This document shows, piece after piece, positions 1 to 64,000 of a stretch of DNA of 64,000 nt. This DNA comes from Naegleria gruberi. Lineage: Eukaryota. Every line of letters begins with the position of its first letter. Within the stretch, counting starts at the first letter, position 1. Location of the stretch: the NCBI GenBank assembly GCA_000004985.1, contig GG738872.1. One strand, 5' to 3'. Under the pieces are notes generated by a model. That model made no database searches, had not been told where the DNA came from, and was given only the letters and a program-made list of their open reading frames with translations. The position numbers were made by a program, and so were the translations under genes.

Positions 1-224
1 ATTATCAATAAAGTAGATGATCTTCCTTGTTGAATCTCTCATTAAAATAAATGGGTTTAAAGTTCTGCTACTTGGGGTTATTCCAGCAATGGTTGCAATT
101 TTTCTATTCGAAATTTCACTAATGTGAAAAAGATTCGTCACAATAATGCTCGAGTTTTGTCTGATAGCTGAAGGGAAATATCTTTTAAACGAGTTTCGTA
201 TTGAATTTGAAATAAATTGAACAC

Positions 225-2337
225 TTACAGAGCAGAATTTTCTATTGGAATATTCTCACCATTGAATCCAGTAATATGGAAGGGTTGAATATTATTCGAA
301 ACATTGACTTGTAGGCCAGAAATTTTCTTCAGTGAACAGTTTTCCAATTGAAAATCATAGAGTTGACCTGCATTCCAAAAAAATAGAGCATTTTTACCAT
401 TCTTGGAAATTCCATTAAAAGGAAAAGTTGTTGGAATTGGAATAGTAATAACTGACGTTGATCCATTCTTAAAATCGAGATATTCGTACAGAGTATTCAC
501 AGCATTCGAATAGGAAAATATTGAATTACAATTAGGATATCTTAAATTTGGAAAAATACTAATTCCATCATTCCCTTTTTCTATAATTGGTAAAGTATAC
601 AAAACAGTTGAATTTTGAACAGCTAGTACAAAATTAGGAGCATTTCTAACAAAAATTGTCGAATTGTCAAACGAATCTCCAACTGCAGCCAACAAGGAAG
701 AAGAAATATATGGCGCGGTAGAAAATACAAATTTCAAAATTTGATTTTCCAAATTGAAATTGTAAATTCGACCACTATCACTATAAATTAATAAATCACC
801 ATTTCCAATATAAAATGCATTTAACATATGGAGAGAAATACGTTGTGGAATATTGGCACTGTACTTGGGAACAGTTTCTGGTTGACAGCCCAAAACTGTT
901 TGTAACTTTCCATTCGAAACCTTTCGTAAGTAATAGTAACTGTCAACAAAGTACAACTCATTATTGTGGTAGAATGGGAAAGAAGGAGTTCCTGTTGAAT
1001 ACATTTGGAATGGAGAAATATTTTCACCTTTTGGGTGAATAACTATTCCACCAGATAATGTGGAAACCATTTTGCTTTGTAAATCAATCTTTCTAATACA
1101 TCTATTCGATTTATCTGCCACTATTACTGTATTTTGAGTGACAATCAAAGACGATGGTTCATAAAACTTGGTATTTGAAGAATCGTATAATTGATTATCG
1201 CCACTGTATCCCTCTGAACCTCCAACTAAAATTTGACTTTGGGCAGAATTCACTAATTTCATTTGTACGAAATTATTAGTTTGAGATGAAGTGTAAATTT
1301 CACCTCCATTAGTAACATAGACACCATATCTTTGAATTGGTTATTAATTACACCATTCAATTATTCACTTACAAATTAGATTGAGCCACTCCTCCATCCA
1401 CAATTCTATAATTTCCATTTTCGTCAATTGACTTGAGTCTTTCTGCATCTGTGAAATAGACAATATCCTTATTTCCATTAGAAATAACGAATATATTCTT
1501 TGGAGATTGTAATTTCAAAAGCTTGGCATCTACACCATCATAATCACCATTTAAATAACCACCTCCTCCAATGACAGTAATTTGTAATGTTGAAATTTCG
1601 TATTTTTTGATTAAATTATTATCTGTATCTGAAATATAAACAAATCCATTCACAGAAACATAAACACCTCTTGGATTATTAAACGTATGTGCGATAGATG
1701 ATGTTGTTCTTGTTCTATTCGAAACTATTCTAATCCTGTTGTTGAGTGAATCAGCAATAAACAAATCACCATTTAATGGATTCACAGATACAGCTGTTGG
1801 TGTATCCAACAAAGTACCCACAGCCTTCAATCCATCTCCATTATATCCACTCGTTACATATCCAGCATAAACCTCTACCAATGACATTGTGTTAAAAATC
1901 CTAAAAACTAAATGTCTCTCAGCATCCGAAACAAATAAATCACCATTCAAACCGAGACACATTCCAGTGGGGGATAACATGTAGGCATATTTTGCCTCCT
2001 CCACTCTTTCTAAAGTATTGTAAAAACCATCCAGTGTTTGTATGTAATAATTGGGAGGTGTCGATAAGGAAGATACTGTTGAAAGATTAGTCAAGAATCC
2101 AACAATGACAACAAGAAGAAGATAAAAGTAAGTGAGCGGTAAAGGTCTGGTCAACATGTTGGTGCTTATTTTTTTTGAGCATAATTTCAAGGTATTATGT
2201 GTTAGTACTATCTTTCCTGAATAGGCAGGTGAATTGTGTTGCGCTATACGTAAACAATGAGCAATGTTGGCAGTCTGGTCATTTTGAGTGTAACACAAAC
2301 AACAAAATTTCCATGTTTTTTCTGAATAAGCACACAT
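225..2337 (-). CDS. NHL-repeat (six-bladed beta-propeller) membrane-anchored protein; exons 2337..1373 and 1329..225
   Basis: Two minus-strand ORFs (1369..2337, 225..1262) are joined by a 43-nt GTAAGT...AG intron that keeps the frame (..AQSN-L-YGVYVTNGG..). There are repeated NHL-like motifs (GDLFIADSLNNRIRIV, NGDLFVSDAERHLVF). An N-terminal hydrophobic anchor (LPLTYFYLLLVVIVGF) lies after a possible alternative ATG at 2157. The 3' end may continue beyond nt 225. Confidence 0.6.
1330..1372 (-). other. spliceosomal intron (43 nt, GTAAGT..AG)
   Basis: The minus-strand donor GTAAGT overlaps the in-frame TAA. The acceptor is ..caattcaaAG. Removing the intron restores a continuous NHL reading frame. 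Confidence 0.55.
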
Positions 2338-2978
2338 CTCATAGTTTACAATAAGGTGAAAATAAAAAAAATTAAATCAAAAAGAAAAGTTGAAGAGGGT
2401 TTTCAATTGAAAACCTTATCCTTGTTGATCATCATAACTATTGTTCAATTGTGTACCATTACAGTAATATATTACTAATACAAAATGTTATATATTGTTT
2501 TAAGAAGAAAAATTCAAGGAAATATATATGTTGATGTGTAAAATAGAATAGATGGAAATTTTCAAGAAAGAACCAATATAAATTTTATATTAAAATTATA
2601 ATAAAACAATATTGAATATTTAAGCCGAGCTGTTTCACTTTTACTTTCTTTTTTACCAATATTTACAATCCCTCATTTACACAAATAGAGAATCTTCAAA
2701 ATACTTTAATATAAAATAAATTTACCAAAAAACCACTTTCTAAACTACCACCTTCTGTACTGGCACCTCAGTAATCTATCTCAGGAGTCCCTCAACTCCC
2801 AGCACCAATCAACAGCTCACAGGAGTTGAACATCATAATTTATGCATTTGCACGATATTTTCGCGTTTTACCTCCCTAAATTTCTCCTCATAGAAGGTAA
2901 AAGAGAGCAAATCAATTTTGAAGCAAATTTCACAAGAAAAAAAAACTCGCGAATCATCAAACTCACAAACACTTTGAA

Positions 2979-4291
2979 ATGTCTATTAATTCCTCGTATT
3001 CGGCAGCAGCAAATCCAGTGGTGGTGGACACAGTGCAAGAGCATGTGGTGGACACACATGGAAAGACAATTATTCAACAATATCATTATCATTATTACAA
3101 TACAGATCCAGCCACCGATGTTAATACTCAACCAAAATCTCAACCTGATGCTATTCCTTCTGTAGTACAACCAACACCAACCAAGACACAGCCAATTCCA
3201 AAAATGGCACAATCAAGATTTCTCACTCCTGCCCAAGTGATTGATAAGTTAAAACTGGATGGTGTGAGAAAATCCAAACTCACCCTCGATCAGACCATTA
3301 TTCTTTCTCTCTTTGCTGGTGTTTTCAAAGGAATTGCTGGTTCAATTTCAATGATAATTGGCGGGAATAATCCTGAAATGCAGAAAAATAATCCTGGAGC
3401 TCAACAGTTAATGTTTGGAATGTAAGTTTTGAAAATTTATGTAATTTTGATGGAATTTGAATGGTGAATGATATGAAAATTGATTGTTTTGTTAATTTGA
3501 TATTGAAATATTTCGAATAATTGTTGAACTAAAGTGTCTTTCCAATAGGATTGACTTTAACCATCATGATGGGTGCTGAACTCTTTACAGGAAACTGCAT
3601 GGTTCTAGTTTTGGGTTTACTCTCTAGAAAATGGGCTACCAAAAAGTTTATCAAACACTATTATCACTTCTCCAAGAATATTCTCCTTTCGTTTACTTTC
3701 AACATGATTGGTGCCTTTCTAGTTTCGTATTTCTTTGTCTACCAAACTCATTTAATGTCTCCAAATGATCCAGATGCCCCCTATTGGATCAAATATGCAA
3801 TGAAACTTGCAGAAACGAAATGTTCCAAAACTTTCGGCTCTTTAGTCTTGAGTGGAATTATTTGTAACATGTTAGTGACCATGTCCATCTTTATAGCCAA
3901 TGCAGCAACCAGTATTGAAGCAAAGATTATTGGATTGTGGCCTGGAATTACTGTTTTCGTTGCATGTGGTTGGGATCACTCAGTTTCGAATAGTTTCTTC
4001 ATTCCACTTGGAATGCTGTATGGAGCTAATGTTTCAGTTTCTGATTTCTTGATTGGAAACTTACTTCCAGTCACAATTGGTAATATCATTGGTGGAAGTT
4101 TTGTAATTGCTGGTCTAATGTACTTTGTAAATGATTTTCGTGCAAAGAATAAGAAACTTGTATTCGAAAGTATTTCCAAGATTTGGAAACGAACTAAACA
4201 AGCTTCACAATCTGTTAATTCCTTTGCCATGAGTCGTTCCATTAGTGAAACTGAACTTGAAAATTCTAATGAAAAAGAAACTTTAATATGA
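2979..4291 (+). CDS. formate/nitrite transporter (FNT) family channel; exons 2979..3421 and 3535..4291
   Basis: ATG at 2979. Exon 1 ends ..GAQQLMFG at a GTAAGT donor at 3422. The acceptor AG is at 3533-34 and gives ..LMFG-I-VFPIGLTLTIMMGAELFTGNC.. in frame. FNT hallmarks are present: GAELFTGN, WPGITVFVACGWDHSVSNSFF, and six TM helices. Confidence 0.85.
3422..3534 (+). other. spliceosomal intron (113 nt)
   Basis: GTAAGTTTTG donor and ..gaactaaAG acceptor. The phase matches (AT|T gives Ile). Confidence 0.7.
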
Positions 4292-4449
4292 AATTTATTT
4301 TTTAATATTTTTTTTTTTAATTGTTTGAAAGAATTGAGAATGGAAAAAACGTTATCTTGTCAACTGGATTGGGAAAATGGATTTTATTTTTGAACATTTG
4401 ATGTCTGACGTTTATACACCCGACATGTTGTATTTTCAAAGCAAAAAAA

Positions 4450-6179
4450 ATGTTAATATTTCTATTCTCCCTGCTCGTTGTCATTCTCGGAGGTCTTTTT
4501 GTCAAACTTTCAACTTCTTTGAAAAAATCATCATCAACAGCTGACAGCAAAAAAACTCAAAATTCTGACAAGAATGATACACCTCAAATTACAACAAACA
4601 AGAGAGAATCAAGTGATGAATCATTCCTAGTCAACAAGGAAGAATTCCAAAAAGTATTTAAAAATGTTTCTTCCAATTTCTTTAAGAATATTTCTGAACA
4701 AATTTCTAAAAACAAAGAAGTGTTGAATTTAATGCATAATTCTGCCAAAATGCCAAGTATGAAGGAATTGATATCAACAATCAAGGGAAAGAGTGAATCC
4801 AATGTTGTTATTTTAGCAGAAGAAGAACAAGCATTGACAGAAATTGGTGATGATGAAGAGACAGTTGACATTGCTACAACTCCAATCATGTCAGATGATG
4901 AGGAAGATGAGGAAGATTTTAGAAAATCAATTTCTACTCCAATTGCTCAAGATGATTCTCCTCCTTCACAAGAAACTGTCCTAAATAAGATGAATGAAAA
5001 GAGAAAGAATATTCTTGCTGAAATTTTGAGTACTGAAGAATATTACGTTAAGGGATTGTTAATTCTTGATTTTGTTTACAAGAAACAAATTGAACAAAAG
5101 AAAATTGTCGATCCAAAAGTTTTAAAAACAATTTTCCAAGATGTTGACCTCGTGTTAAATGTCAATCAACAATTTTTGACTGAATTGAGAAAGATTTATG
5201 AAAAGGAAAGAAATTTGGAAAGATCTTTACAAGATAGAAAGAATAACTTTTCAAGTTTGGGTGAATTATTGAACAGTTATGCACACAGCTTTAAATTATA
5301 CTCTACTTACATTGCTGGTTATAAGAAGGCATCAGCTGCTTTATCTGAAGAAAAGAAAAAGAATAAGAAATTGACTCAATTCTTGGATGGATTGAAACAA
5401 TTGTTGAAGGATCAAGGTGAGAGAATTACTCAATTGGAAAGTTATCTTGTTACTCCAGTTCAAAGAATTCGTAAGTTTTTCATTTCTCTTTTAGTCATTA
5501 ATTATTGATTGACTAATTCACATATGTTTACTAATTGACTCGTGTGAAAATGTGAAAACTCATTGAAAAAACAGCTCGTTACAGATTATTATTAGAAGAT
5601 TTGTACAAAAACACTCCAAATGATGACACTGCAAAGGGACGTCTTGAAGAAGCTCTTGAATTGATTAAAAAGATTGCTCTCTATGTTAATGATGCCGAAG
5701 TCAAAGTTGAAAACATTCAAGTTACTTCACACATGGTTCACAAATTGAAATTGAAAGGTTTCATCAAACCATCAAGATATCTCATTAATTATTGGGCTGA
5801 AGAAAACGATTCTCCAATCCAATGCAGAGCCAATACCTCCAGTAAGATTAACAATTGCGAATTGTACATTTTCAGTGATATTATTGTCTTGCATAAGAGG
5901 TTTGACAGTTTCTTGACCTCAAAGATTGAATTGTTGTTAACTAGAAAGGGAACTAAGCAATCAAGCAAATTGATTGTTAAGGAAGTTCAAATTAATAATG
6001 GATCAAAGAATGGAACCAATGATTTGGATATTAACATCAAGTGGATTTATGAAAATAACTCAACCAAACAATTGACATTTATTGCCAAATCTGCTGACGA
6101 TTTGAAGAAGCTTGAAAGCTCCATTCGTACTGCCATTAATGGATCTTCAACCAATAGTATTTCCCTCTTTAAAAAGTAA
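4450..6179 (+). CDS. RhoGEF (Dbl-homology domain) protein with N-terminal hydrophobic anchor; exons 4450..5470 and 5575..6179
   Basis: The DH-domain signature is split by an intron: ..LVTPVQRI | P | RYRLLLEDLYKNTP. Donor GTAAGT is at 5471 and the acceptor acAG at 5573-74 regenerates the conserved Pro codon. An acidic/Ser-rich N-terminal half precedes the DH domain and a PH-like segment (5650-6120) follows it. Confidence 0.8.
5471..5574 (+). other. spliceosomal intron (104 nt)
   Basis: GTAAGTTTTT..aaaaaacAG. Splicing rebuilds the canonical QRIPRY DH motif. Confidence 0.8.
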
Positions 6180-6645
6180 TTTGTTCAGAGTTGATTTCCA
6201 TAAACATTTTTTAATTTCAAATTTCACTAAAAACTGTTAGATCATTCAGCACCACCTTGTATTAATTTTCATCCGAAGCAAATTCTAATCAACTTGTCCT
6301 GAAAAATAATTGTTTCAATTCGACTTTTGATTTAAAAATCTTTAAAACCTTATGATCACCTTCTTTCATTTGTTGAAGGTTTTTGACATGATTCCTTAAT
6401 ACGATCAGTAACACTTCTTCCAATCAACTTGTTTGATCTCTAATATTAAGTTGACCTTTTAATTATGATATAAAAATAGTTTTCAATCAATTTAATGATC
6501 ATCTCACAATCAAAAGTTAGTATTAGAAGCGAATCAATTTCAACACAAAAAAAATAGCAAAAACATATTCCATAGGACTATTTTAACATCAAAACATTAT
6601 CATCAATATATTTAAATATAATATTAAAAATATAATATTACAATA

Positions 6646-8451
6646 ATGGTATTAGATACATCAAATCCACCAGTTATTATAAACGGAGCTCATACTTTGG
6701 TTGGATGTTTGACAGCATTGGCAATTGCTAGACAATTTAATCAGAGAGTAGTTTTGGTTTCGACTCATTCCGAAGCCTTGCTTGTCAATGAAGCAATTTT
6801 AATTAATTCAAAGAGTGCTGAGAAATTATGTACTCTATTGGAAACCCCACTTTTGCAAAAGGTGGTTCAATGTAGGAATATAGAGGGATATGCAGTGCAT
6901 GATCTGGAGAGAGGTGATTGTCTGATTGAGTTTGATAGTCACAGCTTGTACAAGGCAGTGATGGATAAATTGACTACTAAATATTTGGACATGGTAAAGA
7001 TTGTGTTTGGTATTGGAGAACCATCTGTGCATTTCCAAGTCATTCCACAAGTTTCAACTCTGAAAGTGCCCATTCTGAAGTTTGTGAATAAGGAGGGCAT
7101 GACAGAGGAAATCATTTCCAAGTTTTTATTCGATTGTGAGAGAAAGAGTTTTGTGGTAGCATCCATGTTGCACCATTCGAGCTCTGGTTTAAATCTCAAA
7201 CAATCTTCATCGAGTTACATGTATCAACAATTGGATATTCCTGAAAATTTGTATCCGTTCAAGGAGAGCAAATATCAAGTTAGAATTCAAGAAAATACTA
7301 CCATGATGATCGTTCCAAAATTCCTATCCAATCAATTCTCCACAACATTCTTCTTCAAGATTGATCCACAACTCCAATACGATCAACAGATGGTTGCATT
7401 GAAAATGTTGGAATTTTTAAAGAGTGAATTTCCATTCACCTTTTCATTGGTAACACTTGAGAATATCTATTCGTGGTTTTCCAGCCATTTGGAAACAATA
7501 CAGGATTATCAAGTTACTGCCTCCACTACTGAATGTATTGGATTTCTCAATCAATCAAGGATACCACATTTTGGAGATTATCAATTTATGGAGGTTTTCA
7601 AATTTATCAAAAATCTCGAAAGTTTGGGCATTCCAACAACCAAAAAGATTCCTGCTGAGGATATCAAAAAGTCTATGACTATTCTTGAGATTGACCAATT
7701 CAATAGTGTGAAGGCCATTGAGAGAACATTACATGATTATCAAGTAATGAAAAATACAATGTGGAGATTTACAGGACCTGTGTGGAACTTTTTGAAAATT
7801 CCTGTCATTACTGCCAAACAACACTTGATTGATGTATTTGGAAGAGAAACATCAAGAATGACCACAGCTCAAAAATGGAGGTACAGATTCATCTATGGCC
7901 TATCGGCAATTTTGCTCTATAAGGGTGCAAGTAATTGGTATCATGATAGAAAAGTGGCCAATGATATCATTCGCAAGATTGGAACTGAGAATGAATTGTG
8001 TAAGAAATTGATCAGAAGATGTGTTTCAGGAGATTGTGGCTCCAAAACTGTCAGTCTTATGTTACAGCATGATGAAGGATTGAACTTTTTAGAAATTAAC
8101 ACACTGGTTAATCTCTTAAAAGATTCCAGTAGTAGAGTGGAATTTTTGACACAGTTGGTCTTATCAGGAAATATCAAACAATTAAGTGGCACACAGTTAT
8201 CTTCTCTTTTGAAATCGGCTAACCAATTCATGGAAGATGACAAATATGAATTATTACTCAAATTGTATCCATATGCACAGGTTTCACAACATGAAATTCC
8301 GTTAATAGTTTCCAATTTTGATTTTTTAAAGTATCAAGACAAAGCTAGGGAACTGTTACAACCTGGTTCAAGTAATCAATCACAATCATCGGGGGGTGGT
8401 GTACTTGCTCTTGCTGTTTTAAGTGTATTCTTCATGTTGGGATTGTTGTAA
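6646..8451 (+). CDS. hypothetical 601-aa protein with C-terminal hydrophobic tail (tail-anchored or GPI-like)
   Basis: Long ORF starting at ATG, with host-like codon usage. The C-terminus is ..GGGVLALAVLSVFFMLGLL. I recognise no domain. It lies directly upstream of the glucan synthase gene on the same strand. Confidence 0.5.
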   Translation: MVLDTSNPPVIINGAHTLVGCLTALAIARQFNQRVVLVSTHSEALLVNEAILINSKSAEKLCTLLETPLLQKVVQCRNIEGYAVHDLERGDCLIEFDSHSLYKAVMDKLTTKYLDMVKIVFGIGEPSVHFQVIPQVSTLKVPILKFVNKEGMTEEIISKFLFDCERKSFVVASMLHHSSSGLNLKQSSSSYMYQQLDIPENLYPFKESKYQVRIQENTTMMIVPKFLSNQFSTTFFFKIDPQLQYDQQMVALKMLEFLKSEFPFTFSLVTLENIYSWFSSHLETIQDYQVTASTTECIGFLNQSRIPHFGDYQFMEVFKFIKNLESLGIPTTKKIPAEDIKKSMTILEIDQFNSVKAIERTLHDYQVMKNTMWRFTGPVWNFLKIPVITAKQHLIDVFGRETSRMTTAQKWRYRFIYGLSAILLYKGASNWYHDRKVANDIIRKIGTENELCKKLIRRCVSGDCGSKTVSLMLQHDEGLNFLEINTLVNLLKDSSSRVEFLTQLVLSGNIKQLSGTQLSSLLKSANQFMEDDKYELLLKLYPYAQVSQHEIPLIVSNFDFLKYQDKARELLQPGSSNQSQSSGGGVLALAVLSVFFMLGLL

Positions 8452-9533
8452 AATAAAAGATATATATTTTCCAAATAATTCTTAAATCAATTATTCCTCT
8501 TATTGTTTTAATAAAAAGAAGAAGGAATGATGTAAAAAGTATTGCAATATTAACTAGCTAATGGGTATTTCTGGTATACCTCGATCAGCAACGATATATT
8601 GACGACCTATATTCAAATTAATGGTGCGCTGCAGCCTAAAACAATGGAGCAGAGACGGGGACTTGAAATTGTTGAGTAACATCCATCGTAGAATAATTCC
8701 GTTCACGATCAAATTATTTGCAAAATTCTTACGATTATGGTGCTACCATTTTTTTAAAAATATTAATAAAAATAATTATCTAGAAGATATTCAACACAAA
8801 GATTCGTCAACTAATTTACTTCAAGAAATTAGAATATCTTTTAAAAAATCATCTTTTTGACATCATGGTTGACAATAATACCATCATTAAATAAGCGCCT
8901 ATAATAATTGTTTTGGCGCAAATTCCTAATAAGGTCGCTTTGTTTTTGTACAATTCAACAAAAAGAGTCTTATTTTTGTCTTCAACAAAGCACAACATCA
9001 AAGCAAGCTTAACCAAGAGATTCACAAGAACTAATGGAGGCTCTTTGAAAAATAAATCAAAAAAAAACATCAATTTGGTTTTTGCTTGAGACACAACGGT
9101 TCAGAGTTTTATTTAGCCAAATTCCTATCTATCAATAATCTAGAAAATCGATCTGATTATTTTTCGGAATTGTCTTTTACTAGTGATTAGTAATAATAGA
9201 AAGTCTTAAGCTAAAAGCTCCGAAGAGTAAGTAGAGTCATATTTAATGTTTCTGACATTTGGTTCTGTATGAATACAATCTTGATGGTGCACTATGCTAC
9301 TTTTGTGATACTACTGTTTTAAATAACAAATCTGATCATCATTGTTGTATACAAATATATTTGTATTCAATTTAATAATACTGTGGATCACAACTTTTTG
9401 TATTGGACGGATTACTATTCCAATTTTATACAATCACCTTTTATTAATCTACCAACAACACTTCTTACAACAATCACTGTGTATTCTTATACTCATCAAC
9501 ACTCGAAAAAACCAAAACAACAACAACAAAACG

Positions 9534-12500
9534 ATGCAACCAATAGAAAATATGTTCTCTGGTCTCCTAGATTCGAGTAACAAACAAAACGAGGACTCCT
9601 CCAATGAAGTCACTTCAGTGGACAGTCCCTCAAAATCTAAAAAAGTGTCTGGTATTAGACGTGCTGCTTCAATTCAAGTCGGATTGAGTGATTTCGAATT
9701 GAGTGGTACTAATGTGCCTAATCCAGAATCTATTTCTTTAACACATTTGAGTAAATATGCTATCACTCTGGCTGGTATGCACGAAGTAGTAGAAGAAAAG
9801 AAGGAATTTGTCAAGCTTATCAAGAGATTAGACGAAACAGCCAGTATTATTACTCAAGCACACGATATTATTTATGAGGCAATTATGCAAAATCGTCGTA
9901 TTACTAGTAGTGATGAATGGTTGGTCGATAATTTTTGGATGATCAAGGAACAAATCCACATGACAAAAAAACACTTGCCACTAGGATATGAAAAGGAAAT
10001 GCCAAAGTTGAATAATACAAAATGTGCAGGTTATCCACGTATTTATGGTATTATTTGGGAATTGATTAACTTGGTAAATGGTCAAGTAACAGAAGAGAAT
10101 ATTTTCCAATTTGTCAAATCTTATCAATCTGTCAAACCATTGACAATTGGTGAATGTTGGGGTATTGGTGTTATGCTTCGTTTAGGTCTTTTAGAAAATA
10201 TTAGACGTGTTGCTGATGGTATTATTAGCAGAAGACAAGATTGTAACCTGGCTGATGCTTGGGCAGATCGTTTATTAACTAGTGCTGAAAAGAGTAGTCG
10301 TGATGTTGTTCAAATTCTGTATCAATTATCACAAAGTGAACCTATTATTACAAATGCTTTCGTCTTACAAATTAGTCAACGTTTACAAGGTTCTGATCCT
10401 GTTCTTTCAATTGTAAATACATGGTTAGAACAACAATTGAGTATTAAGGGTATTGATATCGATCAAATTTTCAGAATGCAAAAGCAAGCTAACTCTTCTA
10501 ATCAAGTTACAATGTCATATTCTATTAACTCTTTGAGATTAATTAACAATTTTAATTGGAAAGAGTTTGTTGAAAAATTGAGTCATATGGATGTTATTCT
10601 TCGTAAGGATCCTTCTGGTATTTATTCATATCAAAATTTCCATACCAGAGATAGATGTAGACACGCTATTGAAAGAATTGCAAAGAGATTCAAGATTGAT
10701 GAAAAGCAAGTTGCCAACAAGGCACTTTCCCTAGCAAAGGAAAATCATGAAGTTTTACAGTCATGTGTTTTAGGATCACCAAGAAGAACAAGGTCTGGTA
10801 GTGATGCTGAACCTCCAAGCTCTCCTGGATCCTCTCCTACTGCTCTCTCACCTCGTAGTGCTAGTAATGTTATTAGGAATATGAATCCAGATCAAATGTA
10901 TGACATGAAACTTATTCGTAGAAAAGCTTGTATTACCTATTGGTTGCTTGAAGATGAAGGTATTAAGGAATTGCATAGAGCTTTAGGTTTTAGAATGAGT
11001 CGTTTACCATTTTCATTTGATTTAAGATTCCCAAGCTTTATTACTTCAATTATTTTCTGGACTTGCTTATTTGCTATTGCTTACATTTTCATGACAAAAC
11101 ATTCTTACCAAACACAATTTGATAGATATCTTCCATTTAGTGGAGTGGAAAGTTTGAAATTATATTTTGTTTATGAAAAGTATCTTGCCTTGGTTTTATT
11201 GTATATATCAGTTTTATTTGTAGGAAGTCAACTTGCTGTTAGTTTGACTAACATGACTTTTGTTAGACTCAAATATCCAGCATCGTTGCCATCTATGGAT
11301 TTCAGTACAACAGGTATTCCTGATGAACACAGATCTATTGTTGTAGTACCAACAATGATAACAAGTTCAGATGGTATTAATGAATTATTGTCAGATTTAC
11401 AAGGTAGATATCTTATTAACAGGGACAAGAATATTGTGTTTGGTTTAATTACTGATTTTGGAGATTCAAAGACTGAAACTACTGAAAAAGATGATGCTCT
11501 CGTCAAGCAAGTTGTTGATGGTATCAATGAATTGAACAAAATGTACACAAGAACTCCTGAAGAACAAAGATACTCCAAGACAACTTTCTTCCTCTTCCAC
11601 AGAAAGAGATTGTACAATCCAGTTGAAAAAGTTTTCATGGGTTGGGAACGTAAGAGAGGTAAATTGGCTGAATTCAATACATTTATTTTACATGGTGAAA
11701 AGGGAAGTTTCAGTCATATTATTGGTGATACTACCAATTTGAATACTGTCAAACACGTCATTACATTGGATACTGATACCATGTTACCTTCAGATGCTGC
11801 TCGTGGTTTGGTTGAAATTGCTGCTCACGTTTTGAACGAACCTGTTATTGATAATCAAACTAAACGTGTTACTCATGGTTATGGTTTGCTTCAACCTCGT
11901 GTTAGTAATGGTTTTACTGGTTCTACTAAGTCACTCTATGCTTATATGCACAGTATGGATTCTGGTTTGGATCCTTATACTAGAGAAGTTAGTGATGTTT
12001 ATCAAGATACTTTTGGTGAAGGTTCATTCATTGGAAAGGGTTTGTACAATGTTGAAACTTTTGAAACTGTTTGTGGCGAAAAGTTCCCAGAAAATAGAAT
12101 TCTCAGTCACGATTTGATTGAAGGTTGTTTTGTCAGATCTGGATTGACTTCTGGTATTGAAGTTATTGAAGATTATCCATCAAGTTATGGTGTTGAAGCC
12201 TCTAGAAGACATCGTTGGATTAGAGGTGACTGGCAAATTGCTAGTTATGCTTTCAGTCCTTTCATCTTGACTGCCAAGGGTTATGAAAAGAATACCTTGT
12301 CTGCATTGCATAGATGGAAGATTTTCGACAATTTGAGAAGATCTCTCGTTCCAGCTGCTATGACTTATTTGATTATGAGTACTGCTTTGTTCACTTCCTA
12401 TCACTCCAAGTTGCCATTCGTTGCTGTTCTCGCTGTTCTTTCAATTTATCTCATTCCAACAACAATCAATACTATTATTGATGTTGTCAAGAAACCTGAA

Positions 12501-15500
12501 GATGCTACTTGGCAAGAGCACTTTAAGAGAATCCGTTTCAATCTCTTACGTACTTTTGTTGATATTTATGTTGAATTGGTATTCACTCCTTTCGAAGCTT
12601 ACAACAATATTGATGCTATTATTCGTTGTTTATTCAGATTGTATGTTAGTGGTAAAGGTCTTTTGGAATGGACAACCTTCCAATCTGCTAGTAGTATTTA
12701 CAAGACTAATTTGTTCTTGGCCATGTCTAGATTGTTGTGGTTCCCAGTCTTGTTGACTACCTCTATTATTGCTTACATTGTCATTCAACATAATACTGCT
12801 GTTGCTTATAATGAATGGCAAACGTATGGTTTCACTAGAAGACCATTCATGTTGGCCAGTAATCTTATTACCATTATTCTCATGTTTGCCAGTTGGATTC
12901 TTTCACCATTCATTGCCTACTACTTGAGTAAGCCATTGAAGAAGAATCTCTTTGAGAGAGAAAATTTCAATGACCTCACCAAGGATGACAAGGTCTTCTT
13001 GCATGTCTTGTCTCGTAGAACTTGGAGATTCTTTGAAACATTTGTCAGAAAGGAAGATAACTATCTCCCACTCGATAACTACCAAGATTTCCCAAAGCCA
13101 ATGCTTGCTCGTAGAACCAGTCCAACTAATATTGGTCTTGCTTTGCTTGCCAATTTGGGTGGTCACGACTTTGGTTATATTACTAATAATGAATGTGTCA
13201 CTCGTATTCACAATACTTTGTCTACACTTTCCAACATGGATCGTTATAAGGGACATTTCTACAATTGGTATGATACTCAAGATTTAAGACCATTGTGGCC
13301 TAAATACATCAGTGCTGTTGACAGTGGTAACTTGGTTGGTCACTTACTCATTTTGAAGGCAGGTTTGGTTGAATTGAGCGACAACGTTCCAATTATTAAT
13401 ACTGATACTTATGTTTCTGGTTTGAGAGACAACTTGTACAGTATGCAATTCATCCTCAAAGAAGTTGAAAAGACAACCGATACTGACGAAGAAGAACTCG
13501 TTTACTTTGACATTAATGAAATCAAGCCAATGATTGAAGACTTGCACACCAAGTTGGATAACAAACCAACTAAGATTTCCAAATTGATTCGTTGGTACAC
13601 TGAAATTAAGGCCAGTTCCAAGAAATTGGAAGAAAGCTTGAATGAATCCCTCAACAAGCTTATTGAAGCCAGTAAGGATGACAGTCAAGCAGATATTGAA
13701 TGGCTCGCTGAAGACATTGAAGAAAGGTGTGAAAAGCAACTCTTATTCTATTCTCAATCATTCGTTCATCTAGTCTCTGAAATTGCTCAAGAATTGAATG
13801 AATTGGTTCCATTCTCCAAGCATTGGGATTTGCCTGAGGAATTAGTTTCACCTCCAAGCTCATTGGCTGGACTTTTAGAAAATGAAGCTATCACTCAATT
13901 CACTCAACAATTCAACAAGATGAATATTGAACAATTGACTCTCAGAGGTATTCTTGGTGTCAAGGAACAATTAGGTATTTCAAAGGTTAGTAAGGTATTG
14001 GGAAGCCTTAAAGTTACTGGTTCAACCTCTAATTTATCATCTGGACCAAAGGGAGTTGAAGCTTTGAAACGTTGGGTTACAGAATTGGAAGAATCCATTG
14101 TCAATGCTGAAAGTGAAGCCAAGAAGCGTTGTAACAAGTTGAAACGTCTCATCAATACTACTGATGATTTGATCAAGCAAGACTTTAGCTTCTTGTATAA
14201 TCCATCTCGTGATTTGCTTGTCATTGGTTACAATGTTGAATCTGACAGAATTGATCAAGCTCACTACGACATGTTCTGTTCTGAAGCTCGTCTTATCAGT
14301 TACGTTGGTATTGCTTTGGGCTATTTCCCAGTTAAACATTGGTTCTCCATGAGTCGTCTTATTACCACTCAAGGTACTCACCCAGCATTATTGTCATGGT
14401 CTGGTTCTGCCTTTGAATATTTGTTGCCACTCAACGTTATGCCAAATATTCCAGGTACTCTCCTCGATTCTACCTACCATGCTGTCGTCTTACGTCAAAT
14501 TGAATATGGTAAACAAAAGAATATTCCTTGGGGTATGAGTGAAAGTGCTTACAATTTGATGGATGCTAATCTTGTTTATCAATATGGTCCATTTGGTGTT
14601 CCAGGTTTGGGTTTGAAGAGAGGTTTGTCTAATGACTTGGTTGTTGCACCATATGCTACTGTTATGAGTTTGATGGTTCTTCCAAAACAAGCCACCAAGA
14701 ACTTGAGACGTTTGAACGAAATGAATTTCTTGGGTTGTTATGGTATGATTGAATCTGTTGACTTTACTCCTCACAGATTGAGAGGTAATATTGATGCTCA
14801 ACCAATCAAATCTTTCTTTGCTCACCACCAAGGTATGTCATTCCTCAGTTTGTTGTACTGTTTGAAGGCACAACCAATGCAAAGAAGATTTATGGCTGTT
14901 CCAGAATTTGCTGCCAACGTTTTGTTGCTTCAAGAAAAGATTCCAACAGTTCCACACATTTCCAATCCAAATGAAAAGGAAACAGAACGTTGGAAGAATG
15001 TTGGCTACAATCTCCCTTGTGCTAACAGACAATTCCAAGGTTTACACACCTATCCAGAAGTTCACATGCTCAGTAATCACGCCTTGCACGTAATGTTAAC
15101 TGTTAACGGTGGTGGTTACATTAAATATGAAGATATGAGTGTTACCAGATGGAGAGAAGATGCCACTCTTGATGGTTATGGTGTTTTGATTTATTTCAGA
15201 GATATGCAAGATAAGACTGATGTCTGGTCTGCTACATCCACACCAATCAAGGCCTCTAATGATAGTAATTATTCAGTCACTTTCAGTCAAGCTCGTGCTG
15301 AATTTAGAAGAAAACACAAGGGAATGACCACAGAAACAATTGTTACAGTTTCTCCATTGGATAATGTTGAAGTTAGACGTGTTAAATTTACCAATAATAC
15401 TAACAAGACAAAGGAAATTGAATTTACCAGTTATGGTGAAGTTGTTTTGAATCAAGGACGTGCTGATGCTGCTCACAGAGCCTTCTCTAACTTGTTTGTC

Positions 15501-18500
15501 GGTACTGAAATTCTTCATCAACAAAATGCCATCCTCTTCTACAGAAAGCAAAGAGATCCAAAAGACAAGAAGGTCTTTGGTTTCCACATTTTATTCGTTC
15601 ACGAACCAAAGAATATTATTGCCGAATCAACCTTTGAAACTGATAGAAGTAGTTTCTTAGGTAGAGGTTATACCATGCAAAGACCAAAGGCTCTCTCTGA
15701 CGACCTTGGTCCACTCTCAAATACTTCTGGTTTCCCTCTTGATCCAATCTTTGCTATTCGTCAATGTTTGAGAATCAAGCCAGGTAGAACTGTTCACATT
15801 GATTATATTACTGGTGTTGCTTTCTCCAAGGAAGACGCTATCAGTGTTATTAAGAAGTATCAAAGCAAGAAGACAACTAACCACGTTGTTAACTTTGCTT
15901 GGGTTGCCTCTGAAAAGCTTTGCTTCCGTTTGGGTATTACTGAAATTGAAGCTCAATTGTTCTCAAAGTTGGCTGGTTGTATCCTCTATTCTAATCCACG
16001 TTATCGTGCTCCACCTGGTCTTATTACCAAGAATAAGAATAATCAATCTGGTTTGTGGAAGTTTGGTATTTCTGGTGATATTCCACTCATTTTGGTTCGT
16101 GTTTGCGATCTTGAACAATCATTCTTTATGCAACAAGTTCTCCAAGCTCACGCTTATTGTAGATGCAAGGGTGTTAAATTTGATTTGGTTATTTGGAACG
16201 ATGAAACAACTCACTATCGTGACTTGCTCAATCAAACTCTCCATCATATCATGTCCCACATTCCAGGTTCAACTGATTTATTGCATCAACCTGGTGGTAT
16301 TCACCCTGTTAGAGGTGACAGTTTGACCTCATTTGAAACTGTCTTGTTGTACTCTGTTGCTCGTGTCGTTTTATCTGACAATGGTGGTAGCTTAACAGAT
16401 CAAATTAACAGAACTTCCAAGAAGGGATACGTTGTTCCTCCATTCCGTGTTATTACTCAACCTCGTGTCATTAAGGATACAATGAATACAGTTCCAAAGT
16501 TGCATGAAAGAGACCTCATTTTGAGAAACGATGTTGGTGGTTTCGATGCTAAGCGTAAGGAATATGTCATGATGTTGGGCAAGAATCATGTTACTCCAAA
16601 GCCATGGTGTAACGTTTTGGCTAACGATAGATTTGGTTCAGTCATCTCTGAAAAGGGTAGTGCTTACTCATTCTTCACTAATGCTCACGAATACAGATTG
16701 ACTCCATTTAACAATGATGCTGTCCTCGATAACTCTGGTGAAGCATTCTATATTAGAGATGAAAGCACTGGTCAATACTGGTCACCAATGCCTCAACCTG
16801 TACCAATTGATAGAGATGATTACTATTACATTTGTAGACATGGTATTGGTTACAGTACTTGGGAACATTTCCATGATGGTATTCATACTGAAACTACCAC
16901 ATTTGTTCCACAAAATGAACCTGTCAAGATTATCTTGATCCGTGTAACTAACAATAGTGGTTTTGATAGAAACTTGACTGTTACTGGTTTTGTTGAATGG
17001 GTTTTGGGTGAATTGAGAGAATTGAATGCTCCACACATTATTACTGATGTTGAAAGAACTGACAATAGTACAGCTGTTATTGCTAGAAATAACTTCCATA
17101 TTCAATTGTCTCACTTTGTTGGTTTTATGTCCGTTATTGGTCACAAGGAAGGTACAATTACTGGTGATAGAAATGAATTTATTGGAAGTAATGGTACTCT
17201 TGATAGACCTCAAGCTATGAAACAACAATACCTCTCAGGAAATGTTGGTGCTGCTTTCGATCCATGTGCTGCTATTCAAGTTCCAATCACTGTCGAAGAT
17301 GGTAAAGTTGTTGAAGTTGCATTCATGATTGGTGCCAACTATTCTAGAGATGGTGCTAAGGATGTCATTTCTCGTATTCGTAGTAACCTCATTGTTAGAC
17401 AATTATTGAACAGTGTTAAGGCCTTCTGGCACTATAATCTCAACACTATTCAAGTTGAAACTCCAAGCCCTGATTTGGATGTTTTGGCCAACGGTTGGTT
17501 GTTGTACCAAGTTTTGTCTTCTCGTATTTGGGGTAGATCTGGTTTCTATCAATCCAGTGGTGCTTTTGGTTTCAGAGATCAATTGCAAGATACTATGGCT
17601 GTTGCCTCTGTAATGCCTCAAATTTTGAGACAACAAATTCTCACCAATTGTGAACATCAATTTGAAAAAGGTGACGTATGCCATTGGTGGCACGACATTA
17701 CTAACAGTGGTGTCAGAACTACATTCAGTGACGACTACTTGTGGCTTCCACTCGCTGTTGCTCACTATTTGGAAATTACTGAAGATTACAAATTACTCCA
17801 CGAAAGAATTAGATTCTGTAAGCTCAGAGAAATTGAACCAGGTGAAGAATCAGTCTATGACAAGCTTGAATACACTGAAGAAACTGAAAGTATCTATGAA
17901 CATTGTAAGCGTGCATTGAAGTATGGTTTCAAATATGGTGCTCATGGACTTCCTCTTATGGGATGTGGTGACTGGAACGATGGTATGAATCTCGTTGGTA
18001 TTCATGGTAAAGGTGAAAGTGTTTGGTTGGCATTCTTCTTGTTCCACGTTTTGGAGAACTTTGAAAAGAATATCTTGGAAACTGAAATTAAGGATGATGA
18101 ATTCTTAGAAGAATGTAGAAAGAATCGTGAATACATCAAGGCCAACATTGAAGGACAAGCTTGGGATGGAGAATGGTATCGTAGAGCCTACTTTGATAGT
18201 GGTGAGCCTCTTGGTTCTAAGGAAAATTCTGAATGCCAAATTGACAGTTTGCCACAATCATGGGCTATTATCAGTGGTTGTGTTGATAAGAAGAGAGCTA
18301 AAATGGCCCTTACAAATGCCTATCAAAGGTTGGTCAGACATGACTTGAAGCTTATTCAATTGTTCGATCCACCACTCCAACATCAAGAACCATCTGCTGG
18401 TTACATTCAAGGTTATGCTCCTGGTGTCAGAGAAAATGGTGGTCAATATACCCATGCTTCTATTTGGTTTGCTTGGGCTTATTCCATTCTCAAGGATAAC

Positions 18501-18929
18501 AAGAAGGTTTGGGACTTGTTCGACATTTTGAATCCAATCAACCATGCCAAGACTAAGGAAGATGTTTGGAAATACAAGGTTGAACCATACGTTGTCACTG
18601 CTGATATTTACACATTGATGGATCACGAAGGTGAAGGTGGTTGGAGTTGGTTCACTGGTTCTGGTGGTTGGTTCTATAGATTAATCTTGGAAAGACTCAT
18701 TGGTATCAAGAAGCAAGGTAACTCTCTCAAATTCGATCCATGTCCAAAGGAAGATTGGAAGAAGTATAACATTAATTATCAACATGGCAAGACTGCTTAC
18801 CAAATTCAAGTTACAAGATCTGAAGAAAATGTCATGATTGTTGATGGTGTTAAGAGAGCTGATCCAACTCGTATTCCACTTGTTGATGACGGAAAGACTC
18901 ACAAGGTTGAAATTTATTACAAGTATTAA
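9534..18929 (+). CDS. cgs: cyclic beta-1,2-glucan synthase-like protein (GT84 glycosyltransferase + multi-TM + GH94 glycoside-phosphorylase-like C-terminal domain)
   Basis: Single uninterrupted ORF 9342..18929; the first ATG is at 9534. The GT domain has the motifs HVITLDTDTMLP (DxD, about 11768), GYGLLQPRV (about 11892) and RRHRWIRGDWQ (Q/RxxRW, about 12204). It is flanked by TM clusters at about 11040-11230 and 12290-12960. The C-terminal third is GH94 (cellobiose-phosphorylase-like), with GAFGFRDQLQDT, GCGDWNDGMN (17961-17990) and RENGGQYTHASIW (18429-18467). The domain order matches bacterial Cgs/NdvB/ChvB, which are about 2,800-2,900 aa. Confidence 0.85.
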   Translation: MQPIENMFSGLLDSSNKQNEDSSNEVTSVDSPSKSKKVSGIRRAASIQVGLSDFELSGTNVPNPESISLTHLSKYAITLAGMHEVVEEKKEFVKLIKRLDETASIITQAHDIIYEAIMQNRRITSSDEWLVDNFWMIKEQIHMTKKHLPLGYEKEMPKLNNTKCAGYPRIYGIIWELINLVNGQVTEENIFQFVKSYQSVKPLTIGECWGIGVMLRLGLLENIRRVADGIISRRQDCNLADAWADRLLTSAEKSSRDVVQILYQLSQSEPIITNAFVLQISQRLQGSDPVLSIVNTWLEQQLSIKGIDIDQIFRMQKQANSSNQVTMSYSINSLRLINNFNWKEFVEKLSHMDVILRKDPSGIYSYQNFHTRDRCRHAIERIAKRFKIDEKQVANKALSLAKENHEVLQSCVLGSPRRTRSGSDAEPPSSPGSSPTALSPRSASNVIRNMNPDQMYDMKLIRRKACITYWLLEDEGIKELHRALGFRMSRLPFSFDLRFPSFITSIIFWTCLFAIAYIFMTKHSYQTQFDRYLPFSGVESLKLYFVYEKYLALVLLYISVLFVGSQLAVSLTNMTFVRLKYPASLPSMDFSTTGIPDEHRSIVVVPTMITSSDGINELLSDLQGRYLINRDKNIVFGLITDFGDSKTETTEKDDALVKQVVDGINELNKMYTRTPEEQRYSKTTFFLFHRKRLYNPVEKVFMGWERKRGKLAEFNTFILHGEKGSFSHIIGDTTNLNTVKHVITLDTDTMLPSDAARGLVEIAAHVLNEPVIDNQTKRVTHGYGLLQPRVSNGFTGSTKSLYAYMHSMDSGLDPYTREVSDVYQDTFGEGSFIGKGLYNVETFETVCGEKFPENRILSHDLIEGCFVRSGLTSGIEVIEDYPSSYGVEASRRHRWIRGDWQIASYAFSPFILTAKGYEKNTLSALHRWKIFDNLRRSLVPAAMTYLIMSTALFTSYHSKLPFVAVLAVLSIYLIPTTINTIIDVVKKPEDATWQEHFKRIRFNLLRTFVDIYVELVFTPFEAYNNIDAIIRCLFRLYVSGKGLLEWTTFQSASSIYKTNLFLAMSRLLWFPVLLTTSIIAYIVIQHNTAVAYNEWQTYGFTRRPFMLASNLITIILMFASWILSPFIAYYLSKPLKKNLFERENFNDLTKDDKVFLHVLSRRTWRFFETFVRKEDNYLPLDNYQDFPKPMLARRTSPTNIGLALLANLGGHDFGYITNNECVTRIHNTLSTLSNMDRYKGHFYNWYDTQDLRPLWPKYISAVDSGNLVGHLLILKAGLVELSDNVPIINTDTYVSGLRDNLYSMQFILKEVEKTTDTDEEELVYFDINEIKPMIEDLHTKLDNKPTKISKLIRWYTEIKASSKKLEESLNESLNKLIEASKDDSQADIEWLAEDIEERCEKQLLFYSQSFVHLVSEIAQELNELVPFSKHWDLPEELVSPPSSLAGLLENEAITQFTQQFNKMNIEQLTLRGILGVKEQLGISKVSKVLGSLKVTGSTSNLSSGPKGVEALKRWVTELEESIVNAESEAKKRCNKLKRLINTTDDLIKQDFSFLYNPSRDLLVIGYNVESDRIDQAHYDMFCSEARLISYVGIALGYFPVKHWFSMSRLITTQGTHPALLSWSGSAFEYLLPLNVMPNIPGTLLDSTYHAVVLRQIEYGKQKNIPWGMSESAYNLMDANLVYQYGPFGVPGLGLKRGLSNDLVVAPYATVMSLMVLPKQATKNLRRLNEMNFLGCYGMIESVDFTPHRLRGNIDAQPIKSFFAHHQGMSFLSLLYCLKAQPMQRRFMAVPEFAANVLLLQEKIPTVPHISNPNEKETERWKNVGYNLPCANRQFQGLHTYPEVHMLSNHALHVMLTVNGGGYIKYEDMSVTRWREDATLDGYGVLIYFRDMQDKTDVWSATSTPIKASNDSNYSVTFSQARAEFRRKHKGMTTETIVTVSPLDNVEVRRVKFTNNTNKTKEIEFTSYGEVVLNQGRADAAHRAFSNLFVGTEILHQQNAILFYRKQRDPKDKKVFGFHILFVHEPKNIIAESTFETDRSSFLGRGYTMQRPKALSDDLGPLSNTSGFPLDPIFAIRQCLRIKPGRTVHIDYITGVAFSKEDAISVIKKYQSKKTTNHVVNFAWVASEKLCFRLGITEIEAQLFSKLAGCILYSNPRYRAPPGLITKNKNNQSGLWKFGISGDIPLILVRVCDLEQSFFMQQVLQAHAYCRCKGVKFDLVIWNDETTHYRDLLNQTLHHIMSHIPGSTDLLHQPGGIHPVRGDSLTSFETVLLYSVARVVLSDNGGSLTDQINRTSKKGYVVPPFRVITQPRVIKDTMNTVPKLHERDLILRNDVGGFDAKRKEYVMMLGKNHVTPKPWCNVLANDRFGSVISEKGSAYSFFTNAHEYRLTPFNNDAVLDNSGEAFYIRDESTGQYWSPMPQPVPIDRDDYYYICRHGIGYSTWEHFHDGIHTETTTFVPQNEPVKIILIRVTNNSGFDRNLTVTGFVEWVLGELRELNAPHIITDVERTDNSTAVIARNNFHIQLSHFVGFMSVIGHKEGTITGDRNEFIGSNGTLDRPQAMKQQYLSGNVGAAFDPCAAIQVPITVEDGKVVEVAFMIGANYSRDGAKDVISRIRSNLIVRQLLNSVKAFWHYNLNTIQVETPSPDLDVLANGWLLYQVLSSRIWGRSGFYQSSGAFGFRDQLQDTMAVASVMPQILRQQILTNCEHQFEKGDVCHWWHDITNSGVRTTFSDDYLWLPLAVAHYLEITEDYKLLHERIRFCKLREIEPGEESVYDKLEYTEETESIYEHCKRALKYGFKYGAHGLPLMGCGDWNDGMNLVGIHGKGESVWLAFFLFHVLENFEKNILETEIKDDEFLEECRKNREYIKANIEGQAWDGEWYRRAYFDSGEPLGSKENSECQIDSLPQSWAIISGCVDKKRAKMALTNAYQRLVRHDLKLIQLFDPPLQHQEPSAGYIQGYAPGVRENGGQYTHASIWFAWAYSILKDNKKVWDLFDILNPINHAKTKEDVWKYKVEPYVVTADIYTLMDHEGEGGWSWFTGSGGWFYRLILERLIGIKKQGNSLKFDPCPKEDWKKYNINYQHGKTAYQIQVTRSEENVMIVDGVKRADPTRIPLVDDGKTHKVEIYYKY

Positions 18930-19084
18930 TTAATAAAGTTAAAATAAATTAATTTTAAATCTCTACCAACTTATTAGTTATCCTGATGTCTTTAATTTTA
19001 ACATTTACAGACATAGATGAATCAGATAAGGAATACCACAAGTTAGAATTAGCAAAATAGATTTTATACAATAATATTAATAAA

Positions 19085-20003
19085 TTAATCATCAGCAATA
19101 TAAACTTTCTTTCTGGAAAATATTTTGATGGCTTCGTCAATTTCTTGTAATTTCCTTTCCATATTATTTTTCTTTTGTTGTAAGAATTGAGTATCACACA
19201 ACATTGGAAGCTTATTGATGGCACCCTGCACTTCTCTCTTACTCTTCTCGAGTTCAGTAAGAGTTTCAAGTCTATCTTCTTCAGAAACTAATCTCATTCC
19301 AGGAGGACATTCATCCTTCTTCTTTTGTTCTTCCTTTTCTTTTTGTTCCTTTTCATGTTTGATTGCTTTTCTATCTTTAATGCTATGAATATTTAGCAAA
19401 GAAATTTCAAGATTTAAAAACTTACTATTGAGGCACTCTTCCAAAATCTTCTGGCTTTTCAAAGTCTTCCTTTACAGCTTTCGATGCCACTTTGGCTTCT
19501 CCCTTTTTAGCGATTGATTTCAAATCCTTGGTTGCGTTTTGTACAATATAATTTTTAGAGTCTCTATGTGTGACTGGTTCATTAAATTCCTCCTTCTTAG
19601 GAATTGGTGGTTTCTTCTCGTTGGCTAACATTTCCTTCTCCTTCTTTACTTCAAATGCAATTTCCTTCTTTTTAATATTTTGTTCGGTTATTCTCTCCCT
19701 ATTTGCACCTGATTTCAAATAATTTTCATTCACTGGATTCTCGGGAGTGTAATCTTGTGCTTTAATATCCTTCACCTTTGATTCAACCTCCTTGTATTTT
19801 TGTAGTTTAAATTCTTCCTTCTTGATAGCATCCTTTTCCTTCTTTAATTTATTTTCGTGTTCCTTTTCTTTAAGCGCTTTAAGATTTTGATGCATATGAT
19901 TTTTAGGTATGATACCTTGCTTTTCCTGTACTCCTCTGTATCCGTTCACAGGATGAAGAAAATTTGAAATTTGACTTGAATCCGAATGATGGTGTTTGAT
20001 CAT
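19085..20003 (-). CDS. enkurin-domain protein (Lys/Glu-rich coiled-coil N-terminus); exons 20003..19426 and 19382..19085
   Basis: The C-terminal segment ECPPGMRLVSEEDRLETLTELEKSKREVQGAINKLPMLCDTQFLQQKKNNMERKLQEIDEAIKIFSRKKVYI matches the enkurin-domain pattern. The two ORFs are joined by a 43-nt GTAAGT..catAG intron in frame (..GRVPQ-Y-IKDRKAIKHE..). Confidence 0.6.
19383..19425 (-). other. spliceosomal intron (43 nt, GTAAGT..AG)
   Basis: Donor GTAAGTTTTT overlaps the in-frame TAG. The acceptor is ttcatAG. It has the same 43-nt length as the intron at 1330..1372. Confidence 0.55.
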
Positions 20004-20236
20004 TTTTTTTTATAGTATGGTGGAAATGAATTGTAATTTTGGCGCCAAATGTTAGTTTGTAGTTATTCTTGGCGGGAAATTCTACTTCTCTTTCAGAAAA
20101 GGATATTAATATTCTAATCCTAGAAAATATGAGATTGAGATTGAAAATTATTAAATAATAGTCTGTGATTGATTCTTGTCTGTTCTTTGCAGTACTTTAT
20201 CTATCTCTTTCAAGAGAGATAGAAAACAAAATTGTT

Positions 20237-20800
20237 CTACTGTCTCTTTTTGCCAGTCATGAGGAATTGAGTAATAAATCTTACCAAGGAAAGAAATGAG
20301 TTTTCCTTATTGGATCTAATTGAATTTTTTGCTAATTTATCACCAATTCCTAAAATTGAGGTCGAGAGAGGTATTATGAGTCCAATATGTAGTAAGACAG
20401 TAACTAGATGAAGAAAGTTGTTGAAATGAAAAACTCTCTTCATCAAGGTACCAGCACTCGAAGAAATATCCCAAGCATGGTTTGGATTGACCAGAGTTCT
20501 ATTCGGATGCATGTTTTGTTCCAATAATACGACCCACTGTTCTTCATCCTTTTCATTCATTTCGGAATTAGATGGCTTTTGCCTCTTTTTTAATTCATTC
20601 ACATAATAATAGGGAGGGCCTCCCAAATGATCATATCGGAGTGAATGATAAGCTAATTGTTGAAGAGGATCAACCAAGTCAATATCCTTGTTATAATTCG
20701 GAGGAACATATCGTTCACCCAAACTACTTCCACCTCCAAATTCCCTCCTCAAATCCCAATACATCTCCTCCAATTTATTATTGGATTTCCTTTGCATCAT
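20237..20800 (-). CDS. hypothetical protein with C-terminal TM helix (possibly partial; upstream exon not excluded)
   Basis: ORF 20237..20845. The first ATG (MMQRK) is at 20800. The C-terminal hydrophobic helix is LVTVLLHIGLIIPLSTSILGIG. I recognise no domain. Confidence 0.35.
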   Translation of the reverse strand: MMQRKSNNKLEEMYWDLRREFGGGSSLGERYVPPNYNKDIDLVDPLQQLAYHSLRYDHLGGPPYYYVNELKKRQKPSNSEMNEKDEEQWVVLLEQNMHPNRTLVNPNHAWDISSSAGTLMKRVFHFNNFLHLVTVLLHIGLIIPLSTSILGIGDKLAKNSIRSNKENSFLSLVRFITQFLMTGKKRQ

Positions 20801-21384
20801 TTTCAAATTAATAATTAATTTTGACTGGTACTGATGACAATCCAAAATATTAAATAGTATTTTCTACCTCCGAAAAATAGTTCATTCACCTTCTGTATAT
20901 TATTATCAGACTACCATCAACAATCCAAGAAGCGACAACTTTGTTTGTGGGAAGAAATTGGACTCTTTGTGAACGTTATTTTTTTCGCTGTGTGCGTAAC
21001 GATTTGGTTTTCGCGGGCAATTTGTTACGAATTGTTACCAAAAGTACAAGTAAAATTCTCTCCAAAAAAAACTTTCTCTCTTTCACCCACTACGGCAGTT
21101 AAGAGCTCTTCAAATACAACAACAATAGCAAGAGAACATTATTTTTGACTGGTCCACTTTAAAACCTGTGTACAAACAACAAGGAACAGTGTGCTGCATC
21201 AAGGTCGCATCAGAAAAACTTGTTTTACTAGGCGAAAGGTTTTGAAATTTACAGTCATTATCATCAAGTACCGGTAATAAGGTCGAAAATTGCTCTCATC
21301 AACATCATCATCATCTATTTATTGGACAATTTGTAGATAATCCATCATTAATTTGATTGGATATGAATATAATATAATACAACA

Positions 21385-23883
21385 ATGGAAGATAAATCTG
21401 CAATACATAACGATAACTATCAGGGGAGTGCTGTCGTTCTTGCTCGACTCAACAAACGGTCTTCTTCTATTGTTATTGGACATCAATCTAGTGATGACGA
21501 CATATCGATAGATGCAGAAGAGAATAGAAATAGCTCTCCCTTTTATAAATCTGTAAAGTTTTCGCTCTTAATGTTGGTAGGAGCTTCAGTACTACTCACA
21601 GTTGTACTTTTAACATTAATATGGATACCAACTTTTAGTTCTAGTATTTATACCCTAAGTGAAGCCAATAGGCTCAAAGAATTTAACTCTATAGTTTCCT
21701 TTGTTTCACAAACTGTGCGAGAGATTGTGATGGTTTCAGAGTCAAGTAAAAATTTGCTCAAATATGACTTTAATGTATCAGATGTGTCTGTAGTCGAACG
21801 AGCCATGTACCAAATTTATAAGAGCGAACAAAAATTTCACAAAGGCTTAACCTATTCGACCTACATTGGTGATTCATTTGGCAATTTGGTTGGCATTGTT
21901 GACTTGAATGGAAAGCACATGTTTGTACTTGTAGATAGTAACAACACGCAGTTATTTGAGTGTGTAGATATTTGGAAAAATGATTTGTGTGTTAGATCGC
22001 AAACACCCAACACCAGTGCACCAAGATTGGACATGAGTGTTGTTGTGGAGAGAGGGACCTTATTCTTAAACTCGCCCTCCTTCACTCTAAGCTATGTAGA
22101 TTCAAGGTTTCCCTACACTGTCTATATTACATTAGTGAATAGTGTGAGTAAGGCTGAAGATGCTTCCCTAGGAATTCCCTTTTCATTTTATTTTGGTTAT
22201 GATATCTCAACGACACGAATTTCGAACTATCTCAATAGTGAATCCTCAGATATACCCAACTCATTGGCCTACATTCTAGAGTCATCAACAGGCAATATTA
22301 TTTCCAGTAGTTTCAATGATTTTTACTATGGAACACCAAATGCTAGATCCTCAATTACTAATTTCCCAGGTGGAGGAAGAAATAAGTATATTGCGGAGAC
22401 TATTCTCGGCAACTTGAATTCAAACATTAGAAATCTGAGGTGTGGTGAGCAGTTGTTTCTCTCACCAGGTGATGAATACATAACAGCCCACAGAATTTGC
22501 CTCGAAGAGAACATTGATTGGATTATTGTTTTTGCAGTGAAACAATGGACCTATGTTTCTACAATGGTTGTGGCAATTGTGGTTGCTCTTGTTGCAAGTA
22601 CAGTTGTTACAATTATTGGATTCATCATTGGAATTTTCTTTTCTTTGAAAATGGTGGAGCCATTCGACTCTCTCATTGCAATGGTCAGGTCCGTCTCTTA
22701 TATGGACTTTGCTCTTCCAAAGATTGAACCATCCTTCTTCTCTGAATTGTCAGATTTACAACAAAACTTTTTACTCATGATTAGTAAAATTAAGAGCTAC
22801 AGAGCCTTCATTCCAAGTCACCTTCTTTCAGAATTGGATGCTCCTAATGAGAAGGCTCTTGTGGAGGATATTCAAAATAAGAAACCATCTGGAAATTTGG
22901 TGAGAAGACTCTCCTCTTCAAAGAGATTATCTCAGGGAGCACTAAGGAAGACTATGGTATTTGCACAGAAGGATAGATTTGCTCTCGGATTGGAAGACAG
23001 ATGTATCAGCCAAGTCTGTATTTACATTCAAGGATTCAAAACAATAACAGAAGATTGTGATTTGAAAGACATTGTCTTTTTATTGGGAGAAATTTATGAT
23101 TCCCTTATAAAGACAAGCAAAACCACAGGAGGTCAAATTGGATTATTCGAAAATAACTTGGTAACCATGTCTTGGAACGCAACAAAGGATCAACCAAAAC
23201 ATGAACTTAAGGCACTAAGCACAGCAACCTCATTCTTACAAAAAATTAACATTATCAAAGAAACCAGATGGAGATCGTATGAAGTCTTCAGAACATTCCC
23301 AAAACTCTTAGAGAATATTCATTTTAGAGTATCAGTTTCATCCCAATTGTGTCAGTGTGGTAATATTGGTACTGAAGAATTTAAGAGTTTTACAATCCTA
23401 GGAAGTATACAAAAGAACCTTTTCAGTCTTGTAAATATTGCAAAACAATTCAATCTTGGAGTGTTAGTGACTGAAGATATTCACTCTGCATGTGTAACAA
23501 ATTTTACAATGAGATATATTGAAAATGTAGACCTCGCTGTAGATGTAAGAAGGGCAAGAAATAATTTTGCAGAACCTCTCAAACAAAAAAGCACAAAACT
23601 ATATGAAGTTGGAGAAAGTACAGCTGTTAATATTGATGAGTGGATGTACGAGCTTCAAGAAAAGGAAAAGAAGGAAAGGTGGTTAAATTACAATAGAGCT
23701 ACCTTGTCCTTCTTTGAAAAGGATTACAATGAAGCAATTACATTAATGGATGAATTTTTGAAAAAGTTTCCAGATGATTTACCAGCACTTCACTTTAAAG
23801 CAAAATGTTATTCATACTTGGGAAACATCTCTCATGTTGAATCTCTAGAGGTATTAAGAAAGAACAGTTTCAAAGATAAATAA
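21385..23883 (+). CDS. receptor-type class III nucleotidyl cyclase-homology protein (TM - ectodomain - TM - cyclase-like domain - TPR-like tail); catalytic residues appear substituted
   Basis: ATG at 21385. TM1 is at about 21565-21640, followed by an ectodomain of about 290 aa and TM2 at about 22516-22650. The cyclase-homology domain (about 23000-23500) aligns with the class III pattern: VCIYIQGFKTIT against V.ILFSDIVGFT, and RVSVSSQLCQCGNIGTEEFKSFTILGSIQKNLFSLVNIAKQ..LGVLVTEDI against [42 protein letters not shown]. The metal-binding Asp positions are replaced. Confidence 0.6.
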   Translation: MEDKSAIHNDNYQGSAVVLARLNKRSSSIVIGHQSSDDDISIDAEENRNSSPFYKSVKFSLLMLVGASVLLTVVLLTLIWIPTFSSSIYTLSEANRLKEFNSIVSFVSQTVREIVMVSESSKNLLKYDFNVSDVSVVERAMYQIYKSEQKFHKGLTYSTYIGDSFGNLVGIVDLNGKHMFVLVDSNNTQLFECVDIWKNDLCVRSQTPNTSAPRLDMSVVVERGTLFLNSPSFTLSYVDSRFPYTVYITLVNSVSKAEDASLGIPFSFYFGYDISTTRISNYLNSESSDIPNSLAYILESSTGNIISSSFNDFYYGTPNARSSITNFPGGGRNKYIAETILGNLNSNIRNLRCGEQLFLSPGDEYITAHRICLEENIDWIIVFAVKQWTYVSTMVVAIVVALVASTVVTIIGFIIGIFFSLKMVEPFDSLIAMVRSVSYMDFALPKIEPSFFSELSDLQQNFLLMISKIKSYRAFIPSHLLSELDAPNEKALVEDIQNKKPSGNLVRRLSSSKRLSQGALRKTMVFAQKDRFALGLEDRCISQVCIYIQGFKTITEDCDLKDIVFLLGEIYDSLIKTSKTTGGQIGLFENNLVTMSWNATKDQPKHELKALSTATSFLQKINIIKETRWRSYEVFRTFPKLLENIHFRVSVSSQLCQCGNIGTEEFKSFTILGSIQKNLFSLVNIAKQFNLGVLVTEDIHSACVTNFTMRYIENVDLAVDVRRARNNFAEPLKQKSTKLYEVGESTAVNIDEWMYELQEKEKKERWLNYNRATLSFFEKDYNEAITLMDEFLKKFPDDLPALHFKAKCYSYLGNISHVESLEVLRKNSFKDK

Positions 23884-23979
23884 CATACTACTACTAGGTT
23901 GACAGCTAAAGAATCTGATGTGCAACAAATCAACAAGTGATTTGTGAAAATAAACAATAAGGATCTCACATCATAAAAA

Positions 23980-26820
23980 ATGGGTAAACATCAAGACAGC
24001 ACTGCATCATCTGCTCCCAATAATCTGTCTTCCAGTTGGAAGATTTGTATGGTGTTGATTTTCTCCGTTATTTTATTTAATTTATTACATGGTGTGAAAT
24101 CTTCATCCGATCCAACAACTACCACCACAATTACTGCCAATGATTTTATTAGAACAATAGCAACAGAACAATATGATCGAACATTGTTACCTACTAGAAG
24201 AAATCAAGCAAGTGTCATGTCTCTGATGCTTCCTAAATTCATTAACATTCAACCATCAGGTCTTCAAAATTCCTTTCCCTATAAACTCTTCCTCTACAGA
24301 GAGAATGAACAACAAGACTCAACACAGGAACAACAACAGAAGGTTAGATTGGATGGTTTTCCACTCTTGTTCATTCCACAGGCACAACATGGATCCTATG
24401 CAGATGCCAAATCACTTGCATCAACTTTATATGAATTGAATGGACATTCAGAATATAGAAAAGAGGTCTATACTCAAGCTAGTTATATTCATCAAATGAC
24501 CAATGACATGACCTCTTCCAATAGATTTGGTTTCAATGACACCAATGATAAATCATCAGAAGAAAAGAATGATGAAGGTCAATTGATTGGATTTGATGTT
24601 TTCACAATTGACTTTAATGATGGAGAATGGAGTAATTTTCACAGTGGACTTCAAAAGAGACAAGAGGAATACATTAAACAAATTGTAGAGTTTATTCTAA
24701 AGGGACTTTATAAGGGATATCACAACAAGTTAATGATTGTTTCGTATAATAGTGAGCATGGATTTGAGAAAGTTTCGGATAGTGTTTATTTGGCTGTTAC
24801 AATTCAAGCTGGAAATGGAAAGATTTTGTGGAATATGCCAGGAAAGGAAAAGAAGGAAGTTAAAATTCCTGAAATGATTAACATTTTGGGAACTAGTACC
24901 ATTCCACATATTTTCTCAAATATGGACAAGTCTGCAATGAGATGGACTAAACAATTGCAACAAGTTTTGGCAAGTATTTTGCTTAGTATTGGAAATTCAG
25001 GTGCCAATTCTGAACATGGCAATTTGGACATGTCTGTAGAGGATAGAGATTTGATCATTTCACAATATCTTTCTCTCAAAACCAATTCAATTCCAGATTC
25101 TCTCTTGTGGGACGACTATGCAGCCAAGAGAGAAAATGTTAAGAAGGTTACACTCGGTAATAAGGAAATTGTCGAGTTGAGTCTTGGAAAGATTGAAACT
25201 GTTAAATTTGGAAATCAAAAGGTCTTGTATTACATGTTGAATACTGATGCTTTGCAAGAGGAGGTCAATACCATCTATATTTTCACAAACTTCTTCAGAC
25301 ACGAAGTGGATATCTTTATGAGCGAGGACCATAAAGTGGGTGGAGAAGATAATGGACCTACTGTCGTCTCTAAATCAATTTTCAAACTCTACAAGCAACA
25401 AATTACAATGTTGCCTTACTTGGAAACTGATGAAGATCATTTGGAAAGATACAATTCCAATCAACAAGTTGCCAAGGTCATGATTAAGATTCCTAATATT
25501 AAGGATCAAGTTGCTAAGAGAAAGATTTATGTGAGACTCACTAGTTTGTATACCAATGAAGAATTATCAATGGGAGCTGAGGAATCCTATCCGGATCGTT
25601 ACTTGGTTGCCTCTTCTCATCCAGGAACATGGAAGGAAACATCAAAGAACTTTATCAAACCGCATGTCATTGAGAATACTAGTGATTTATCTGTTGATTT
25701 CTGGAAGAGCGGTGTTAGTGTTAAATCTCCAAGTCCATACATTGTTTTGACTCATTTACCATTGACCTACTCTTACAAAATGTCAGTGATTAATACTCAC
25801 TGCTCTGATTTGTATCCAGTTGTGCAATTCCATTATGGTAGCATGTTTGAGTTTGAATCTCAATATATTCCATTGAGATATTGTGGAGAAAATATCATTG
25901 ATCTTCAATTCCTCAATTTGACTGACATTTCCGATAGAAATGATGAGAAATTGAAGGGAATTGCCGTCTACTTTTTGAATACCAATGAAAATCAAACAGA
26001 ATTTGAAGTGAGCTTCAAGGTAGATTTGGAAGAATCTTTCATTCACACCATTACCACTCAACATCTTCACACATTGGCTTGTGATATCTTTGTCATTGTT
26101 GTCATATTGCTTGCTTTCGAACATTTGAAATTGTCTCCAATTGTCTCATCCATTCTAATGCTCATTTTGTGTCCAGCAATTGCCTTCTTGCAATATCTCA
26201 CTATGGGTAAAGTTTTATACATTACCGACATGAGCTTGATTAATTTGAGTGTTTGCTTGATTTATTCATGGGTTGCTGTCTTGTTGGTCATTCTTGCATT
26301 GAGAATTATCACTCTAGTTTTTGGAGTGGCTGCAAAACTCATTCCTTCCTCTTTTGTAATGGCCATTTCTGTTGCTCTCTTCACAGCAAGTTTTGCTTTT
26401 GATCCAGCTCTTCCTTTCACTCTCTTGACATTCATTTATATTTTCAAACATTCATCTCAATCAAACATGACAAGTGTCTTGTACATGTTAGTTTCCTTAG
26501 TATTAATGGGTCCAAGTACTTTTGCTTTTATTAAGGAATGGAATTATTGGATTGAATTGAAGAAACCAACACAAACCATCTTTTCAGTTTTACCTGCATC
26601 TGTCTTGACAAGAGTTTGCTCACCAATCATGTTGATTCCATTCTATTTGAATGCATTGGAATTGAGATGGTTAAAGGTGAAATCATTTGGAAATTTGGTT
26701 GGCTTGTTGACTTTATTGAGTGGAATTTTGTTGGCAATTGTGGCCAAGATTGAAACGTATTATATTATTCCAGTGTTGGCATTTGTTGTCATTTTGAATG
26801 TTGTTTCGACCAGAAATTAA
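23980..26820 (+). CDS. hypothetical large membrane glycoprotein: signal peptide, ectodomain of about 640 aa, and a C-terminal 7-9 TM bundle
   Basis: ATG at 23980. The N-terminus has an internal hydrophobic signal (ICMVLIFSVILFNLL). There are many N-x-S/T sites. The last roughly 300 aa contain 7-9 hydrophobic helices (LACDIFVIVVILLAF, IVSSILMLILCPAIAFLQYL, and so on). Confidence 0.55.
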   Translation: MGKHQDSTASSAPNNLSSSWKICMVLIFSVILFNLLHGVKSSSDPTTTTTITANDFIRTIATEQYDRTLLPTRRNQASVMSLMLPKFINIQPSGLQNSFPYKLFLYRENEQQDSTQEQQQKVRLDGFPLLFIPQAQHGSYADAKSLASTLYELNGHSEYRKEVYTQASYIHQMTNDMTSSNRFGFNDTNDKSSEEKNDEGQLIGFDVFTIDFNDGEWSNFHSGLQKRQEEYIKQIVEFILKGLYKGYHNKLMIVSYNSEHGFEKVSDSVYLAVTIQAGNGKILWNMPGKEKKEVKIPEMINILGTSTIPHIFSNMDKSAMRWTKQLQQVLASILLSIGNSGANSEHGNLDMSVEDRDLIISQYLSLKTNSIPDSLLWDDYAAKRENVKKVTLGNKEIVELSLGKIETVKFGNQKVLYYMLNTDALQEEVNTIYIFTNFFRHEVDIFMSEDHKVGGEDNGPTVVSKSIFKLYKQQITMLPYLETDEDHLERYNSNQQVAKVMIKIPNIKDQVAKRKIYVRLTSLYTNEELSMGAEESYPDRYLVASSHPGTWKETSKNFIKPHVIENTSDLSVDFWKSGVSVKSPSPYIVLTHLPLTYSYKMSVINTHCSDLYPVVQFHYGSMFEFESQYIPLRYCGENIIDLQFLNLTDISDRNDEKLKGIAVYFLNTNENQTEFEVSFKVDLEESFIHTITTQHLHTLACDIFVIVVILLAFEHLKLSPIVSSILMLILCPAIAFLQYLTMGKVLYITDMSLINLSVCLIYSWVAVLLVILALRIITLVFGVAAKLIPSSFVMAISVALFTASFAFDPALPFTLLTFIYIFKHSSQSNMTSVLYMLVSLVLMGPSTFAFIKEWNYWIELKKPTQTIFSVLPASVLTRVCSPIMLIPFYLNALELRWLKVKSFGNLVGLLTLLSGILLAIVAKIETYYIIPVLAFVVILNVVSTRN

Positions 26821-26896
26821 TAATGAAATAAAAATCTTAATTTTTTTAAGGATTATTAGAATCGATAATGTTATTATTTCAATCAACTAATTACGT

Positions 26897-27619
26897 TTAT
26901 TGAGAAGCAGATGATGAATTTGATGATGAATTATTAGCAGCAACTTCAGAAGAAAGTAATTGATCGAACCAATAATCATTGACAACTCTCTTTGATTTGG
27001 TCAACAAGGTTTGCAATTCTTTCAAGCTCTCTACTTGCTCGTCAATTAATCTTTGAAGGTACCCAGTTAATGCAAAGTCCTTTTGTTGTTCAGCTCTGTG
27101 ATACAAGTGTGAAATTTTATCATAAACCATTCTTTCAGTTTCGATTGCCAATTCGAACCCTTTAGTAGCCATATGTAATTGACCAGTACTATCACTTGAA
27201 TCAAAAACGTCTGCAAACTCAGGTGGTGCATTGATCACAGTGAATTTAACCTTTCCTCCTCTAGAATTTTGATAATTAATCAAAGATTGAGCATGTGTTC
27301 TTTCTTCACTTGCCTGGTTGTGGAAATAACTTGCAACACCTGGCAAGGCAATAGTTGGCTGAGCAAAATAAGTTGCCAATGCTGTGTAAAAGTAACTAGC
27401 ATTCAATTCATGATTAATTTGTTCATTGACAAGTTTTTCACATTCAACAGTGTAATTGTAACGAATCTTGTTGAGAGTTGGATTAGAATTGTCGAGTTGG
27501 AAGGATTGGGAGTGGAAAGAACGAAGGGATGTTGTTGATGAGAAAAAGTTGGTTGTATGGGTGTTTCTGATTGACTTCGTGGTCAATTGGGTGAGAATTC
27601 GTCTAGTGTTGTTGATCAT
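26897..27619 (-). CDS. ferritin (ferroxidase, ferritin-like diiron fold) with predicted mitochondrial presequence
   Basis: ATG at 27619. The H-ferritin core matches well: QINHELNASYFYTALATYF.., SEERTHAQSLINYQNSRGGKV, ATKGFELAIETERMV. The N-terminal 40 aa are rich in Arg/Ser/Thr and lack acidic residues (MINNTRRILTQLTTKSIRNTHTT..). The C-terminus has an Asn/Ser-rich tail. Confidence 0.8.
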   Translation of the reverse strand: MINNTRRILTQLTTKSIRNTHTTNFFSSTTSLRSFHSQSFQLDNSNPTLNKIRYNYTVECEKLVNEQINHELNASYFYTALATYFAQPTIALPGVASYFHNQASEERTHAQSLINYQNSRGGKVKFTVINAPPEFADVFDSSDSTGQLHMATKGFELAIETERMVYDKISHLYHRAEQQKDFALTGYLQRLIDEQVESLKELQTLLTKSKRVVNDYWFDQLLSSEVAANNSSSNSSSASQ

Positions 27620-27927
27620 TTTTTTTGTTAGTTTTGATCTCTGTCAATCAAGGATGTTGCAAAGATGACGACATCTTTGAGGATCACTTTACAATGTATA
27701 CCTTTAGAAAATTTTGAATGTGAATATTTAAATTTACTTAAATATTATTTTAATTAACTTAATCAGCAAATTAATTTTGTGAATCTTCATAGAATTATCA
27801 AAATAAATTGTAAATCCAAATCATCATTGAAGGATATTCCAAGTTAGTTGAATTCCAAACCAAACCACCCATACTGTAAGGTAAAACTATTTCACTTTTG
27901 AACAATAGATTGTTCAAAATGGTACTT

Positions 27928-29820
27928 TTACACTCTATTTTCTGGAACTACATTGTGATGACGAATGAGCAATTTGGTAGGTGAAGAAACAATGGCAATA
28001 TTATTGGGTGATCTTGGAGCAGAGACAGAATCTCTTGTCTTGTAAAATTTCTCAGTTTCCAAAGTCTCCAACAATGGGATAAACACAAAGTAAACAATAA
28101 TTAAAAAGCAAACTAATACATCGCAACAAATAAAATTCACAACGTTGAAAAAGCGAACCAGAACATCATAAAGTAATGAGGTTGGCTCTACATTAATGGA
28201 TTGAATGATAGTAAAGAGAACCTCACCACTTTTCCCGAATATTCCAAAAACTGTGAAAAAGCATGTAATGATGATTTGACATGCCAGAACTTTCCTCTTT
28301 AACCTCTTGTTAATTAACTTTCTATAGAGCTTGACACTGTAAAAGTTAAAGGTAATGAAAAATGAAAAATAGAAGGAAATGTAAATAAGGAGAGAACTCA
28401 ATGGAAATGCACAATAACCTCCATATCGTGTCAAGTGACTATAAATAAACTCTAATTTGTGATGTTGAATATTATAGCTTAACACTACATCAACAATAAT
28501 TGAAGCTATTTGAAGAATAGTAAAGAATGAAGTTAGAATGAGTGTACGTATGAAAATGTTGGTGTTTTCCTTTCTGACATTGATGGTAAGATGGGTTCTT
28601 TGGAATTCTTGGACGGACGGTGCATTATTCTTGATAAAGCTTTGCCCATGGTCTCTAGATCTTGGTGATATTTGGATTGGTTCCTCCTTATTACTGCTTG
28701 AATCACTTCGAGGAGATTTGTGAGAGTGTGATTCGGATTTTCTTCTAGAATGATTTCTATCAGAGGTAGATGGTGGCCTTTCTACAATATTTTTACTCGC
28801 AGAGCTAGATCTAAGTAGGGGTTTTACAGACCCATCATCTATTGTAACACCAGTCAAGTGATTATTCTCAGGCAAGTCAAGTTTAGATTCCTCATCAACG
28901 ACAACATCCACCACAGAGGTAGACCTAGCAAGTTTTGGTTTCTTATCTTTTAACTCTTCATCTTCTGCTGCAGTTGTTGTGGTAGCAGCAGCTATTGAAA
29001 CCTTGCTTTTAGGTACTGTTTTTGTAAAGTGAGTATCAGTTTTCTTACTAGGAGTGAGTGTATGACTAAGGATGAATAGCACTGAACATGTAGCAAGTAC
29101 AAATCCGAAAAATTCGAAAGGTTGTATTATTCTACATGCAATGTTATTAGAAATACTGGAAGAGTCATAACTGGTATTTGGATTCTTAATTTCAGTCCAC
29201 CAAGGTTGTTGAAACAGTAATACTAGAATACCAAAGAAGGAATGCACAATAGCACCCAGAAGAGCAATAACTCTCGAAGGCCACAATGATAAGAAATAAT
29301 TCTTTCTATTTCTTATCAGTACAATTAGAGTAATCAGGTAAAAGAGCAAGGTGAGTGTACAAATACTAACTCCCACATATTCCAGCACTGAATCAACTGT
29401 TTGCATACTCTCCGATGCTTCCTTATCATCTGTTATATTGAAAGGTATTGATAAATCCTGTTTTGAAGTTGGAAAATAATTGAAAATGTTAGAAGTTGTT
29501 GTAGTTATTAAATTATCATGTTGATGTGAAGATGAAGAAGAAGATGAAAATATCGAAAATACTGATTCTAATGATGATTGATCTTGTTGTATTAAATTAT
29601 TTAAATTAGCAGCAATATGGTTGTATGAAGAAGAACCCGACGAGAATGAACTCTCTAATTCCTTCTGCCTATAATCACTCTTTGTTATCCACGGTGATAC
29701 TGATGATGATGATGATAAGAAGTCCTTCAGAGATGATACTGCCCCCACCACTGAAGATGATGCCGATAGAAAATCACCAACGGCTTGCCTCAGCAGCAGC
29801 AACATTGTACTATCAGCCAT
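27928..29820 (-). CDS. 7TM receptor-like membrane protein with Ser-rich N-terminal ectodomain and a third intracellular loop of about 170 aa
   Basis: ORF 27928..29853; the first ATG (MADSTM) is at 29820. There are seven hydrophobic helices (3 + long Ser/Lys/His-rich loop + 4). I recognise no known family. Confidence 0.5.
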   Translation of the reverse strand: MADSTMLLLLRQAVGDFLSASSSVVGAVSSLKDFLSSSSSVSPWITKSDYRQKELESSFSSGSSSYNHIAANLNNLIQQDQSSLESVFSIFSSSSSSSHQHDNLITTTTSNIFNYFPTSKQDLSIPFNITDDKEASESMQTVDSVLEYVGVSICTLTLLFYLITLIVLIRNRKNYFLSLWPSRVIALLGAIVHSFFGILVLLFQQPWWTEIKNPNTSYDSSSISNNIACRIIQPFEFFGFVLATCSVLFILSHTLTPSKKTDTHFTKTVPKSKVSIAAATTTTAAEDEELKDKKPKLARSTSVVDVVVDEESKLDLPENNHLTGVTIDDGSVKPLLRSSSASKNIVERPPSTSDRNHSRRKSESHSHKSPRSDSSSNKEEPIQISPRSRDHGQSFIKNNAPSVQEFQRTHLTINVRKENTNIFIRTLILTSFFTILQIASIIVDVVLSYNIQHHKLEFIYSHLTRYGGYCAFPLSSLLIYISFYFSFFITFNFYSVKLYRKLINKRLKRKVLACQIIITCFFTVFGIFGKSGEVLFTIIQSINVEPTSLLYDVLVRFFNVVNFICCDVLVCFLIIVYFVFIPLLETLETEKFYKTRDSVSAPRSPNNIAIVSSPTKLLIRHHNVVPENRV

Positions 29821-30213
29821 TTTTCTTTTCTTTTTGGCGCCAATTACTACCAAAATGTAACTGCTTTCTCCAAAATGTTCAACTAGCCGTTATCGAGTTT
29901 TTCTCCTATAGCTAAAACGAACGTTTAACTTTAAGGATATAAGAAAATATATTCACAGCTGAATGATCACACCTTTGCAAAGTGTTATTAGATGAAGGTT
30001 CATTATTTTATAAAAGGATCAAGAAGTGAATCAACTCTAAATTGGCTCTGGTCTTTTTCAAGCGAATATCCCCACAATATTATCAAAAGAAGATTGAAGA
30101 TAAGAATAAATTCATAACAATAACCAATAGATAGCACAATCCATTGGCCACACATAATGAACCTTGATCAAGTGAGTGCCGAAGAAGAAATTTCTTAACA
30201 ACAATAAGAAAAA

Positions 30214-31851
30214 ATGTTAGAACAAGTAACAACAGCAACAACATCGGTCGTTGGCAATAATAATACTATTAATAATAATAGCACTGGCAACAATGATCCA
30301 TCATCAAAGTCTACGAATGATGGGAGTGGTTTTACATTTGTTGGGCGATTTAATTTTAAAGTGAGAGCAGAAAGACAACATCACCACCATCATCACCATC
30401 ATCATCACAATCAACAAGAAGAAATTTGTAATCAGCATCATCAACATACAGAACAATGTGTTGGTCATCATCAACATGATAATTGTTGTGAGCATAAGAA
30501 TGGTGGTGAAGAAGAAATTCATTCCGATCAAAGTTGTTCTTCTGCCAAGCAAGAATGTAAACATGAACATCATCACCACCATCACCATCATCATCACGAT
30601 TATAAAACATTGAGTGTTTTGGTGATGGGCCATGCAACTGGTTCAATTTCATTGTTTGCTCAGGGAGCATCAAGCTTGCATACTGAAGAGAATGTTTCCA
30701 AATTTCCAATTTCTAACATTTTAAAGATGGAATCGAATATTATTTCTGATATTGATCAAGAGTATATTACAACTGCTATTACTAAAAAGAAGAATACCAT
30801 TAATTCGCAAAACTTTATTGTTACAAGTTCTGGTAATGGTGTGAAATTCTGGAAGATTGAAGCAAAGGAAAAACAGGGAATTATTGGATTTAAATTTACA
30901 TTGCTATTGGAAAGCGTACTTTCTAATTCAAAGATTGTTTCCCTACATAATTCACACGATTTAATTATTGCTATTGCTGAGAATGGAACAGTTGGTGTGT
31001 GGAAAATTAACATTGACGGACAAGTAGTTAAACTATCCCTCTATAATTTTGGAAGAATTCACAAAGTGGTGAGTGTTTGCTCTAGTAGAAAGGATAGAGT
31101 GAGGCCAAACGCAATTCTTGCCTATAGTTATTTGGCTGTGGCATTCTCTGATGGTATGATTGGAATTTACGAGCCAGATTATGATATTTTGAGAAATGAT
31201 ATTTCAAAAATTGGTGTAACTGAAGAGTACAATTCATTGAGGTATCAATTAGAGAATGTCATGACTCTCAGAATGATCATTCATGCCTTTGAGAACTTTA
31301 CTTGGAGTGGAGAGAATTTATCATTTGAGAAACCATTCAATGTTAGTAATGATGGTAAAACCTACGAGTTGTGCAATATTACTCTCCCTGAAAATAATGA
31401 ACAATTATACACTCTTATCAAACGAGATGGTGATTATGTGATAAAGGTTTTCAACTCGGCCACCTATGGTAAACATAGTACAGTTACAGAATTTACCACA
31501 GAAGCCATGGCTGAAGGAGTGCATTCTAACATTTTTGATATTAGAATTATAGGAGGTTTATTAGTTGTTTCGAGTGGAGACCTTGTCGAAGTTTATAATG
31601 CACAGAGCAAGAGTAGTAAATGGTGCTCTCTATTAAGCTACGAGGAGGAAGATACTCAGGAGTGTGATTTTGGAGTGCAAAGTATCTCATTTGATGGTAA
31701 GAGAGCTCTTCTCTTAGGTTGTACAGATTCACGTATTCGTGGTATTGTTTTGGATGTTCAACATCAACAACTTTTAGGGATGAATCATATTGATAATGAT
31801 TCACACGATTTGGAAACTTTTGAAGTGGATTTACCAACAACAATGAATTAA
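30214..31851 (+). CDS. His-rich (2 x H10) Cys/His-cluster protein fused to a WD40-like beta-propeller
   Basis: ATG at 30214. The N-terminal 130 aa read ..RQHHHHHHHHHHNQQEEICNQHHQHTEQCVGHHQHDNCCEHKNGGEEEIHSDQSCSSAKQECKHEHHHHHHHHHH. The remainder has WD-like repeats (GNGVKFWKI, GTVGVWKI, DGMIGIYE). Confidence 0.6.
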   Translation: MLEQVTTATTSVVGNNNTINNNSTGNNDPSSKSTNDGSGFTFVGRFNFKVRAERQHHHHHHHHHHNQQEEICNQHHQHTEQCVGHHQHDNCCEHKNGGEEEIHSDQSCSSAKQECKHEHHHHHHHHHHDYKTLSVLVMGHATGSISLFAQGASSLHTEENVSKFPISNILKMESNIISDIDQEYITTAITKKKNTINSQNFIVTSSGNGVKFWKIEAKEKQGIIGFKFTLLLESVLSNSKIVSLHNSHDLIIAIAENGTVGVWKINIDGQVVKLSLYNFGRIHKVVSVCSSRKDRVRPNAILAYSYLAVAFSDGMIGIYEPDYDILRNDISKIGVTEEYNSLRYQLENVMTLRMIIHAFENFTWSGENLSFEKPFNVSNDGKTYELCNITLPENNEQLYTLIKRDGDYVIKVFNSATYGKHSTVTEFTTEAMAEGVHSNIFDIRIIGGLLVVSSGDLVEVYNAQSKSSKWCSLLSYEEEDTQECDFGVQSISFDGKRALLLGCTDSRIRGIVLDVQHQQLLGMNHIDNDSHDLETFEVDLPTTMN

Positions 31852-31876
31852 ATAAATAAATTGTTTTTGTTCTCAT

Positions 31877-33266
31877 TTAATGCATGGCTTGGATTTCTAT
31901 ATCAGAAAGGCATGGTATTCCATTCGAAATCTTCTTTAGAATGGCGTAGGTAAAAAGGAAGTGTGACTTGTCGTCATTTGCAAGGTAAGCAATTGAGTAA
32001 AACTCTCCACATTCCAGCAAGGTTCTACTTGGTATGGAAAGATCTCTACAGCTTGGGATGGCTGTGAGTGTGGAGGTACTCTCAAATTCGTCAGTTCCAA
32101 GCTGTCCATTATTATTCTCTCCTGATACATACATTTTTCCAGATTCTCCAAGACAAATATAAAATTGCCAACCTGCTCCAATTGCTGTATTTTACGATTA
32201 CATAAAAATGTTAATTAAACAGAAAGTTCAAATAATATATAATAAATGTGAAATTATTAATACTTACCACAAACTGGTTCATTAATGTTTAGCTTGGAAA
32301 ATTCATGTGTAATGTATTTTCCTGTTCCCCAAACTTCATTATTTTCTAATTGTACAAGTGTGTGAAATCCTCCACAAACTACATTTCTAATTCTCTGTCC
32401 AGAAAATGGAGTTGTGATTTGAGTAAATATTTCAGATCCACCATTATATGCCGTTGAAAGTTGCAAATCTCCATTTGTTCCACATCCAAATAATTGAGTT
32501 TCTGTGGCAAGAACAGAGAATTGAGCACCAGTAGAAATACAATCGATTTGACGAGCATCAAAAGGTACGAGTGAAAGAGTTCCATATGAATCACTTCTAC
32601 TTCCTATACCTAATTGTCCATTAGAATTCCATCCTATTAAAGTATTATACAATCATTCGGAAGGTCAAAGTTAATCAGCCACATGTTAACATTGTCAACA
32701 ATAAATACATCATTTAGATCACCATTAAAACCATAATTTAGATTGATCTACTACTTACCTGTACCATAAATCTTTGATCCACAAATTACAAAACAATGGA
32801 CTGCATTTGAATTGGTAACAAATCGATCAATTCTCAAAGAAGAGATATTATTTGGAGCATGCATTTTAAGATAGGTCTTATCAGCAGTCGTATTTTCCCA
32901 TCCTGACCAATAAATGTGTCCATGTGCTGTCACAACATAGGTATTAATCTGTGTGCAAAATACATCAACAATCTTATCTCCATATTCAACAAATGATGGA
33001 ATTAAATAGAAGGATGTAAAAGTAGACTCCTTTCCATAGATTTGACCATGTTGATTATGTCCAATACCAAACAATCTTCCATCATTTAGCAATATCATGG
33101 TATGCTCTCTTCCACAAGCAACCTTCTTTACTCTTGACAAGTTCGAAACACTATCGGGTAAAATTGTGATCGGAGAGAAAGTGCTACTCTTATCAACTTT
33201 TTTACATGATTGACGATAATTGTTAGCTCCCGTTGATAATATGTATCCTGAGGCTGAATATCCCAT
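31877..33266 (-). CDS. RCC1-repeat protein; exons 33266..32759, 32633..32268 and 32184..31877
   Basis: ATG at 33266. RCC1 blades: VACGREHTMILLNDGRLFGIGHNQHGQ, WNSNGQLGIGS, VVCGGFHTLV, SGENNNGQLG. Two introns with GTAAGT donors (32634..32758 and 32185..32267) keep the frame (..YGTG-G-WNSNGQLG.. and ..EPVC-A-IGAGWQFY..). Confidence 0.7.
32185..32267 (-). other. spliceosomal intron (83 nt)
   Basis: Minus-strand GTAAGTATT donor and aaaatacAG acceptor. Exon 3 continues the RCC1 frame upstream of the internal ATG. Confidence 0.6.
32634..32758 (-). other. spliceosomal intron (125 nt)
   Basis: Minus-strand GTAAGTAG donor and ctttaatAG acceptor. The phase is consistent with the flanking exons. Confidence 0.6.
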
Positions 33267-33807
33267 TTTCTCTTTCTCTTGTCTTTATTCTCTCTATATA
33301 ATAATAATTATAATAAATTGATTTAAATTGTCTCTTGTTATTTACAATAAAATTGATCGGAATGTGTAGTGAGTATCAAAATATCATAAAATCCACAATG
33401 TTCTTCTATTCCTACTTTGTTATTGCTCTGTGATCACAAAAGTTTTGCTTTTTTCGCTGTTGATCAAAAACAAATAACAATTCCTATTGTCTGTGTCTTG
33501 TTATTTTTTTCTATTTTTAAACTTGGAGATGGAATTTTCCTAAGTTCGTATGATTACTACTTGGTATTGTTGAATTTAAATTATTAAATAACGTTAACTT
33601 TGAAAAATTAGTAATAATGTATGTTTAACATTCCGATAATTTAGTGTTTCATCTTTCTATCAGGAATATAGAAATCTTGCAATGGTGGCTCCAATCTTTT
33701 TCCGTGTTGCCTGATGATAAGTTTTATTTTAGATTGGATCCACTTTTAATTATTTAAAAAAAAATAGCTTAACACCTCAATCAGTCAATCTCAACCGTTT
33801 CTTGAAA

Positions 33808-35778
33808 ATGGAGAGTAAAATACCTCTTCACTACCTTCCCGAGGAAGAGAATGATCAAAGCTTAAGGTATATGAAAACAAGCTCTTCCACTTCTCCACTC
33901 GTCAAGAGGGAACGTGCCACTCCACTCAATGCTGAACACTCTAAAAAGGTCAAATTTATTGTACCCAATCTTTCTAATCCCGATCAATCAAAGGAAACTA
34001 ATGTGAGTATTAAAGTAGATGATGATGATGAGAATGATGTAATTGTCAATGTTGATATGGTTGATGGAAACATGTTGGATAAATATCAACAACGAGTGGT
34101 TGATGCTGATGATTCTTCACTGATGGTTTGTGCTTCACCTGGAAGTGGAAAGACCTTCACCATGACAATGAAAGCAAAGAGAATTATCAATATGGATAAA
34201 AGTGCACGTCTCTTGATTTTGACCTTCTCAAAGGATGCATCTGTTGAGGCAGATAAACGTCTACAAAAGTATGAAGTTCCACACAATTACAATGTCATGA
34301 CTATTCATGCATTTGCATTGAGTGTCTGCAGAATGTTTGGAACCAAAACACAAATTGCAAAGAGGGACTTTCTTTTGGAAAAGTTAAAGGAAAAGAAGAA
34401 GGAAATGAAATGGAAATTTGGAGAATTCAAAGAGGAACATGAATTATTGAAATGGCTGGAAAAGGAATATGGAAAGGGAAATCGTTCTGATTCTGGCTAT
34501 GGATCATTCTATAAGGAAGCATTTGAGTATTATGAGAGTATTATTAAGGATTTCCTTGTACTACCTTCATTGGTTTATGAAGCAGAAAAGATATTGAAGG
34601 AAAATGAAAGAGCTAGAGAATTCTATCATACTCATTTCACTCATATTTTGGTGGATGAGTTCCAGGACACCTCAGATCATCAGTACAATCTAATTAATTT
34701 AGTGAAAGGGCCAAATACTAAGATAATTGTCTTTGGTGATAAGAACCAGGCAATTTATGGTTTTATTGGATCCAATCCAAAGATTTTCGACAAGTTTCAA
34801 CACGATTATCCAAGTGCTAGGGTTTTGGAGCTGTTGATAAATTATAGAAGTAGTAGTGAGATTGTGGATATTGCTAACAAATTCTTCAATACGAAAGCTA
34901 AGGCTTTCAATACAGAGAGCAAGGGTGGAGCAATTCGAAAGGAGAGATGTTCTGGTGAAGGAGATGAGCTAGATTTTATAGTGAAAGAAATTTCCAAACT
35001 CTTGGAAGAAGGAGTACAACATAAGGATATTGCTGTACTATTGAGAAGACAACGACTTCGATTTGAGCTCATGAAGAGAATGAACGAAAAGAGAATCAAA
35101 ATTGCAGGAGAGACACTATTCCATTACTTGGCAGTTGCTCAAATGTTGAAAATTATTTATTGTAAATATGAAGATAAGGCTGATATGAAAGATTGCTTGC
35201 CAATTATTGTAGAACATTTGAAACCATTCTTTGCTGGAATAGGTGACAAGTTTTGCGCACGTTTCATATCAGGAAAACTAGGAAAGAAAACTATTGCGGG
35301 AAAGACATTTGAAGTTTTCATGGATAACATGAAAGAATTGAGGGAATTCTACGAAACCCATAAGGTGGTAAAGGATTTACTTGAAAAGATTTGTCAATTA
35401 TTTGATTTGGATAAGGTGGATATTTCTCTCAATTTCACAGATATTTTAGATCAAGAATTATCTGATGAGAATATTACACAATTCATAGAAATGATGTCAT
35501 TTGAGGAGAATACTAGTTTGGAATCAGACGGTATCCAAGTCACAACCATCCACAAGGCCAAAGGCAGAGAATGGGAATATGTATTTATTCCAGAAATACA
35601 AGAAGGTGTTATTCCACTAAAAATTAAAGCAACAAAGAATAAGGAAAAACCATCAGAAATTGTAGATATGAGCGAGGAGGAAAGAATATTCTATGTTGCC
35701 TTAACAAGAGCCAAGAAGAGCATTTACTTGTCGTGCAATACAGGAGCATTCTCTCACTTTCTCAATAGACTTAAATAA
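33808..35778 (+). CDS. UvrD/Rep/PcrA/Srs2-family superfamily-1 DNA helicase
   Basis: Walker A is ASPGSGKTFT. Motif Ia is ILTFSKDASVEADKRL. Motif II is ILVDEFQDTS. Motif III is VFGDKNQAIYGF. Also NYRSS, VTTIHKAKGREWEYVFIP and YVALTRAKKSIYL (motifs V/VI). The ORF starts at 33802 with a non-ATG codon; the first ATG is at about 33808. Confidence 0.8.
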   Translation: MESKIPLHYLPEEENDQSLRYMKTSSSTSPLVKRERATPLNAEHSKKVKFIVPNLSNPDQSKETNVSIKVDDDDENDVIVNVDMVDGNMLDKYQQRVVDADDSSLMVCASPGSGKTFTMTMKAKRIINMDKSARLLILTFSKDASVEADKRLQKYEVPHNYNVMTIHAFALSVCRMFGTKTQIAKRDFLLEKLKEKKKEMKWKFGEFKEEHELLKWLEKEYGKGNRSDSGYGSFYKEAFEYYESIIKDFLVLPSLVYEAEKILKENERAREFYHTHFTHILVDEFQDTSDHQYNLINLVKGPNTKIIVFGDKNQAIYGFIGSNPKIFDKFQHDYPSARVLELLINYRSSSEIVDIANKFFNTKAKAFNTESKGGAIRKERCSGEGDELDFIVKEISKLLEEGVQHKDIAVLLRRQRLRFELMKRMNEKRIKIAGETLFHYLAVAQMLKIIYCKYEDKADMKDCLPIIVEHLKPFFAGIGDKFCARFISGKLGKKTIAGKTFEVFMDNMKELREFYETHKVVKDLLEKICQLFDLDKVDISLNFTDILDQELSDENITQFIEMMSFEENTSLESDGIQVTTIHKAKGREWEYVFIPEIQEGVIPLKIKATKNKEKPSEIVDMSEEERIFYVALTRAKKSIYLSCNTGAFSHFLNRLK

Positions 35779-35799
35779 GGCTTTGTGTTTGAACTGTGT

Positions 35800-37748
35800 T
35801 TACAAATATCTTTTAAATCTGCTCTTCATCGCACAACATCTTAGAGTGGTTTGGGATGGTAGTCCATAAATTATACTCTTAAATTCTTGAATGTTTCCTT
35901 TGAAAAGCAGTTTCAAATGAGAGAGAATATATTTGGCTCCAGTTTTCGTAAACTTACTGGAACAAACAGTGAGACTATTCAAATACTTCATAGTGGGATT
36001 CAAAACTATCCATCCAAGTGTGAAATCTGTCAATTTGTTATTCCTTCCAATATTTAGACGAGTTAATTGTATGAAATTACATGAGCAAATGTGTGAAATT
36101 CCAATATCTGTTATGCTGTAATTACAAACTCCCAAATATTTGAGGTTGAGAGTCTTATTTTCCAAAGATGCAAGACTCTTATCGCTAATATTGTTACCAT
36201 TCAAATTTAAATGCTCCAGTTTAGCAAAGAAAGGGCATTGTACCAGAAATATCAATCCATTATCAATATTATTTTTAGCTAAATTGAGAGAAGTGAGATT
36301 ATTCAAATTTTCACAATTCTCAAATGCAACCATATCCCTATCATATAATCTGCAACTAGAGAGACACAACTCTCTCAAAGAATACATACTCGGATTTCTT
36401 GTAATACAGCGAATATCAAAATGAGTTAAATTTAAATACAAAGTGTTCAAATTTTCCATATATTCACTCTGGAGCATTTCTATTGCATTTTCACCAGAAC
36501 TGAAATGAATTTTCCTCAAGCTTTTCATTTTCTTGTTTGGAATTAATTTTTGGTTGAATGTGGATTTCAGATTTGTGAGATTAGTCAAGTATGGACTTTC
36601 GAATAGAGGATTTAAATCTTTCACTTGTCCTAAATCTAGATCTGTCAAACAAGAAAGGCCTTCACAGTTGGCTATAGATTCACTAATATCTTCTGAATTG
36701 ACGTTAAGTGAGAGAGTCCTCAATTTTTTCAATTTAAACAATTTACAATCAAATAAAACCTTTGAATCTATTGCAATATCAAAAATAAAACCTATGTTTA
36801 AAAGGGTTAGATTCATTAAACAAGAGCTATGGAAAATATGTTTCATCCCAGGATAACCAATTCCTGATCCACTTATGTTCAAACTCTCTAAATTGGAAAG
36901 ATGTGGACAATTTGCTATCAATGCAGCATCGTTAAAATCTAAAGCACAACTTTTCAAATTTAGAATTTTCAGATTTCTAATTGTGGGATTAAGAATGGAT
37001 TCAAGACGTTCTGGTGAAGCCAAGCATCCTTGGAGGTTAAGTTCAGTTAAATTTTTGCAATTAATAGAATAATAGTAGATTTCTATTGGTGATTCATAAA
37101 TAAATCTATTTCTGAAATTGACTTTTCTTAAATTGGGTAACGCTCCAATCACAGCAAGTATGTAGTAATCAGTTTCATCATAGCAATTGGATTGAAAAGC
37201 TCTAATATCCAATTCTAATAGATGTTTTAAATTTTGAGAACATGATCGAATAGATTCTGAGTTTACATGGGTTCCTCGCAGATTTAAAACTTTCAAATTT
37301 CTAACTATTTCACTCTCCAATAGGACATCAATACTTCTCTCGTCAATGCATAATTATTCCTCAAATTTAAATGTTCCAAATTAGTCAAAGTCTTACATTG
37401 GGAAAGTATTATCAATTGCTCATCTCTTAATGCATTGAATGCCAGACTTAGTTGAGTAATATTTCTAGGAACATTCGAAGCATTGAAGAAACTTTCAAAA
37501 TACCTTGGATGTATCTTTTTAATGGAAAAATCAAGTTTCATCCGAAATAAACAACTGGCATAAAACCAAGTCTTGGAAATTAAACAATAACTTGACAATA
37601 TTTCCAAATGATCATTACAATATTCCATAATTTCTATCATCATATCTTGTACTAATGCATCACCAAAGTAATTGTTCCAAATAAAATTGTCTTTTATCGG
37701 AGTATCGTTAGAAGAAGGTTGAATCTTGTGTTGCCTTGGTGAAATCAT
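35800..37748 (-). CDS. F-box / leucine-rich-repeat (RNI-like) protein; apparent frameshift near 37320-37345
   Basis: The N-terminal F-box-like segment is LVQDMMIEIMEYCNDHLEILSSYCLISKTWFYAS. About 18 RI-type LRRs follow (LNLRNN.., LKVLNLRGT.., LNLNGNNISD..). The two ORFs (37305..37748 and 35800..37320) overlap in different frames. I found no GT..AG intron with the correct phase. Confidence 0.6.
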
Positions 37749-37805
37749 TTTTTTTGAAGCATTTCAGAAAATCTTCTGACTCCGAATGCATATGGATATC
37801 AACAT

Positions 37806-38237
37806 CTAGAGACGTTCATTGTGATATCCATCATGAACCTGTAGTCTTTCCTTTCTTGCCTTATTAAACAGCACTACAGAAACAATTAACAATATCAAAG
37901 CGCCAAATAGTGAAATACCTGTCAAAACAATGTAAATTTGCTGAGCTTCCGAATAGATCCAATACGAAACAAACAAATGATCAACATGATTAGAATAACA
38001 AGTAGTATTAGTACCAACTTGGTATCCATAATATTCAGATAGTTCTGTAAATGGAAAGGTCGTTCTGGTCAACTCTTTAGGACACGATTTAAATTGATTC
38101 GAATCCAAACAAACCAATGCACTACAATGCTTTCTCATCTTTTTCGAATAGCTAGTTTCACATAATGTTTTCGGCTCAATCACTGTACAATTCATAGAAA
38201 TATCATAAATATTCTCATCTTGTGTTCTAATTATCAA
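37806..38237 (-). CDS. small Cys-containing single-pass TM protein (hypothetical; start uncertain)
   Basis: ORF with a hydrophobic helix near the C-terminus (IYIVLTGISLFGALILLIVSVVLF) and a basic tail. It has no ATG at the ORF start and no signal peptide, so an upstream exon is possible. Confidence 0.3.
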   Translation of the reverse strand: MIIRTQDENIYDISMNCTVIEPKTLCETSYSKKMRKHCSALVCLDSNQFKSCPKELTRTTFPFTELSEYYGYQVGTNTTCYSNHVDHLFVSYWIYSEAQQIYIVLTGISLFGALILLIVSVVLFNKARKERLQVHDGYHNERL

Positions 38238-38645
38238 ATTATTTCATTTCCCATTCATTTACAATCATCATCACGTGATGATTTTTTAATTATTATTACA
38301 TTAATTGCGATGATGAACCTTACTTCACTATTAAATTATCTACTCACACTCCATACAAAACTCCAAATAAAACACTCAACCCCAAACTCACTACAAAACA
38401 CAACAAGGCAAAACCAGCAAGAAATATCAACAAGTGTAAGGGTTTCATTTTTTTTAAAAAGATTTCAAAGTTCATCCAAATAATTTTTACTATATTTAAA
38501 TGATGAGAATTGAATTAACTTCTTCAATCTCGATCATTTATGTAAGGTTACAAGAGAGGAAATCTTTACATTCTTTAAACCTCCATTTCCACATTTGCTT
38601 TAAGAATCTTTAAAAAAAATTTACAATAAAAAATAATTAAAAAAA

Positions 38646-39607
38646 ATGGGCGGCAATCAATCGACTAGCGAATCAAAGGAACCAATTGCTGAATTGAGTG
38701 CCGACTATCAAGAGTTGGATCTATCGACATTCAAGTTGAATATTGTCAAGACAAATACAAGCTCCGAGCTTACGATAGGAAATCGTCGAATGATTATACT
38801 TGATGGATTGGATAAAAAGTTTGAATTTACTGAAGAGTCGGGGAATGTACATCGTATACATCATGTAATGTTTGGTAGTGATGATGAGAAGAAGGAGGCC
38901 ATTTTGGTCTTGTTGAATATGATGAATTCGTTAAAGTTTTTCCAAATGCAAAACAAGGCTGGGAAATCGTTTAATACTAGGTAGGTTTTGATGGATGAAT
39001 TGTTGTTGAATTTATCATATTGATCAATTACTTTTATAATTCTTTATATTACAATATTTATCGTGATGAAATATTTGCCGGATTTTTGATTGATGTGTAA
39101 AGTGGTTCTGATGCTGGAACAACAATCACACTTCAAAACGGAAAGAAACGAGTGGAGGTCAAAATGACAGAAAGAACCGCCTTGAAAAACAAAGCTCATG
39201 AACCAAACTTTAAACAAATTGAAGAACAAGCCGAAAGATGGATCAGCAGTCAAATTAGCAAAAAGTCACAATTTCGCTCTGTAACTGTGACATTTTCTGC
39301 TGCCTTGATCAAGTACTTTTTGGATGAATTGGATAGTGGCTTGCAACTCATGTATACATTGCCAAACACTCGTGTAAATTTAAAGACTTGTATTTTAACA
39401 TCATCGACCAATATTGCGGAAACAAAAGTGGAAAATTTAACACTTCCAAACTGTGAAGTAATTTTAAGTGTTGGAAAATATTCAATGGTCTCATTTGGAG
39501 ATGATTCTGGTAAATTGACTGCTCCACAAGCTGTCAACTTGACTGGTGTTTCTAGTTTTTCTTTGGATATTTCTAGTGACAAGAAGAGTCTTGTAGTTAA
39601 CCTTTAA
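38646..39607 (+). CDS. hypothetical N-myristoylation-motif protein (MGGNQS..); exons 38646..38980 and 39103..39607
   Basis: ATG at 38646 is followed by Gly2 and Ser6. Donor GTAGGT is at 38981 and acceptor gtaaAG at 39101-02. The phase-2 join (AG|T gives Ser) continues into the ORF that the track starts at a GTG (39152). Confidence 0.5.
38981..39102 (+). other. spliceosomal intron (122 nt)
   Basis: GTAGGTTTTG..tgtgtaaAG. Removing it joins two ORFs in frame. Confidence 0.5.
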
Positions 39608-39627
39608 TATGTACATTAAATTAGATT

Positions 39628-41405
39628 TTACTGAAAACAGCACGGTATTTTACGTTTACGTGGATTGGAACCACCCATGTGGGAATCTAGACATTTAATC
39701 ACATCCTTGTAAAGAGATTCGCTTGTAAAGTTGGTTGCTTCGTTTCGTTTCTTCTTGGCATAGTCGAGTGCCGTCTCACCAACATGATCTTTACATAATT
39801 TATCAGCTCCTGATTTTAGTAACAATGAAACAATATCTGGATGTCCTCTAAAAGCAGCTTCATGGAGTGGTGTTTGTTTGTACTGTCATTAATTATGGAA
39901 AGATAAAATGGATAATGAAATAAGGCTAAATTGGAATATTTGAAATAACTTACATCATTGAGGGCATCCACAGAGGCTTCTTTTGATAATAGATATTCAA
40001 CCAATTTCAAACTACCATTCCAACAAGCATAGTGAAGAGCTGTCTGACCATAACCCACCAAATCTTTAGTATTTACATTCAAATTCTTATCTTCGATATA
40101 TGACTTGACACTATCGAGATCAGATTCTTGACATGCCACAAAGAATTCATGGGCAATCTCTGCACTGACATCAATTCTCTTCAGTTTTTCAACCCAGCTT
40201 TGAGCCATGAATGATGTATTTGTTTGAGTTGGTGGAACATTTGCGTTTGGAAGGTATGGCTGTTTGTTGAAGGAGGTGTTTTGATTTTGGGAGGAAGACA
40301 AGATGATATCATTAAGGAAGCTATCTTCTTCATCTTCTGCTGGTGGTAATTGCTCTTTTGGAATTGGTTCAGCAATAGTTGAAGTGTTCAATTTGAATGA
40401 GGACAATTTTTCAAAAATTACTGACATGGCAGCTGACGCATTTCCTCTATCATCTGATAACATCTTTTTCTTATCACTTGTAAGTTCAAATTGATCCACA
40501 TAATCAGAATCTCCTCTCAATCGATTAGTGGCTGGTGAAAGTAGCTTTTCAACACCAGTTACTAGATTAGAGAATCGTTCTTGAATCTTCTTTGAGCTCT
40601 TCACATCCACCAATTCTACCTCCTGCAAGGAATCCTCTCTCTCAAAGACATACTCTTCCACTATATCTGTTTTAGATTTTGATGGTTTTGGAGTTTCTGA
40701 TGGAATTGTCTTGGAAATTGTGACACTGAAATTGTTGCTGGATGGTTGAATTTCTTCCTTACTTGTAGGTTTTACATCTTCATAATCCTGAATAACCTCT
40801 TCAGGAACAATAATTTCAGGAATATGAGAGAAAGGATCATCATATTCATCCTCTTCATCTACTATTCGCATCATTTTGTTCCTCTTATTCTTTTTAATTG
40901 AAACCTTTTCATTCACATCAATTCTTTCTCCTTGTTGTTGAAATAAAACCTTCTCATCATCATTCATCGAATCATTCATAGATTCGGATTCAATTACTCC
41001 CATTGCCGATTCATTTTCCTCCTTAGTAATTGGTGAAATTGGTCTTTCATTGTAGAATATTGTTCGATCCACCTCAATTTTCTCATCCACTTCCGATGAT
41101 GAAGTTGCATTCGATTCAAGTAATTCAAGTGAATTGCTATTCTTTCTATCATTCCTATCATTCACATCTTCATCAGCATTTTCCTTATCCCATATCGAAT
41201 CATTATTTGAGGAGGAAATAATAGGAGTCAGTGGTTGATCAAAGTCTGCAAAACGAATCGGACGTTGAGCATTACCACTACTTTCTGGTGTTTGAGGGAG
41301 AAAAACTAATTGAGGCGATGAATAATCATCTTGATAAATAATCTTATTCGGAGGAGGTGATTGAAACGGTAATTTTCTCCCATTATTGTTATGTTGCTTA
41401 TCCAT
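39628..41405 (-). CDS. ankyrin-repeat protein with long acidic/Ser-rich N-terminal region; exons 41405..39954 and 39882..39628
   Basis: ATG at 41405. C-terminal ANK repeats: GQTALHYACWNGSLKLVEYLLSKEASVDALND | YKQTPLHEAAFRGHPDIVSLLLKSGADKLCKDHVGETALDYA. They are joined by a 71-nt GTAAGT..gacAG intron (39883..39953) in phase 0. Confidence 0.7.
39883..39953 (-). other. spliceosomal intron (71 nt)
   Basis: Minus-strand GTAAGTTATTTC donor and taattaatgacAG acceptor. The downstream exon opens with a canonical TPLHEAA ankyrin motif. Confidence 0.65.
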
Positions 41406-41805
41406 CTTCTATTACTATTATTATTCTAGTAATACTACTATTACGACTAATTAAAATTCTTCTTATTAAAATATCAAAAAACCTTCTTCTTGTTGTATTT
41501 CCTTTATTCTTCACAAAGGACAATGTAACGTTCTTTTTTTCAACTTGGGAGCGATTTAATTTTGTTACCTTATTCCAACGGTTGGTTTCTTCCTTATTTG
41601 AAAAATTGGCGCGCCTTTTGTGTAGAATGGCTTGGTGTAGTAGCAATACCAATTTCAAATTGGTATTTTTATAGGAATGAGTACTTTGAGGGATTTCCTT
41701 TGCGAGGTGTTCTTCCTTCTTAACTGGAATCTCATTCTTTGGTAAATAACTTAATGGAATGAAATGGAAATCAGTGATTTTCAAAAGATATAATTTTCCA
41801 ATTTT

Positions 41806-43225
41806 TCAAACAAACCAATAACTGATTGAAAAACTAATCGATAGAGATTGAACATAGTGCCAATATAGTTTGGGAATGAATAACATGTCGCCCTCGCACA
41901 AGGTGCAATCCCAATAATGTGTTGCTTTTGAAATCAATGGGAATTTCTCATTCAAGATCTTTCTTTCCTCTTCCTCAAATTGTAACAAGTGTAAATTATC
42001 AATTTCACTTGTGTTGGCTTGAAGTATTCCGGATTGTCTCTTATAGAGATGAGGTGTTTCGTCTGGGTGGTAAATTCTCACAAATTTGTGGCCAACCAGT
42101 TGAACTAGAATATTATCGCATGGATCTGTATGAAGTGGTGAGATGGTTCCTTTCGGTCCATACCAAGCATTGACTCCAGACATTTCACCCAACTCTCCCA
42201 ACATGCAATATATTGGTTCCTGAATATCTTTACGAAGTGAATGAATTTGTTCAAAGAGAGGATGCTGAGCAAGGTAGCCAATTTGAGTATTTCCCTCCAT
42301 GACGTACTCTTTCACATATTGGTGGAATGGCATGATTTTTTGAGACCAATCCTCAGAGGTATAGTATTGTCCAATTTCTACTGGAACGGCTCGGTAAGCT
42401 GCCTTTTCCAATAGATAATTAACATCACTCCATTTTCTGTAAGCTTCCCAATTTTTGGAGGCATTCTTGAGGAGGCATGGAGTATGTGTATTGAAATATT
42501 TCTTTTTGAAATCCATCAGAGAGATTGCATTGGCATCTTCAATTGGAATGGCATGTGAAGGATTTGAAACAAGAGAATTTCTCAAATCATTGCTGCAATG
42601 TTCTTGTGAAAGTTTTGGTTTTTTCAAATCATTTTCTGCATCCCTATCTGAAAGTGATGGAATTCCAAATTTCCTAACAATGATTGAATGAACACTATCT
42701 GCAACCTGATGTAAATATTCTCGGTAGGTATTATCTCCCATCATTAGTCCTTCATCACACTTCCGCAGAACTAACATCCACTCAGAAATTGTCCAGCAAT
42801 TAGTTGTGTGATAATTTTAATTTAATACATGAGTAGAGCAAGCACATGAGTCCGTGTAGGCTTCTCCATTCCTGACAAACATCTGACCAATGTCCTGTAT
42901 GTAGTTGTGTCCACGATATTTCCAACATTTCATCAATTTCCTTTTCCAATAATTGATAATTCAAGGCATTGATATTTTCCTTCTCTTTCACAGAATGATA
43001 ATCCGTCAAATGATGATACAAAATTTCCATTAGAGCATGAATACTTCTACAGTGGGGAATAATCTTTTGTTTAATTTCCGATATATTAAATAGCGAATAT
43101 TCCTCATCATCATATTCATCTTTCTTTACAAACTTTTCCAAGATTTGATCCACAACTAGAAAGACTCTCCCTTCTTCTTCATATTGCATTTTTTTTAATA
43201 GTCCAGATTCAGAGAACCAGTACAT
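41806..43225 (-). CDS. JMJD5: JmjC-domain protein, JMJD5/KDM8-like (2-oxoglutarate/Fe(II) oxygenase fold); reading frame disrupted near 42780-42810
   Basis: The N-terminal ORF (42800..43225) contains ..ISWTQLHTGHWSDVCQEWRSLHGLMCLLYS, which matches the JMJD5 N-terminal helical region. The downstream ORF from ATG 42777 contains RKCDEGLMMG and a full JmjC domain (YLAQHPLFEQI, NAWYGPKGTISPLHTDPCDNILVQLVGHKFVRIY, LFIPKLYWHYVQSL). The two frames are offset by 1 nt. The only intron-like candidate is a 58-nt element with a weak GTATTA donor. Confidence 0.7.
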
Positions 43226-43266
43226 TGATTAATTGCTACTATTAAAGTTTTATTCTCGATCCGTAT

Positions 43267-45474
43267 TTAAGGTTTTCTTGGATTCTTGTTGAGTTGTTTT
43301 TTAACTTTCTTTGGAGTCTTGTGTTGACGTTTTTCTCTATTTTGTTCCTTGACTAGTTTTTTACGTTCCTTCTTATCGAGTTGGCTGAGAGGATCTTGTT
43401 GTTCAGAACTTGGAGTTGTGCCTTCTTCAGAGTCTTCTCTTACAGGAATACTGGCAGTCAATTCTTGTAATTCTTCCTCAGTCAATCCATATGGAATGTT
43501 GGTTGAACCAGTTAAGTTTTCATTGATGCCTGTTACACTCTTGTAGAAAAATACGTCATCAGTATCAATAGTTTCTTGGTGATCGAGTGGATCAGTAATC
43601 TCAATAAGTGATCTAGGAATGTGAACCTTTTTGAAAACTTCAGCTTGAACTTTTTCTTCCTCATTGAGGGCAATTGGTCTAGATTGAATCTTTTCAAACA
43701 TTTTGCTTAAATAAATGTCTACAATGTCCTCGGTAATATTTACATCAGTTATAAAATCAAAAAGTTCCTTAGTAGTCAAAATTTCTTTAAAGGTCAAGCC
43801 ATTTCTAATAAAATAATTCTTGATATTTTCACAATCCTTTCTCAAAAATTCCAAACCATGTGGATGGTCGAGTTCGACACTCTGAGAAACATCAATATAG
43901 TACACATAGCCATTATAGTAGAGCATATTATATTCACTAAGGTCAGCATGAATGAGTTTGGCCTTGTGATACATGGTCCACATTGTCTTGATAATATCCA
44001 GATAGACATCCTTCAATTTGGAGGGTGCAATCTTGGCATCCTTGAGTCTTGGAGCACACCATCCGTTCTTACCAATAAATTCCATGATGAGAATGTGTTT
44101 TTTGAGGGCGATAACCTTTGGTACTCTAATACCAACATTTTCCAAACGTTTGAGATTTCTCAACTCTTTTTCAGCCCAGACTGAAACCATCTTTCTAGGA
44201 TTGGTCTTACAATAACCATGCTTGAATCTACGATCTCCCGACACATATCTGTCTCTATCTCTGAAGAGCAAGGCACTGGTTTTGTAAATCTTGATAGCAA
44301 GATCCGTATTGAGAGGTTTTGTGGCTGGTATATTTTCACCATTTTCACTTGACTGTTCTACTGGCAGTGATTCACCTGTTGATGACAATAATTGAGGATT
44401 AACATCCTCAGTGGAGGAAGCTGCTACTGTAGTTGTTGTGGATTTTGTAACAGAGTGAATAACATTGCCTTCGAATGCTTCGCCTGCAGTAGCATGATAC
44501 ACATTGGCCTCCTTACCAGTACTCACACAACCATTGATACTATCCAAAGTGCCATTATTTCTAAACTTGTAGAGCATCATTATGGTATGCTTGTCTAATA
44601 CATTTTCTGCTGTAGCTCTATCAGCCATCTTATCTCCTTCCTTAATTTTCTTTTCAATTCCTTTTCTTTCACTTGTTTGAATAGCAGTTCTAACATGAGA
44701 AGGTAAATTAACTCGGGTGACATATTCTTGCTTTGGAAGTCTGACAGAATTTTCTTTTGGCTTTTCTTCTTCCATAGAAGATGAAGCAGCAGAACCAGAT
44801 GATAATTCTCTGTGTGAAAAGCTTGTAAAGAATTTAGTCATTTCCTCATCTTCCAAGTAATCATCACCTTCTTCCTCACTGTTGTAATCATCATCTTCAT
44901 CAATCATGTATGAAACATCCTCTTCCAATTCAAAATCGTCAAACAAGTTATTACTAGTATTGCGTCTTGACTTTCTTCCTTCATCATGCACCAAAACAAC
45001 CTTCAATTGATTGATCCTATTACATCTCTGTTGAAGATCATATCCAGATCCACCTCCGATTTGAATACTACCATATGTATCGGTGACAACTCTCATTGGA
45101 TGATATTGTGTCATTTCCCTCTCAGCACAGACATTGGCATACATACGATCTTCTTCCTCTTGAAGTGCAAGAGCAAGTCGCATATCATCTTCTTCCTGTT
45201 GTGAAATTGCAGCAGCAAGAATATTAGAATTATTAATTTCCAAGGATGATGACATTGGTGAAGTATCCATCATATTGTCTCTTTCATTATTATCATAATA
45301 TTCATCAGCATCGTCAACATAATCAGGAGGAGCTGATGATTCTTCAATAAAACCTTCGGAAATTAAAACATCAGTCTCATATTGCATATTACTTTGAAAT
45401 TGTGCCAAAGAGAGAGTAATCTTGTTATTCTTCTTGCCATTAGCATTACCACTAGTAGTCTTCTTCTTACCCAT
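43267..45474 (-). CDS. RIOK1: RIO-type serine/threonine protein kinase, RIOK1 ortholog
   Basis: DRATAENVLDKHTIMMLYKF..INGCVSTGKEANVYHA (RIO ATP-binding loop). LIHADLSEYNMLY (RIO catalytic loop). IDVSQSVELDHPHGLEFLRKDC. C-terminal basic tail KKERKKLVKEQNREKRQHK. The kinase N-lobe carries a low-complexity insert of about 70 aa. The ORF starts at a non-ATG codon at 45480; the first ATG (MGKKKT) is at 45474. Confidence 0.85.
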   Translation of the reverse strand: MGKKKTTSGNANGKKNNKITLSLAQFQSNMQYETDVLISEGFIEESSAPPDYVDDADEYYDNNERDNMMDTSPMSSSLEINNSNILAAAISQQEEDDMRLALALQEEEDRMYANVCAEREMTQYHPMRVVTDTYGSIQIGGGSGYDLQQRCNRINQLKVVLVHDEGRKSRRNTSNNLFDDFELEEDVSYMIDEDDDYNSEEEGDDYLEDEEMTKFFTSFSHRELSSGSAASSSMEEEKPKENSVRLPKQEYVTRVNLPSHVRTAIQTSERKGIEKKIKEGDKMADRATAENVLDKHTIMMLYKFRNNGTLDSINGCVSTGKEANVYHATAGEAFEGNVIHSVTKSTTTTVAASSTEDVNPQLLSSTGESLPVEQSSENGENIPATKPLNTDLAIKIYKTSALLFRDRDRYVSGDRRFKHGYCKTNPRKMVSVWAEKELRNLKRLENVGIRVPKVIALKKHILIMEFIGKNGWCAPRLKDAKIAPSKLKDVYLDIIKTMWTMYHKAKLIHADLSEYNMLYYNGYVYYIDVSQSVELDHPHGLEFLRKDCENIKNYFIRNGLTFKEILTTKELFDFITDVNITEDIVDIYLSKMFEKIQSRPIALNEEEKVQAEVFKKVHIPRSLIEITDPLDHQETIDTDDVFFYKSVTGINENLTGSTNIPYGLTEEELQELTASIPVREDSEEGTTPSSEQQDPLSQLDKKERKKLVKEQNREKRQHKTPKKVKKQLNKNPRKP

Positions 45475-46499
45475 TTTCAATAATTAAATTATTGCTATAT
45501 TACTAAATACTACAAAAACAATCTATGGATATGTTCCTCTTTTCAACTACCACTCAACTTCAATAGAACAACAATGGTTCTTTGATTCTTTTTTTGTTAT
45601 TACATACAATAAGAGTTCTCCTTGGAATTGAAGTAGGTTTTTTCACTTCCCGATACTGTGTATCTTGCTTTTGGTCAAGATTGAACTTGATTTTTATTTT
45701 TATTTTTAAAATTAAATTGTAGGATAAGCTGTAGAAAGTTAGTGAAGGAAATTTGAGATGGAGGAATGCTGTTTGGAAGGCTTGTTGAATATCTTGGCCA
45801 ACTTTTGAATTAAAAGTACAAGATGAATGTTATTGTTAGATTACATTATAGAGATGTATTTATTCATGTCTTGATGAAGAATGATAAAGTAGACGATGAA
45901 TAATTAATGTTAGGAAACATGTAGAAATTCAACTTTTCAAACTCTGGACAAAAGTTGAAAAACATGCAAGAACATCCTGTCTGATGTGGTACAATAGTAA
46001 ATCTTTGCCTTCCTCTTGAAATTGAACAAGTTTTCAAGTGTTTTTCGCTGTTGAAAATTAACCTTTCTTCTCCAATCCTTGATGGAAAGTTTTGACTTTA
46101 TGGAGTGATAATAGTGAACATTTAGAGCATGTTGATGATGTTTTTGTTGATGAAAATATTAAAATTAATAAATTGATTACCTTTTAAAATTTGTATTTCA
46201 TTGTAAAATCCAATAAAAAAATCCATATACACTCTATATGATCCAATCATGTTGTGTTGAAAATAGTTTTTCCATTCATGAAGAATTGACTTTGAAAATC
46301 ATCAATGATGTAAATTGTTAAGTGACGAAATTTTTTCTCAATATTTTTCCATTAAAAAAATAGACTAGGAATCATCATCCTATCATTATCTTCATAGTAA
46401 TTTTTGTTGGAGGACTATCATGAAATTGGAAATTATTTTTCATCAATAATTTTCCATATCAATTATTAATAACACATGTAAATTTAAACTACAAGTTTA

Positions 46500-49400
46500 T
46501 TAAATAGACAACAATTCCTTCTCATTAAGATTCTTTTGAACATGATTCTTATTTCTACTTCTCTCCTTCAACAAGTAAATTACAGCAATAACAACAGCAA
46601 CCAAAGCAAATACTGGAATGGCCAATAAAATCAATGCAACCAAATTCATATCAGGTTTTGGAGCAATGATAATATTTGATTTGGATGATTCTTTAGGGAT
46701 TGGAGTTACTATTGTTGAAGTTTCTGTTTGAGAAACAAGTTTAACAATGAATGAGCCTGTTGTTCTTGTTTGGATTGTGATTGACTTATCAGATTCTGAT
46801 AGAATTGTGCATTGAGTTGATTGAATATAAGTTCCATTTTGTAATTCGAAACATTTAGCTACTAAACCATGTAAATTTCTGGCAGATGGCAATTTTCCAA
46901 TAGAAATGGATGCAATGGTGTAATTATTGTTGAAACTCATTTGTTGATCATTGTTGAAAATGGAGAATTCAACACTCTTACTGACAGCTGATTTCATTGT
47001 TGTGGATTGAGTCTTGTAATACAACTTGACACTTTCAACTTGATCAAATTCTGGCATGGAAGTGAAATCTTTGGTGAGGTTAAAGCTAGTTGTGGAATCA
47101 ACATTTTCATTCAATCCTTCCAAAGTTGTAATACTGACAAGTCTTGCGTAAACATTCATATTACTTGTGGTGGTCTTAACAGCTGGCATATCAGCAACCA
47201 AATTCTTAATTTGAACATTGACAAGATCACTGAAAATTTGTTCAATTCTTGACATGTCATCCAATGTGAATGTTCTTCTCATTGTTCCAGAAATGTGGCT
47301 TGAGAAGGCATTAGCAGAATTTTGAGAATTTGCAATATCTTGATCATTCATCTTGATTGAGCTAGAAGTTGATGCAGTGGATGTGGTTTCTGAGAATTTA
47401 GAGACAGAGAATGAAACTGTTGAATCTGCCAAATTATTGACACAACCACCAATGGATGAAAGGACAGAAACCTTTGAGGCAACTGAATCAGATGTTTCAG
47501 CAACAACTGAACCTTGTTCATCAGCTTGTTTAAAATACTTATCAACAAAGGCAGTACCAGCAGCTTTCAATGCTTCCTTTTCTTCTGGAGTTGCTGCAGA
47601 GACGGATCCTACAACTGACAGAGCAGATGAAATTGAAGAGACAGTTACTGAACCTTGTTGAGATACAGTAAGTGCAGCAAGGGCTTCTTGTGGTGATGGT
47701 ACGGTGGTAACAATTTGAGTTGTTGTTTCAGAAGATGCACCATTAGCATCATAAACGACAACTTTAATATCCAAAGTTCCTGCTGGAAGTGATGTAGCAA
47801 TTGACTTCTTTTCAGATTTGGAAGATAAAATGCTCCATGTGCTGTCAGTGGTCAACTTGTACAAGAATTCATATGAGAGTGGAACTTGTGGATCGTACCA
47901 ACCGTTACCACACTTAATTTGGAACTCATCTTTCAAAGCAACACCTGTGGTTGGATTGACTTCAAGAATACCAACAGTTGGTGGTGCATTGACTGTGAAA
48001 GTAATATCAGCACTTCCAGATCTATCACCATCAACAATATTCAATGAAACCTTGTTAACTGCTCCAGGAACCAAAAGTGTCTTTGGAATTTGAATATATT
48101 TGAGATTTGTTGTTACAGAGCTGAGATCCAAATCTGAGGAAGACCAAGCGTAGATTCTGGCAGATGAGAGGGAATCTTGATTGGATGCTTGTAATATAAA
48201 GTCAGAGGATGGGTCAACAACTGAGGTGTCGCAACCAGTTGGTGGTACAATAGAAGCTCTAATAATCTTTGATTTTGGTTGTTCAGTGACAGTAATCTTG
48301 ACAGTTGCAGAGGAAGTTCTTGTCAATCCCTTAGAGAATATGGTAGTGAATGAATAGACACCAGCTTCCATTGATCTACTGAATTTGAATTGATCAGCAT
48401 CATCAATAATGGGATCAAAGCAAGGAACAGCTGTAAGCAAATTGACACATGACAAGGAAATTGATCCTGAGGTTTCTGATGGATTACTTGGATCTTGCTT
48501 TTCAACATTGAATGTCACAGGAGTTTCAAAGGATTGAGACATATCTCTAACACTGAATGAAACAATTAATGGCAATGCCTTGGCAGTTACCTTAAACGGA
48601 ACATTGACAGTGGCAGCTCCGCTTTGAGAAACTGTCAAAACAAAGTAATAATCACCTTCAACTGAAATCTTTGTAAAATCATTGCTGAAAACCAACAATT
48701 CCTTATTCTTTTTAACAGTCACGGTTGTGTCCACAGATTTGGCTCTGTCTAAAGAATATTCATAGGACAATGGGCCAGACCCTCCATAACAAGATGGGAA
48801 GGAAACTGTTGGTGAAATAATTGAAGTCTTTCCAATAATCATTGTACTTTCCAAACCTTCCTTAATAGAAACTGTTGGAGATGTCAAATCAGAAATTTGG
48901 AATGAAACAGAAGCTGTTGAATGTTGTTGAGAGAAAGAGCTAGTGACAGTGACTTGAACAGTATAAGAACCAATTCCCAAAGTTTGTCCACTAACCTTAA
49001 TACCAGATCCTGATTGACCAGCAAGTAAAACTTCAAGAGCATCGGCATCGTCAGTTGTTGGAGCGAGAATGGTTGACCAAGTGAAAATTAAACTTCTTCT
49101 ATCCAAAGAAACTGATCCAGAAGCATCCAAGTAAATAGAACCACATGCCTTGGAAACACTGGCCTTGTCAGCTGTCAAAGAAGCAGTTGGAGAAAGAGGA
49201 AGATAATCCTTATTCTTAATACTAACTTGAGTAGTTTCTTGACTTCCAAAGTAATTCTTGAATTGTAAAGTTCCACCAATTGAAATACTTGCAGATGGAC
49301 CTAAAGTAATTTCCATAGAACTCTTTTCAGAATTCAAAAGACATTTGGCACCAACTCCAAGAATTTCATGATTGACAATAAGATCAGAACACATGAATTT

Positions 49401-52400
49401 CTTCTTTAAGGAAGAATAAACAACTCCGTAAATGGAATCACCCAAAGTTGAAAATCCGAAAGAAGTCGAATCTACACTAAAGTCACACTTCTCACCAAAC
49501 CAACCACTTTCACAGCTTTCACATTGAGCACCAGAAGTATGAGCTTGACAAGCACAACTTCCATCCATATTACAACTTCCTCTATTATTACAATTCTTTG
49601 AAGGGGAACATTCGAATTGACAATCTGTACCAACAAATCCAGATTTACACTTGTTACAGAATTCTCCTGCCCAATTACCAGTACAACCACATTTAAATGA
49701 GTTATCACATTTACCATGTCCACTACAAGTCAACTCGTCTGAACAGATTTTTTCAGAACAATCTGAACCAGTAAAGGAAGGAGTGCATTCTGAACAGAAT
49801 TTAGAAGCATCAAATGTGGAACTGGAACAGACACAGGCATTGTGTGAGATACATTTACCTCTACCACCACAGACAAGTGCTGAGGTTCTGTCAATATCAT
49901 TACATTTAAAGTTTTGACATGATGTACCATCAAAACCAGTATTACATTTACAGACAGGAGAGTTGTTTTCGAGTACACATTTACCTTTTCCACTGCAGAC
50001 AGATCCGTCAGTTGCCTTAACACCATTACAAATTGGAATGTCACAGTTTGGACCTGTCATTCCTGTTTTACAAGAGCCACAAGAAGAGCCAGCAAAGTTT
50101 CCAGAGCAAGTACATGTATGAGAATCAGAACAAGAACCACGGAATGAACAACCACCTTCAGATTCCAACTTGCCGTTACAAGTTGACAATTGGCATTCTG
50201 GACCAGTAAATCCATTATTACATTTGCAAGTATTGACACCAACACATTGACCTCTTCCTGAACAAACTAGAGAATGAGAACTATCCTTATCATAACAAAT
50301 TGGTAATTCACATTTTGATCCTGTATAACCCTTTGAACAATCACAATTATCTTGTGATGAACATTTACCCTTTCCTGAACAAACTGATGAGGCAGTATAA
50401 GAAACACCATGACATGTGGTGTCTGATGGAAGGAAGGAGCCAAAGAAACAATTTGTAGTTGTGAAGCTATCACAAAGACCAGTAAATGAATCTGGAATAC
50501 TGGTCAACTCAGTCTTGACAACTTGTTCACAAACGCTCTTACAAACTTGAGTAGAGGTGGCGATTGAGTCACGTTTGGAGCATGATTGGAATTTCATGTA
50601 ACAAACAAATTTGGTCAATGTAGCAATACATTTTTCATCACAAGTTTTTCCTTCCTGTGAATACAAGTTAATGTAATTGTCAAATTGTTCCTTTGCCAAA
50701 GCATCAATTCTAGAAGCAGCTCTAGCAATCAATAATCTAGCATGAGATGCATTTAGAGCTCCACTGTTATAAACAGAATTCAAAACAGTGTAATCAATAC
50801 TAGATTTACAGAATGACAATGCAGTTGATGGAAGAGTGATACAATCAACAGAAGGTGTGTAAATGTCACAATTTTCACCAGAGTATTCACTTGGACAAAC
50901 TTTCTTACAAACACTATTTGAGGAAATGAAATCAGCAGCACATGATGAACATGGGACTTCGCCAAGTTTGGAAATGTATCCCTTATTACATTTACAAACA
51001 GCTTCGGTTGAAACGGCAATGTTAACAAATTGACAAACACCATTACCACATGGTGAAGAACAAGTTGGTACGGCTTCAATACATCTACCTTGTTTGTTTT
51101 CAAAGCCAACTGCACAGCTACATAATTTACCATTTTGAGTAAAACCACTTTCAGAATTACAGACACATTGACCAGTTGTTGCATTAGTCTTGAAACCCTT
51201 CAATCCATCACAAGTACATCCACTTGATCCATCATAAGCATAACCACTTGAAACATCACAGACACACTTGGAACCAGATTGAATAGTCTTGGCAGGACAT
51301 GAACTACATGGTTTGTTTTGATCAATTGTGACAAATCCATTCTTACATTTACAAACAGAGACAGTTGAACTAGCTGTTTCAAATTCACAATTTCCATTCA
51401 AACCACATTCAACATTACATTTTGGTGTGGTATTTCTAACACATTTACCTTGTTCATTCATTGTAAAATCGAGTTCAGAATTACAAACACAAACTCCATC
51501 TGAGAGAATCAATCCAAGAGTGGAATCACAATCAGAACATGGATTTGTCGAATCAGAAGAAACCCATTGGGCTTCACAAATACACTGAGTGAAAGTTGTC
51601 TTGTCGTCACGATATGCACAAACTCCGTGAGATCCACAATTGAATTCACAAACTGCTGGTTTTCTAATACATTGATTACCAGAAGATTGATAATTAGCAG
51701 CAACATTACAGGTACATTCACCATTAGAGAGAACATGACCTGAAGAAGTATTACAAATACATAATGAGTTGACTAAATCAAATCCAGTCTTACAAACTGA
51801 ACATCTGTCACCTTCAAAGTTGTCCTTACAGGTACATGATGCAATACCAGTTGAGTTTTCACAAATTCCATGAACACCACATTGGAGAGTACATGGATTT
51901 GGTGATTTTTCTTGACAAAGATCTCCGAAATAGCCTTCTAAACATTGACATTTGGCAATTCCAGTAACATTGACACAAGATCCACTATTCTTACAATTTA
52001 GAGTACATAGATTTGGTTTTTGAACAATATTTTGACATAATTCACCATTGAAACCAGATGGACAAACACACTTATCATTTTCACAAACACCACCATTCAA
52101 ACAATCAAGTTTACAACCTTGATTAACTGGAACACTACACAAAGGACCAGTATATCCTGAATTACAAATACACTTCTCTTCACCGGTCTTTGTATTGTTA
52201 TAGCAAGTACCATTCACACAACCCAATGAGCAAATAATCTCATTAACACATTGATTTCTGTACAAATCACAGAACTTTGCAGAGCCAGTTGTACAATGAG
52301 CATCACTTTCACAATCTAGTTTACAAATAGCATTTCTACAAGTAGTATAAGGAGTATGTGAAGAACATTCATCATTGGTTGTACAAGAGATGTCAATACA

Positions 52401-55400
52401 TCTTTCCTTATCTAATTGACAAACCTTATTAGCTGCTTGACATGGACGAGTTGAATTACATTCACTTTGACAAGTATTTACAAAGTCACTTGTGTAATCA
52501 GAGACACAGATACCCTTACTACATTGATAATCACCACTACATTCAGTTTGGACACAAACTTTGGACCAACATTGTTTGAATCCCTTCAAGTAACAATCAG
52601 AGTTGACTAAACATGGTTGATTGGTACATCTACCACCTCCATTGCTAACATCACAATATGGCTTATTAGAAGGACACTCAGAATCATACATGCATTCACG
52701 AGTACAGAGTCCCGATTTACATGTTGGTAAAACTGCATAACTGCAACCAGCATTTGATGTACATTTGATTGGGAATTGCACACAAGTCTTTTTAGTTCCA
52801 CTGTAAATGTTAAAATCACAAACATCAGTCAAAACACCATTTTTAACAACACCAATACAATCACGATCAGTATCACATTCAGGAACACATTTAGAATTCT
52901 TACAAGCAGTGTATCCATTTTCAGTACATTCACTTCTTAATTTACAAGATTTTGGTTCACAAGCATTGGATGTAACATTACACACTGGTTTACCAGCAAC
53001 TGAGCTACAATCAGAATCTTTCAAACATTGTGGAACACATCTTTGATAAGTAGCTTGGCCGCTCACTAAATTACATTTAGTTTTACCAAATTTAGAAGCA
53101 CATTGAGAATCACCTAAACATTCAAAGGTACAAACTCCTTGAGAACCACAGAATGAATAACCATTTTCAGAACAATCACCATCAATAGAACATGGTTTAG
53201 GAACACATTTTCCAATATCAACATCACATTTCTTTTTAGAAACAACTCCAACACAATCAGCATCTTTCACACACTCAGGAACACACAATCCCAAAGTAGC
53301 ATCTTGCTTAGTTGAACAGATAGGTCTATTAGTATATTTGGCAGCACAATAAGAATTATATGAACACTCAACGTCACAATATTTTCTGCCTCCCATATTA
53401 GATCCACAAAAAGGGTATCCTTTAATTGTACAATTGGCACTATCAGTACAAAAACGGACAGTACATGTGGCAATTGATGCATCACATGAAGAGGTAATTC
53501 CCTCACAATCGGCATCTTTCTTACAACCTTCAACACATCTATTAAGGGTCATGTCATCCTTCTTGGAACAAGTGTTCAATAATGGATTTGCACTCGATAA
53601 TTGACAGTCATTGTTGGAGCTACATTCATCTTTACAATACTTGTAATATGGATCACACTTGCTATATCCCTTATATGGACAATCAGTGTCATTGGAACAA
53701 ATCTTCTTCTCGCAAACTCCAGTAGGACCACAAACTTTTCTAAAATCTTTAGTACAATCACTGTCAGAGGTACATTCTGGTCTACAATAACAATCTCCAT
53801 TCGTACAGAGACATTCAGTATTTGTGGCATAACGACCGCACGGAGAAATTGCGGGATAACAAGGGACTTTAGAACATTTACCTCCGGAACCATTAGTTAT
53901 ACAAGATGGTCTTCCATAATAACCATTACAATCTGCATCATTGCTACATTCAGCATTACATTTTCTATATTTGGAAGTTTCATTCTTATTGGAACCACAA
54001 ACTGGGAAGTATTGATTCTTACAATCAGAGTTGGAAACACATTCATAACCACAAGTTCCATTTGAAGAACAAATTTGGAAACCCTTAGAAACACAATCAC
54101 TAGTTGTGGTACAATTGACTGCTTGACACAAACCACTTGTCAAATCACAAACTGGTTTGAGTTCATCCAAGCAATCAGAACCACTCTTACATCTCAAAAT
54201 ACAATTCATTCCATCCCATGCATAATCAGGAGCACAAACTGAACAAGTCAATCTGTCACTAGCACAAACTTCACAATTGTTTTTACCACTTTCACATGAT
54301 TCAACACATTTGTGATATTCCTTAGTATTTGAAGAGGACATTCCACAACGACTGTAACCAAAGAGCTTACAATCATCATGAACCATACAATCAACATCAC
54401 AAGTTCCATTTGAATTACAATTTGGATAACCATATGGAGCACAATCAGAAGCAGTATAACAGCTGACACCAACACATCTGAAAACACTAGTGTCACATCT
54501 TGGTTTACCACGAGATAAAATACATCCATCATTATCTAAACATTCCTTATTGTAACAACGTTGATAAGTTTGAGGATCTTTAGAGTTAGTTCCACAACTA
54601 GTTTTACCAAATTTGGTACAATCGCTGTCTACTGAACATTCAATAGAACATCTCTTATACTTGGTTGGATCACTCTTATCATTATTACAGTAAGGGAGAT
54701 TGGCTGGACAATCAGCGTTAGTCAAACATTCGAATGCACAATTTCCATCAAGTCCACATTTAAAGAAACCTTGAGCTTGACAAGATTCATTCGAAGTACA
54801 ACTAGTTCCAATACAATATCCATTAACCAAATCACAATTTGGCATGGTTTCAGTACAATTCAAATTACTGGTACATTTTTTCTTTTCGCATCTAGCTCCA
54901 AAATAGGAATCTGTGCAATTACAAACTTCTCCATTTAAGGTATACAAACATTCGCCACCATTGACACAGGTCAAGGTTGAACATTTCTTCAAATTTTCAC
55001 AGTTAGTTCCTTCATATAACTTGGTACAGTTACAAGCATCTTGTGAAATACATGATCCTCTTCCAGAACAAACATTTCCATTATTGGAAGGTGTTCCATG
55101 ACATTTTGGAATACATTTTTCATAACTGATACAAGAACCTCCATTACAAACAGCTGGATCAGTAGAATTTAATCCACCACAAGTTGGAATTTGGCATTCT
55201 TCTCCAACATATCCAGTTGTACAATTACACAAATTAGGAGAAACACATTTACCATTCAAGGAACAAGCTGAGTTGCCAGTCTTTCCAAAACAGATTGGAA
55301 TAGAACAGTTACTACCAATGTAACCTTCATTACACGTACAAACGTTTCTCTTGTTACAAGCACCATTACCTGAACAAACATTTGAACTAGTACTGTTAAT

Positions 55401-58400
55401 ACCAAAACAAGTAATAAAAGTATTTACACATTTACGGTATTGAGAAGTAACATTACGAACAGAACCACAAGTAGTTTCATAATGCTCGAGAGTTGGACAA
55501 TCTTGATCGACCAAGCATTCATAAGAACAGAAACCATTCAAACAAACTGAAAGTCCATTCGAATAACATTGAGTTTCATTCGAACAAGGAACAGCAGTAC
55601 AACTTTCTTGAACACAAAGTGGTTTTGTAACGTTATAACAATGAGAATTAGTGAGACACTCCTTTCCACATTGTTTGTAAGTGAATCCATTTGAAAATTC
55701 ATGGCAATAGGTCTTATCTTGATATAACAAGGCACAATCATCGTTAGTTTCACATTCGAAACCACAAGTACCATCATCAGAACAATTAGAATAACCAGTA
55801 ATATTCAGAGAGACACAATCAGAACTAGAAGAGCAAACATTTGGAACACAGGTGTTGTTTTGACAAGAAGTTTGATACATTTCATAAATTAATGGATTCA
55901 AACAATCACTATCTAATGCACATTGCTTAATTTCACATCGGTCTCCAGTAAATAAAGAACCACATTTACAATATTCAGTACCGTTTTTGATTCTACAAAT
56001 ACCTCCATTGTCACATGTCTTTGTGCATGGAAGAACTGTTTGACATTGCGTTCCAGTGAAGGATTCACCACATTGACACTTGTCTAAACCGATACATGCA
56101 CCATTTCCGTTACAAGCAGTATCAATTGATTTACCAAAACAGGTAAAAACTTCACAATCAGTTCCAGAGGATCCTGTAAAGCAGCTACATTTTGGATCTT
56201 CAAATTTAGAACTACTTGTCAAACCAGTTCTACAGTAACCATTTCCACTACAAACGCTACTGTCATTTGCTAGCTTTCCAGTACAATTAACTTGACATGC
56301 ACTTAAGGAATTTCCAGCTGTTTTGAAAGAATATCCAGAACAACTAATTGGATAGAGTTCATAAATATTACTTCCCATAGAGTAGAAAACAGATGATGTC
56401 TCTCCAAGAGCAAGAGCTGAAGGTGTGCCTGCTAATGATGAAGCAATTGAGTAAGGAATTGTTGACATTCCAATAGTATATAACATAATGTTCGTACCAG
56501 CGACAATGTAAAGAATACCATTTTTGGTTACTTTCATATATTCAACAGATGATGAAGTGGTGAAACTGTAATCAACTGAATTGTAACCCTTATAGGCAGA
56601 GACAGTTGTTGTGTAGGACACAAATGGTTTTCCATAAATGGCCATTCTACCACCAGGTTTTCCACTAAGAACTCCACCAACAGGACCGTCATTGAAAAGT
56701 GAATCAACATTACCATATTGCACGTCACCTTCTCCTGAAAGACGTCCGGCAACATAAACGACAGTATCATCTTCATTCAATGTTATAGAGCTGGTTCTCC
56801 AAAAACTGAATTTTCCACCTACTCTGCTCTTGGTAACCAAATCATATCTGAAAACGAAACAGGAAGTTGTAGAAAAGTCCTTCCTGACAGAATAATACAT
56901 GTATCTTCCATTCTTACTGATGGCCATATTGTAAAATGTGTAACTGGTTGTTAGAATTAAGGTTTTGGTTCCACTAGCAGTCATTGAAACAATTTCGGTA
57001 TCGAACATTATATAATAAACACCATTGACATATGCCATGTCAACAATGGTGGCACCAGCACTCAATACTTGTTTGGAGGCATAATTGTAGTAACCAGTAT
57101 GAACTGGCCAGTATGTTGGTAAAACTTGACATGTGTTAGGACCTATACATTTCAATCCATCACAAACTGAACCAATATTTGAAGAATTACTCAAGACTCC
57201 ACTGCAGGAGGTAACATCACAATTAGATCCAATCCAACCTTCCTTACATTCACAATTGTTCATTCCGACACATTTACCATTTCCAGAACAAGTATTCGAA
57301 ACTGTTTTAGGAATATTAGAACAACTATAAATATCACAAGCATCACCAAAATATCCACTCTTGCATGAACAATAAGGTTTCATAACATTAGTAATACATG
57401 TACCATTTCCACTACAGACATTGACATCTGATGCTAAAATACCATTACATTGTGGTTGGGAACAATTACTGCCTGTCCATCCTTGAGAACAGGAACAATT
57501 ATTATCAATACAAACACCATGACCAGAACAAACCAAAGTATTTGTACTAAGTAATCCATCACAGGTGTATGTACAAACTTCAGATGAATTAATGTATAAA
57601 CATTTGGCAGTTTCTGAACAGTTAGTATTGACACAAGGTTGTGAAAATTCACAATTACTTCCAGAACGACCAGTGTTACATTTACAATTATTCATTGAGG
57701 TACAAACACCTTCTCCAGAACAAACACCTTGACTAGAAGCTCCAACACCATTACAAGTGTGCTCACAAACATTTGGTCCAATACACTTGACATTAGTACC
57801 GTATTTGGCACATCCCAATGTTGATGTAGCAGAAATTCCAGAACATGTGAAATTGAGACATAATGAACCTTCATAACCATCGAAACAAGAACACTTGTCA
57901 GTTCTGACACAAGTACCATTTCCACTGCAAACACTTGGATTTGATGAGTTTTTACCATAGCAATACTTGAATTCACATTCAGAACCTGTATAACCAGAGA
58001 AACATGAGCAAGCAGAATATAAAGGAGTTGAACTAGTTGACTGTCCAAGTTCTGCATTGAAAACTGTTACAGTTGAGCCAACATTAATTGCACATGATCC
58101 TCCTCCATTACAAACATTAGAATCGGATGATATTAAACCATTACATGTAACATCACATGTTGTTTGATCCACTACAGCATTTTGTGAACATCCAGTGACT
58201 GTAAGCTTTCTTACTACATTACTAGAATCAGTAAAGTAAATATTTCCATATTCATCAAAAGTCATTTCATAAGAGTAAAGTTGAGCAGAAAGAGCTGGAC
58301 CGTTATCACCAGTATTTCCATTGGTACCTATACCTGCAATTGTCAATTCAGTGTTAGGAATATATTTTCTAATTGTATTACCGTAATAGGTAAATACTTC

Positions 58401-61353
58401 TCCTTTTGAATTGAACTTGAAGTAACTATTTTTAAATATGTAGGAAGTAACTGTGGTTGCTGTGGATGGTGTCTTGGTTACATCCCAAGATTTAAGTGTA
58501 TTCGCATTTAGATGATATATTTTACCATTATAGTAATCAATTGTGCCAGAAGTTATAGTTTTATCACATGTCTGAGTTAATGAAGGAGGGACAGTACAAA
58601 AACCTAAATTTGAAGACAGGAAGTAGTATGTGTCAGTTTCAGGGTTGTAGGCCAATGAATACATGGAATAGTAGCTTGTCATTGTTGTCAATTTTGTAGC
58701 TGTTCTACTGGCAAATGAATATCTATAAATATTGTTTGCAAAATCAGTTCCTTTACACATGAAAGCAAGATCTCCATTCTTATCAACAATTAAATTAAGC
58801 ACAGGTTCACAAGAAAGGGTAACAAGTGTGTATATTAAACCATTACTAATGGTTCTAATTCTCTTGTTGTTGCCTTCTGAAACATAAACTGAACCATTCT
58901 TGTAAACGATGCCTTGAACACCATAACCAACAGCAGAAATGGCTGGTTGACCATCTCTTGTATAAGATAAAGTACCTGTTCCCGCAATGTTTGTAACTTC
59001 TTTGGTCAATTGATTGTAGGATTTTACATAATTTCCATTGATGAAAAGGTATTCACCACTCTTATAGGATGGGGTAATAAAAGAACTTCCAGTTGGAATT
59101 GAGAAAATTGTTCTAATGATATTATCCTGGAGGGAAATTGATCGAACATTACCATTAGAATCTGAGAACATGAGACTGCTACCATCTGTTGAAGCATATA
59201 ACGTTGTAATATTTGAACAAGATGCATTAAGGGCTGGACCTTCATCTCCTAGAACTGTAGCTGTTGGATCACAGGCTAATCTTCTTACATAATTACTACC
59301 CCCAGTAGATTCCATTTTGAAAATAACTCCAAAGTTGACAAAGTAAACAGTGTTCATTATTGAGGTAATTAAGGAAGTTGCGCAAATATTAGCATTCAAA
59401 GCTAATTTATCCTGTACAGAACTAATACCACTTCCACAAGTACCAGATCCAACATAAGTTGATACACCATTGGTAGAATCATCAATTTTGAGGATCTTGT
59501 TGCCTTCAGTTACAACAAAAATCAGAGACGAATTTCTATTGGAAGCGATCATTTTGATTGTTGTACCAGAAAGCATGGTTGCATATACTTCACCTGTGGA
59601 AAAACAAGTAGCACAAGCATATTTAACGATGGACTTTGCAGGGTACGCCTTGTAAATGGTGTCTATGGTGGCCACATATGCAAGATTCTTTGAGACTGTT
59701 AAAAATTTACAACTGGAACAGGAGATTGTTTTCAATACGCCTGCTACGATTGGTTTTACATAGTTATCAGAATCGAGAATATAGGTTGCTTCAGGAGTTG
59801 CATAAGCAGCAATAACACCAGTCATTTTCACTGTCAATGGATCGCCAGTGGTTGGTTCACTGGTATATGAGAATGCAACCTTGTCAATTTTGTAATTAAA
59901 CAAGGAACCACCACACTTTCTAAAATCTATACATGTTTCACATTTTGTTCCATTGAAACCTTCATTACAAACACAAGTATTTTCACCCATACATGTTCCT
60001 TTACCAGAACAAACTTTAGCACTGGTTTCAACAATACCAAAACAAGTATTATGTTTTTGTGAACAATTGGATCCATAATGTGGAGAGGTACATTCACAAT
60101 TATCTGTTGCAATACACTTTCCATTACCAGAACAAACATTAGAGTTATTAGAAAGAATGCCATCACATCTATGAACACAAATTTCTACACCTTTAGAATA
60201 AGAACATTCATTACATGCGGAACATGGTCGAGAGAATTCACACTCATCACCAAATCTACCATTGGAACATGAACAATTATTTTCAGCAACACAAACACCT
60301 TCTCCAGAACAAACATTTGGACTAGATGCTCCTACAGCATAACATGTATGTTCACAAACATCTGGACCAATGCACTTAACTTCTGAACCGAATTCACTAC
60401 AAACATCTGGCAATGCTCCAGAAACATTGAAGCATATATAATCTGTACATTGTGGACCAGACCAACCTTCATTACAGGAACAATTATTTGAGGAAATACA
60501 TGTTCCATTTCCTCCACATACAGTTGGATCACTATCTGCCTTATTAAAACAGTGAATAGTTGTACAATCAGAACCATAAAATCCTGAATCACAATTACAT
60601 GTGGTACTAGTATTTGAAGTAATAGCACAAATACCATTACCACCACAAACAGTAGGATCTGATTCAGACAATCCATTACAGGTAATTTCACATGTTGTAC
60701 TATTGACATATGAGTTATCCATACATCCAATAACAGAGAGCTTTCTAACAACATGATTAAATCCTTCACACATGAAAATGTCACCAAATTCATTAAATGC
60801 CAATGATCTAACACCATCAACAAGAGCTTTTGTGGAAGGTCCACCATCACCTGAATAGCCATATGCATCTCCACCAACAAGTGTAAATTTTCCACCATTA
60901 GCATACTTTACAACATCACTAGAAGAATACAGAAACATTTCTCCTCTAGAGTTGAATTGAATACCAGAATAGGAGGATGAAACAATCATAATCTCTTGAG
61001 TTGAGAATGNNNNNNNNNNNNNNNNNNNNNNNNNNNNNNNNNNNNNNNNNNNNNNNNNNNNNNNNNNNNNNNNNNNNNNNNNNNNNNNNNNNNNNNNNNN
61101 NNNNNNNNNNNNNAAGAGTTCCATTTGATCCAATTGACAGAATAGATGGACCATCAGTTACATAGAGAGTCCCATTCTTGTAAACCACACCACCACCCCA
61201 TGCTGTTTTAGTTGTTGCAATGGTTGAAATATTGAACTTGAACATGGTACCACCACATTCGTAATTGTTTTCACACGCTTCTTGTGCTCTTACCTTGCAA
61301 TAGCAAAGTAAGGTTACCAAAGCAAAAAGGAGAAATTGTAGAATCCTTTTCAT
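46500..61353 (-). CDS. giant (>4,900 aa) type-I secreted/TM adhesion-like protein: signal peptide, NHL propeller + tandem EGF modules (x3), long array of novel Cys-rich repeats, laminin/tenascin-type EGF run, REJ/PKD-like Ser/Thr-rich region, single TM, short tail; interrupted by assembly gap
   Basis: ATG at 61353 with signal peptide MKRILQFLLFALVTLLCYCKVRA. A single ORF of 4,884 codons runs from 46500 to 61154, and a 135-codon N-terminal ORF is separated from it only by N(104). NHL motifs (GDIFMCEGFNHVVRKLS) are followed by runs of 8-10 EGF-like units (C.C..G..G..C). A repeat array of about 1,600 aa has the pattern C..[ED]C..[ND].DC. There is a REJ-like stretch (LDASGSVSLDRRSLIFTWS) and a TM helix LVALILLAIPVFALVAVVIAVIYLL at about 46566-46650. 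No intron was detected. Confidence 0.8.
61010..61113. other. assembly gap (104 N)
   Basis: A run of n characters inside the giant gene's N-terminal NHL region. Confidence 0.99.
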
Positions 61354-62367
61354 CTTGTGTTGTTTTTTTTCAAATCAAAGTTGTTTTAGAGCGCGAAATA
61401 AGGTTTAATAAGGCAAACGAATCCAACACAACAATCAATAGAAAAACACATGTGCATGTTGAGTATTTCTTCTGCAACACAACAGGAGATAGATTCGCAA
61501 CGACAATTGCCTAGCATTACAATGTCAAAATACAGTGCATTTTGGTGAGAATGTTTATTTGGCACTGAAGGTTTGGAATGGAACTGAAGGATACACATGG
61601 AAATAGAGGAGCAGAAGCATTGAATGTACTCATCACTCAAAATTATTCAACAAGTAGCCAGTGTTTGAACGAGCCCTAATTTTGGACTTTATGTCCATAC
61701 TACTTTTGGACATGCCATCTCTTGTTGATTTGAAAGTTTGATTTTAATCACCTTTTTATTTCCTAATTCATCCTTCAGTTCCTCATTAACTTTTTGTTAG
61801 ATGAAGAGAGCACCTTAATACAAAACCAAAGTAGTATTGAATTCGCATCACTTTTTTATAATATATATTAATACCTCAACTAATCCTTATTCAACCTTCA
61901 GTTCCTCATTTAGGTTTGGATGTGTGGAGCGTAAGGCCAATTATTAGTAACCTTCGTGTATTCAAGTGCATTCTTCATTAATTTTGTGTGTTAAAAATAA
62001 TTTCAACAAACAAAATAATAGTGTTAACATGTTTCTGTGTGTTGTTTGAGCATGTATCACATTTCAAGAGTCAATACCTGGGATGAACTCAAATTAAGAG
62101 CTGTATGACATCAATGTACATGCTATGTGTTCAACATCTTAACAAATGAATCAAGTGTTTGGTCATTAATACAATGGACTTGCAAGTGAAATATTCCCTC
62201 ATGGCACATGTATTCTATTTTACATGGTGTGTTGCTTATTAATAAGAATCGAGAGAAATGCTCTGGTTCATGTTACGATGATCTTCCATATGGCATTTGA
62301 AACGGTGTTGATACTTGGAATAATTGTGAACATAGTATTCTGAGAATTGTAAGGAAATGAAATCAAT

Positions 62368-64000
62368 TTACTTTATACTGTTAAAAACAAACTCGATTTC
62401 AGCCATAGTTTTTGAAAGATATTCTTCTTCATATACAACTGTTTGTTTCAGCCTTCCAAAAGCCTCCAGTAAATTAAGTGTTACAATTTGAAAATGGCTT
62501 TGATTATTGGACCCATTTCCAAAGTTAGACAGTGGTGCAAAATGTTGAGGGTACTTTTCACATAGCTCCACATCATCGGATTTGGGATTTTTAGACATGA
62601 GGAGATATAATTCTAATAAATCAGCTCTAAACTCTCTTGTCAGGAACTTTTTCATTATATCAATACAGACCGTTCCATCACTGAAAGTTTTTGAGAGAAA
62701 CAAATCCATTTCTTCTTGTTGCGCCCCAAAATCTCCTACTACTGGTTGCTCTGTTTTGATAAAGGAGTAAACAATGAGAAAAACATTTTGTAGACTAAAC
62801 CCTGTTACCATTAATATTTTGGTGAAGCCATATAAAATATATCCAATGGTGTGGTTTATGTACATTCTGGATACTGGTCTAGTATAATCCAAAGCTGGTA
62901 TTGTGAAATATGAAATGTCTAATTGGGAAACAGCGTAATGAAGAAATGAAAAAAACATAGTTGGAATCAATACCAAGAATTCGACGTGGTACCCAAAAGA
63001 ATCATCATAGAGAAAGAACCATCTTAGAATTCTCCTCTTTTTCTTGAGCTTGCTCAAAAACTTTCTATTAAGGATAAAGTGAGCTATCAGCCCACTTCCT
63101 AACACTGAAAAATACACAACTGCCACAGAGATACAAATAGTGTCATAAATATAATTAACCAAAAATATGTTGGGGATAGAAGTCAATAGAAAACTGACAA
63201 TCACACCTTCACAAAGAATGACTGAAATAATAGAAATTAGAAATATGAATTTGGACATTAATACCTTTAAAATGATACTGTCCCTTTTAGAATAGTATTT
63301 AGCATAACAGTATCTACATGAATAATATCTCAAAGCTTGTAAAATAAGTAAAGATATCACTACAATAATTACAAGTTCTTCAATTAATGTATCCCACTCA
63401 GGGTCATAGTAAATTATATTCAAAATAATACTGGCCACACCCTGAGTAAGATACAATCCAGCACTAATAAATGGAATAATAAATCTACTCTTGATCATTT
63501 GATGATCTCTTTTAGCGAATAAGAGAATTAAAATAATAGAGAATTCGGCAACTCCAATGCATAATGCAGTCAATTTCCAACAATAGTATTGTGTTCTGGA
63601 ATTAAATGTAAAGGCATCACAGTCATCATGCCAATATGTGGAACCATGTTTAGTTGACAAAAGTGGAATATAATAGAACCTGTTACGTATTCAGGTAAAA
63701 AATTTTCTGGTTCAGGTGGAGAATACATGTCCACAAATACGAGATGTAATTGAACATCTGTTGTATCGGCTGGTACTACAATTGGAATTCTCATTTCCAA
63801 ACTTGTTAGGCTTGTTTCGTATTGTCTGTACTGTTGCCTGAGGGGTGTAAATTTCCATTCTGCTTTGGAAAGAAATAAATCTAATTGTTGATTTACAAAT
63901 CCATAAGAACATCCACCATTGAATTTAGCTTCGTTTCTTTTCAAGCAGAAGGCTTTTGGAAGTATTTCAAAATCCAAATCTCCAAACCTTTGATAATAAC
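62368..64000 (-). CDS. 7TM receptor with C-terminal RGS-like domain (7TM-RGS), N-terminal ectodomain; 5' end outside window; apparent frameshift near 63660-63706
   Basis: ORF 62368..63660 has seven hydrophobic helices followed by EEMDLFLSKTFSDGTVCIDIMKKFLTREFRADLLELYLLMSKNPKS.., which resembles an RGS box. The upstream ORF (63570..window end) is an N-terminal ectodomain, open to the window edge. The two frames overlap by about 90 nt with no phase-compatible GT..AG. Confidence 0.5.

Follow-up and report, generated by a model that had tools for sequence, protein, structure and literature searches.

Does the amoeba Naegleria gruberi encode a working synthase for cyclic beta-1,2-glucan, and if so, how did a eukaryote come by it? 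In bacteria this glucan is required for hypo-osmotic growth, symbiosis and virulence, acting both as an osmoprotectant and as a host-manipulating virulence factor. In recent specialist papers, both cyclic beta-1,2-glucan synthases (Cgs) and the glucan they make are presented as bacterial (PMC12102758, PMC11842490, PMC10901819). A first-pass annotation of 64,000 nucleotides of N. gruberi contig GG738872.1 (hereafter the window), made from the sequence alone, nevertheless read one long ORF as a complete bacterial-type Cgs that had been acquired horizontally. Here, we asked what this gene encodes, what its product would do, where it came from and whether it belongs to the Naegleria genome.

A single exon encodes a full-length cyclic glucan synthase

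According to the ORF list and translation, cgs is one unbroken, single-exon ORF at 9534–18929 on the plus strand, comprising 3,131 codons and a stop. The first-pass annotation had paired these coordinates, which were correct, with a length of 3,195 codons, which was not; the latter belongs to the stop-to-stop ORF at 9342–18929 (plus strand) when a TTG is taken as the start, whereas the first ATG, at 9534, yields 3,131 aa. The protein was identical to N. gruberi XP_002676328.1 by exact-sequence look-up. Pfam matched the GH94 supersandwich (PF06165, twice; 1.5e-151), the GH94 catalytic domain (PF17167; 6.7e-106) and Glycoamylase (PF10091; 3e-9), and no NCBIfam model matched. In the PDB, the Agrobacterium tumefaciens enzyme (Atu Cgs; 8RF0/8RF9) was matched with E = 0 and 1,624 bits in three collinear HMMER stretches, N-terminal, GT and CY plus GP, covering Atu Cgs residues 84–359, 450–1123 and 1262–2806, and the Thermoanaerobacter italicus cyclization domain (8WY1) with 1.5e-112 and 380 bits. 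Similarity to Cgs, GT84 and GH94 was thus strong, and all motifs quoted in the first-pass annotation were found (DTD at aa 746–748, QPRV at 787, RRHRWIRGDWQ at 891–901, RDQLQD at 2681, GCGDWNDG at 2810 and ENGGQYTHA at 2967). The coding sequence and its parts are as follows.

9534–18929, plus strand: cgs coding sequence (NAEGRDRAFT_58230 / XP_002676328.1 / D2VHG4; exact-sequence look-up, Pfam and PDB matches)
9534–9725, plus strand: N-terminal extension, aa 1–64 (most bacterial tblastn matches begin at about query residue 65)
9726–11033, plus strand: Cgs N-terminal scaffold domain, ~aa 65–500 (aligns to Atu Cgs 84–359, 105 bits)
11037–11240, plus strand: TM helices 1 and 2, ~aa 502–520 and 551–569 (Kyte–Doolittle peaks 2.16 and 2.30; position fits the Atu Cgs TM domain)
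11241–12308, plus strand: GT84 domain (D641, R706, D746-x-D748, Y815, D860, R891-x-x-R894-W895 and R897; mapped onto 8RF0)
12309–12902, plus strand: TM helices 3–6, ~aa 930–948 (weak), 960–978, 1067–1085 and 1105–1123 (hydropathy; aligns with Atu Cgs ~800–960)
12951–14978, plus strand: CY domain, GH189 (E1584, E1628, E1670 and H1764/H1765; alignment to 8WY1, numbering verified)
14979–18926, plus strand: GH94 phosphorylase-like C-terminal half, GP (two supersandwich stretches and the catalytic barrel; Pfam 2355–2600 and 2631–3057)

The order of these parts (N-terminal domain, two TM helices, GT84, four TM helices, CY, GH94 half) is collinear with that of A. tumefaciens Cgs (ChvB; 8RF0, 8RF9, 8RFE, 8RFG), which has the same scaffold, TM pair, GT84 domain, four TM helices, CY domain and GH94 half with supersandwiches. 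Hydropathy placed six hydrophobic segments at the positions expected from Atu Cgs and gave no N-terminal signal peptide. The end-to-end alignment with a solved Cgs, with the catalytic residues of three domains and the primer Tyr retained, bears out the Cgs/NdvB/ChvB architecture originally proposed.

The catalytic residues are conserved

Residue roles were taken from PMC10901819 and PMC10834661 and mapped onto the native numbering of 8RF0, 8RF9 and 8WY1; all 17 functional residues checked were conserved in each of the eight members of a eukaryote-type clade described below. In 8RF0 the GT84 counterparts are D527, R586, D624/D626, Y694, D739, R773/W774 and R776, and these residues were invariant in 8 of 8 eukaryote-clade and at least 186 of 187 bacterial sequences. 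The Naegleria domain thereby has the UDP-coordinating Asp residues (D641, D746/D748), the catalytic base D860 (nt 12111–12113) and the [QR]xxRW motif (R891-R-H-R894-W895) described in PMC7185993. Tyr815 (nt 11976–11978; Atu Y694, in the IF1-homology loop), the predicted autoglucosylation primer, lies within a G(L/I)DPY motif and was invariant in all 195 aligned sequences.

In the CY domain, E1584 (acid/base; nt 14283–14285), E1628, E1670 (nucleophile; nt 14541–14543) and H1764/H1765 correspond to E1356, E1400, E1442 and H1536/H1537 of the T. italicus domain (TiCGSCy) and were invariant across all aligned sequences; the equivalent of Atu E1300 was also retained. In the GP half, D2682 (nt 17577–17579) and the catalytic acid D2816 (nt 17979–17981), which align with Atu D2393 and D2528 in 8RF9, were invariant throughout the eukaryote-type clade.

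Brucella abortus Cgs and Sinorhizobium NdvB are the classical homologs of Agrobacterium Cgs. Identity to the Naegleria protein was 35% for Sinorhizobium NdvB and ~39% for an Agrobacterium plasmid copy (tblastn, query aa 561–3131). TiCGSCy, the founding member of GH189, shares the nucleophile, the acid/base, E1400 and H1536/H1537 with Naegleria CY, but it was studied as a stand-alone domain, taken from a thermophilic Gram-positive species, whereas Naegleria CY is embedded in the complete protein and has a far longer insert. The C-terminal 800 aa matched structures of cellobiose and chitobiose phosphorylase at ~1e-79 with the catalytic Asp conserved; however, GH94 phosphorylases (the 1,2-beta-oligoglucan phosphorylase LpSOGP, cellobiose, chitobiose) are soluble proteins of ~800 aa, while in Naegleria the module forms the half of a 3,131-aa membrane synthase that controls chain length.

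Compared to Atu Cgs, the Naegleria protein has three additional or enlarged regions, and its host is a eukaryote without a periplasm. The first region is the ~64-aa N-terminal extension, which contains a basic-Ser motif (R42-R43-A-A-S46; nt 9657–9671) with counterparts in N. fowleri (RRNAS), the environmental sequence P0002 (RRNKS) and Diphylleia (RRNSS); the motif may be a regulatory phosphosite. The second is a poorly conserved Ser/Pro-rich loop (~aa 405–470; nt 10746–10943) in which identity between N. gruberi and N. fowleri drops to 0.68. The third is a helical insert in CY (aa 1283–1545; nt 13380–14168) of 263 unaligned residues against 138 in Atu Cgs, seen as an alignment gap between query 1282–1546 and Atu 1123–1262. 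Atu Cgs has a 4-helix dimerisation motif (PMC10901819), and the N-terminal extension and longer CY insert of the eukaryote-type clade could alter regulation or oligomerisation. The insert as query (aa 1290–1545) had no match at E ≤ 0.001 in a large protein database, a search in which the N. fowleri ortholog itself was missed, and an N-terminal query (aa 60–500) returned short bacterial fragments of at most 42% identity and no further named eukaryotes.

Predicted synthesis of cyclic glucan

If the Naegleria protein works like its A. tumefaciens homolog, its six helices would anchor it in a membrane and every catalytic domain would lie in the cytosol. GT84 would use UDP-glucose to glucosylate Tyr815 and then to extend a beta-1,2 chain, GH94 phosphorolysis would trim this chain and so set its length, and GH189, with E1670 as nucleophile and E1584 as acid/base, would release a ring of ~17–25 glucoses by intramolecular transglycosylation. 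Most likely, therefore, as far as sequence can indicate, the Naegleria enzyme makes cyclic beta-1,2-glucan from UDP-glucose at the cytosolic face of a membrane. Purified Atu Cgs alone produces cyclic glucan in proteoliposomes (PMC10901819), so synthesis would need no partner, and the amoeba itself may produce the glucan. Expression evidence came from related members of the eukaryote-type clade, namely a Trinity transcript from Diphylleia and a poly(A) tail that follows the stop codon in an environmental member (locus L003). We speculate that the product helps this amoeba of fresh water or soil to adapt to osmotic change or stress, or to encyst.

The first-pass annotation had noted that no cgt-type ABC exporter lies nearby, and this held: no ABC signature (LSGGQ, or Walker A followed by LSGG) occurred in any frame of the 64-kb window, ORFs of at least 180 aa within it gave no ABC Pfam match, and no ChvA/NdvA-type exporter, succinyltransferase or beta-1,2-glucanase was found in it. 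The locus differs in this from the Atu system, in which ChvA/NdvA is the exporter. Nevertheless, bacterial partner genes are often unlinked too, as exporter or succinyltransferase genes flanked cgs in none of the four annotated bacterial plasmid loci examined. With no exporter gene close by, and since the TM bundle of solved Cgs has no channel, the product would first appear in the cytosol.

The enzyme might instead have been repurposed. Its product could be a beta-1,2-glucan that stays linear or is anchored to protein, such as a polymer of the cyst wall or cell surface; alternatively, its GH189 and GH94 modules could mainly process beta-1,2-glucans that the amoeba takes up with bacterial prey. 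In either case free cyclic glucan would not be released. Naegleria eats bacteria, substrate length decides whether an isolated CY domain gives linear or cyclic products (PMC10834661), and the clade-specific N-terminal extension, the enlarged CY insert and the lack of a nearby exporter gene would all suit such a change. However, a purely degradative role would have no need of the residues with which GT84 binds its donor, of the catalytic base or of the primer Tyr, yet all of these are invariant, as are the cyclase nucleophile and acid/base. Moreover, purifying selection is strong and about equal across all domains, with identities between N. gruberi and N. fowleri of 0.81–0.97 per 150-aa window outside the loops. 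We thus consider repurposing unlikely, and judge it probable that cgs encodes a selected, catalytically complete synthase of old acquisition that acts as the A. tumefaciens enzyme does.

Naegleria Cgs falls in a distinct eukaryote-type clade

The Naegleria protein fell into a clade of eight sequences, comprising N. gruberi, N. fowleri (FDP41_002565), Diphylleia rotans (EP00002_P003193) and the environmental sequences P0002–P0005 and P0126/L032, which was monophyletic in 200 of 200 and 150 of 150 neighbour-joining bootstraps. The five environmental members sit on transcript-sized contigs. Members were 50–87% identical over their full length and had the same architecture, several sharing the N-terminal basic-Ser motif; differences within the clade reached 47%, comparable to those separating bacterial phyla. 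A metagenome scan for eukaryote-type genomic context added one more contig of transcript size, derived from the organism of P0126, and otherwise returned bacterial sequences. A scan of genome contigs, using a single protein and overly specific patterns, found two distant bacterial loci of 27–31% identity, one of which (L006) served as outgroup. The 1.8 kb upstream of the homolog at locus L004 held only short unidentifiable ORFs, and exact look-ups of the Naegleria protein and of P0125 gave no record of genomic context.

All trees were built by neighbour-joining. In 91% of bootstraps the clade was joined with a subset of bacterial sequences, to the exclusion of alpha-proteobacterial Cgs and of a distant MAG; rooting the tree on this MAG nested the clade inside bacterial diversity. 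The clade was closer to Thiobacillus/Planctomycetes-type Cgs than to the classical alpha-proteobacterial enzymes. The first-pass annotation had tied cyclic glucans to alpha-proteobacteria; the family, with 3,971 representative clusters at E < 1e-30, is not mainly alpha-proteobacterial, and the classical Agrobacterium and Sinorhizobium enzymes are among its members more remote from the Naegleria protein. The phylogeny suggested there as a route to the donor recovered the eukaryote-type clade but no donor clade, since support for any sister group was at most 2%.

An ancient eukaryotic gene, inherited from an early common ancestor and lost in most lineages with no bacterial transfer, would explain a clade that is monophyletic and deep, with internal differences of up to 47%, and that spans Heterolobosea (Discoba) and Diphylleia (CRuMs). 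We regard this as improbable: only about eight eukaryote-type sequences were found against thousands of bacterial clusters, the clade groups with and nests among bacterial sequences as above, and the Diphylleia transcript could derive from a co-cultured organism. Bacterial cgs is itself mobile, occurring on 167 plasmid records, of which 56 are conjugative. On the best explanation, a eukaryote acquired the ancestral gene well before the split between N. gruberi and N. fowleri, and the gene is now part of a distinct eukaryote-type Cgs clade.

A giant-virus or phage source was also considered, as 17 'viral' contigs in IMG/VR carry cgs. The six that were checked were Enterobacterales-like (60–65% identical to a Serratia plasmid copy), and a viral source was rejected because they resembled the eukaryote clade no more than other bacteria do.

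The gene is integrated in the Naegleria genome and under purifying selection

Three features flank cgs in the window.

4450–6179, plus strand: RhoGEF (DH-domain) gene, probably of two exons, 4450–5508 and 5601–6179 (Pfam RhoGEF 8.1e-25 on the first ORF; second exon predicted)
6646–8451, plus strand: 601-aa ORF, the direct upstream neighbour (no Pfam match)
19085–20003, minus strand: enkurin-domain gene of two exons, the downstream neighbour (Pfam Enkurin 1.2e-17 at 19085–19462; GTAAGT...TAG intron near 19410–19460)

The eukaryotic flanks described in the first-pass annotation, a RhoGEF gene and an intron-bearing enkurin gene, are real, but the RhoGEF gene is not the near upstream neighbour that it had been taken for; the 601-aa ORF intervenes, and the last ORF of the RhoGEF gene ends ~3.3 kb before the cgs ATG.

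That bacterial contamination or chimeric assembly joined a bacterial cgs to Naegleria DNA might be suspected, given that the gene has no introns and that its nearest relatives outside the eukaryote-type set are all bacterial (40–46% identity). In an independent N. fowleri assembly, however, the 87%-identical ortholog likewise lies beside the enkurin gene, on a contig of 778 kb, with a different upstream neighbour (a 676-aa gene that maps to ~28.0–29.4 kb of the window, minus strand). A third assembly, the independent metagenome contig L112, is 99.8% identical over window positions 9467–19745 and so spans the cgs–enkurin junction. No runs of N separate cgs from either neighbour, and its clade holds a poly(A)-tailed member. 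The composition is also that of the host, as the first-pass annotation had stated from codon usage and AT content: the GC content of cgs is 37% and its GC3 of 0.304 falls within the 0.21–0.35 of neighbouring genes. These observations effectively refute contamination or chimerism. The integrated, ameliorated horizontal acquisition that had been proposed is supported by linkage to eukaryotic genes in separate assemblies, by a composition like that of the host, by purifying selection and by the nested position of the gene among prokaryotic homologs.

N. gruberi and N. fowleri Cgs share 86.9% amino acid identity over 3,125 codons, with dN 0.094, dS 1.29 and dN/dS 0.07. A functionless, decaying relic of a transfer, in favour of which there is nothing beyond missing annotation and publications, is refuted by 9.4-kb ORFs that remain intact at this selection level in two species near synonymous saturation and that retain all catalytic residues.

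Significance of a eukaryotic synthase

Our literature searches, locus tags included, returned no relevant paper on a Naegleria cyclic glucan synthase or a eukaryotic GT84 enzyme; the Naegleria enzyme and the eukaryote-type clade, which corresponds to no described family, seem undescribed. The first-pass annotation had called a eukaryote that makes cyclic glucan new biology. This stands for the synthase within the literature searched but less so for the product, as cyclic beta-1,2-glucans were reported earlier in the alga Chlorella pyrenoidosa (Suarez 2008, as cited in PMC11842490). A synthase that is catalytically complete and maintained by selection in Naegleria and further protists would carry bacterial cyclic-glucan chemistry into eukaryotes and might help to account for this isolated report. 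We tentatively propose, as a possibility somewhat short of an even chance, that cyclic beta-1,2-glucan is endogenous to free-living protists (Naegleria including N. fowleri, Diphylleia and unsampled lineages), made by an old, eukaryote-adapted Cgs clade with putatively kinase-controlled basic-Ser motifs. If amoebae make the glucan, this could bear on osmotic and cyst biology or on the interaction of N. fowleri with its host, and N. fowleri Cgs, being absent from humans, would be a candidate drug target in a lethal, brain-eating human pathogen.

These results also correct the database names of both proteins. The N. fowleri protein is listed as 'N,N'-diacetylchitobiose phosphorylase' because of its GH94 likeness, a name that is misleading. 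NAEGRDRAFT_58230, public since the release of the N. gruberi genome, is annotated only as 'predicted protein'.

Sequence identity and domain architecture

The cgs gene of N. gruberi is intact, under selection, and retains every catalytic residue of the three-activity synthase. Its stop-to-stop reading frame covers 9342–18929 (plus strand), and the earliest ATG, at 9534, opens a protein of 3,131 aa. The first-pass annotation had the coordinates right (9534–18929), but its length of 3,195 codons is reached only when a TTG further upstream is taken as the start in place of this ATG; the motifs it quoted were all found in the translation, at aa 746, 787, 891, 2681, 2810 and 2967. At every residue the translation equals N. 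gruberi NAEGRDRAFT_58230 (XP_002676328.1, UniProt D2VHG4), which is encoded on a 413-kb scaffold and named in databases as "predicted protein", nothing more.

Pfam identified two GH94 supersandwich stretches together with the catalytic domain of GH94 and PF10091 ("glycoamylase"). Alignment to the Agrobacterium tumefaciens Cgs structures (Atu; 8RF0/8RF9) gave three collinear stretches corresponding to the N-terminal, GT84/transmembrane (TM), and cyclization (CY) plus GH94 regions; the next structure matches were to the isolated cyclization domain of Thermoanaerobacter italicus CGS (TiCGS; 8WY1, 1.5e-112), and GH94 phosphorylase structures were also matched (~1e-79). By hydropathy, the protein has five strong and one weaker TM segments, which fall where Atu Cgs has its six helices, and it lacks an N-terminal signal peptide. 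Residue roles were taken from structure-function work on the A. tumefaciens enzyme (PMC10901819) and from work on GH189 (PMC10834661), and structure chain numbering was checked against published numbering before residue-by-residue mapping.

Functional residues and their Naegleria counterparts
GT84: Atu D527, Naegleria D641
GT84: Atu R586, Naegleria R706
GT84: Atu D624/D626, Naegleria D746/D748
GT84, primer Tyr: Atu Y694, Naegleria Y815
GT84, catalytic base: Atu D739, Naegleria D860
GT84, [QR]xxRW and R776: Atu R773/W774 and R776, Naegleria R891..R894-W895 and R897
CY, acid/base: TiCGS E1356, Naegleria E1584
CY: TiCGS E1400, Naegleria E1628
CY, nucleophile: TiCGS E1442, Naegleria E1670
CY: TiCGS H1536/H1537, Naegleria H1764/H1765
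GH94: Atu D2393, Naegleria D2682
GH94, catalytic acid: Atu D2528, Naegleria D2816

In a 195-sequence alignment, 17/17 functional positions were invariant in 8 eukaryote-type sequences, and the same positions were kept in at least 185 of the 187 bacterial ones. The full Cgs/NdvB/ChvB architecture proposed at first pass is thus borne out by collinear structure matches, Pfam domains, TM positions and catalytic residues, and all features that define Cgs at the sequence level are present.

Genomic integration

The remainder of the window has the usual Naegleria gene content.

Genes in the window
2979–3425: possible upstream exon of the next gene
3551–4291, plus: formate/nitrite transporter family protein (Pfam 9e-47)
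4450–5508, with a probable second exon: RhoGEF
6646–8451: 601-aa gene, no Pfam match
9534–18929, plus: cgs
19085–20003, minus: enkurin, with a GTAAGT...TAG intron
33802–35778, plus: UvrD/REP-type superfamily-1 helicase (658 aa, intron-less, Pfam 1e-41)
46500–61154, minus: REJ/EGF giant, a single 4,884-aa ORF with numerous teneurin-like EGF repeats besides its REJ domain
Also in the window: NHL-repeat proteins, PGAP1, ferritin, LRR, ankyrin and JmjC proteins, RIO kinase

The eukaryotic flanks described earlier hold for enkurin downstream, but RhoGEF is not the immediate upstream neighbour, since the 601-aa gene intervenes. The helicase, too, looks bacterial in character and may represent another horizontally acquired gene. 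The REJ/EGF ORF crosses the window's sole assembly gap (104 N), which leaves its N-terminal end uncertain.

The N. fowleri ortholog (FDP41_002565, 3,161 aa) lies on a 778-kb contig and is followed, as in N. gruberi, by enkurin on the opposite strand. Comparison of window 9534–20003 with this locus by blastn showed collinearity limited to the cgs-enkurin pair (nucleotide identity 78–83% in cgs and 69–71% in enkurin), which places rearrangement breakpoints directly upstream of cgs and just past enkurin. The N. fowleri upstream genes (676-aa, 278-aa and ankyrin) map inverted to ~28.0–29.4 kb and 38.7–40.4 kb of the window, and its downstream genes (Med25_VWA, cation efflux and CRAL-TRIO) are absent from the window. 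Because the upstream neighbours differ between the species, the two assemblies are not copies of one artefact. Physical linkage at the downstream junction was confirmed by an ENA metagenome contig (L112, ERR1078381) that is 99.8% identical to 9467–19745 and reads through cgs into enkurin. No runs of N occur between cgs and either neighbour, the only gap in the window being at 61010–61113. Composition was host-like, as first reported (GC 0.37; GC3 0.304, within the 0.21–0.35 of eight neighbouring genes). Over 3,125 aligned codons, cgs of the two species gave a dN of 0.094, a dS of 1.29 and a dN/dS of 0.07, with identity of 0.81–0.97 per 150-residue window except in three loop and insert regions; a 9.4-kb ORF still open at near-saturated synonymous divergence indicates that the gene is in use. 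Contamination or a chimeric join is therefore effectively ruled out by five independent lines of evidence (N. fowleri synteny, L112, gap-free junctions, composition and dN/dS), all of which agree with the integrated, ameliorated acquisition favoured at first pass: cgs is part of the Naegleria genome.

Relatives and origin

The nearest relatives of the Naegleria protein are non-bacterial: N. fowleri (87% identity), five environmental sequences (P0002–P0005 and P0126/L032; 51–57%) and a Diphylleia rotans transcript from EukProt (50%). The environmental members are probably eukaryotic mRNAs, because their contigs are approximately gene-sized (9.0–11.2 kb), runs of poly-Q, poly-A and poly-H occur in them, and the contig of one, L003, the only member with direct poly(A), ends in such a tract downstream of its stop codon.

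In neighbour-joining trees (Kimura distances, 2,766–2,775 trimmed columns) this eukaryote-type clade was monophyletic in 200/200 and 150/150 bootstraps, with support of ≤2% for any sister group. Mean distance from the clade was 0.90–0.93 for Thiobacillus, Gallionella, Hydrogenophilales, Blastopirellula and Pirellulaceae types, 1.05 for a Serratia plasmid copy, 1.14 for Agrobacterium and 1.34 for Sinorhizobium NdvB, and 91% of bootstraps split the clade plus the Thiobacillus/Planctomycetes type from Agrobacterium, Sinorhizobium, Paracoccus and a distant MAG. Since this bipartition and the larger distances set them apart, classical alpha-proteobacterial Cgs are unlikely donors. Members of the clade diverge by up to 47% (N. 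gruberi vs Diphylleia), as deep as between bacterial phyla, so that the acquisition is old or the gene moved between eukaryotes.

The bacterial family is large (3,971 representatives at 50% identity, E<1e-30) and mobile, with cgs on 167 plasmid records (56 predicted conjugative) from hosts including E. coli, Klebsiella, Salmonella, Pantoea, Sinorhizobium and Paracoccus. The plasmid genes are complete, for example on NZ_CP148367.1 (E. coli), NZ_CP149286.1 (Salmonella) and Klebsiella plasmids; plasmids of clinical E. coli, Klebsiella and Salmonella are among the carriers, and the sole NCBI name for the genes is 'glucoamylase family protein'. Cgs of Thiobacillus (P0023) and Desulfobulbaceae (P0046), from different phyla, differ at 18.6% of sites in the tree alignment, which suggests frequent transfer among bacteria. 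Homologs, mostly full-length, also occur on 17 IMG/VR contigs classed as viral (L015–L031). A viral vector was unsupported, as the six of these contigs that were examined are Enterobacterales-like, with ~48–50% GC and 60–65% identity to the Serratia plasmid copy; they may be prophage-adjacent or plasmid DNA and not true phage genes.

Full-text searches of the open-access literature found no paper describing a eukaryotic Cgs, and glucan goes unmentioned in the Naegleria pangenome paper. Recent reviews class CGS/GH189 as bacterial and add only that cyclic beta-1,2-glucans have been isolated from Chlorella pyrenoidosa (PMC11842490). The sequences themselves were deposited publicly long ago, with names that say little or mislead. 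The enzyme is of a known kind but sits in an unexpected host and in an undescribed eukaryote-type clade; the system as such is not of a new type. Although the chemistry itself is well known, no earlier account of its strongly selected presence in protists, N. fowleri among them, exists in the searchable literature.

Predicted activity and eukaryote-type features

Atu Cgs by itself makes cyclic glucan in proteoliposomes (PMC10901819). By homology, the Naegleria protein would sit in a membrane with its catalytic domains facing the cytosol, prime itself on Tyr815, lengthen a beta-1,2 chain from UDP-glucose, trim it by phosphorolysis and cyclise it by transglycosylation. The TM bundle of the solved structure has no channel and, consistent with the earlier remark that no ABC exporter lies nearby, no ABC signature was found anywhere within the 64-kb window; the ring would thus be released into the cytosol, barring an unlinked transporter. 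A role in osmotic or stress adaptation, or in encystment, is tentatively suggested by analogy with bacteria.

Alignment of most bacterial homologs starts at ~residue 65, whereas Naegleria residues 1–64 form an extension that carries the basic-Ser motif RRAAS46 (aa 42–46, window 9657–9671); comparable motifs are RRNAS in N. fowleri, RRNKS in P0002 and RRNSS in Diphylleia. The motif is similar to sites recognised by basophilic kinases. A second basic-Ser stretch, RRTRSGS, is found within a Ser/Pro-rich loop at ~aa 405–470. In Atu Cgs a helical insert of CY forms a dimerising 4-helix motif (PMC10901819); the unaligned stretch at this insert is 138 residues there and 263 in Naegleria. The extension, loop and longer insert may be eukaryote-specific regulatory or oligomerisation features. 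The environmental sequence P0005 (L005) carries an ~85-aa extra low-complexity stretch inside GT84, between the LNKPI and GYGLLQPRV motifs, which may be either a true insertion or an intron retained in frame.

Follow-up and report, generated by a model that had tools for sequence, protein, structure and literature searches.

A Naegleria dCache-HAMP membrane protein with a degenerate, probably non-catalytic class III cyclase-homology domain

The gene at positions 21385..23883 of the window (the whole 64,000-nucleotide stretch of Naegleria gruberi contig GG738872.1 analysed here) raises the question of whether a protein built like a receptor cyclase, with most of its catalytic residues replaced, still makes a cyclic nucleotide and, if not, what its cyclase-type domain is for. 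A reading made from the sequence alone had proposed a class III homologue with a degenerate site, possibly a pseudo-cyclase sensor. Sequence, profile and structure comparisons agree with that proposal, and its suggestion of a heterodimer partner fared poorly (see below). A homologue search matched the 832-residue product at 100% identity and full-length coverage to an N. gruberi entry that is unannotated beyond 'predicted protein'. Full-length orthologues occur in three species, those of N. lovaniensis and N. fowleri being 51% and 50% identical to the N. gruberi protein, and the N. fowleri gene is syntenic, with PGAP1 and RhoGEF as neighbours. With the 832-residue query alone, Pfam recognised none of the signalling domains, and the literature that we searched contains no account of this gene or of its Naegleria/Willaertia family. 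An AF2 model built from a 105-sequence alignment reached a pLDDT of 85.5; this depth of alignment was needed, and a model from the three orthologues alone (pLDDT 32.5) was discarded. The domain order is TM1, double Cache (dCache), TM2, HAMP, cyclase-transducer element (CTE), disordered insertion, cyclase-homology domain (CHD) and TPR-like tail, with the following features.

21385..23883, + strand: complete intronless open reading frame, 832 aa plus stop (ORF list; N. gruberi 'predicted protein')
21385..21549, + strand: predicted disordered cytoplasmic N-terminal segment, residues 1-55 (pLDDT <50 for residues 1-50)
21550..21639, + strand: TM1 or signal anchor, residues ~56-85 (hydropathy peak 2.78; AF2 helix 57-126)
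21640..22548, + strand: extracellular dCache sensor domain, residues ~86-388
22549..22644, + strand: TM2, residues ~389-420 (hydropathy; AF2 helix 387-438)
22645..22794, + strand: HAMP, residues ~421-470, helix-connector-helix (hhalign; AF2 helices 387-438 and 453-473)
22795..22839, + strand: CTE-like segment S-Y-R-A-F-I-P-S-H-L-L-S-E-L, residues 471-485 (alignments to canonical relatives)
22840..22977, + strand: disordered Ser/Lys/Arg-rich 46-residue insertion, residues 486-531 (pLDDT <50 for 489-527; gap opposite P0115)
22903..22923, + strand: R-R-L-S-S-S-K, residues 507-513, basophilic-kinase (RRxS) consensus in the linker (orthologue alignment)
22978..23628, + strand: class III CHD, catalytically degenerate, residues ~532-748
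23020..23043, + strand: former metal-site motif 1, I-Y-I-Q-G-F-K-T, residues 546-553, D1 = Y547 (alignments)
23143..23160, + strand: former metal/substrate motif 2, L-F-E-N-N-L, residues 587-592, Lys = L587, D2 = N591 (alignments)
23392..23430, + strand: T670 and alpha4 motif G673-S-I-Q-K-N-L-F-S-L682, aligned with G-D-x-V-N-x-A-S-R-L (ungapped alignments)
23629..23880, + strand: helical TPR-like tail, residues 749-832 (four AF2 helices: 753-777, 781-794, 799-812, 815-831)

The extracellular half is that of a bacterial-style sensor. Hydropathy places two hydrophobic segments on either side of about 300 residues, in agreement with the TM / ectodomain of ~290 aa / TM topology read from the sequence, and the suspicion of a Cache-like ectodomain was borne out by structure comparison, which identifies it as a double Cache. 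Between the two TM helices the model shows a long N-terminal helix, unbroken from TM1 into the ectodomain, followed by two tandem PDC (PAS-like) modules, the arrangement of the dCache_1 type. Among 28 family members, four match Pfam MCP-like_PDC_1, at 6.6e-5 in the best case; the query alone does not match, and the family profile aligns with Mlp24/Mlp37 at an E of ~5e-3. On the cytoplasmic side of TM1, the N-terminal segment is 36-44% identical among orthologues.

TM2 runs on as a single helix into the first HAMP helix (AS1), and the HAMP assignment draws on the helix-connector-helix that follows TM2, on the AS1 proline and AS2 glutamate, and on profile homology via P0157. In hhalign, the family profile matched P0157 with a probability of 97.6% (E 4e-12) over a span from TM2 through HAMP to the CHD, and the precomputed Pfam domains of P0157 are HAMP (PF00672), dCache_1 and Guanylate_cyc; the Pfam HAMP profile gave no match with the query alone. 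The conserved HAMP positions are P426, E454, Q459, F462 and M465, of which P426 and E454 are near-invariant. The following segment aligns to RSFSRFVPKEIVSKL in P0115 and RSFGRYVPADVVRAL in P0153 and resembles the cyclase transducer element motif described in PMC5995499; Y472, F475, P477, H479 and L481 are conserved family-wide. It is a variant motif, S-Y-R-A-F-I-P, with the Arg one position closer to the N-terminus than in canonical FGRY. In the query, 70 residues separate Pro477 and the D1 column, with a family median of 75, versus 29 in the canonical relatives P0115 and P0141, so that the fixed short CTE-to-CHD spacing of canonical cyclases is not kept. The difference reflects an 'uncoupling' insertion between the transducer element and CHD beta1. 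Outside the RRLSSSK site this linker is 30-35% identical among orthologues, whereas R507, R508, S510, S511 and K513 are invariant across all three, and the site may be phosphorylated.

The assignment of the cytoplasmic domain to the class III superfamily is based on significant profile homology and on a beta-alpha-alpha-beta-beta-alpha-beta core fold that includes the beta4-beta5 dimerisation arm. The query alone finds CyaB in the PDB at an E of 4.6e-4, the family profile matches solved cyclases (PDB) at 1.3e-15 to 2e-10, Pfam Guanylate_cyc recognises 10 of 28 family members, and Foldseek comparison of the AF2 model gives TM scores of 0.80-0.83. Mapping of the catalytic residues by alignment to class III cyclases, the check that the sequence-only reading had called for, combined this significant family match with the absence of the metal Asp pair and the substrate Lys. 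Both proposed metal sites were correctly located: IYIQGFKT aligns with FxDIxGFT, where D1 has become Y547, and LFENNL aligns with K-x-x-G-D, where L587 stands for Lys and N591 for D2. In the model, the end of beta1 (534-549) and the start of alpha1 (551) fit the canonical topology at motif 1, and N590-N591 form the turn of the beta2-beta3 hairpin. The transition-state motif had been misplaced: VNIAKQ (683-688) lies six residues downstream of the true alpha4 motif, G673-L682. The loss of Asn and Arg claimed for it holds nonetheless, as K677 and S681 occupy the two positions in the ungapped register. An alignment with a one-residue gap, which would make N678 the catalytic Asn, was rejected: the ungapped one agrees with the profile alignment, with three canonical relatives and with an alpha4 that starts at 675. 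T670, at the substrate D/T position, matches class IIIb and is the sole canonical residue left. The ungapped alignments thus leave the query with one of six catalytic positions, compared to six of six in canonical relatives; it has neither the metal Asp pair, nor a complete substrate pair (L587), nor the transition-state Asn/Arg. Since the canonical residues are absent and the two-metal mechanism is established, the CHD most likely makes no cyclic nucleotide.

The tail that follows, which is shared with the canonical P0115 (...FPDD.P), starts with a conserved D-E-W-M-Y-E-L; D751, E752, W753, Y755, E756, W766, A784 and D798 are conserved family-wide. Its TPR matches in Pfam are sub-threshold, at 20.9 bits for TPR_2 (cut-off 27) and 21.3 bits for TPR_14 (cut-off 23.5), both with an E of ~3.5e-4. 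Neither this tail nor the HAMP, the transducer element, the 46-residue insertion, the retained T670 or the family-wide extent of the degeneracy figured in the sequence-only reading.

Far from being a lone exception, the protein belongs, as one orthologue group, to a large, uniformly non-canonical paralogue family specific to Naegleria and Willaertia. The search returned 1127 hits with an E of 1e-3 or lower, 57 of them with an E of 1e-30 or lower; each of 107 non-canonical representatives carries between none and four of the six canonical catalytic residues, and the named representatives, with taxonomy drawn from 30 clusters, all belong to these two genera. None of 50 close relatives has an Asp at D1 or a Lys in the Lys column; across the family, substrate Lys and transition-state Arg are missing. 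Other positions show a conservation of their own. The column of E589, which faces the former metal site and is the only acidic residue kept there in the query, is acidic in 45 of the 50 (E in 36, D in 9); that of N590 is Asn in 41, giving the former motif 2 the family-specific form F-E-N-(D/N), and that of N678, one residue out of register with the catalytic Asn, is Asn in 45. Also conserved are K667, one residue from the position of the conserved phosphate-contacting Arg, T670 and the phosphate-loop pair G550-F551, and the dimerisation hairpin G659-N660-x-G662 (the GNxG arm) is invariant family-wide. An acidic triad at 549, 589 and 591 is present in 21 of the 50 close paralogue clusters; the query has only E589 of the three.

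In the three orthologues, Q549, E589, N590 and N591 are invariant, the D1 column reads Y/Y/F and the D2 column N/N/N, and conservation within the protein peaks in the CHD, at 56-59% identity and a pN of 0.26. Synonymous divergence is saturated in these comparisons, so dN/dS is left without a figure; pN is far under the saturated pS and reaches its minimum in the CHD. The conservation of the domain, that of the substituted positions themselves and the appearance of the new motifs F-E-N-(D/N) and DEWMYEL indicate that the degeneracy is not decay. The idea that the gene is functionless, being in decay or an artefact of annotation, could point to the blindness of Pfam to its signalling domains and to the missing annotation. 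It is effectively refuted, and scarcely credible, given the intact 832-codon frame, the syntenic full-length orthologues in three species, the low pN, the confident AF2 model and the dozens of conserved paralogues.

We consider it reasonably probable that the protein is a bacterial-style transmembrane sensor whose CHD, probably non-catalytic, serves as a ligand-controlled binding platform. The extracellular dCache would bind a small ligand as a dimer, and the signal would pass, by homology, from TM2 through HAMP to the cyclase-transducer element. The CHD retains the class III fold and GNxG dimerisation hairpin and lacks the metal Asp pair, substrate Lys and transition-state Asn/Arg; its conserved pseudo-active-site groove (Q549, E589-N590-N591, K667, T670 and K677-N678), together with the TPR-like tail, would probably form the platform, with a protein, a nucleotide or the two together as candidate partners. 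The disordered Ser/Lys-rich linker with its RRLSSSK site would add a layer of regulation, probably via phosphorylation. A bolder version, in which these proteins make up a previously undescribed class of surface receptor in eukaryotes whose dCache-HAMP module drives a re-purposed cyclase fold without cyclic nucleotide production, the tail and a groove remodelled by F-E-N-D and, in many paralogues, by the acidic triad binding a new ligand or partner or catalysing a different reaction, seems to us unlikely in full. If it is true, a cyclase-type receptor would signal onward independently of a second messenger, and its dozens of paralogues would have diversified for environmental sensing.

Pseudoenzymes sometimes use relocated residues, and from the placement of E589, N678, K667 and T670 the CHD may bind a nucleotide or carry out weak, non-canonical catalysis. 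It might even remain an enzyme, with a relocated acidic set at 549, 589 and 591 replacing the Asp pair and the nucleotide being cyclised or transferred: the acidic residue two positions before D2, the Asn one position before it and the triad look conserved in the frequencies given above, not like random decay, and T670 and the phosphate-loop Gly-Phe are kept. However, the query and its orthologues hold one triad acid only, the substrate Lys and transition-state Arg are lost family-wide, and we know of no class III cyclase that functions without both metal-binding Asp residues. The unusual chemistry envisaged by the sequence-only reading is less likely for the query, which has a single acidic residue where 21 of the 50 clusters have three, and we regard such an enzyme as very unlikely. 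A nucleotide-sensing module that binds ATP, GTP or a cyclic nucleotide without turnover and combines the extracellular signal with a readout of the cell's energy or second-messenger state finds a precedent in 6yii, the solved structure of a class III AC-like domain limited to ATP binding, and T670, K667, N678 and the G550-F551 backbone are conserved, within a pseudo-site that is invariant in orthologues. The domain nevertheless lacks the purine-selecting Lys, both metal ligands and the triphosphate-binding Arg, which makes affinity for an NTP-metal complex doubtful and the module in its strict form fairly improbable. This explanation overlaps with the binding platform that we favour and does not exclude it.

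The dead CHD could also dock on an active Naegleria cyclase, inhibiting it or tuning it in a ligand-dependent manner. Class III CHDs work as head-to-tail dimers in which one subunit gives the two Asp and the other gives the Lys, D/T, Asn and Arg, and the invariant GNxG hairpin suits such a pairing. The query has neither the Asp pair nor the Lys/Asn/Arg set and can complete neither composite site, so that its effect would have to be inhibitory; from the class III mechanism, an active partner could be poisoned or regulated, not complemented. Cyclases are numerous in Naegleria, with at least 81 counted in a pangenome paper (PMC9928731), and on an environmental contig a distant family member has a Pfam-positive cyclase gene ~10 kb away. 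In contrast, no canonical cyclase gene was found in the 64-kb window, and the protein carries a complete sensor-transducer module of its own, from which homodimerisation via dCache, TM and HAMP is predicted. We therefore see a heterodimer partner as a rather improbable role, and retain the ligand-controlled binding platform as our preferred reading.

If this reading is correct, the published count of Naegleria 'adenylate/guanylate cyclases' probably includes many proteins unable to make cyclic nucleotides, and estimates of how extensive cNMP signalling is in these organisms would need revision. The family would also represent a bacterial-type sensor architecture that a eukaryote retained, multiplied and turned to a new use, and a tractable setting in which to learn the function of a dead but conserved cyclase domain. 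An orthologue and many paralogues are present in the brain-eating amoeba N. fowleri, and we know of no animal counterpart with the same receptor architecture; such surface-exposed, lineage-restricted receptors could merit attention in diagnostics or pharmacology.

The nearest known systems are the bacterial-type dCache-HAMP class IIIb adenylate cyclases, represented by the environmental proteins P0115, P0153 and P0157 and, for the catalytic domain, by CyaB (3r5g), Cya2 (2w01) and CyaC (1wc1). The Naegleria protein differs from them in its eukaryotic host, in the replacement of five of six catalytic residues, in the disordered Ser-rich insertion of 40-60 residues that parts the transducer element from the CHD, in the CTE Arg moved by one position and in F-E-N-(D/N) in place of x-G-D. 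The class III AC-like ATP-binding protein of Pseudomonas aeruginosa (6yii), which we take to be a soluble bacterial transcriptional regulator and not a membrane receptor, is structurally far more distant from the query than true cyclases are. Structural neighbours also include the forskolin site of mammalian tmAC C1/C2 and the alpha/beta pair of soluble guanylate cyclase (1cs4, 3uvj, 1ab8), where a degenerate second site, an active-site-like CHD surface without catalytic residues, serves regulation. In those enzymes each subunit keeps a complementary half and one active site results, whereas the Naegleria chain has lost both halves, so that an active site cannot form. By analogy only, it recalls the degenerate GGDEF/EAL receptors LapD, PelD and FimX, in which a dead cyclase-type domain is kept for binding or scaffolding.

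The cyclase-homology domain (CHD) encoded by the ORF at 21385..23883 (+), whose 832-residue product matches an N. gruberi "predicted protein" residue for residue from end to end, keeps only one of the six canonical catalytic residues. The register was set by three canonical cyclases found among its relatives (P0115, P0141 and P0153), which carry 6/6 of these residues and align with it without gaps through every motif, giving the following counterparts:

First metal-binding Asp (D1): canonical F-x-D-I-x-G-F-T, here C-I-Y-I-Q-G-F-K; D1 is Y547
Substrate Lys and second metal-binding Asp (D2): canonical D-K-[FY]-x-G-D, here G-L-F-E-N-N; Lys is L587 and D2 is N591
Substrate Thr, Asn and Arg: canonical Y-T-x-I-G-D-x-x-N-x-A-S-R-L, here F-T-I-L-G-S-I-Q-K-N-L-F-S-L; T670 is kept (class IIIb), Asn is K677 and Arg is S681

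A monomer modelled with AlphaFold2 from 105 relatives is confident, reaching a mean pLDDT of 85.5, and its disorder is confined to residues 1-50 and 489-527. Its secondary structure fits the register: the end of beta1 is at 549, residues 590-591 make the turn between beta2 and beta3, and G673 lies two residues ahead of the start of alpha4. The sequence-only reading had thus placed the two metal sites correctly, at IYIQGFKT and LFENNL, and the alignment finds both Asp replaced; its third motif, VNIAKQ (683-688), was set six residues too far downstream, but the Arg is missing, as it concluded.

Support for cyclase homology is thin from the single sequence, which gave no Pfam match to Guanylate_cyc, Cache or HAMP on its own, nor when its segments were scanned separately at E<=10, and whose top PDB match is P. 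aeruginosa CyaB (E 4.6e-4). Searched exhaustively with HMMER, 1.84 billion cluster representatives yielded 1127 relatives at a cut-off of E<=1e-3 and 57 at E<=1e-30, with many full-length sequences among them. A 28-sequence family profile, in which Pfam finds Guanylate_cyc in 10 members, gives decisive matches to solved class III cyclase domains (Cya2, 1.3e-15; CyaB, 2.8e-15; CyaC, 2e-10).

The TM/ectodomain/TM topology proposed in the sequence-only reading is borne out by two hydrophobic segments (about 56-85 and 389-420) on either side of ~300 extracellular residues. TM2 runs on into a helix-connector-helix carrying the HAMP hallmarks P426 and E454, and the family profile matches an environmental cyclase with Pfam dCache_1, HAMP and Guanylate_cyc domains (97.6% probability, E 4e-12). 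The segment after HAMP, S-Y-R-A-F-I-P-S-H-L-L-S-E-L, aligns with the cyclase-transducer element (CTE; PMC5995499) of canonical relatives (RSFGRYVP...), and is followed by a disordered insertion rich in Ser/Lys/Arg; within this linker RR(L/I)SS(S/R)K is conserved in all three Naegleria orthologues, the rest being the least conserved region. 3' of the CHD lies a four-helix TPR-like tail (Pfam TPR matches sub-threshold only), whose first motif, D-E-W-M-Y-E-L, is family-wide. Homology shows the protein to be a predicted dimeric, bacterial-type dCache-TM-HAMP-CTE sensor-transducer.

As judged from relatives that are mostly cluster representatives, catalytic degeneracy is a trait of the family and not an accident: each of the 107 non-canonical representatives spanning the CHD has at most 4/6 catalytic residues, and the 50 closest have 0-3, never with Asp in the D1 column or Lys in the Lys column. 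In the close subfamily, delimited heuristically by hit rank, the old metal site has its own conserved motif, F-E-N-(D/N), with column 589 acidic in 45/50 and column 590 Asn in 41/50; an acidic triad (549/589/591) occurs in 21/50, the orthologue group of our protein having E589 only.

All named members among 30 looked up come from N. gruberi, N. lovaniensis, N. fowleri or Willaertia magna, with N. gruberi supplying at least six distinct 50%-identity clusters. Three W. magna members (P0048, P0185 and P0186; ABK040_004191, _004173 and _004192) belong to one 90%-identity cluster and share a 349-kb contig, where the locus tags of two of them are neighbours; this indicates recent tandem duplication of the receptor family in Willaertia. 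More distant members are environmental. One such branch (P0065, P0077, P0078, P0081, P0091 and others; 1150-1300 aa) has ~400 extra N-terminal residues with ankyrin repeats before TM1 (Ank_2, E 1e-41, in 9 of the 28 aligned members), and its CHD is more degenerate still, 'FPD' replacing FxDIxGF. Another distant member, P0106 (7271-8830), sits on an environmental, eukaryote-like contig with Ras, Kelch and galactosyltransferase genes (L001, Ga0606064_0204); ~10 kb downstream, amid Ras-/Kelch-type genes, a separate 866-aa gene has a Pfam-positive Guanylate_cyc domain (18596-18830), so that degenerate and recognisable cyclase genes coexist in that eukaryote.

Full-length orthologues occur in N. 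lovaniensis (51% identity) and N. fowleri (50%). In the latter species a PGAP1-family gene and a gene for a RhoGEF follow a few kb downstream of it, and orthology is supported by the similar neighbour in the window:

23980..26820: PGAP1-like gene, immediately downstream of the receptor gene

Directly upstream of the receptor gene are two Lys/Glu-rich ORFs without Pfam match (19085-20003 (-) and 20237-20845 (-)). A ferritin (26897-27619 (-), Pfam E 1e-27) is extended at its N-terminus by ~60 residues, in which Ser, Thr, Arg and Asn abound; the extension may be an organelle-targeting peptide. A 3195-aa ORF (9342-18929 (+)) with Glycoamylase, GH94 supersandwich (E 1.5e-151) and GH94 catalytic (E 7e-106) domains has the layout of bacterial cyclic beta-1,2-glucan synthases (NdvB/Cgs type), unusual in a eukaryote, and its acquisition by horizontal transfer is therefore possible. 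An uninterrupted 4884-aa ORF (46500-61154 (-)) with many EGF/teneurin-type EGF repeats and a REJ domain (E 1.5e-38) is a predicted polycystin-1/REJ-like giant surface protein. The ORF at 3551-4291 (+) belongs to the formate/nitrite transporter (FNT) family (E 9e-47), which is mostly prokaryotic; as listed it begins at profile position 66 and so probably lacks its real start or an exon further upstream.

Synonymous sites are saturated when N. gruberi is compared with N. fowleri (pS ~0.75-0.95). The non-synonymous proportion falls to 0.26 in the CHD and 0.29 in HAMP/CTE, its lowest values, and rises to 0.43 in the linker and 0.41 in the tail, its highest. CHD identity among orthologues is 56-59%, and Q549, E589, N590, N591, T670, K677, N678 and L682 do not vary across the three species. 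On these figures selection maintains the CHD, which rules out a decaying pseudogene.

Class III cyclases use a two-metal mechanism and, in the dimer, one subunit provides the Asp pair and the other the Lys, D/T, Asn and Arg. Since both Asp, Lys, Asn and Arg are absent, the CHD should not cyclise ATP or GTP. The heterodimer role offered by the sequence-only reading loses its complementing form, because a chain lacking both residue sets could complete no active site with any partner, and is left as an inhibitory or regulatory interaction. The protein is most likely a non-catalytic receptor. In such a receptor, the conserved CHD groove and the TPR-like tail would form a ligand-controlled platform for binding a protein, a nucleotide or both. 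The Ser-rich linker would relax the coupling between CTE and CHD, which is normally rigid, and provide a phosphorylation-dependent input.

In the literature searched, no eukaryotic dCache-HAMP receptor family is described that combines a uniformly degenerate CHD with a disordered insertion throughout the family and a conserved motif in place of the old one. Degenerate CHDs as such are already known: mammalian adenylyl cyclases and soluble guanylate cyclase have pseudo-sites, and a bacterial adenylyl cyclase-like ATP-binding protein is another example. Compared with its canonical relatives, in which 29 residues separate the CTE proline from the D1 column, the family has a median spacing of 75 (70 in our protein). 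The TPR-like tail is shared with the canonical environmental cyclase P0115.

What the first reader, a model, noticed from the sequence alone, without database searches (positions are those of the whole stretch)
46500..61353. About 14.8-kb intronless gene for a >4,900-aa modular extracellular protein (NHL-EGF units, novel Cys-rich repeat array, REJ-like region, TM)
This is one of the largest possible single-exon CDSs. It combines a signal peptide, three NHL-propeller/EGF-run units, roughly 35 copies of a Cys-rich repeat, a tenascin/laminin-type EGF run, a Ser/Thr-rich REJ/PKD-like segment, a single TM and a 22-aa cytosolic tail. The architecture resembles metazoan adhesion and polycystin/teneurin-like receptors but in a protist. 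The modules look shuffled. It may be a surface adhesin or cell-recognition receptor.
Basis: partly seen in the sequence, partly recalled or inferred. Interest (0 to 1): 0.6.

Follow-up and report, generated by a model that had tools for sequence, protein, structure and literature searches.

The report
Giant Naegleria surface receptor gene
This is one unbroken 14.8-kb gene of the amoeba Naegleria gruberi for a roughly 4,900-residue, single-pass cell-surface protein built mostly of known extracellular modules; the public annotation cuts it down to 1,706 residues and so hides an undescribed cysteine-rich repeat array.

Summary
On the minus strand, an ATG at 61353 with a signal peptide leads into a 104-N assembly gap. 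After the gap comes a stop-free frame of 4,835 codons ending at 46500 (chance about 1e-155). The window is Naegleria gruberi NEG-M. Pfam confirms about 40 teneurin-type EGF modules and a REJ domain (E 2.7e-38). A blade profile confirms NHL propellers in two of the three claimed units; the third matches no family. There is one TM helix and a 22-residue tail. The cysteine-rich array is real: 36-37 four-Cys modules arranged as A-B-C triads. It has no Pfam or NCBIfam hit and no PDB fold match. Its only full-triad relative is a paralogous N. gruberi locus. Module-level relatives are Myxococcota lipoproteins with TraA-type Cys repeats. The deposited model (1,706 aa, partial) removes three in-frame, stop-free "introns" whose codon bias equals that of its exons, and it omits the N-terminal 1,146 residues. 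The protein belongs to a heterolobosean family of EGF/REJ surface receptors. Some relatives carry GPS-7TM-RGS, whereas this one has no detectable GPS motif. The most likely role is an adhesion or recognition receptor on a rigid disulfide-rich stalk, but the function is inferred. Interest is moderate.

The parts
61285..61353 (-). Start codon and predicted signal peptide (MKRILQFLLFALVTLLCYCKVRA, VRA|QE cleavage site)
   Evidence: Read from the sequence. There is an in-frame TGA eight codons upstream. The h-region has mean Kyte-Doolittle 2.4. No signal-peptide predictor was available.
61114..61284 (-). N-terminal part of the first NHL-type propeller, before the gap
   Evidence: VVYKNGTLYVTDG matches main 699-712 of unit 2. 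The blade profile gives a weak hit.
61010..61113 (.). Assembly gap (104 N). It shifts the apparent frame, and its true length is unknown.
   Evidence: If unit 1 is colinear with unit 2, about 120 aa are missing rather than 35. This is an inference.
60714..61007 (-). C-terminal NHL blades of unit 1 (main 1-98)
   Evidence: 38% identical to main 864-943. The blade profile hits teneurin and PknD NHL structures.
59916..60713 (-). EGF run 1 (main 99-364), teneurin-type EGF modules
   Evidence: Pfam EGF_2 E 1.3e-20 and EGF_Teneurin E 6.5e-20.
58188..59915 (-). Unit 2 (main 365-940), an NHL beta-propeller region long enough for two propellers
   Evidence: Four strong blade matches. The 640-940 half hits bacterial NHL proteins strongly, and the 365-660 half hits them weakly. 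Pfam NHL reaches only E 0.097.
57123..58187 (-). EGF run 2 (main 941-1295)
   Evidence: Pfam EGF_Teneurin E 1.8e-24 and EGF_TEN E 1.5e-17.
56340..57122 (-). Unit 3 (main 1296-1556): a Cys-poor, beta-rich domain of no recognised family. By eye it has a six-fold propeller-like pattern.
   Evidence: No Pfam hit at E<=10. There is no meaningful PDB sequence hit and no hit among 196 fetched relatives. The NHL blade profile scores it no better than control regions.
55923..56339 (-). EGF run 3 (main 1557-1695)
   Evidence: Pfam EGF_TEN and EGF_Teneurin on segment 5. EGF signature motifs at 1644 and 1680.
55419..55922 (-). Cys-rich array, block 1: two A-B-C triads, six four-Cys modules (main 1696-1863)
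   Evidence: alignment A1.
54876..55418 (-). EGF run 4 (main 1864-2044)
   Evidence: Pfam EGF_TEN E 5.3e-18.
52242..54875 (-). Cys-rich array, block 2: about 31 four-Cys modules in about 10 triads (main 2045-2922), with a furin-like CxxC insert at 54192-54296
51900..52241 (-). EGF run 5 (main 2923-3036)
   Evidence: Pfam EGF_TEN E 6.6e-15 and EGF_2 E 1.6e-8.
50898..51899 (-). Repeated EGF plus DUF5874-like Cys modules (main 3037-3370)
   Evidence: Pfam DUF5874 E 1.4e-9, three stretches. Conserved in paralogue P0006.
50418..50897 (-). Ten-Cys domain, weakly Frizzled-CRD-like (main 3371-3530)
   Evidence: Pfam Fz E 0.0098, 16.9 bits, below the 32.1-bit cut-off. A profile built with the paralogue finds nothing in the PDB. 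Treated as unassigned.
49482..50417 (-). EGF run 6 (main 3531-3842), teneurin-type with laminin-type EGF at its end
   Evidence: Pfam EGF_2 E 9.8e-25, EGF_TEN E 1.8e-22, and weak EGF_laminin at E 0.0011.
47694..49481 (-). REJ module (main 3843-4438). The Pfam REJ match itself covers main 4210-4452, which is window 47652-48380.
   Evidence: Pfam PF02010 E 2.7e-38. Conserved in P0006, P0007, P0176 and P0109.
47193..47693 (-). Helical bundle after REJ (main 4439-4605), in the position of GAIN subdomain A
46713..47192 (-). Juxtamembrane beta-rich region with one Cys pair (C4719, C4733), in the place where relatives carry a GPS motif
   Evidence: Relatives P0100 and P0131 have Pfam GPS here (E 1.5e-8 and 2.9e-7), but the window protein has none. 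hhalign is not significant. The model has low confidence in this region.
46569..46643 (-). Single transmembrane helix (LVALILLAIPVFALVAVVIAVIYLL)
   Evidence: It is the only 19-mer stretch in the protein with mean Kyte-Doolittle above 2.
46500..46568 (-). 22-residue cytosolic tail (KERSRNKNHVQKNLNEKELLSI) and the stop codon

Best explanation
The region is one gene of Naegleria gruberi. It encodes a type I membrane glycoprotein of at least 4,915 residues, about 0.5 MDa.

Domain order, from outside to membrane:
- signal peptide;
- NHL beta-propeller heads alternating with runs of teneurin-type EGF modules;
- an unassigned beta-rich domain;
- an array of 36-37 four-Cys modules in A-B-C triads, interrupted once by EGFs;
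- further EGF/DUF5874 modules;
- a ten-Cys domain;
- a last EGF run;
- a REJ module;
- a helical plus beta juxtamembrane region;
- one TM helix and a 22-residue tail.

Most likely mechanism (inferred):
- It is a cell-surface adhesion or recognition receptor.
- The propellers and the ten-Cys domain bind ligands on substrate, prey or other cells.
- About 80 disulfide-stapled small modules form a long, stiff stalk that holds those heads far from the membrane, as has been proposed for the Cys-rich repeats of myxobacterial TraA.
- The REJ/juxtamembrane module anchors the stalk and bears load.
- No GPS motif is detectable, so self-cleavage is not predicted.
- The tail is too short to signal on its own, so any signalling would need a membrane partner.

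The deposited 1,706-residue model is an annotation artefact.
For: Shown:
- The frame is continuous, at about 1e-155 by chance.
- The frame-0 codon-bias score is the same in the deposited model's 'introns' (0.24-0.31), in its exons (0.19-0.40) and in neighbouring genes (0.16-0.51).
- Those 'introns' are 1,818, 2,757 and 1,167 nt long. All are multiples of 3 and stop-free, and they encode well-formed domains.
- Paralogue P0008 is colinear with the array at 34% identity, E 5e-38. It lies on a contig of the same length (13,492 bp) as the one carrying the C-terminal paralogue P0006, most likely the same contig.
- Domains are confirmed by Pfam and by the NHL blade profile against the PDB (E 1.2e-35 to a teneurin-like protein; also teneurin-2 and PknD).
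- There is one TM helix, 447 Cys and 60 N-glycosylation sequons.
- Relatives form a large heterolobosean family of EGF-rich surface proteins with REJ or GPS-7TM-RGS ends.
- N. fowleri 7TM-RGS proteins with EGF, lectin and GPS modules have been likened to adhesion GPCRs (PMC9283941).

Inferred:
- The stalk role rests on analogy with TraA Cys repeats (PMC3325183).
- The link to TraA is transitive: triad profile to P0009 (E 4.9e-22), then P0009 to the TraA repeat region (E 3.7e-19).
Against: - No transcript, protein or localisation data were available, so single-transcript status and surface location remain predictions.
- The assembly gap leaves the join between the signal-peptide exon and the rest formally unproven.
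- The public annotation models the locus differently.
- No ligand-binding specificity can be read from the NHL or EGF modules.
- One family member (P0176) is labelled 'basal body protein NBP family' in the database. If that label is meaningful, it points away from a simple adhesin role.
Confidence: 0.6

Rival explanations
1. The deposited annotation is right. The locus gives a much shorter protein (about 1,700 aa) after removal of three long introns, or the ORF is really two or more separate genes.
For: GenBank model P0005 (1,706 aa, partial) uses GT..AG-compatible junctions. No model covers the first 1,146 residues.
Against: - The three 'introns' are all in frame and stop-free. They have the same codon bias as the exons and encode conserved Cys frameworks, EGF modules and a beta-rich domain.
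- A paralogue conserves the array as protein.
- The model has neither a start nor a stop codon, and its length closely matches the 1,705-aa paralogue model. This fits, but does not prove, a homology-guided artefact.
Confidence: 0.07
2. It is mainly a structural matrix or cyst-wall component. The giant Cys-rich ectodomain is shed from its anchor and cross-linked outside the cell.
For: The protein is 9.2% Cys and rich in glycosylation sites. Cys-rich repeat proteins are typical of extracellular matrices (PMC3325183). The REJ/juxtamembrane region sits where relatives have a self-cleaving GPS.
Against: The TM anchor is retained, as it is in two paralogues. No GPS motif is detectable in the juxtamembrane region. 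No chitin- or cellulose-binding module was found.
Confidence: 0.15
3. It is a flagellar or basal-body-associated surface protein, analogous to EGF-rich mastigoneme proteins or polycystin-type ciliary receptors.
For: P0176 shares the 945-residue C-terminal module (26% identity, E 2e-40) and is named 'basal body protein NBP family'. REJ is the hallmark of ciliary polycystin-1. There is a weak EGF hit to a tubular mastigoneme protein.
Against: The database name has no traceable source. The mastigoneme hit is generic EGF similarity (E 0.039). Nothing in the sequence is cilium-specific.
Confidence: 0.08
4. It is a decaying pseudogene or an assembly chimera.
For: There is an assembly gap near the 5' end with an apparent frame shift.
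Against: There are 4,835 stop-free codons with uniform coding bias. Both flanks of the gap are NHL-type and match the same unit-2 template. No long near-identical repeats are present that could mislead an assembler.
Confidence: 0.03

Closest known systems
Heterolobosean EGF/REJ surface proteins, including Naegleria 7TM-RGS 'adhesion-GPCR-like' receptors (e.g. N. lovaniensis P0100; N. fowleri 7TM RGS1-4, PMC9283941)
   Same: They share long runs of teneurin-type EGF modules, variable ligand-binding heads (NHL in several) and a REJ domain next to the membrane. They come from the same organisms.
   Different: Those receptors have a Pfam-detectable GPS motif, seven TM helices and an RGS domain. 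This protein has one TM, a 22-aa tail and no GPS. It is 2.5 times longer and carries the Cys-rich triad array.
Polycystin-1 / PKDREJ / sea-urchin REJ family
   Same: Both have a REJ domain (E 2.7e-38) close to the membrane at the base of a very large modular ectodomain, followed by a helical plus beta region where the GAIN domain sits in PKD1.
   Different: This protein has no GPS motif, no PLAT domain, no 11-TM or channel-like region, and a single-pass topology.
Teneurins and bacterial teneurin-like proteins
   Same: Both have NHL beta-propeller blades (profile E 1.2e-35 to 9ifo and 4e-7 to teneurin-2) and EGF modules that Pfam classifies as teneurin-type.
   Different: Teneurins are type II proteins with the order EGF -> NHL -> YD shell -> toxin domain. 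Here the orientation is type I, the propellers are N-terminal and interleaved with EGFs, and no YD or Tox-GHH domain is found.
Myxobacterial Cys-rich repeats (TIGR04201) of TraA and Myxococcota lipoproteins
   Same: Both have tandem modules of about 25 aa with the pattern C-x3-[DS]-[DE]-C-x6-8-C-x5-7-C. The triad profile finds Myxococcota proteins at E 1e-16 to 1e-19. A stalk function has been proposed for the TraA repeats.
   Different: The window array itself does not reach TIGR04201 or TraA at E<=0.1. It is organised as three-module triads seen in full only in N. gruberi. There is no PA14 domain and no MYXO-CTERM tag.

Membership tests
Polycystin-1 / PKDREJ family | REJ domain | tested here: met
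   Pfam PF02010, E 2.7e-38, 132 bits against a 25-bit cut-off.
Polycystin-1 / PKDREJ family | GPS motif within a GAIN domain next to the first TM | tested here: not met
   - No Pfam GPS or GAIN hit at E<=10, whereas relatives P0100 and P0131 score E 1.5e-8 and 2.9e-7.
- Only the first Cys pair is present.
- By hand alignment, TTG stands where the GPS consensus has HL/T.
- The fold evidence is inconclusive.
Polycystin-1 / PKDREJ family | PLAT domain and multi-pass (11-TM) C-terminal region | tested here: not met
   There is one hydrophobic segment, followed by 22 residues and the stop codon.
Adhesion-GPCR-like 7TM-RGS receptors of Naegleria | Seven TM helices and a C-terminal RGS domain | tested here: not met
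   Single TM. No RGS hit.
Adhesion-GPCR-like 7TM-RGS receptors of Naegleria | Extracellular EGF arrays with lectin or propeller heads | tested here: met
Teneurin | NHL propeller plus teneurin-type EGF repeats | tested here: met
   Pfam EGF_Teneurin and EGF_TEN. Blade profile against teneurin structures.
Teneurin | Type II topology, YD-repeat shell, C-terminal toxin-like domain | tested here: not met
   The signal peptide is N-terminal and the TM is C-terminal. No YD/RHS or Tox-GHH hit in Pfam.
NHL-repeat beta-propeller | Blades matching the NHL signature (G-x-G-x-x-G-D-G-G-P-A ... G-x-l-y-v-a-D ... n-x-I-R) | tested here: met
   Units 1 and 2 match: PDB profile hits to teneurin, PknD, Pizza, TRIM/Thin and SOQ1, and hits to bacterial NHL proteins. 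Unit 3 (main 1296-1556) does not match.
TIGR04201 Myxo_Cys_RPT / TraA | Match to the curated repeat model | tested here: not met
   The window array gives no NCBIfam hit at E<=0.1. Only its distant relatives P0009, P0010, P0012 and P0013 give weak or sub-threshold hits.
TIGR04201 Myxo_Cys_RPT / TraA | PA14 head and MYXO-CTERM sorting tag | tested here: not met
   No PA14 hit in Pfam. The C-terminus is a eukaryotic-style TM plus tail.
Frizzled cysteine-rich domain | Match to the Fz model, with ten conserved Cys in Fz spacing | tested here: inconclusive
   Ten Cys are present with roughly Fz-like spacing by inspection. Pfam Fz gives 16.9 bits against a 32.1-bit cut-off. The paralogue gives no hit. 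A profile search finds nothing in the PDB.
Dictyostelium Cys-rich repeat (Pfam PF00526) | Match to the model | tested here: not met
   No hit at E<=10 on the array.

The most novel reading that the evidence does not exclude
The A-B-C triad array would be a previously undescribed disulfide-rich repeat fold: each module a short helical turn plus a beta-hairpin, with no counterpart in the PDB. It would be the eukaryotic branch of the stalk repeat that myxobacteria use in surface lipoproteins and in the kin-recognition receptor TraA. That would imply exchange of a cell-surface stalk module between predatory soil bacteria and a bacterivorous amoeba. The array would be embedded in what would be among the longest single-exon proteins known in a protist.
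Probability: 0.2. Interest if true: 0.55.

Novelty: new variant of a known kind. Interest (0 to 1): 0.4.

Why it matters
- **Annotation.** The finding corrects a substantial error. About two thirds of a 4,900-residue protein, including an entire repeat family, is missing from public protein databases, so it is invisible to homology searches.
- **Evolution of receptor modules.** It adds a single-pass member without a detectable GPS motif to the Naegleria family of REJ/EGF receptors. This bears on how REJ, GPS and 7TM modules were combined outside animals.
- **A new repeat to define.** It provides a defined alignment and a confident model (pLDDT 82) for a new Cys-rich repeat that could be turned into a family model.
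- **Limits.** It does not open a long-standing question. Giant shuffled EGF-rich surface proteins are common in protists.

Tried and rejected
- **Iterated blade HMM.** Iterating the NHL blade HMM on the protein drifted into the EGF runs. That run was discarded, and only the un-iterated profile was used.
- **Frizzled CRD.** The Pfam hit is below threshold and the PDB profile search found nothing, so this was not adopted.
- **GAIN/GPS homology.**
  - The AF2 model of main 4430-4800 is confident only in its helical half.
  - Foldseek ranks BAI3, CELSR1, BAI2 and CD97 GAIN structures near the top, but at E>=1.9e-3 and TM about 0.23.
  - hhalign against GPS-bearing relatives has negligible probability.
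  - An HMM of the region finds only its own members.
  - The question is left as inconclusive.
- **Paralogous loci.** Fetching their DNA failed, because P0006, P0007 and P0008 are not on record.
- **afdb50.** This fold library was unavailable.
- **Literature.** Searches for Naegleria REJ, polycystin or NBP found nothing specific.
- **PDB sequence searches.** The C-terminal region gave only generic EGF hits.
- **Repeat collapse.** Rejected, because the DNA repeats are short and only 60-80% identical.

Full report
**Source and coordinates.** Three neighbouring ORFs are identical to Naegleria gruberi NEG-M proteins EFC43583, EFC43585 and EFC43587, which lie on a 413,107-bp scaffold. The window is therefore N. 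gruberi, a heterolobosean amoeboflagellate.

- On the minus strand, the ORF listing reports an ORF at 46500..61154.
- The DNA shows an ATG at 61353 with an in-frame TGA eight codons upstream. A typical signal peptide follows (MKRILQFLLFALVTLLCYCKVRA|QE), then 57 further residues.
- A run of 104 N lies at 61010-61113. Its length is not a multiple of three, which explains the apparent frame change.
- After the gap, 4,835 codons run without a stop from 61007 to 46503.
- At this composition a stop is expected every 14 codons, so the chance of such a frame is about 1e-155.
- Positions below are given as 'main', counted from the first residue after the gap.

**One gene or several?** The public model for this locus is P0005, 'predicted protein, partial', 1,706 aa.

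- It corresponds to main 1147-1280 + 1887-2045 + 2965-2981 + 3371-4765. It has neither a start nor a stop codon.
- It removes three 'introns' of 1,818, 2,757 and 1,167 nt. All three are in frame and free of stops.
- A codon-usage score trained on other genes of the window is the same in these 'introns' (0.24-0.31 in frame 0, negative in frames 1 and 2) as in the model's exons (0.19-0.40) and in neighbouring genes (0.16-0.51).
- The 'introns' encode well-formed EGF modules, a beta-rich domain and the whole Cys-rich array.
- The first 1,146 residues have no identical match in the protein database, so they are unannotated. The Cys-rich array finds nothing at all there.
- The model's length closely matches that of paralogue P0006 (1,705 aa). 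I read the model as a homology-guided artefact and the full ORF as the gene. This is an inference, since no transcript data could be consulted.
- DNA-level repeats inside the ORF are short (35-81 nt) and 60-80% identical, so repeat collapse is unlikely. The only assembly uncertainty is the gap.
- Both flanks of the gap are NHL-type and match the same template in unit 2: pre-gap residues 55-68 of the N-terminal segment (numbered from the initiator Met, not 'main') to main 699-712, and main 17-98 to main 864-943. If the two units are colinear, about 120 residues are missing rather than 35. This too is an inference.

**Domain anatomy**.

- *EGF runs.* Pfam places EGF_2, EGF_Teneurin and EGF_TEN runs at main 99-364, 941-1295, 1557-1695, 1864-2044, 2923-3036 and 3531-3842. 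That is about 40 EGF modules in all. The last run ends in weak laminin-type EGFs.
- *DUF5874.* Main 3037-3370 repeats an EGF plus a DUF5874-like unit (E 1.4e-9).
- *REJ.* A REJ domain is clear (E 2.7e-38, main 4210-4452). It lies within a paralogue-conserved module spanning 3843-4438.
- *Membrane anchor.* There is exactly one hydrophobic helix (main 4789-4813), followed by 22 residues.
- *Composition.* The protein has 447 Cys (9.2%) and 60 N-x-S/T sequons.

**NHL claim.**

- Pfam NHL reaches only E 0.097.
- A profile of five blades from units 1 and 2 hits solved NHL propellers specifically. These include a bacterial teneurin-like protein (E 1.2e-35, six blades), teneurin-2 (4e-7), PknD, the PknD-derived 'Pizza' designs, Thin/TRIM NHL domains and SOQ1.
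- Main 640-940 also matches many bacterial NHL proteins, and main 365-660 matches them weakly.
- Unit 3 (main 1296-1556) is different. It has no Pfam hit at E<=10 and no meaningful PDB hit. It matches none of the 196 fetched relatives, and the blade profile scores it no better than control regions. By eye it has six strand-turn-strand repeats, but that is not a test.
- Two NHL units are therefore confirmed and the third is unassigned.

**The Cys-rich array.**

- Splitting at C-x5-C gives 6 modules at main 1696-1863 and about 31 at 2045-2922.
- The modules fall into three types that recur in the order A-B-C. Eleven triads align over 81 columns with ten invariant Cys. The consensus is CxxDSDCxxxxxPxCDxxxxxCxxxxCxxxxDCxxxGYxxCxxNGxCxxECxxxxDCxxxxxxxxCxxxxxxxxYxxC.
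- A furin-like CxxC segment (main 2238-2272) interrupts the array.
- Neither Pfam nor NCBIfam matches the array.
- An exhaustive profile search of 1.84 billion representative proteins found only 65 hits at E<1e-3.
- The best hit, P0008 (E 3e-26), is N. gruberi EFC35886. It lies on a 13,492-bp contig, the same length as the contig carrying the C-terminal paralogue P0006 and most likely the same one.
- P0008 is colinear with main 2013-2268, including the preceding EGF and the furin-like segment (34% identity, E 5e-38). A second locus therefore conserves the array as protein.
- The remaining hits match at the level of single modules. They are metagenomic proteins, several with lipoprotein signal peptides. 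One sits on a bacterial contig beside an FHA-sigma54 activator. Its relatives are in Kofleriaceae, Myxococcales and Myxococcota MAGs.
- Some of these hits weakly match TIGR04201, the Cys-rich repeat of Myxococcus TraA. P0009 matches the TraA repeat region at E 3.7e-19.
- The authors who defined TIGR04201 proposed that these repeats form a rigid stalk presenting the PA14 head (PMC3325183).
- The array is thus a repeat family absent from the curated libraries. It is distantly tied to the myxobacterial repeats, and its triad super-repeat has been seen so far only in N. gruberi.

**Juxtamembrane region.**

- After REJ, the AF2 model built on a three-sequence alignment shows seven helices (main 4439-4605, pLDDT about 70-90) and a poorly modelled beta region.
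- The N. lovaniensis relatives P0100 and P0131 carry, after REJ and just before the membrane, a Pfam-detectable GPS motif (E 1.5e-8 and 2.9e-7). In P0100 this is followed by a multi-pass region and an RGS domain.
- At the same place, the window protein and its closest paralogues keep only the first Cys pair. By hand alignment they read T-T-G-S-F where the GPS consensus has H-L/T-x-F. Pfam finds nothing there, and a profile-profile comparison is not significant.
- I conclude that a GAIN-like fold is possible but unproven. No GPS motif is detectable, so I do not predict GPS-type self-cleavage.

**Other regions.** A ten-Cys domain at main 3371-3530 gives a sub-threshold Fz hit (16.9 bits against a 32.1-bit cut-off). 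Nothing else supports it, so it remains unassigned.

**Family context.**

- The N-terminal third finds 270 relatives. They are led by N. lovaniensis, Acrasis kona, N. gruberi and N. fowleri proteins of 1,000-2,000 aa. These combine the same EGF arrays with NHL, RCC1, jacalin or other heads, and with REJ or GPS/RGS ends.
- The C-terminal 950 residues are shared with P0006 (50% identity), P0007 (42%) and P0176 (26%, E 2e-40). P0176 is labelled 'basal body protein NBP family', and no source for that name could be found.
- N. fowleri is reported to encode 28 7TM-RGS proteins. Several have EGF, lectin and GPS modules 'reminiscent of the adhesion GPCRs' (PMC9283941).
- The present gene is the largest member seen here, and a single-pass one, of this module-shuffling family.

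**Function.** Nothing here tests function.

- The best-supported reading is a surface adhesion or recognition receptor. Ligand-binding propellers sit at the far end of a long, stiff, glycosylated stalk of about 80 small disulfide-rich modules. The stalk is anchored through a REJ module and one helix.
- The 22-residue tail is not conserved among paralogues, so any signalling would need a partner.
- The rivals are a shed matrix or cyst-wall component, a flagellum-associated protein, the deposited short model, and a pseudogene or chimera. They are listed with their tests in the rival explanations.

**Verdict.** The finding is a new variant within a known kind, namely modular protist surface receptors. 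It brings a useful annotation correction and an undescribed repeat family, and its interest is moderate.

Noticed in passing
window 9342-18929 (+): A 3,195-aa ORF with a glucoamylase-like domain, two GH94 supersandwich matches (E 1.5e-151) and a GH94 catalytic domain (E 6.8e-106). This architecture resembles bacterial cyclic beta-1,2-glucan synthases, which is unusual for a eukaryote, so it may be an acquired gene.
   Followed up: no
window 1369-2337 (-) and 225-1262 (-): ORF 1369-2337 has clear NHL repeats (Pfam E 7.8e-16; TEN_NHL 1.9e-9). The adjacent ORF 225-1262 has no Pfam hit. Neither shows BLAST similarity to the giant protein at E<1e-3, so they share the NHL family but not a recent module.
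   Followed up: partly
window 46713-57569 (deposited model P0005): The GenBank model for this locus is partial at both ends and splices out 5,742 nt of in-frame coding sequence. The paralogous locus looks fragmented in the same way, into P0008 (array piece) and P0006 (C-terminal piece), both on contigs of 13,492 bp and most likely the same contig.
   Followed up: yes
window 54192-54296 (-), main 2238-2272: A furin-like CxxC segment (CESGKNNCEVCASDRLTCSVCAPDYAWDGMNC) interrupts the four-Cys array. It is conserved at the same place in paralogue P0008.
   Followed up: partly
P0100 and P0131 (N. lovaniensis proteins): Both relatives combine teneurin-type EGF arrays, a REJ domain and a canonical GPS motif. 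P0100 additionally has a multi-pass region and a weak RGS hit (E 0.0095). This couples REJ to an adhesion-GPCR-like core in a heterolobosean.
   Followed up: partly
L001 6001-8547 and loci L003-L008: Myxococcota (Kofleriaceae/Myxococcales MAG) lipoproteins of 700-850 aa are made almost entirely of CxxDxDC-type four-Cys modules. In L001 the gene sits in a run of same-strand ORFs without Pfam hits, followed by an FHA-sigma54 activator. None has a Pfam hit.
   Followed up: partly
window 61010-61113: The 104-N gap probably understates the missing sequence. Colinearity of unit 1 with unit 2 suggests that about 120 residues of NHL propeller are absent (inference).
   Followed up: partly
window 62368-63660 (-): A 430-aa ORF lies on the same strand just upstream of the giant gene and has no Pfam hit. 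About 1 kb of AT-rich spacer separates it from the giant gene's start, and I treated it as a separate gene.
   Followed up: no
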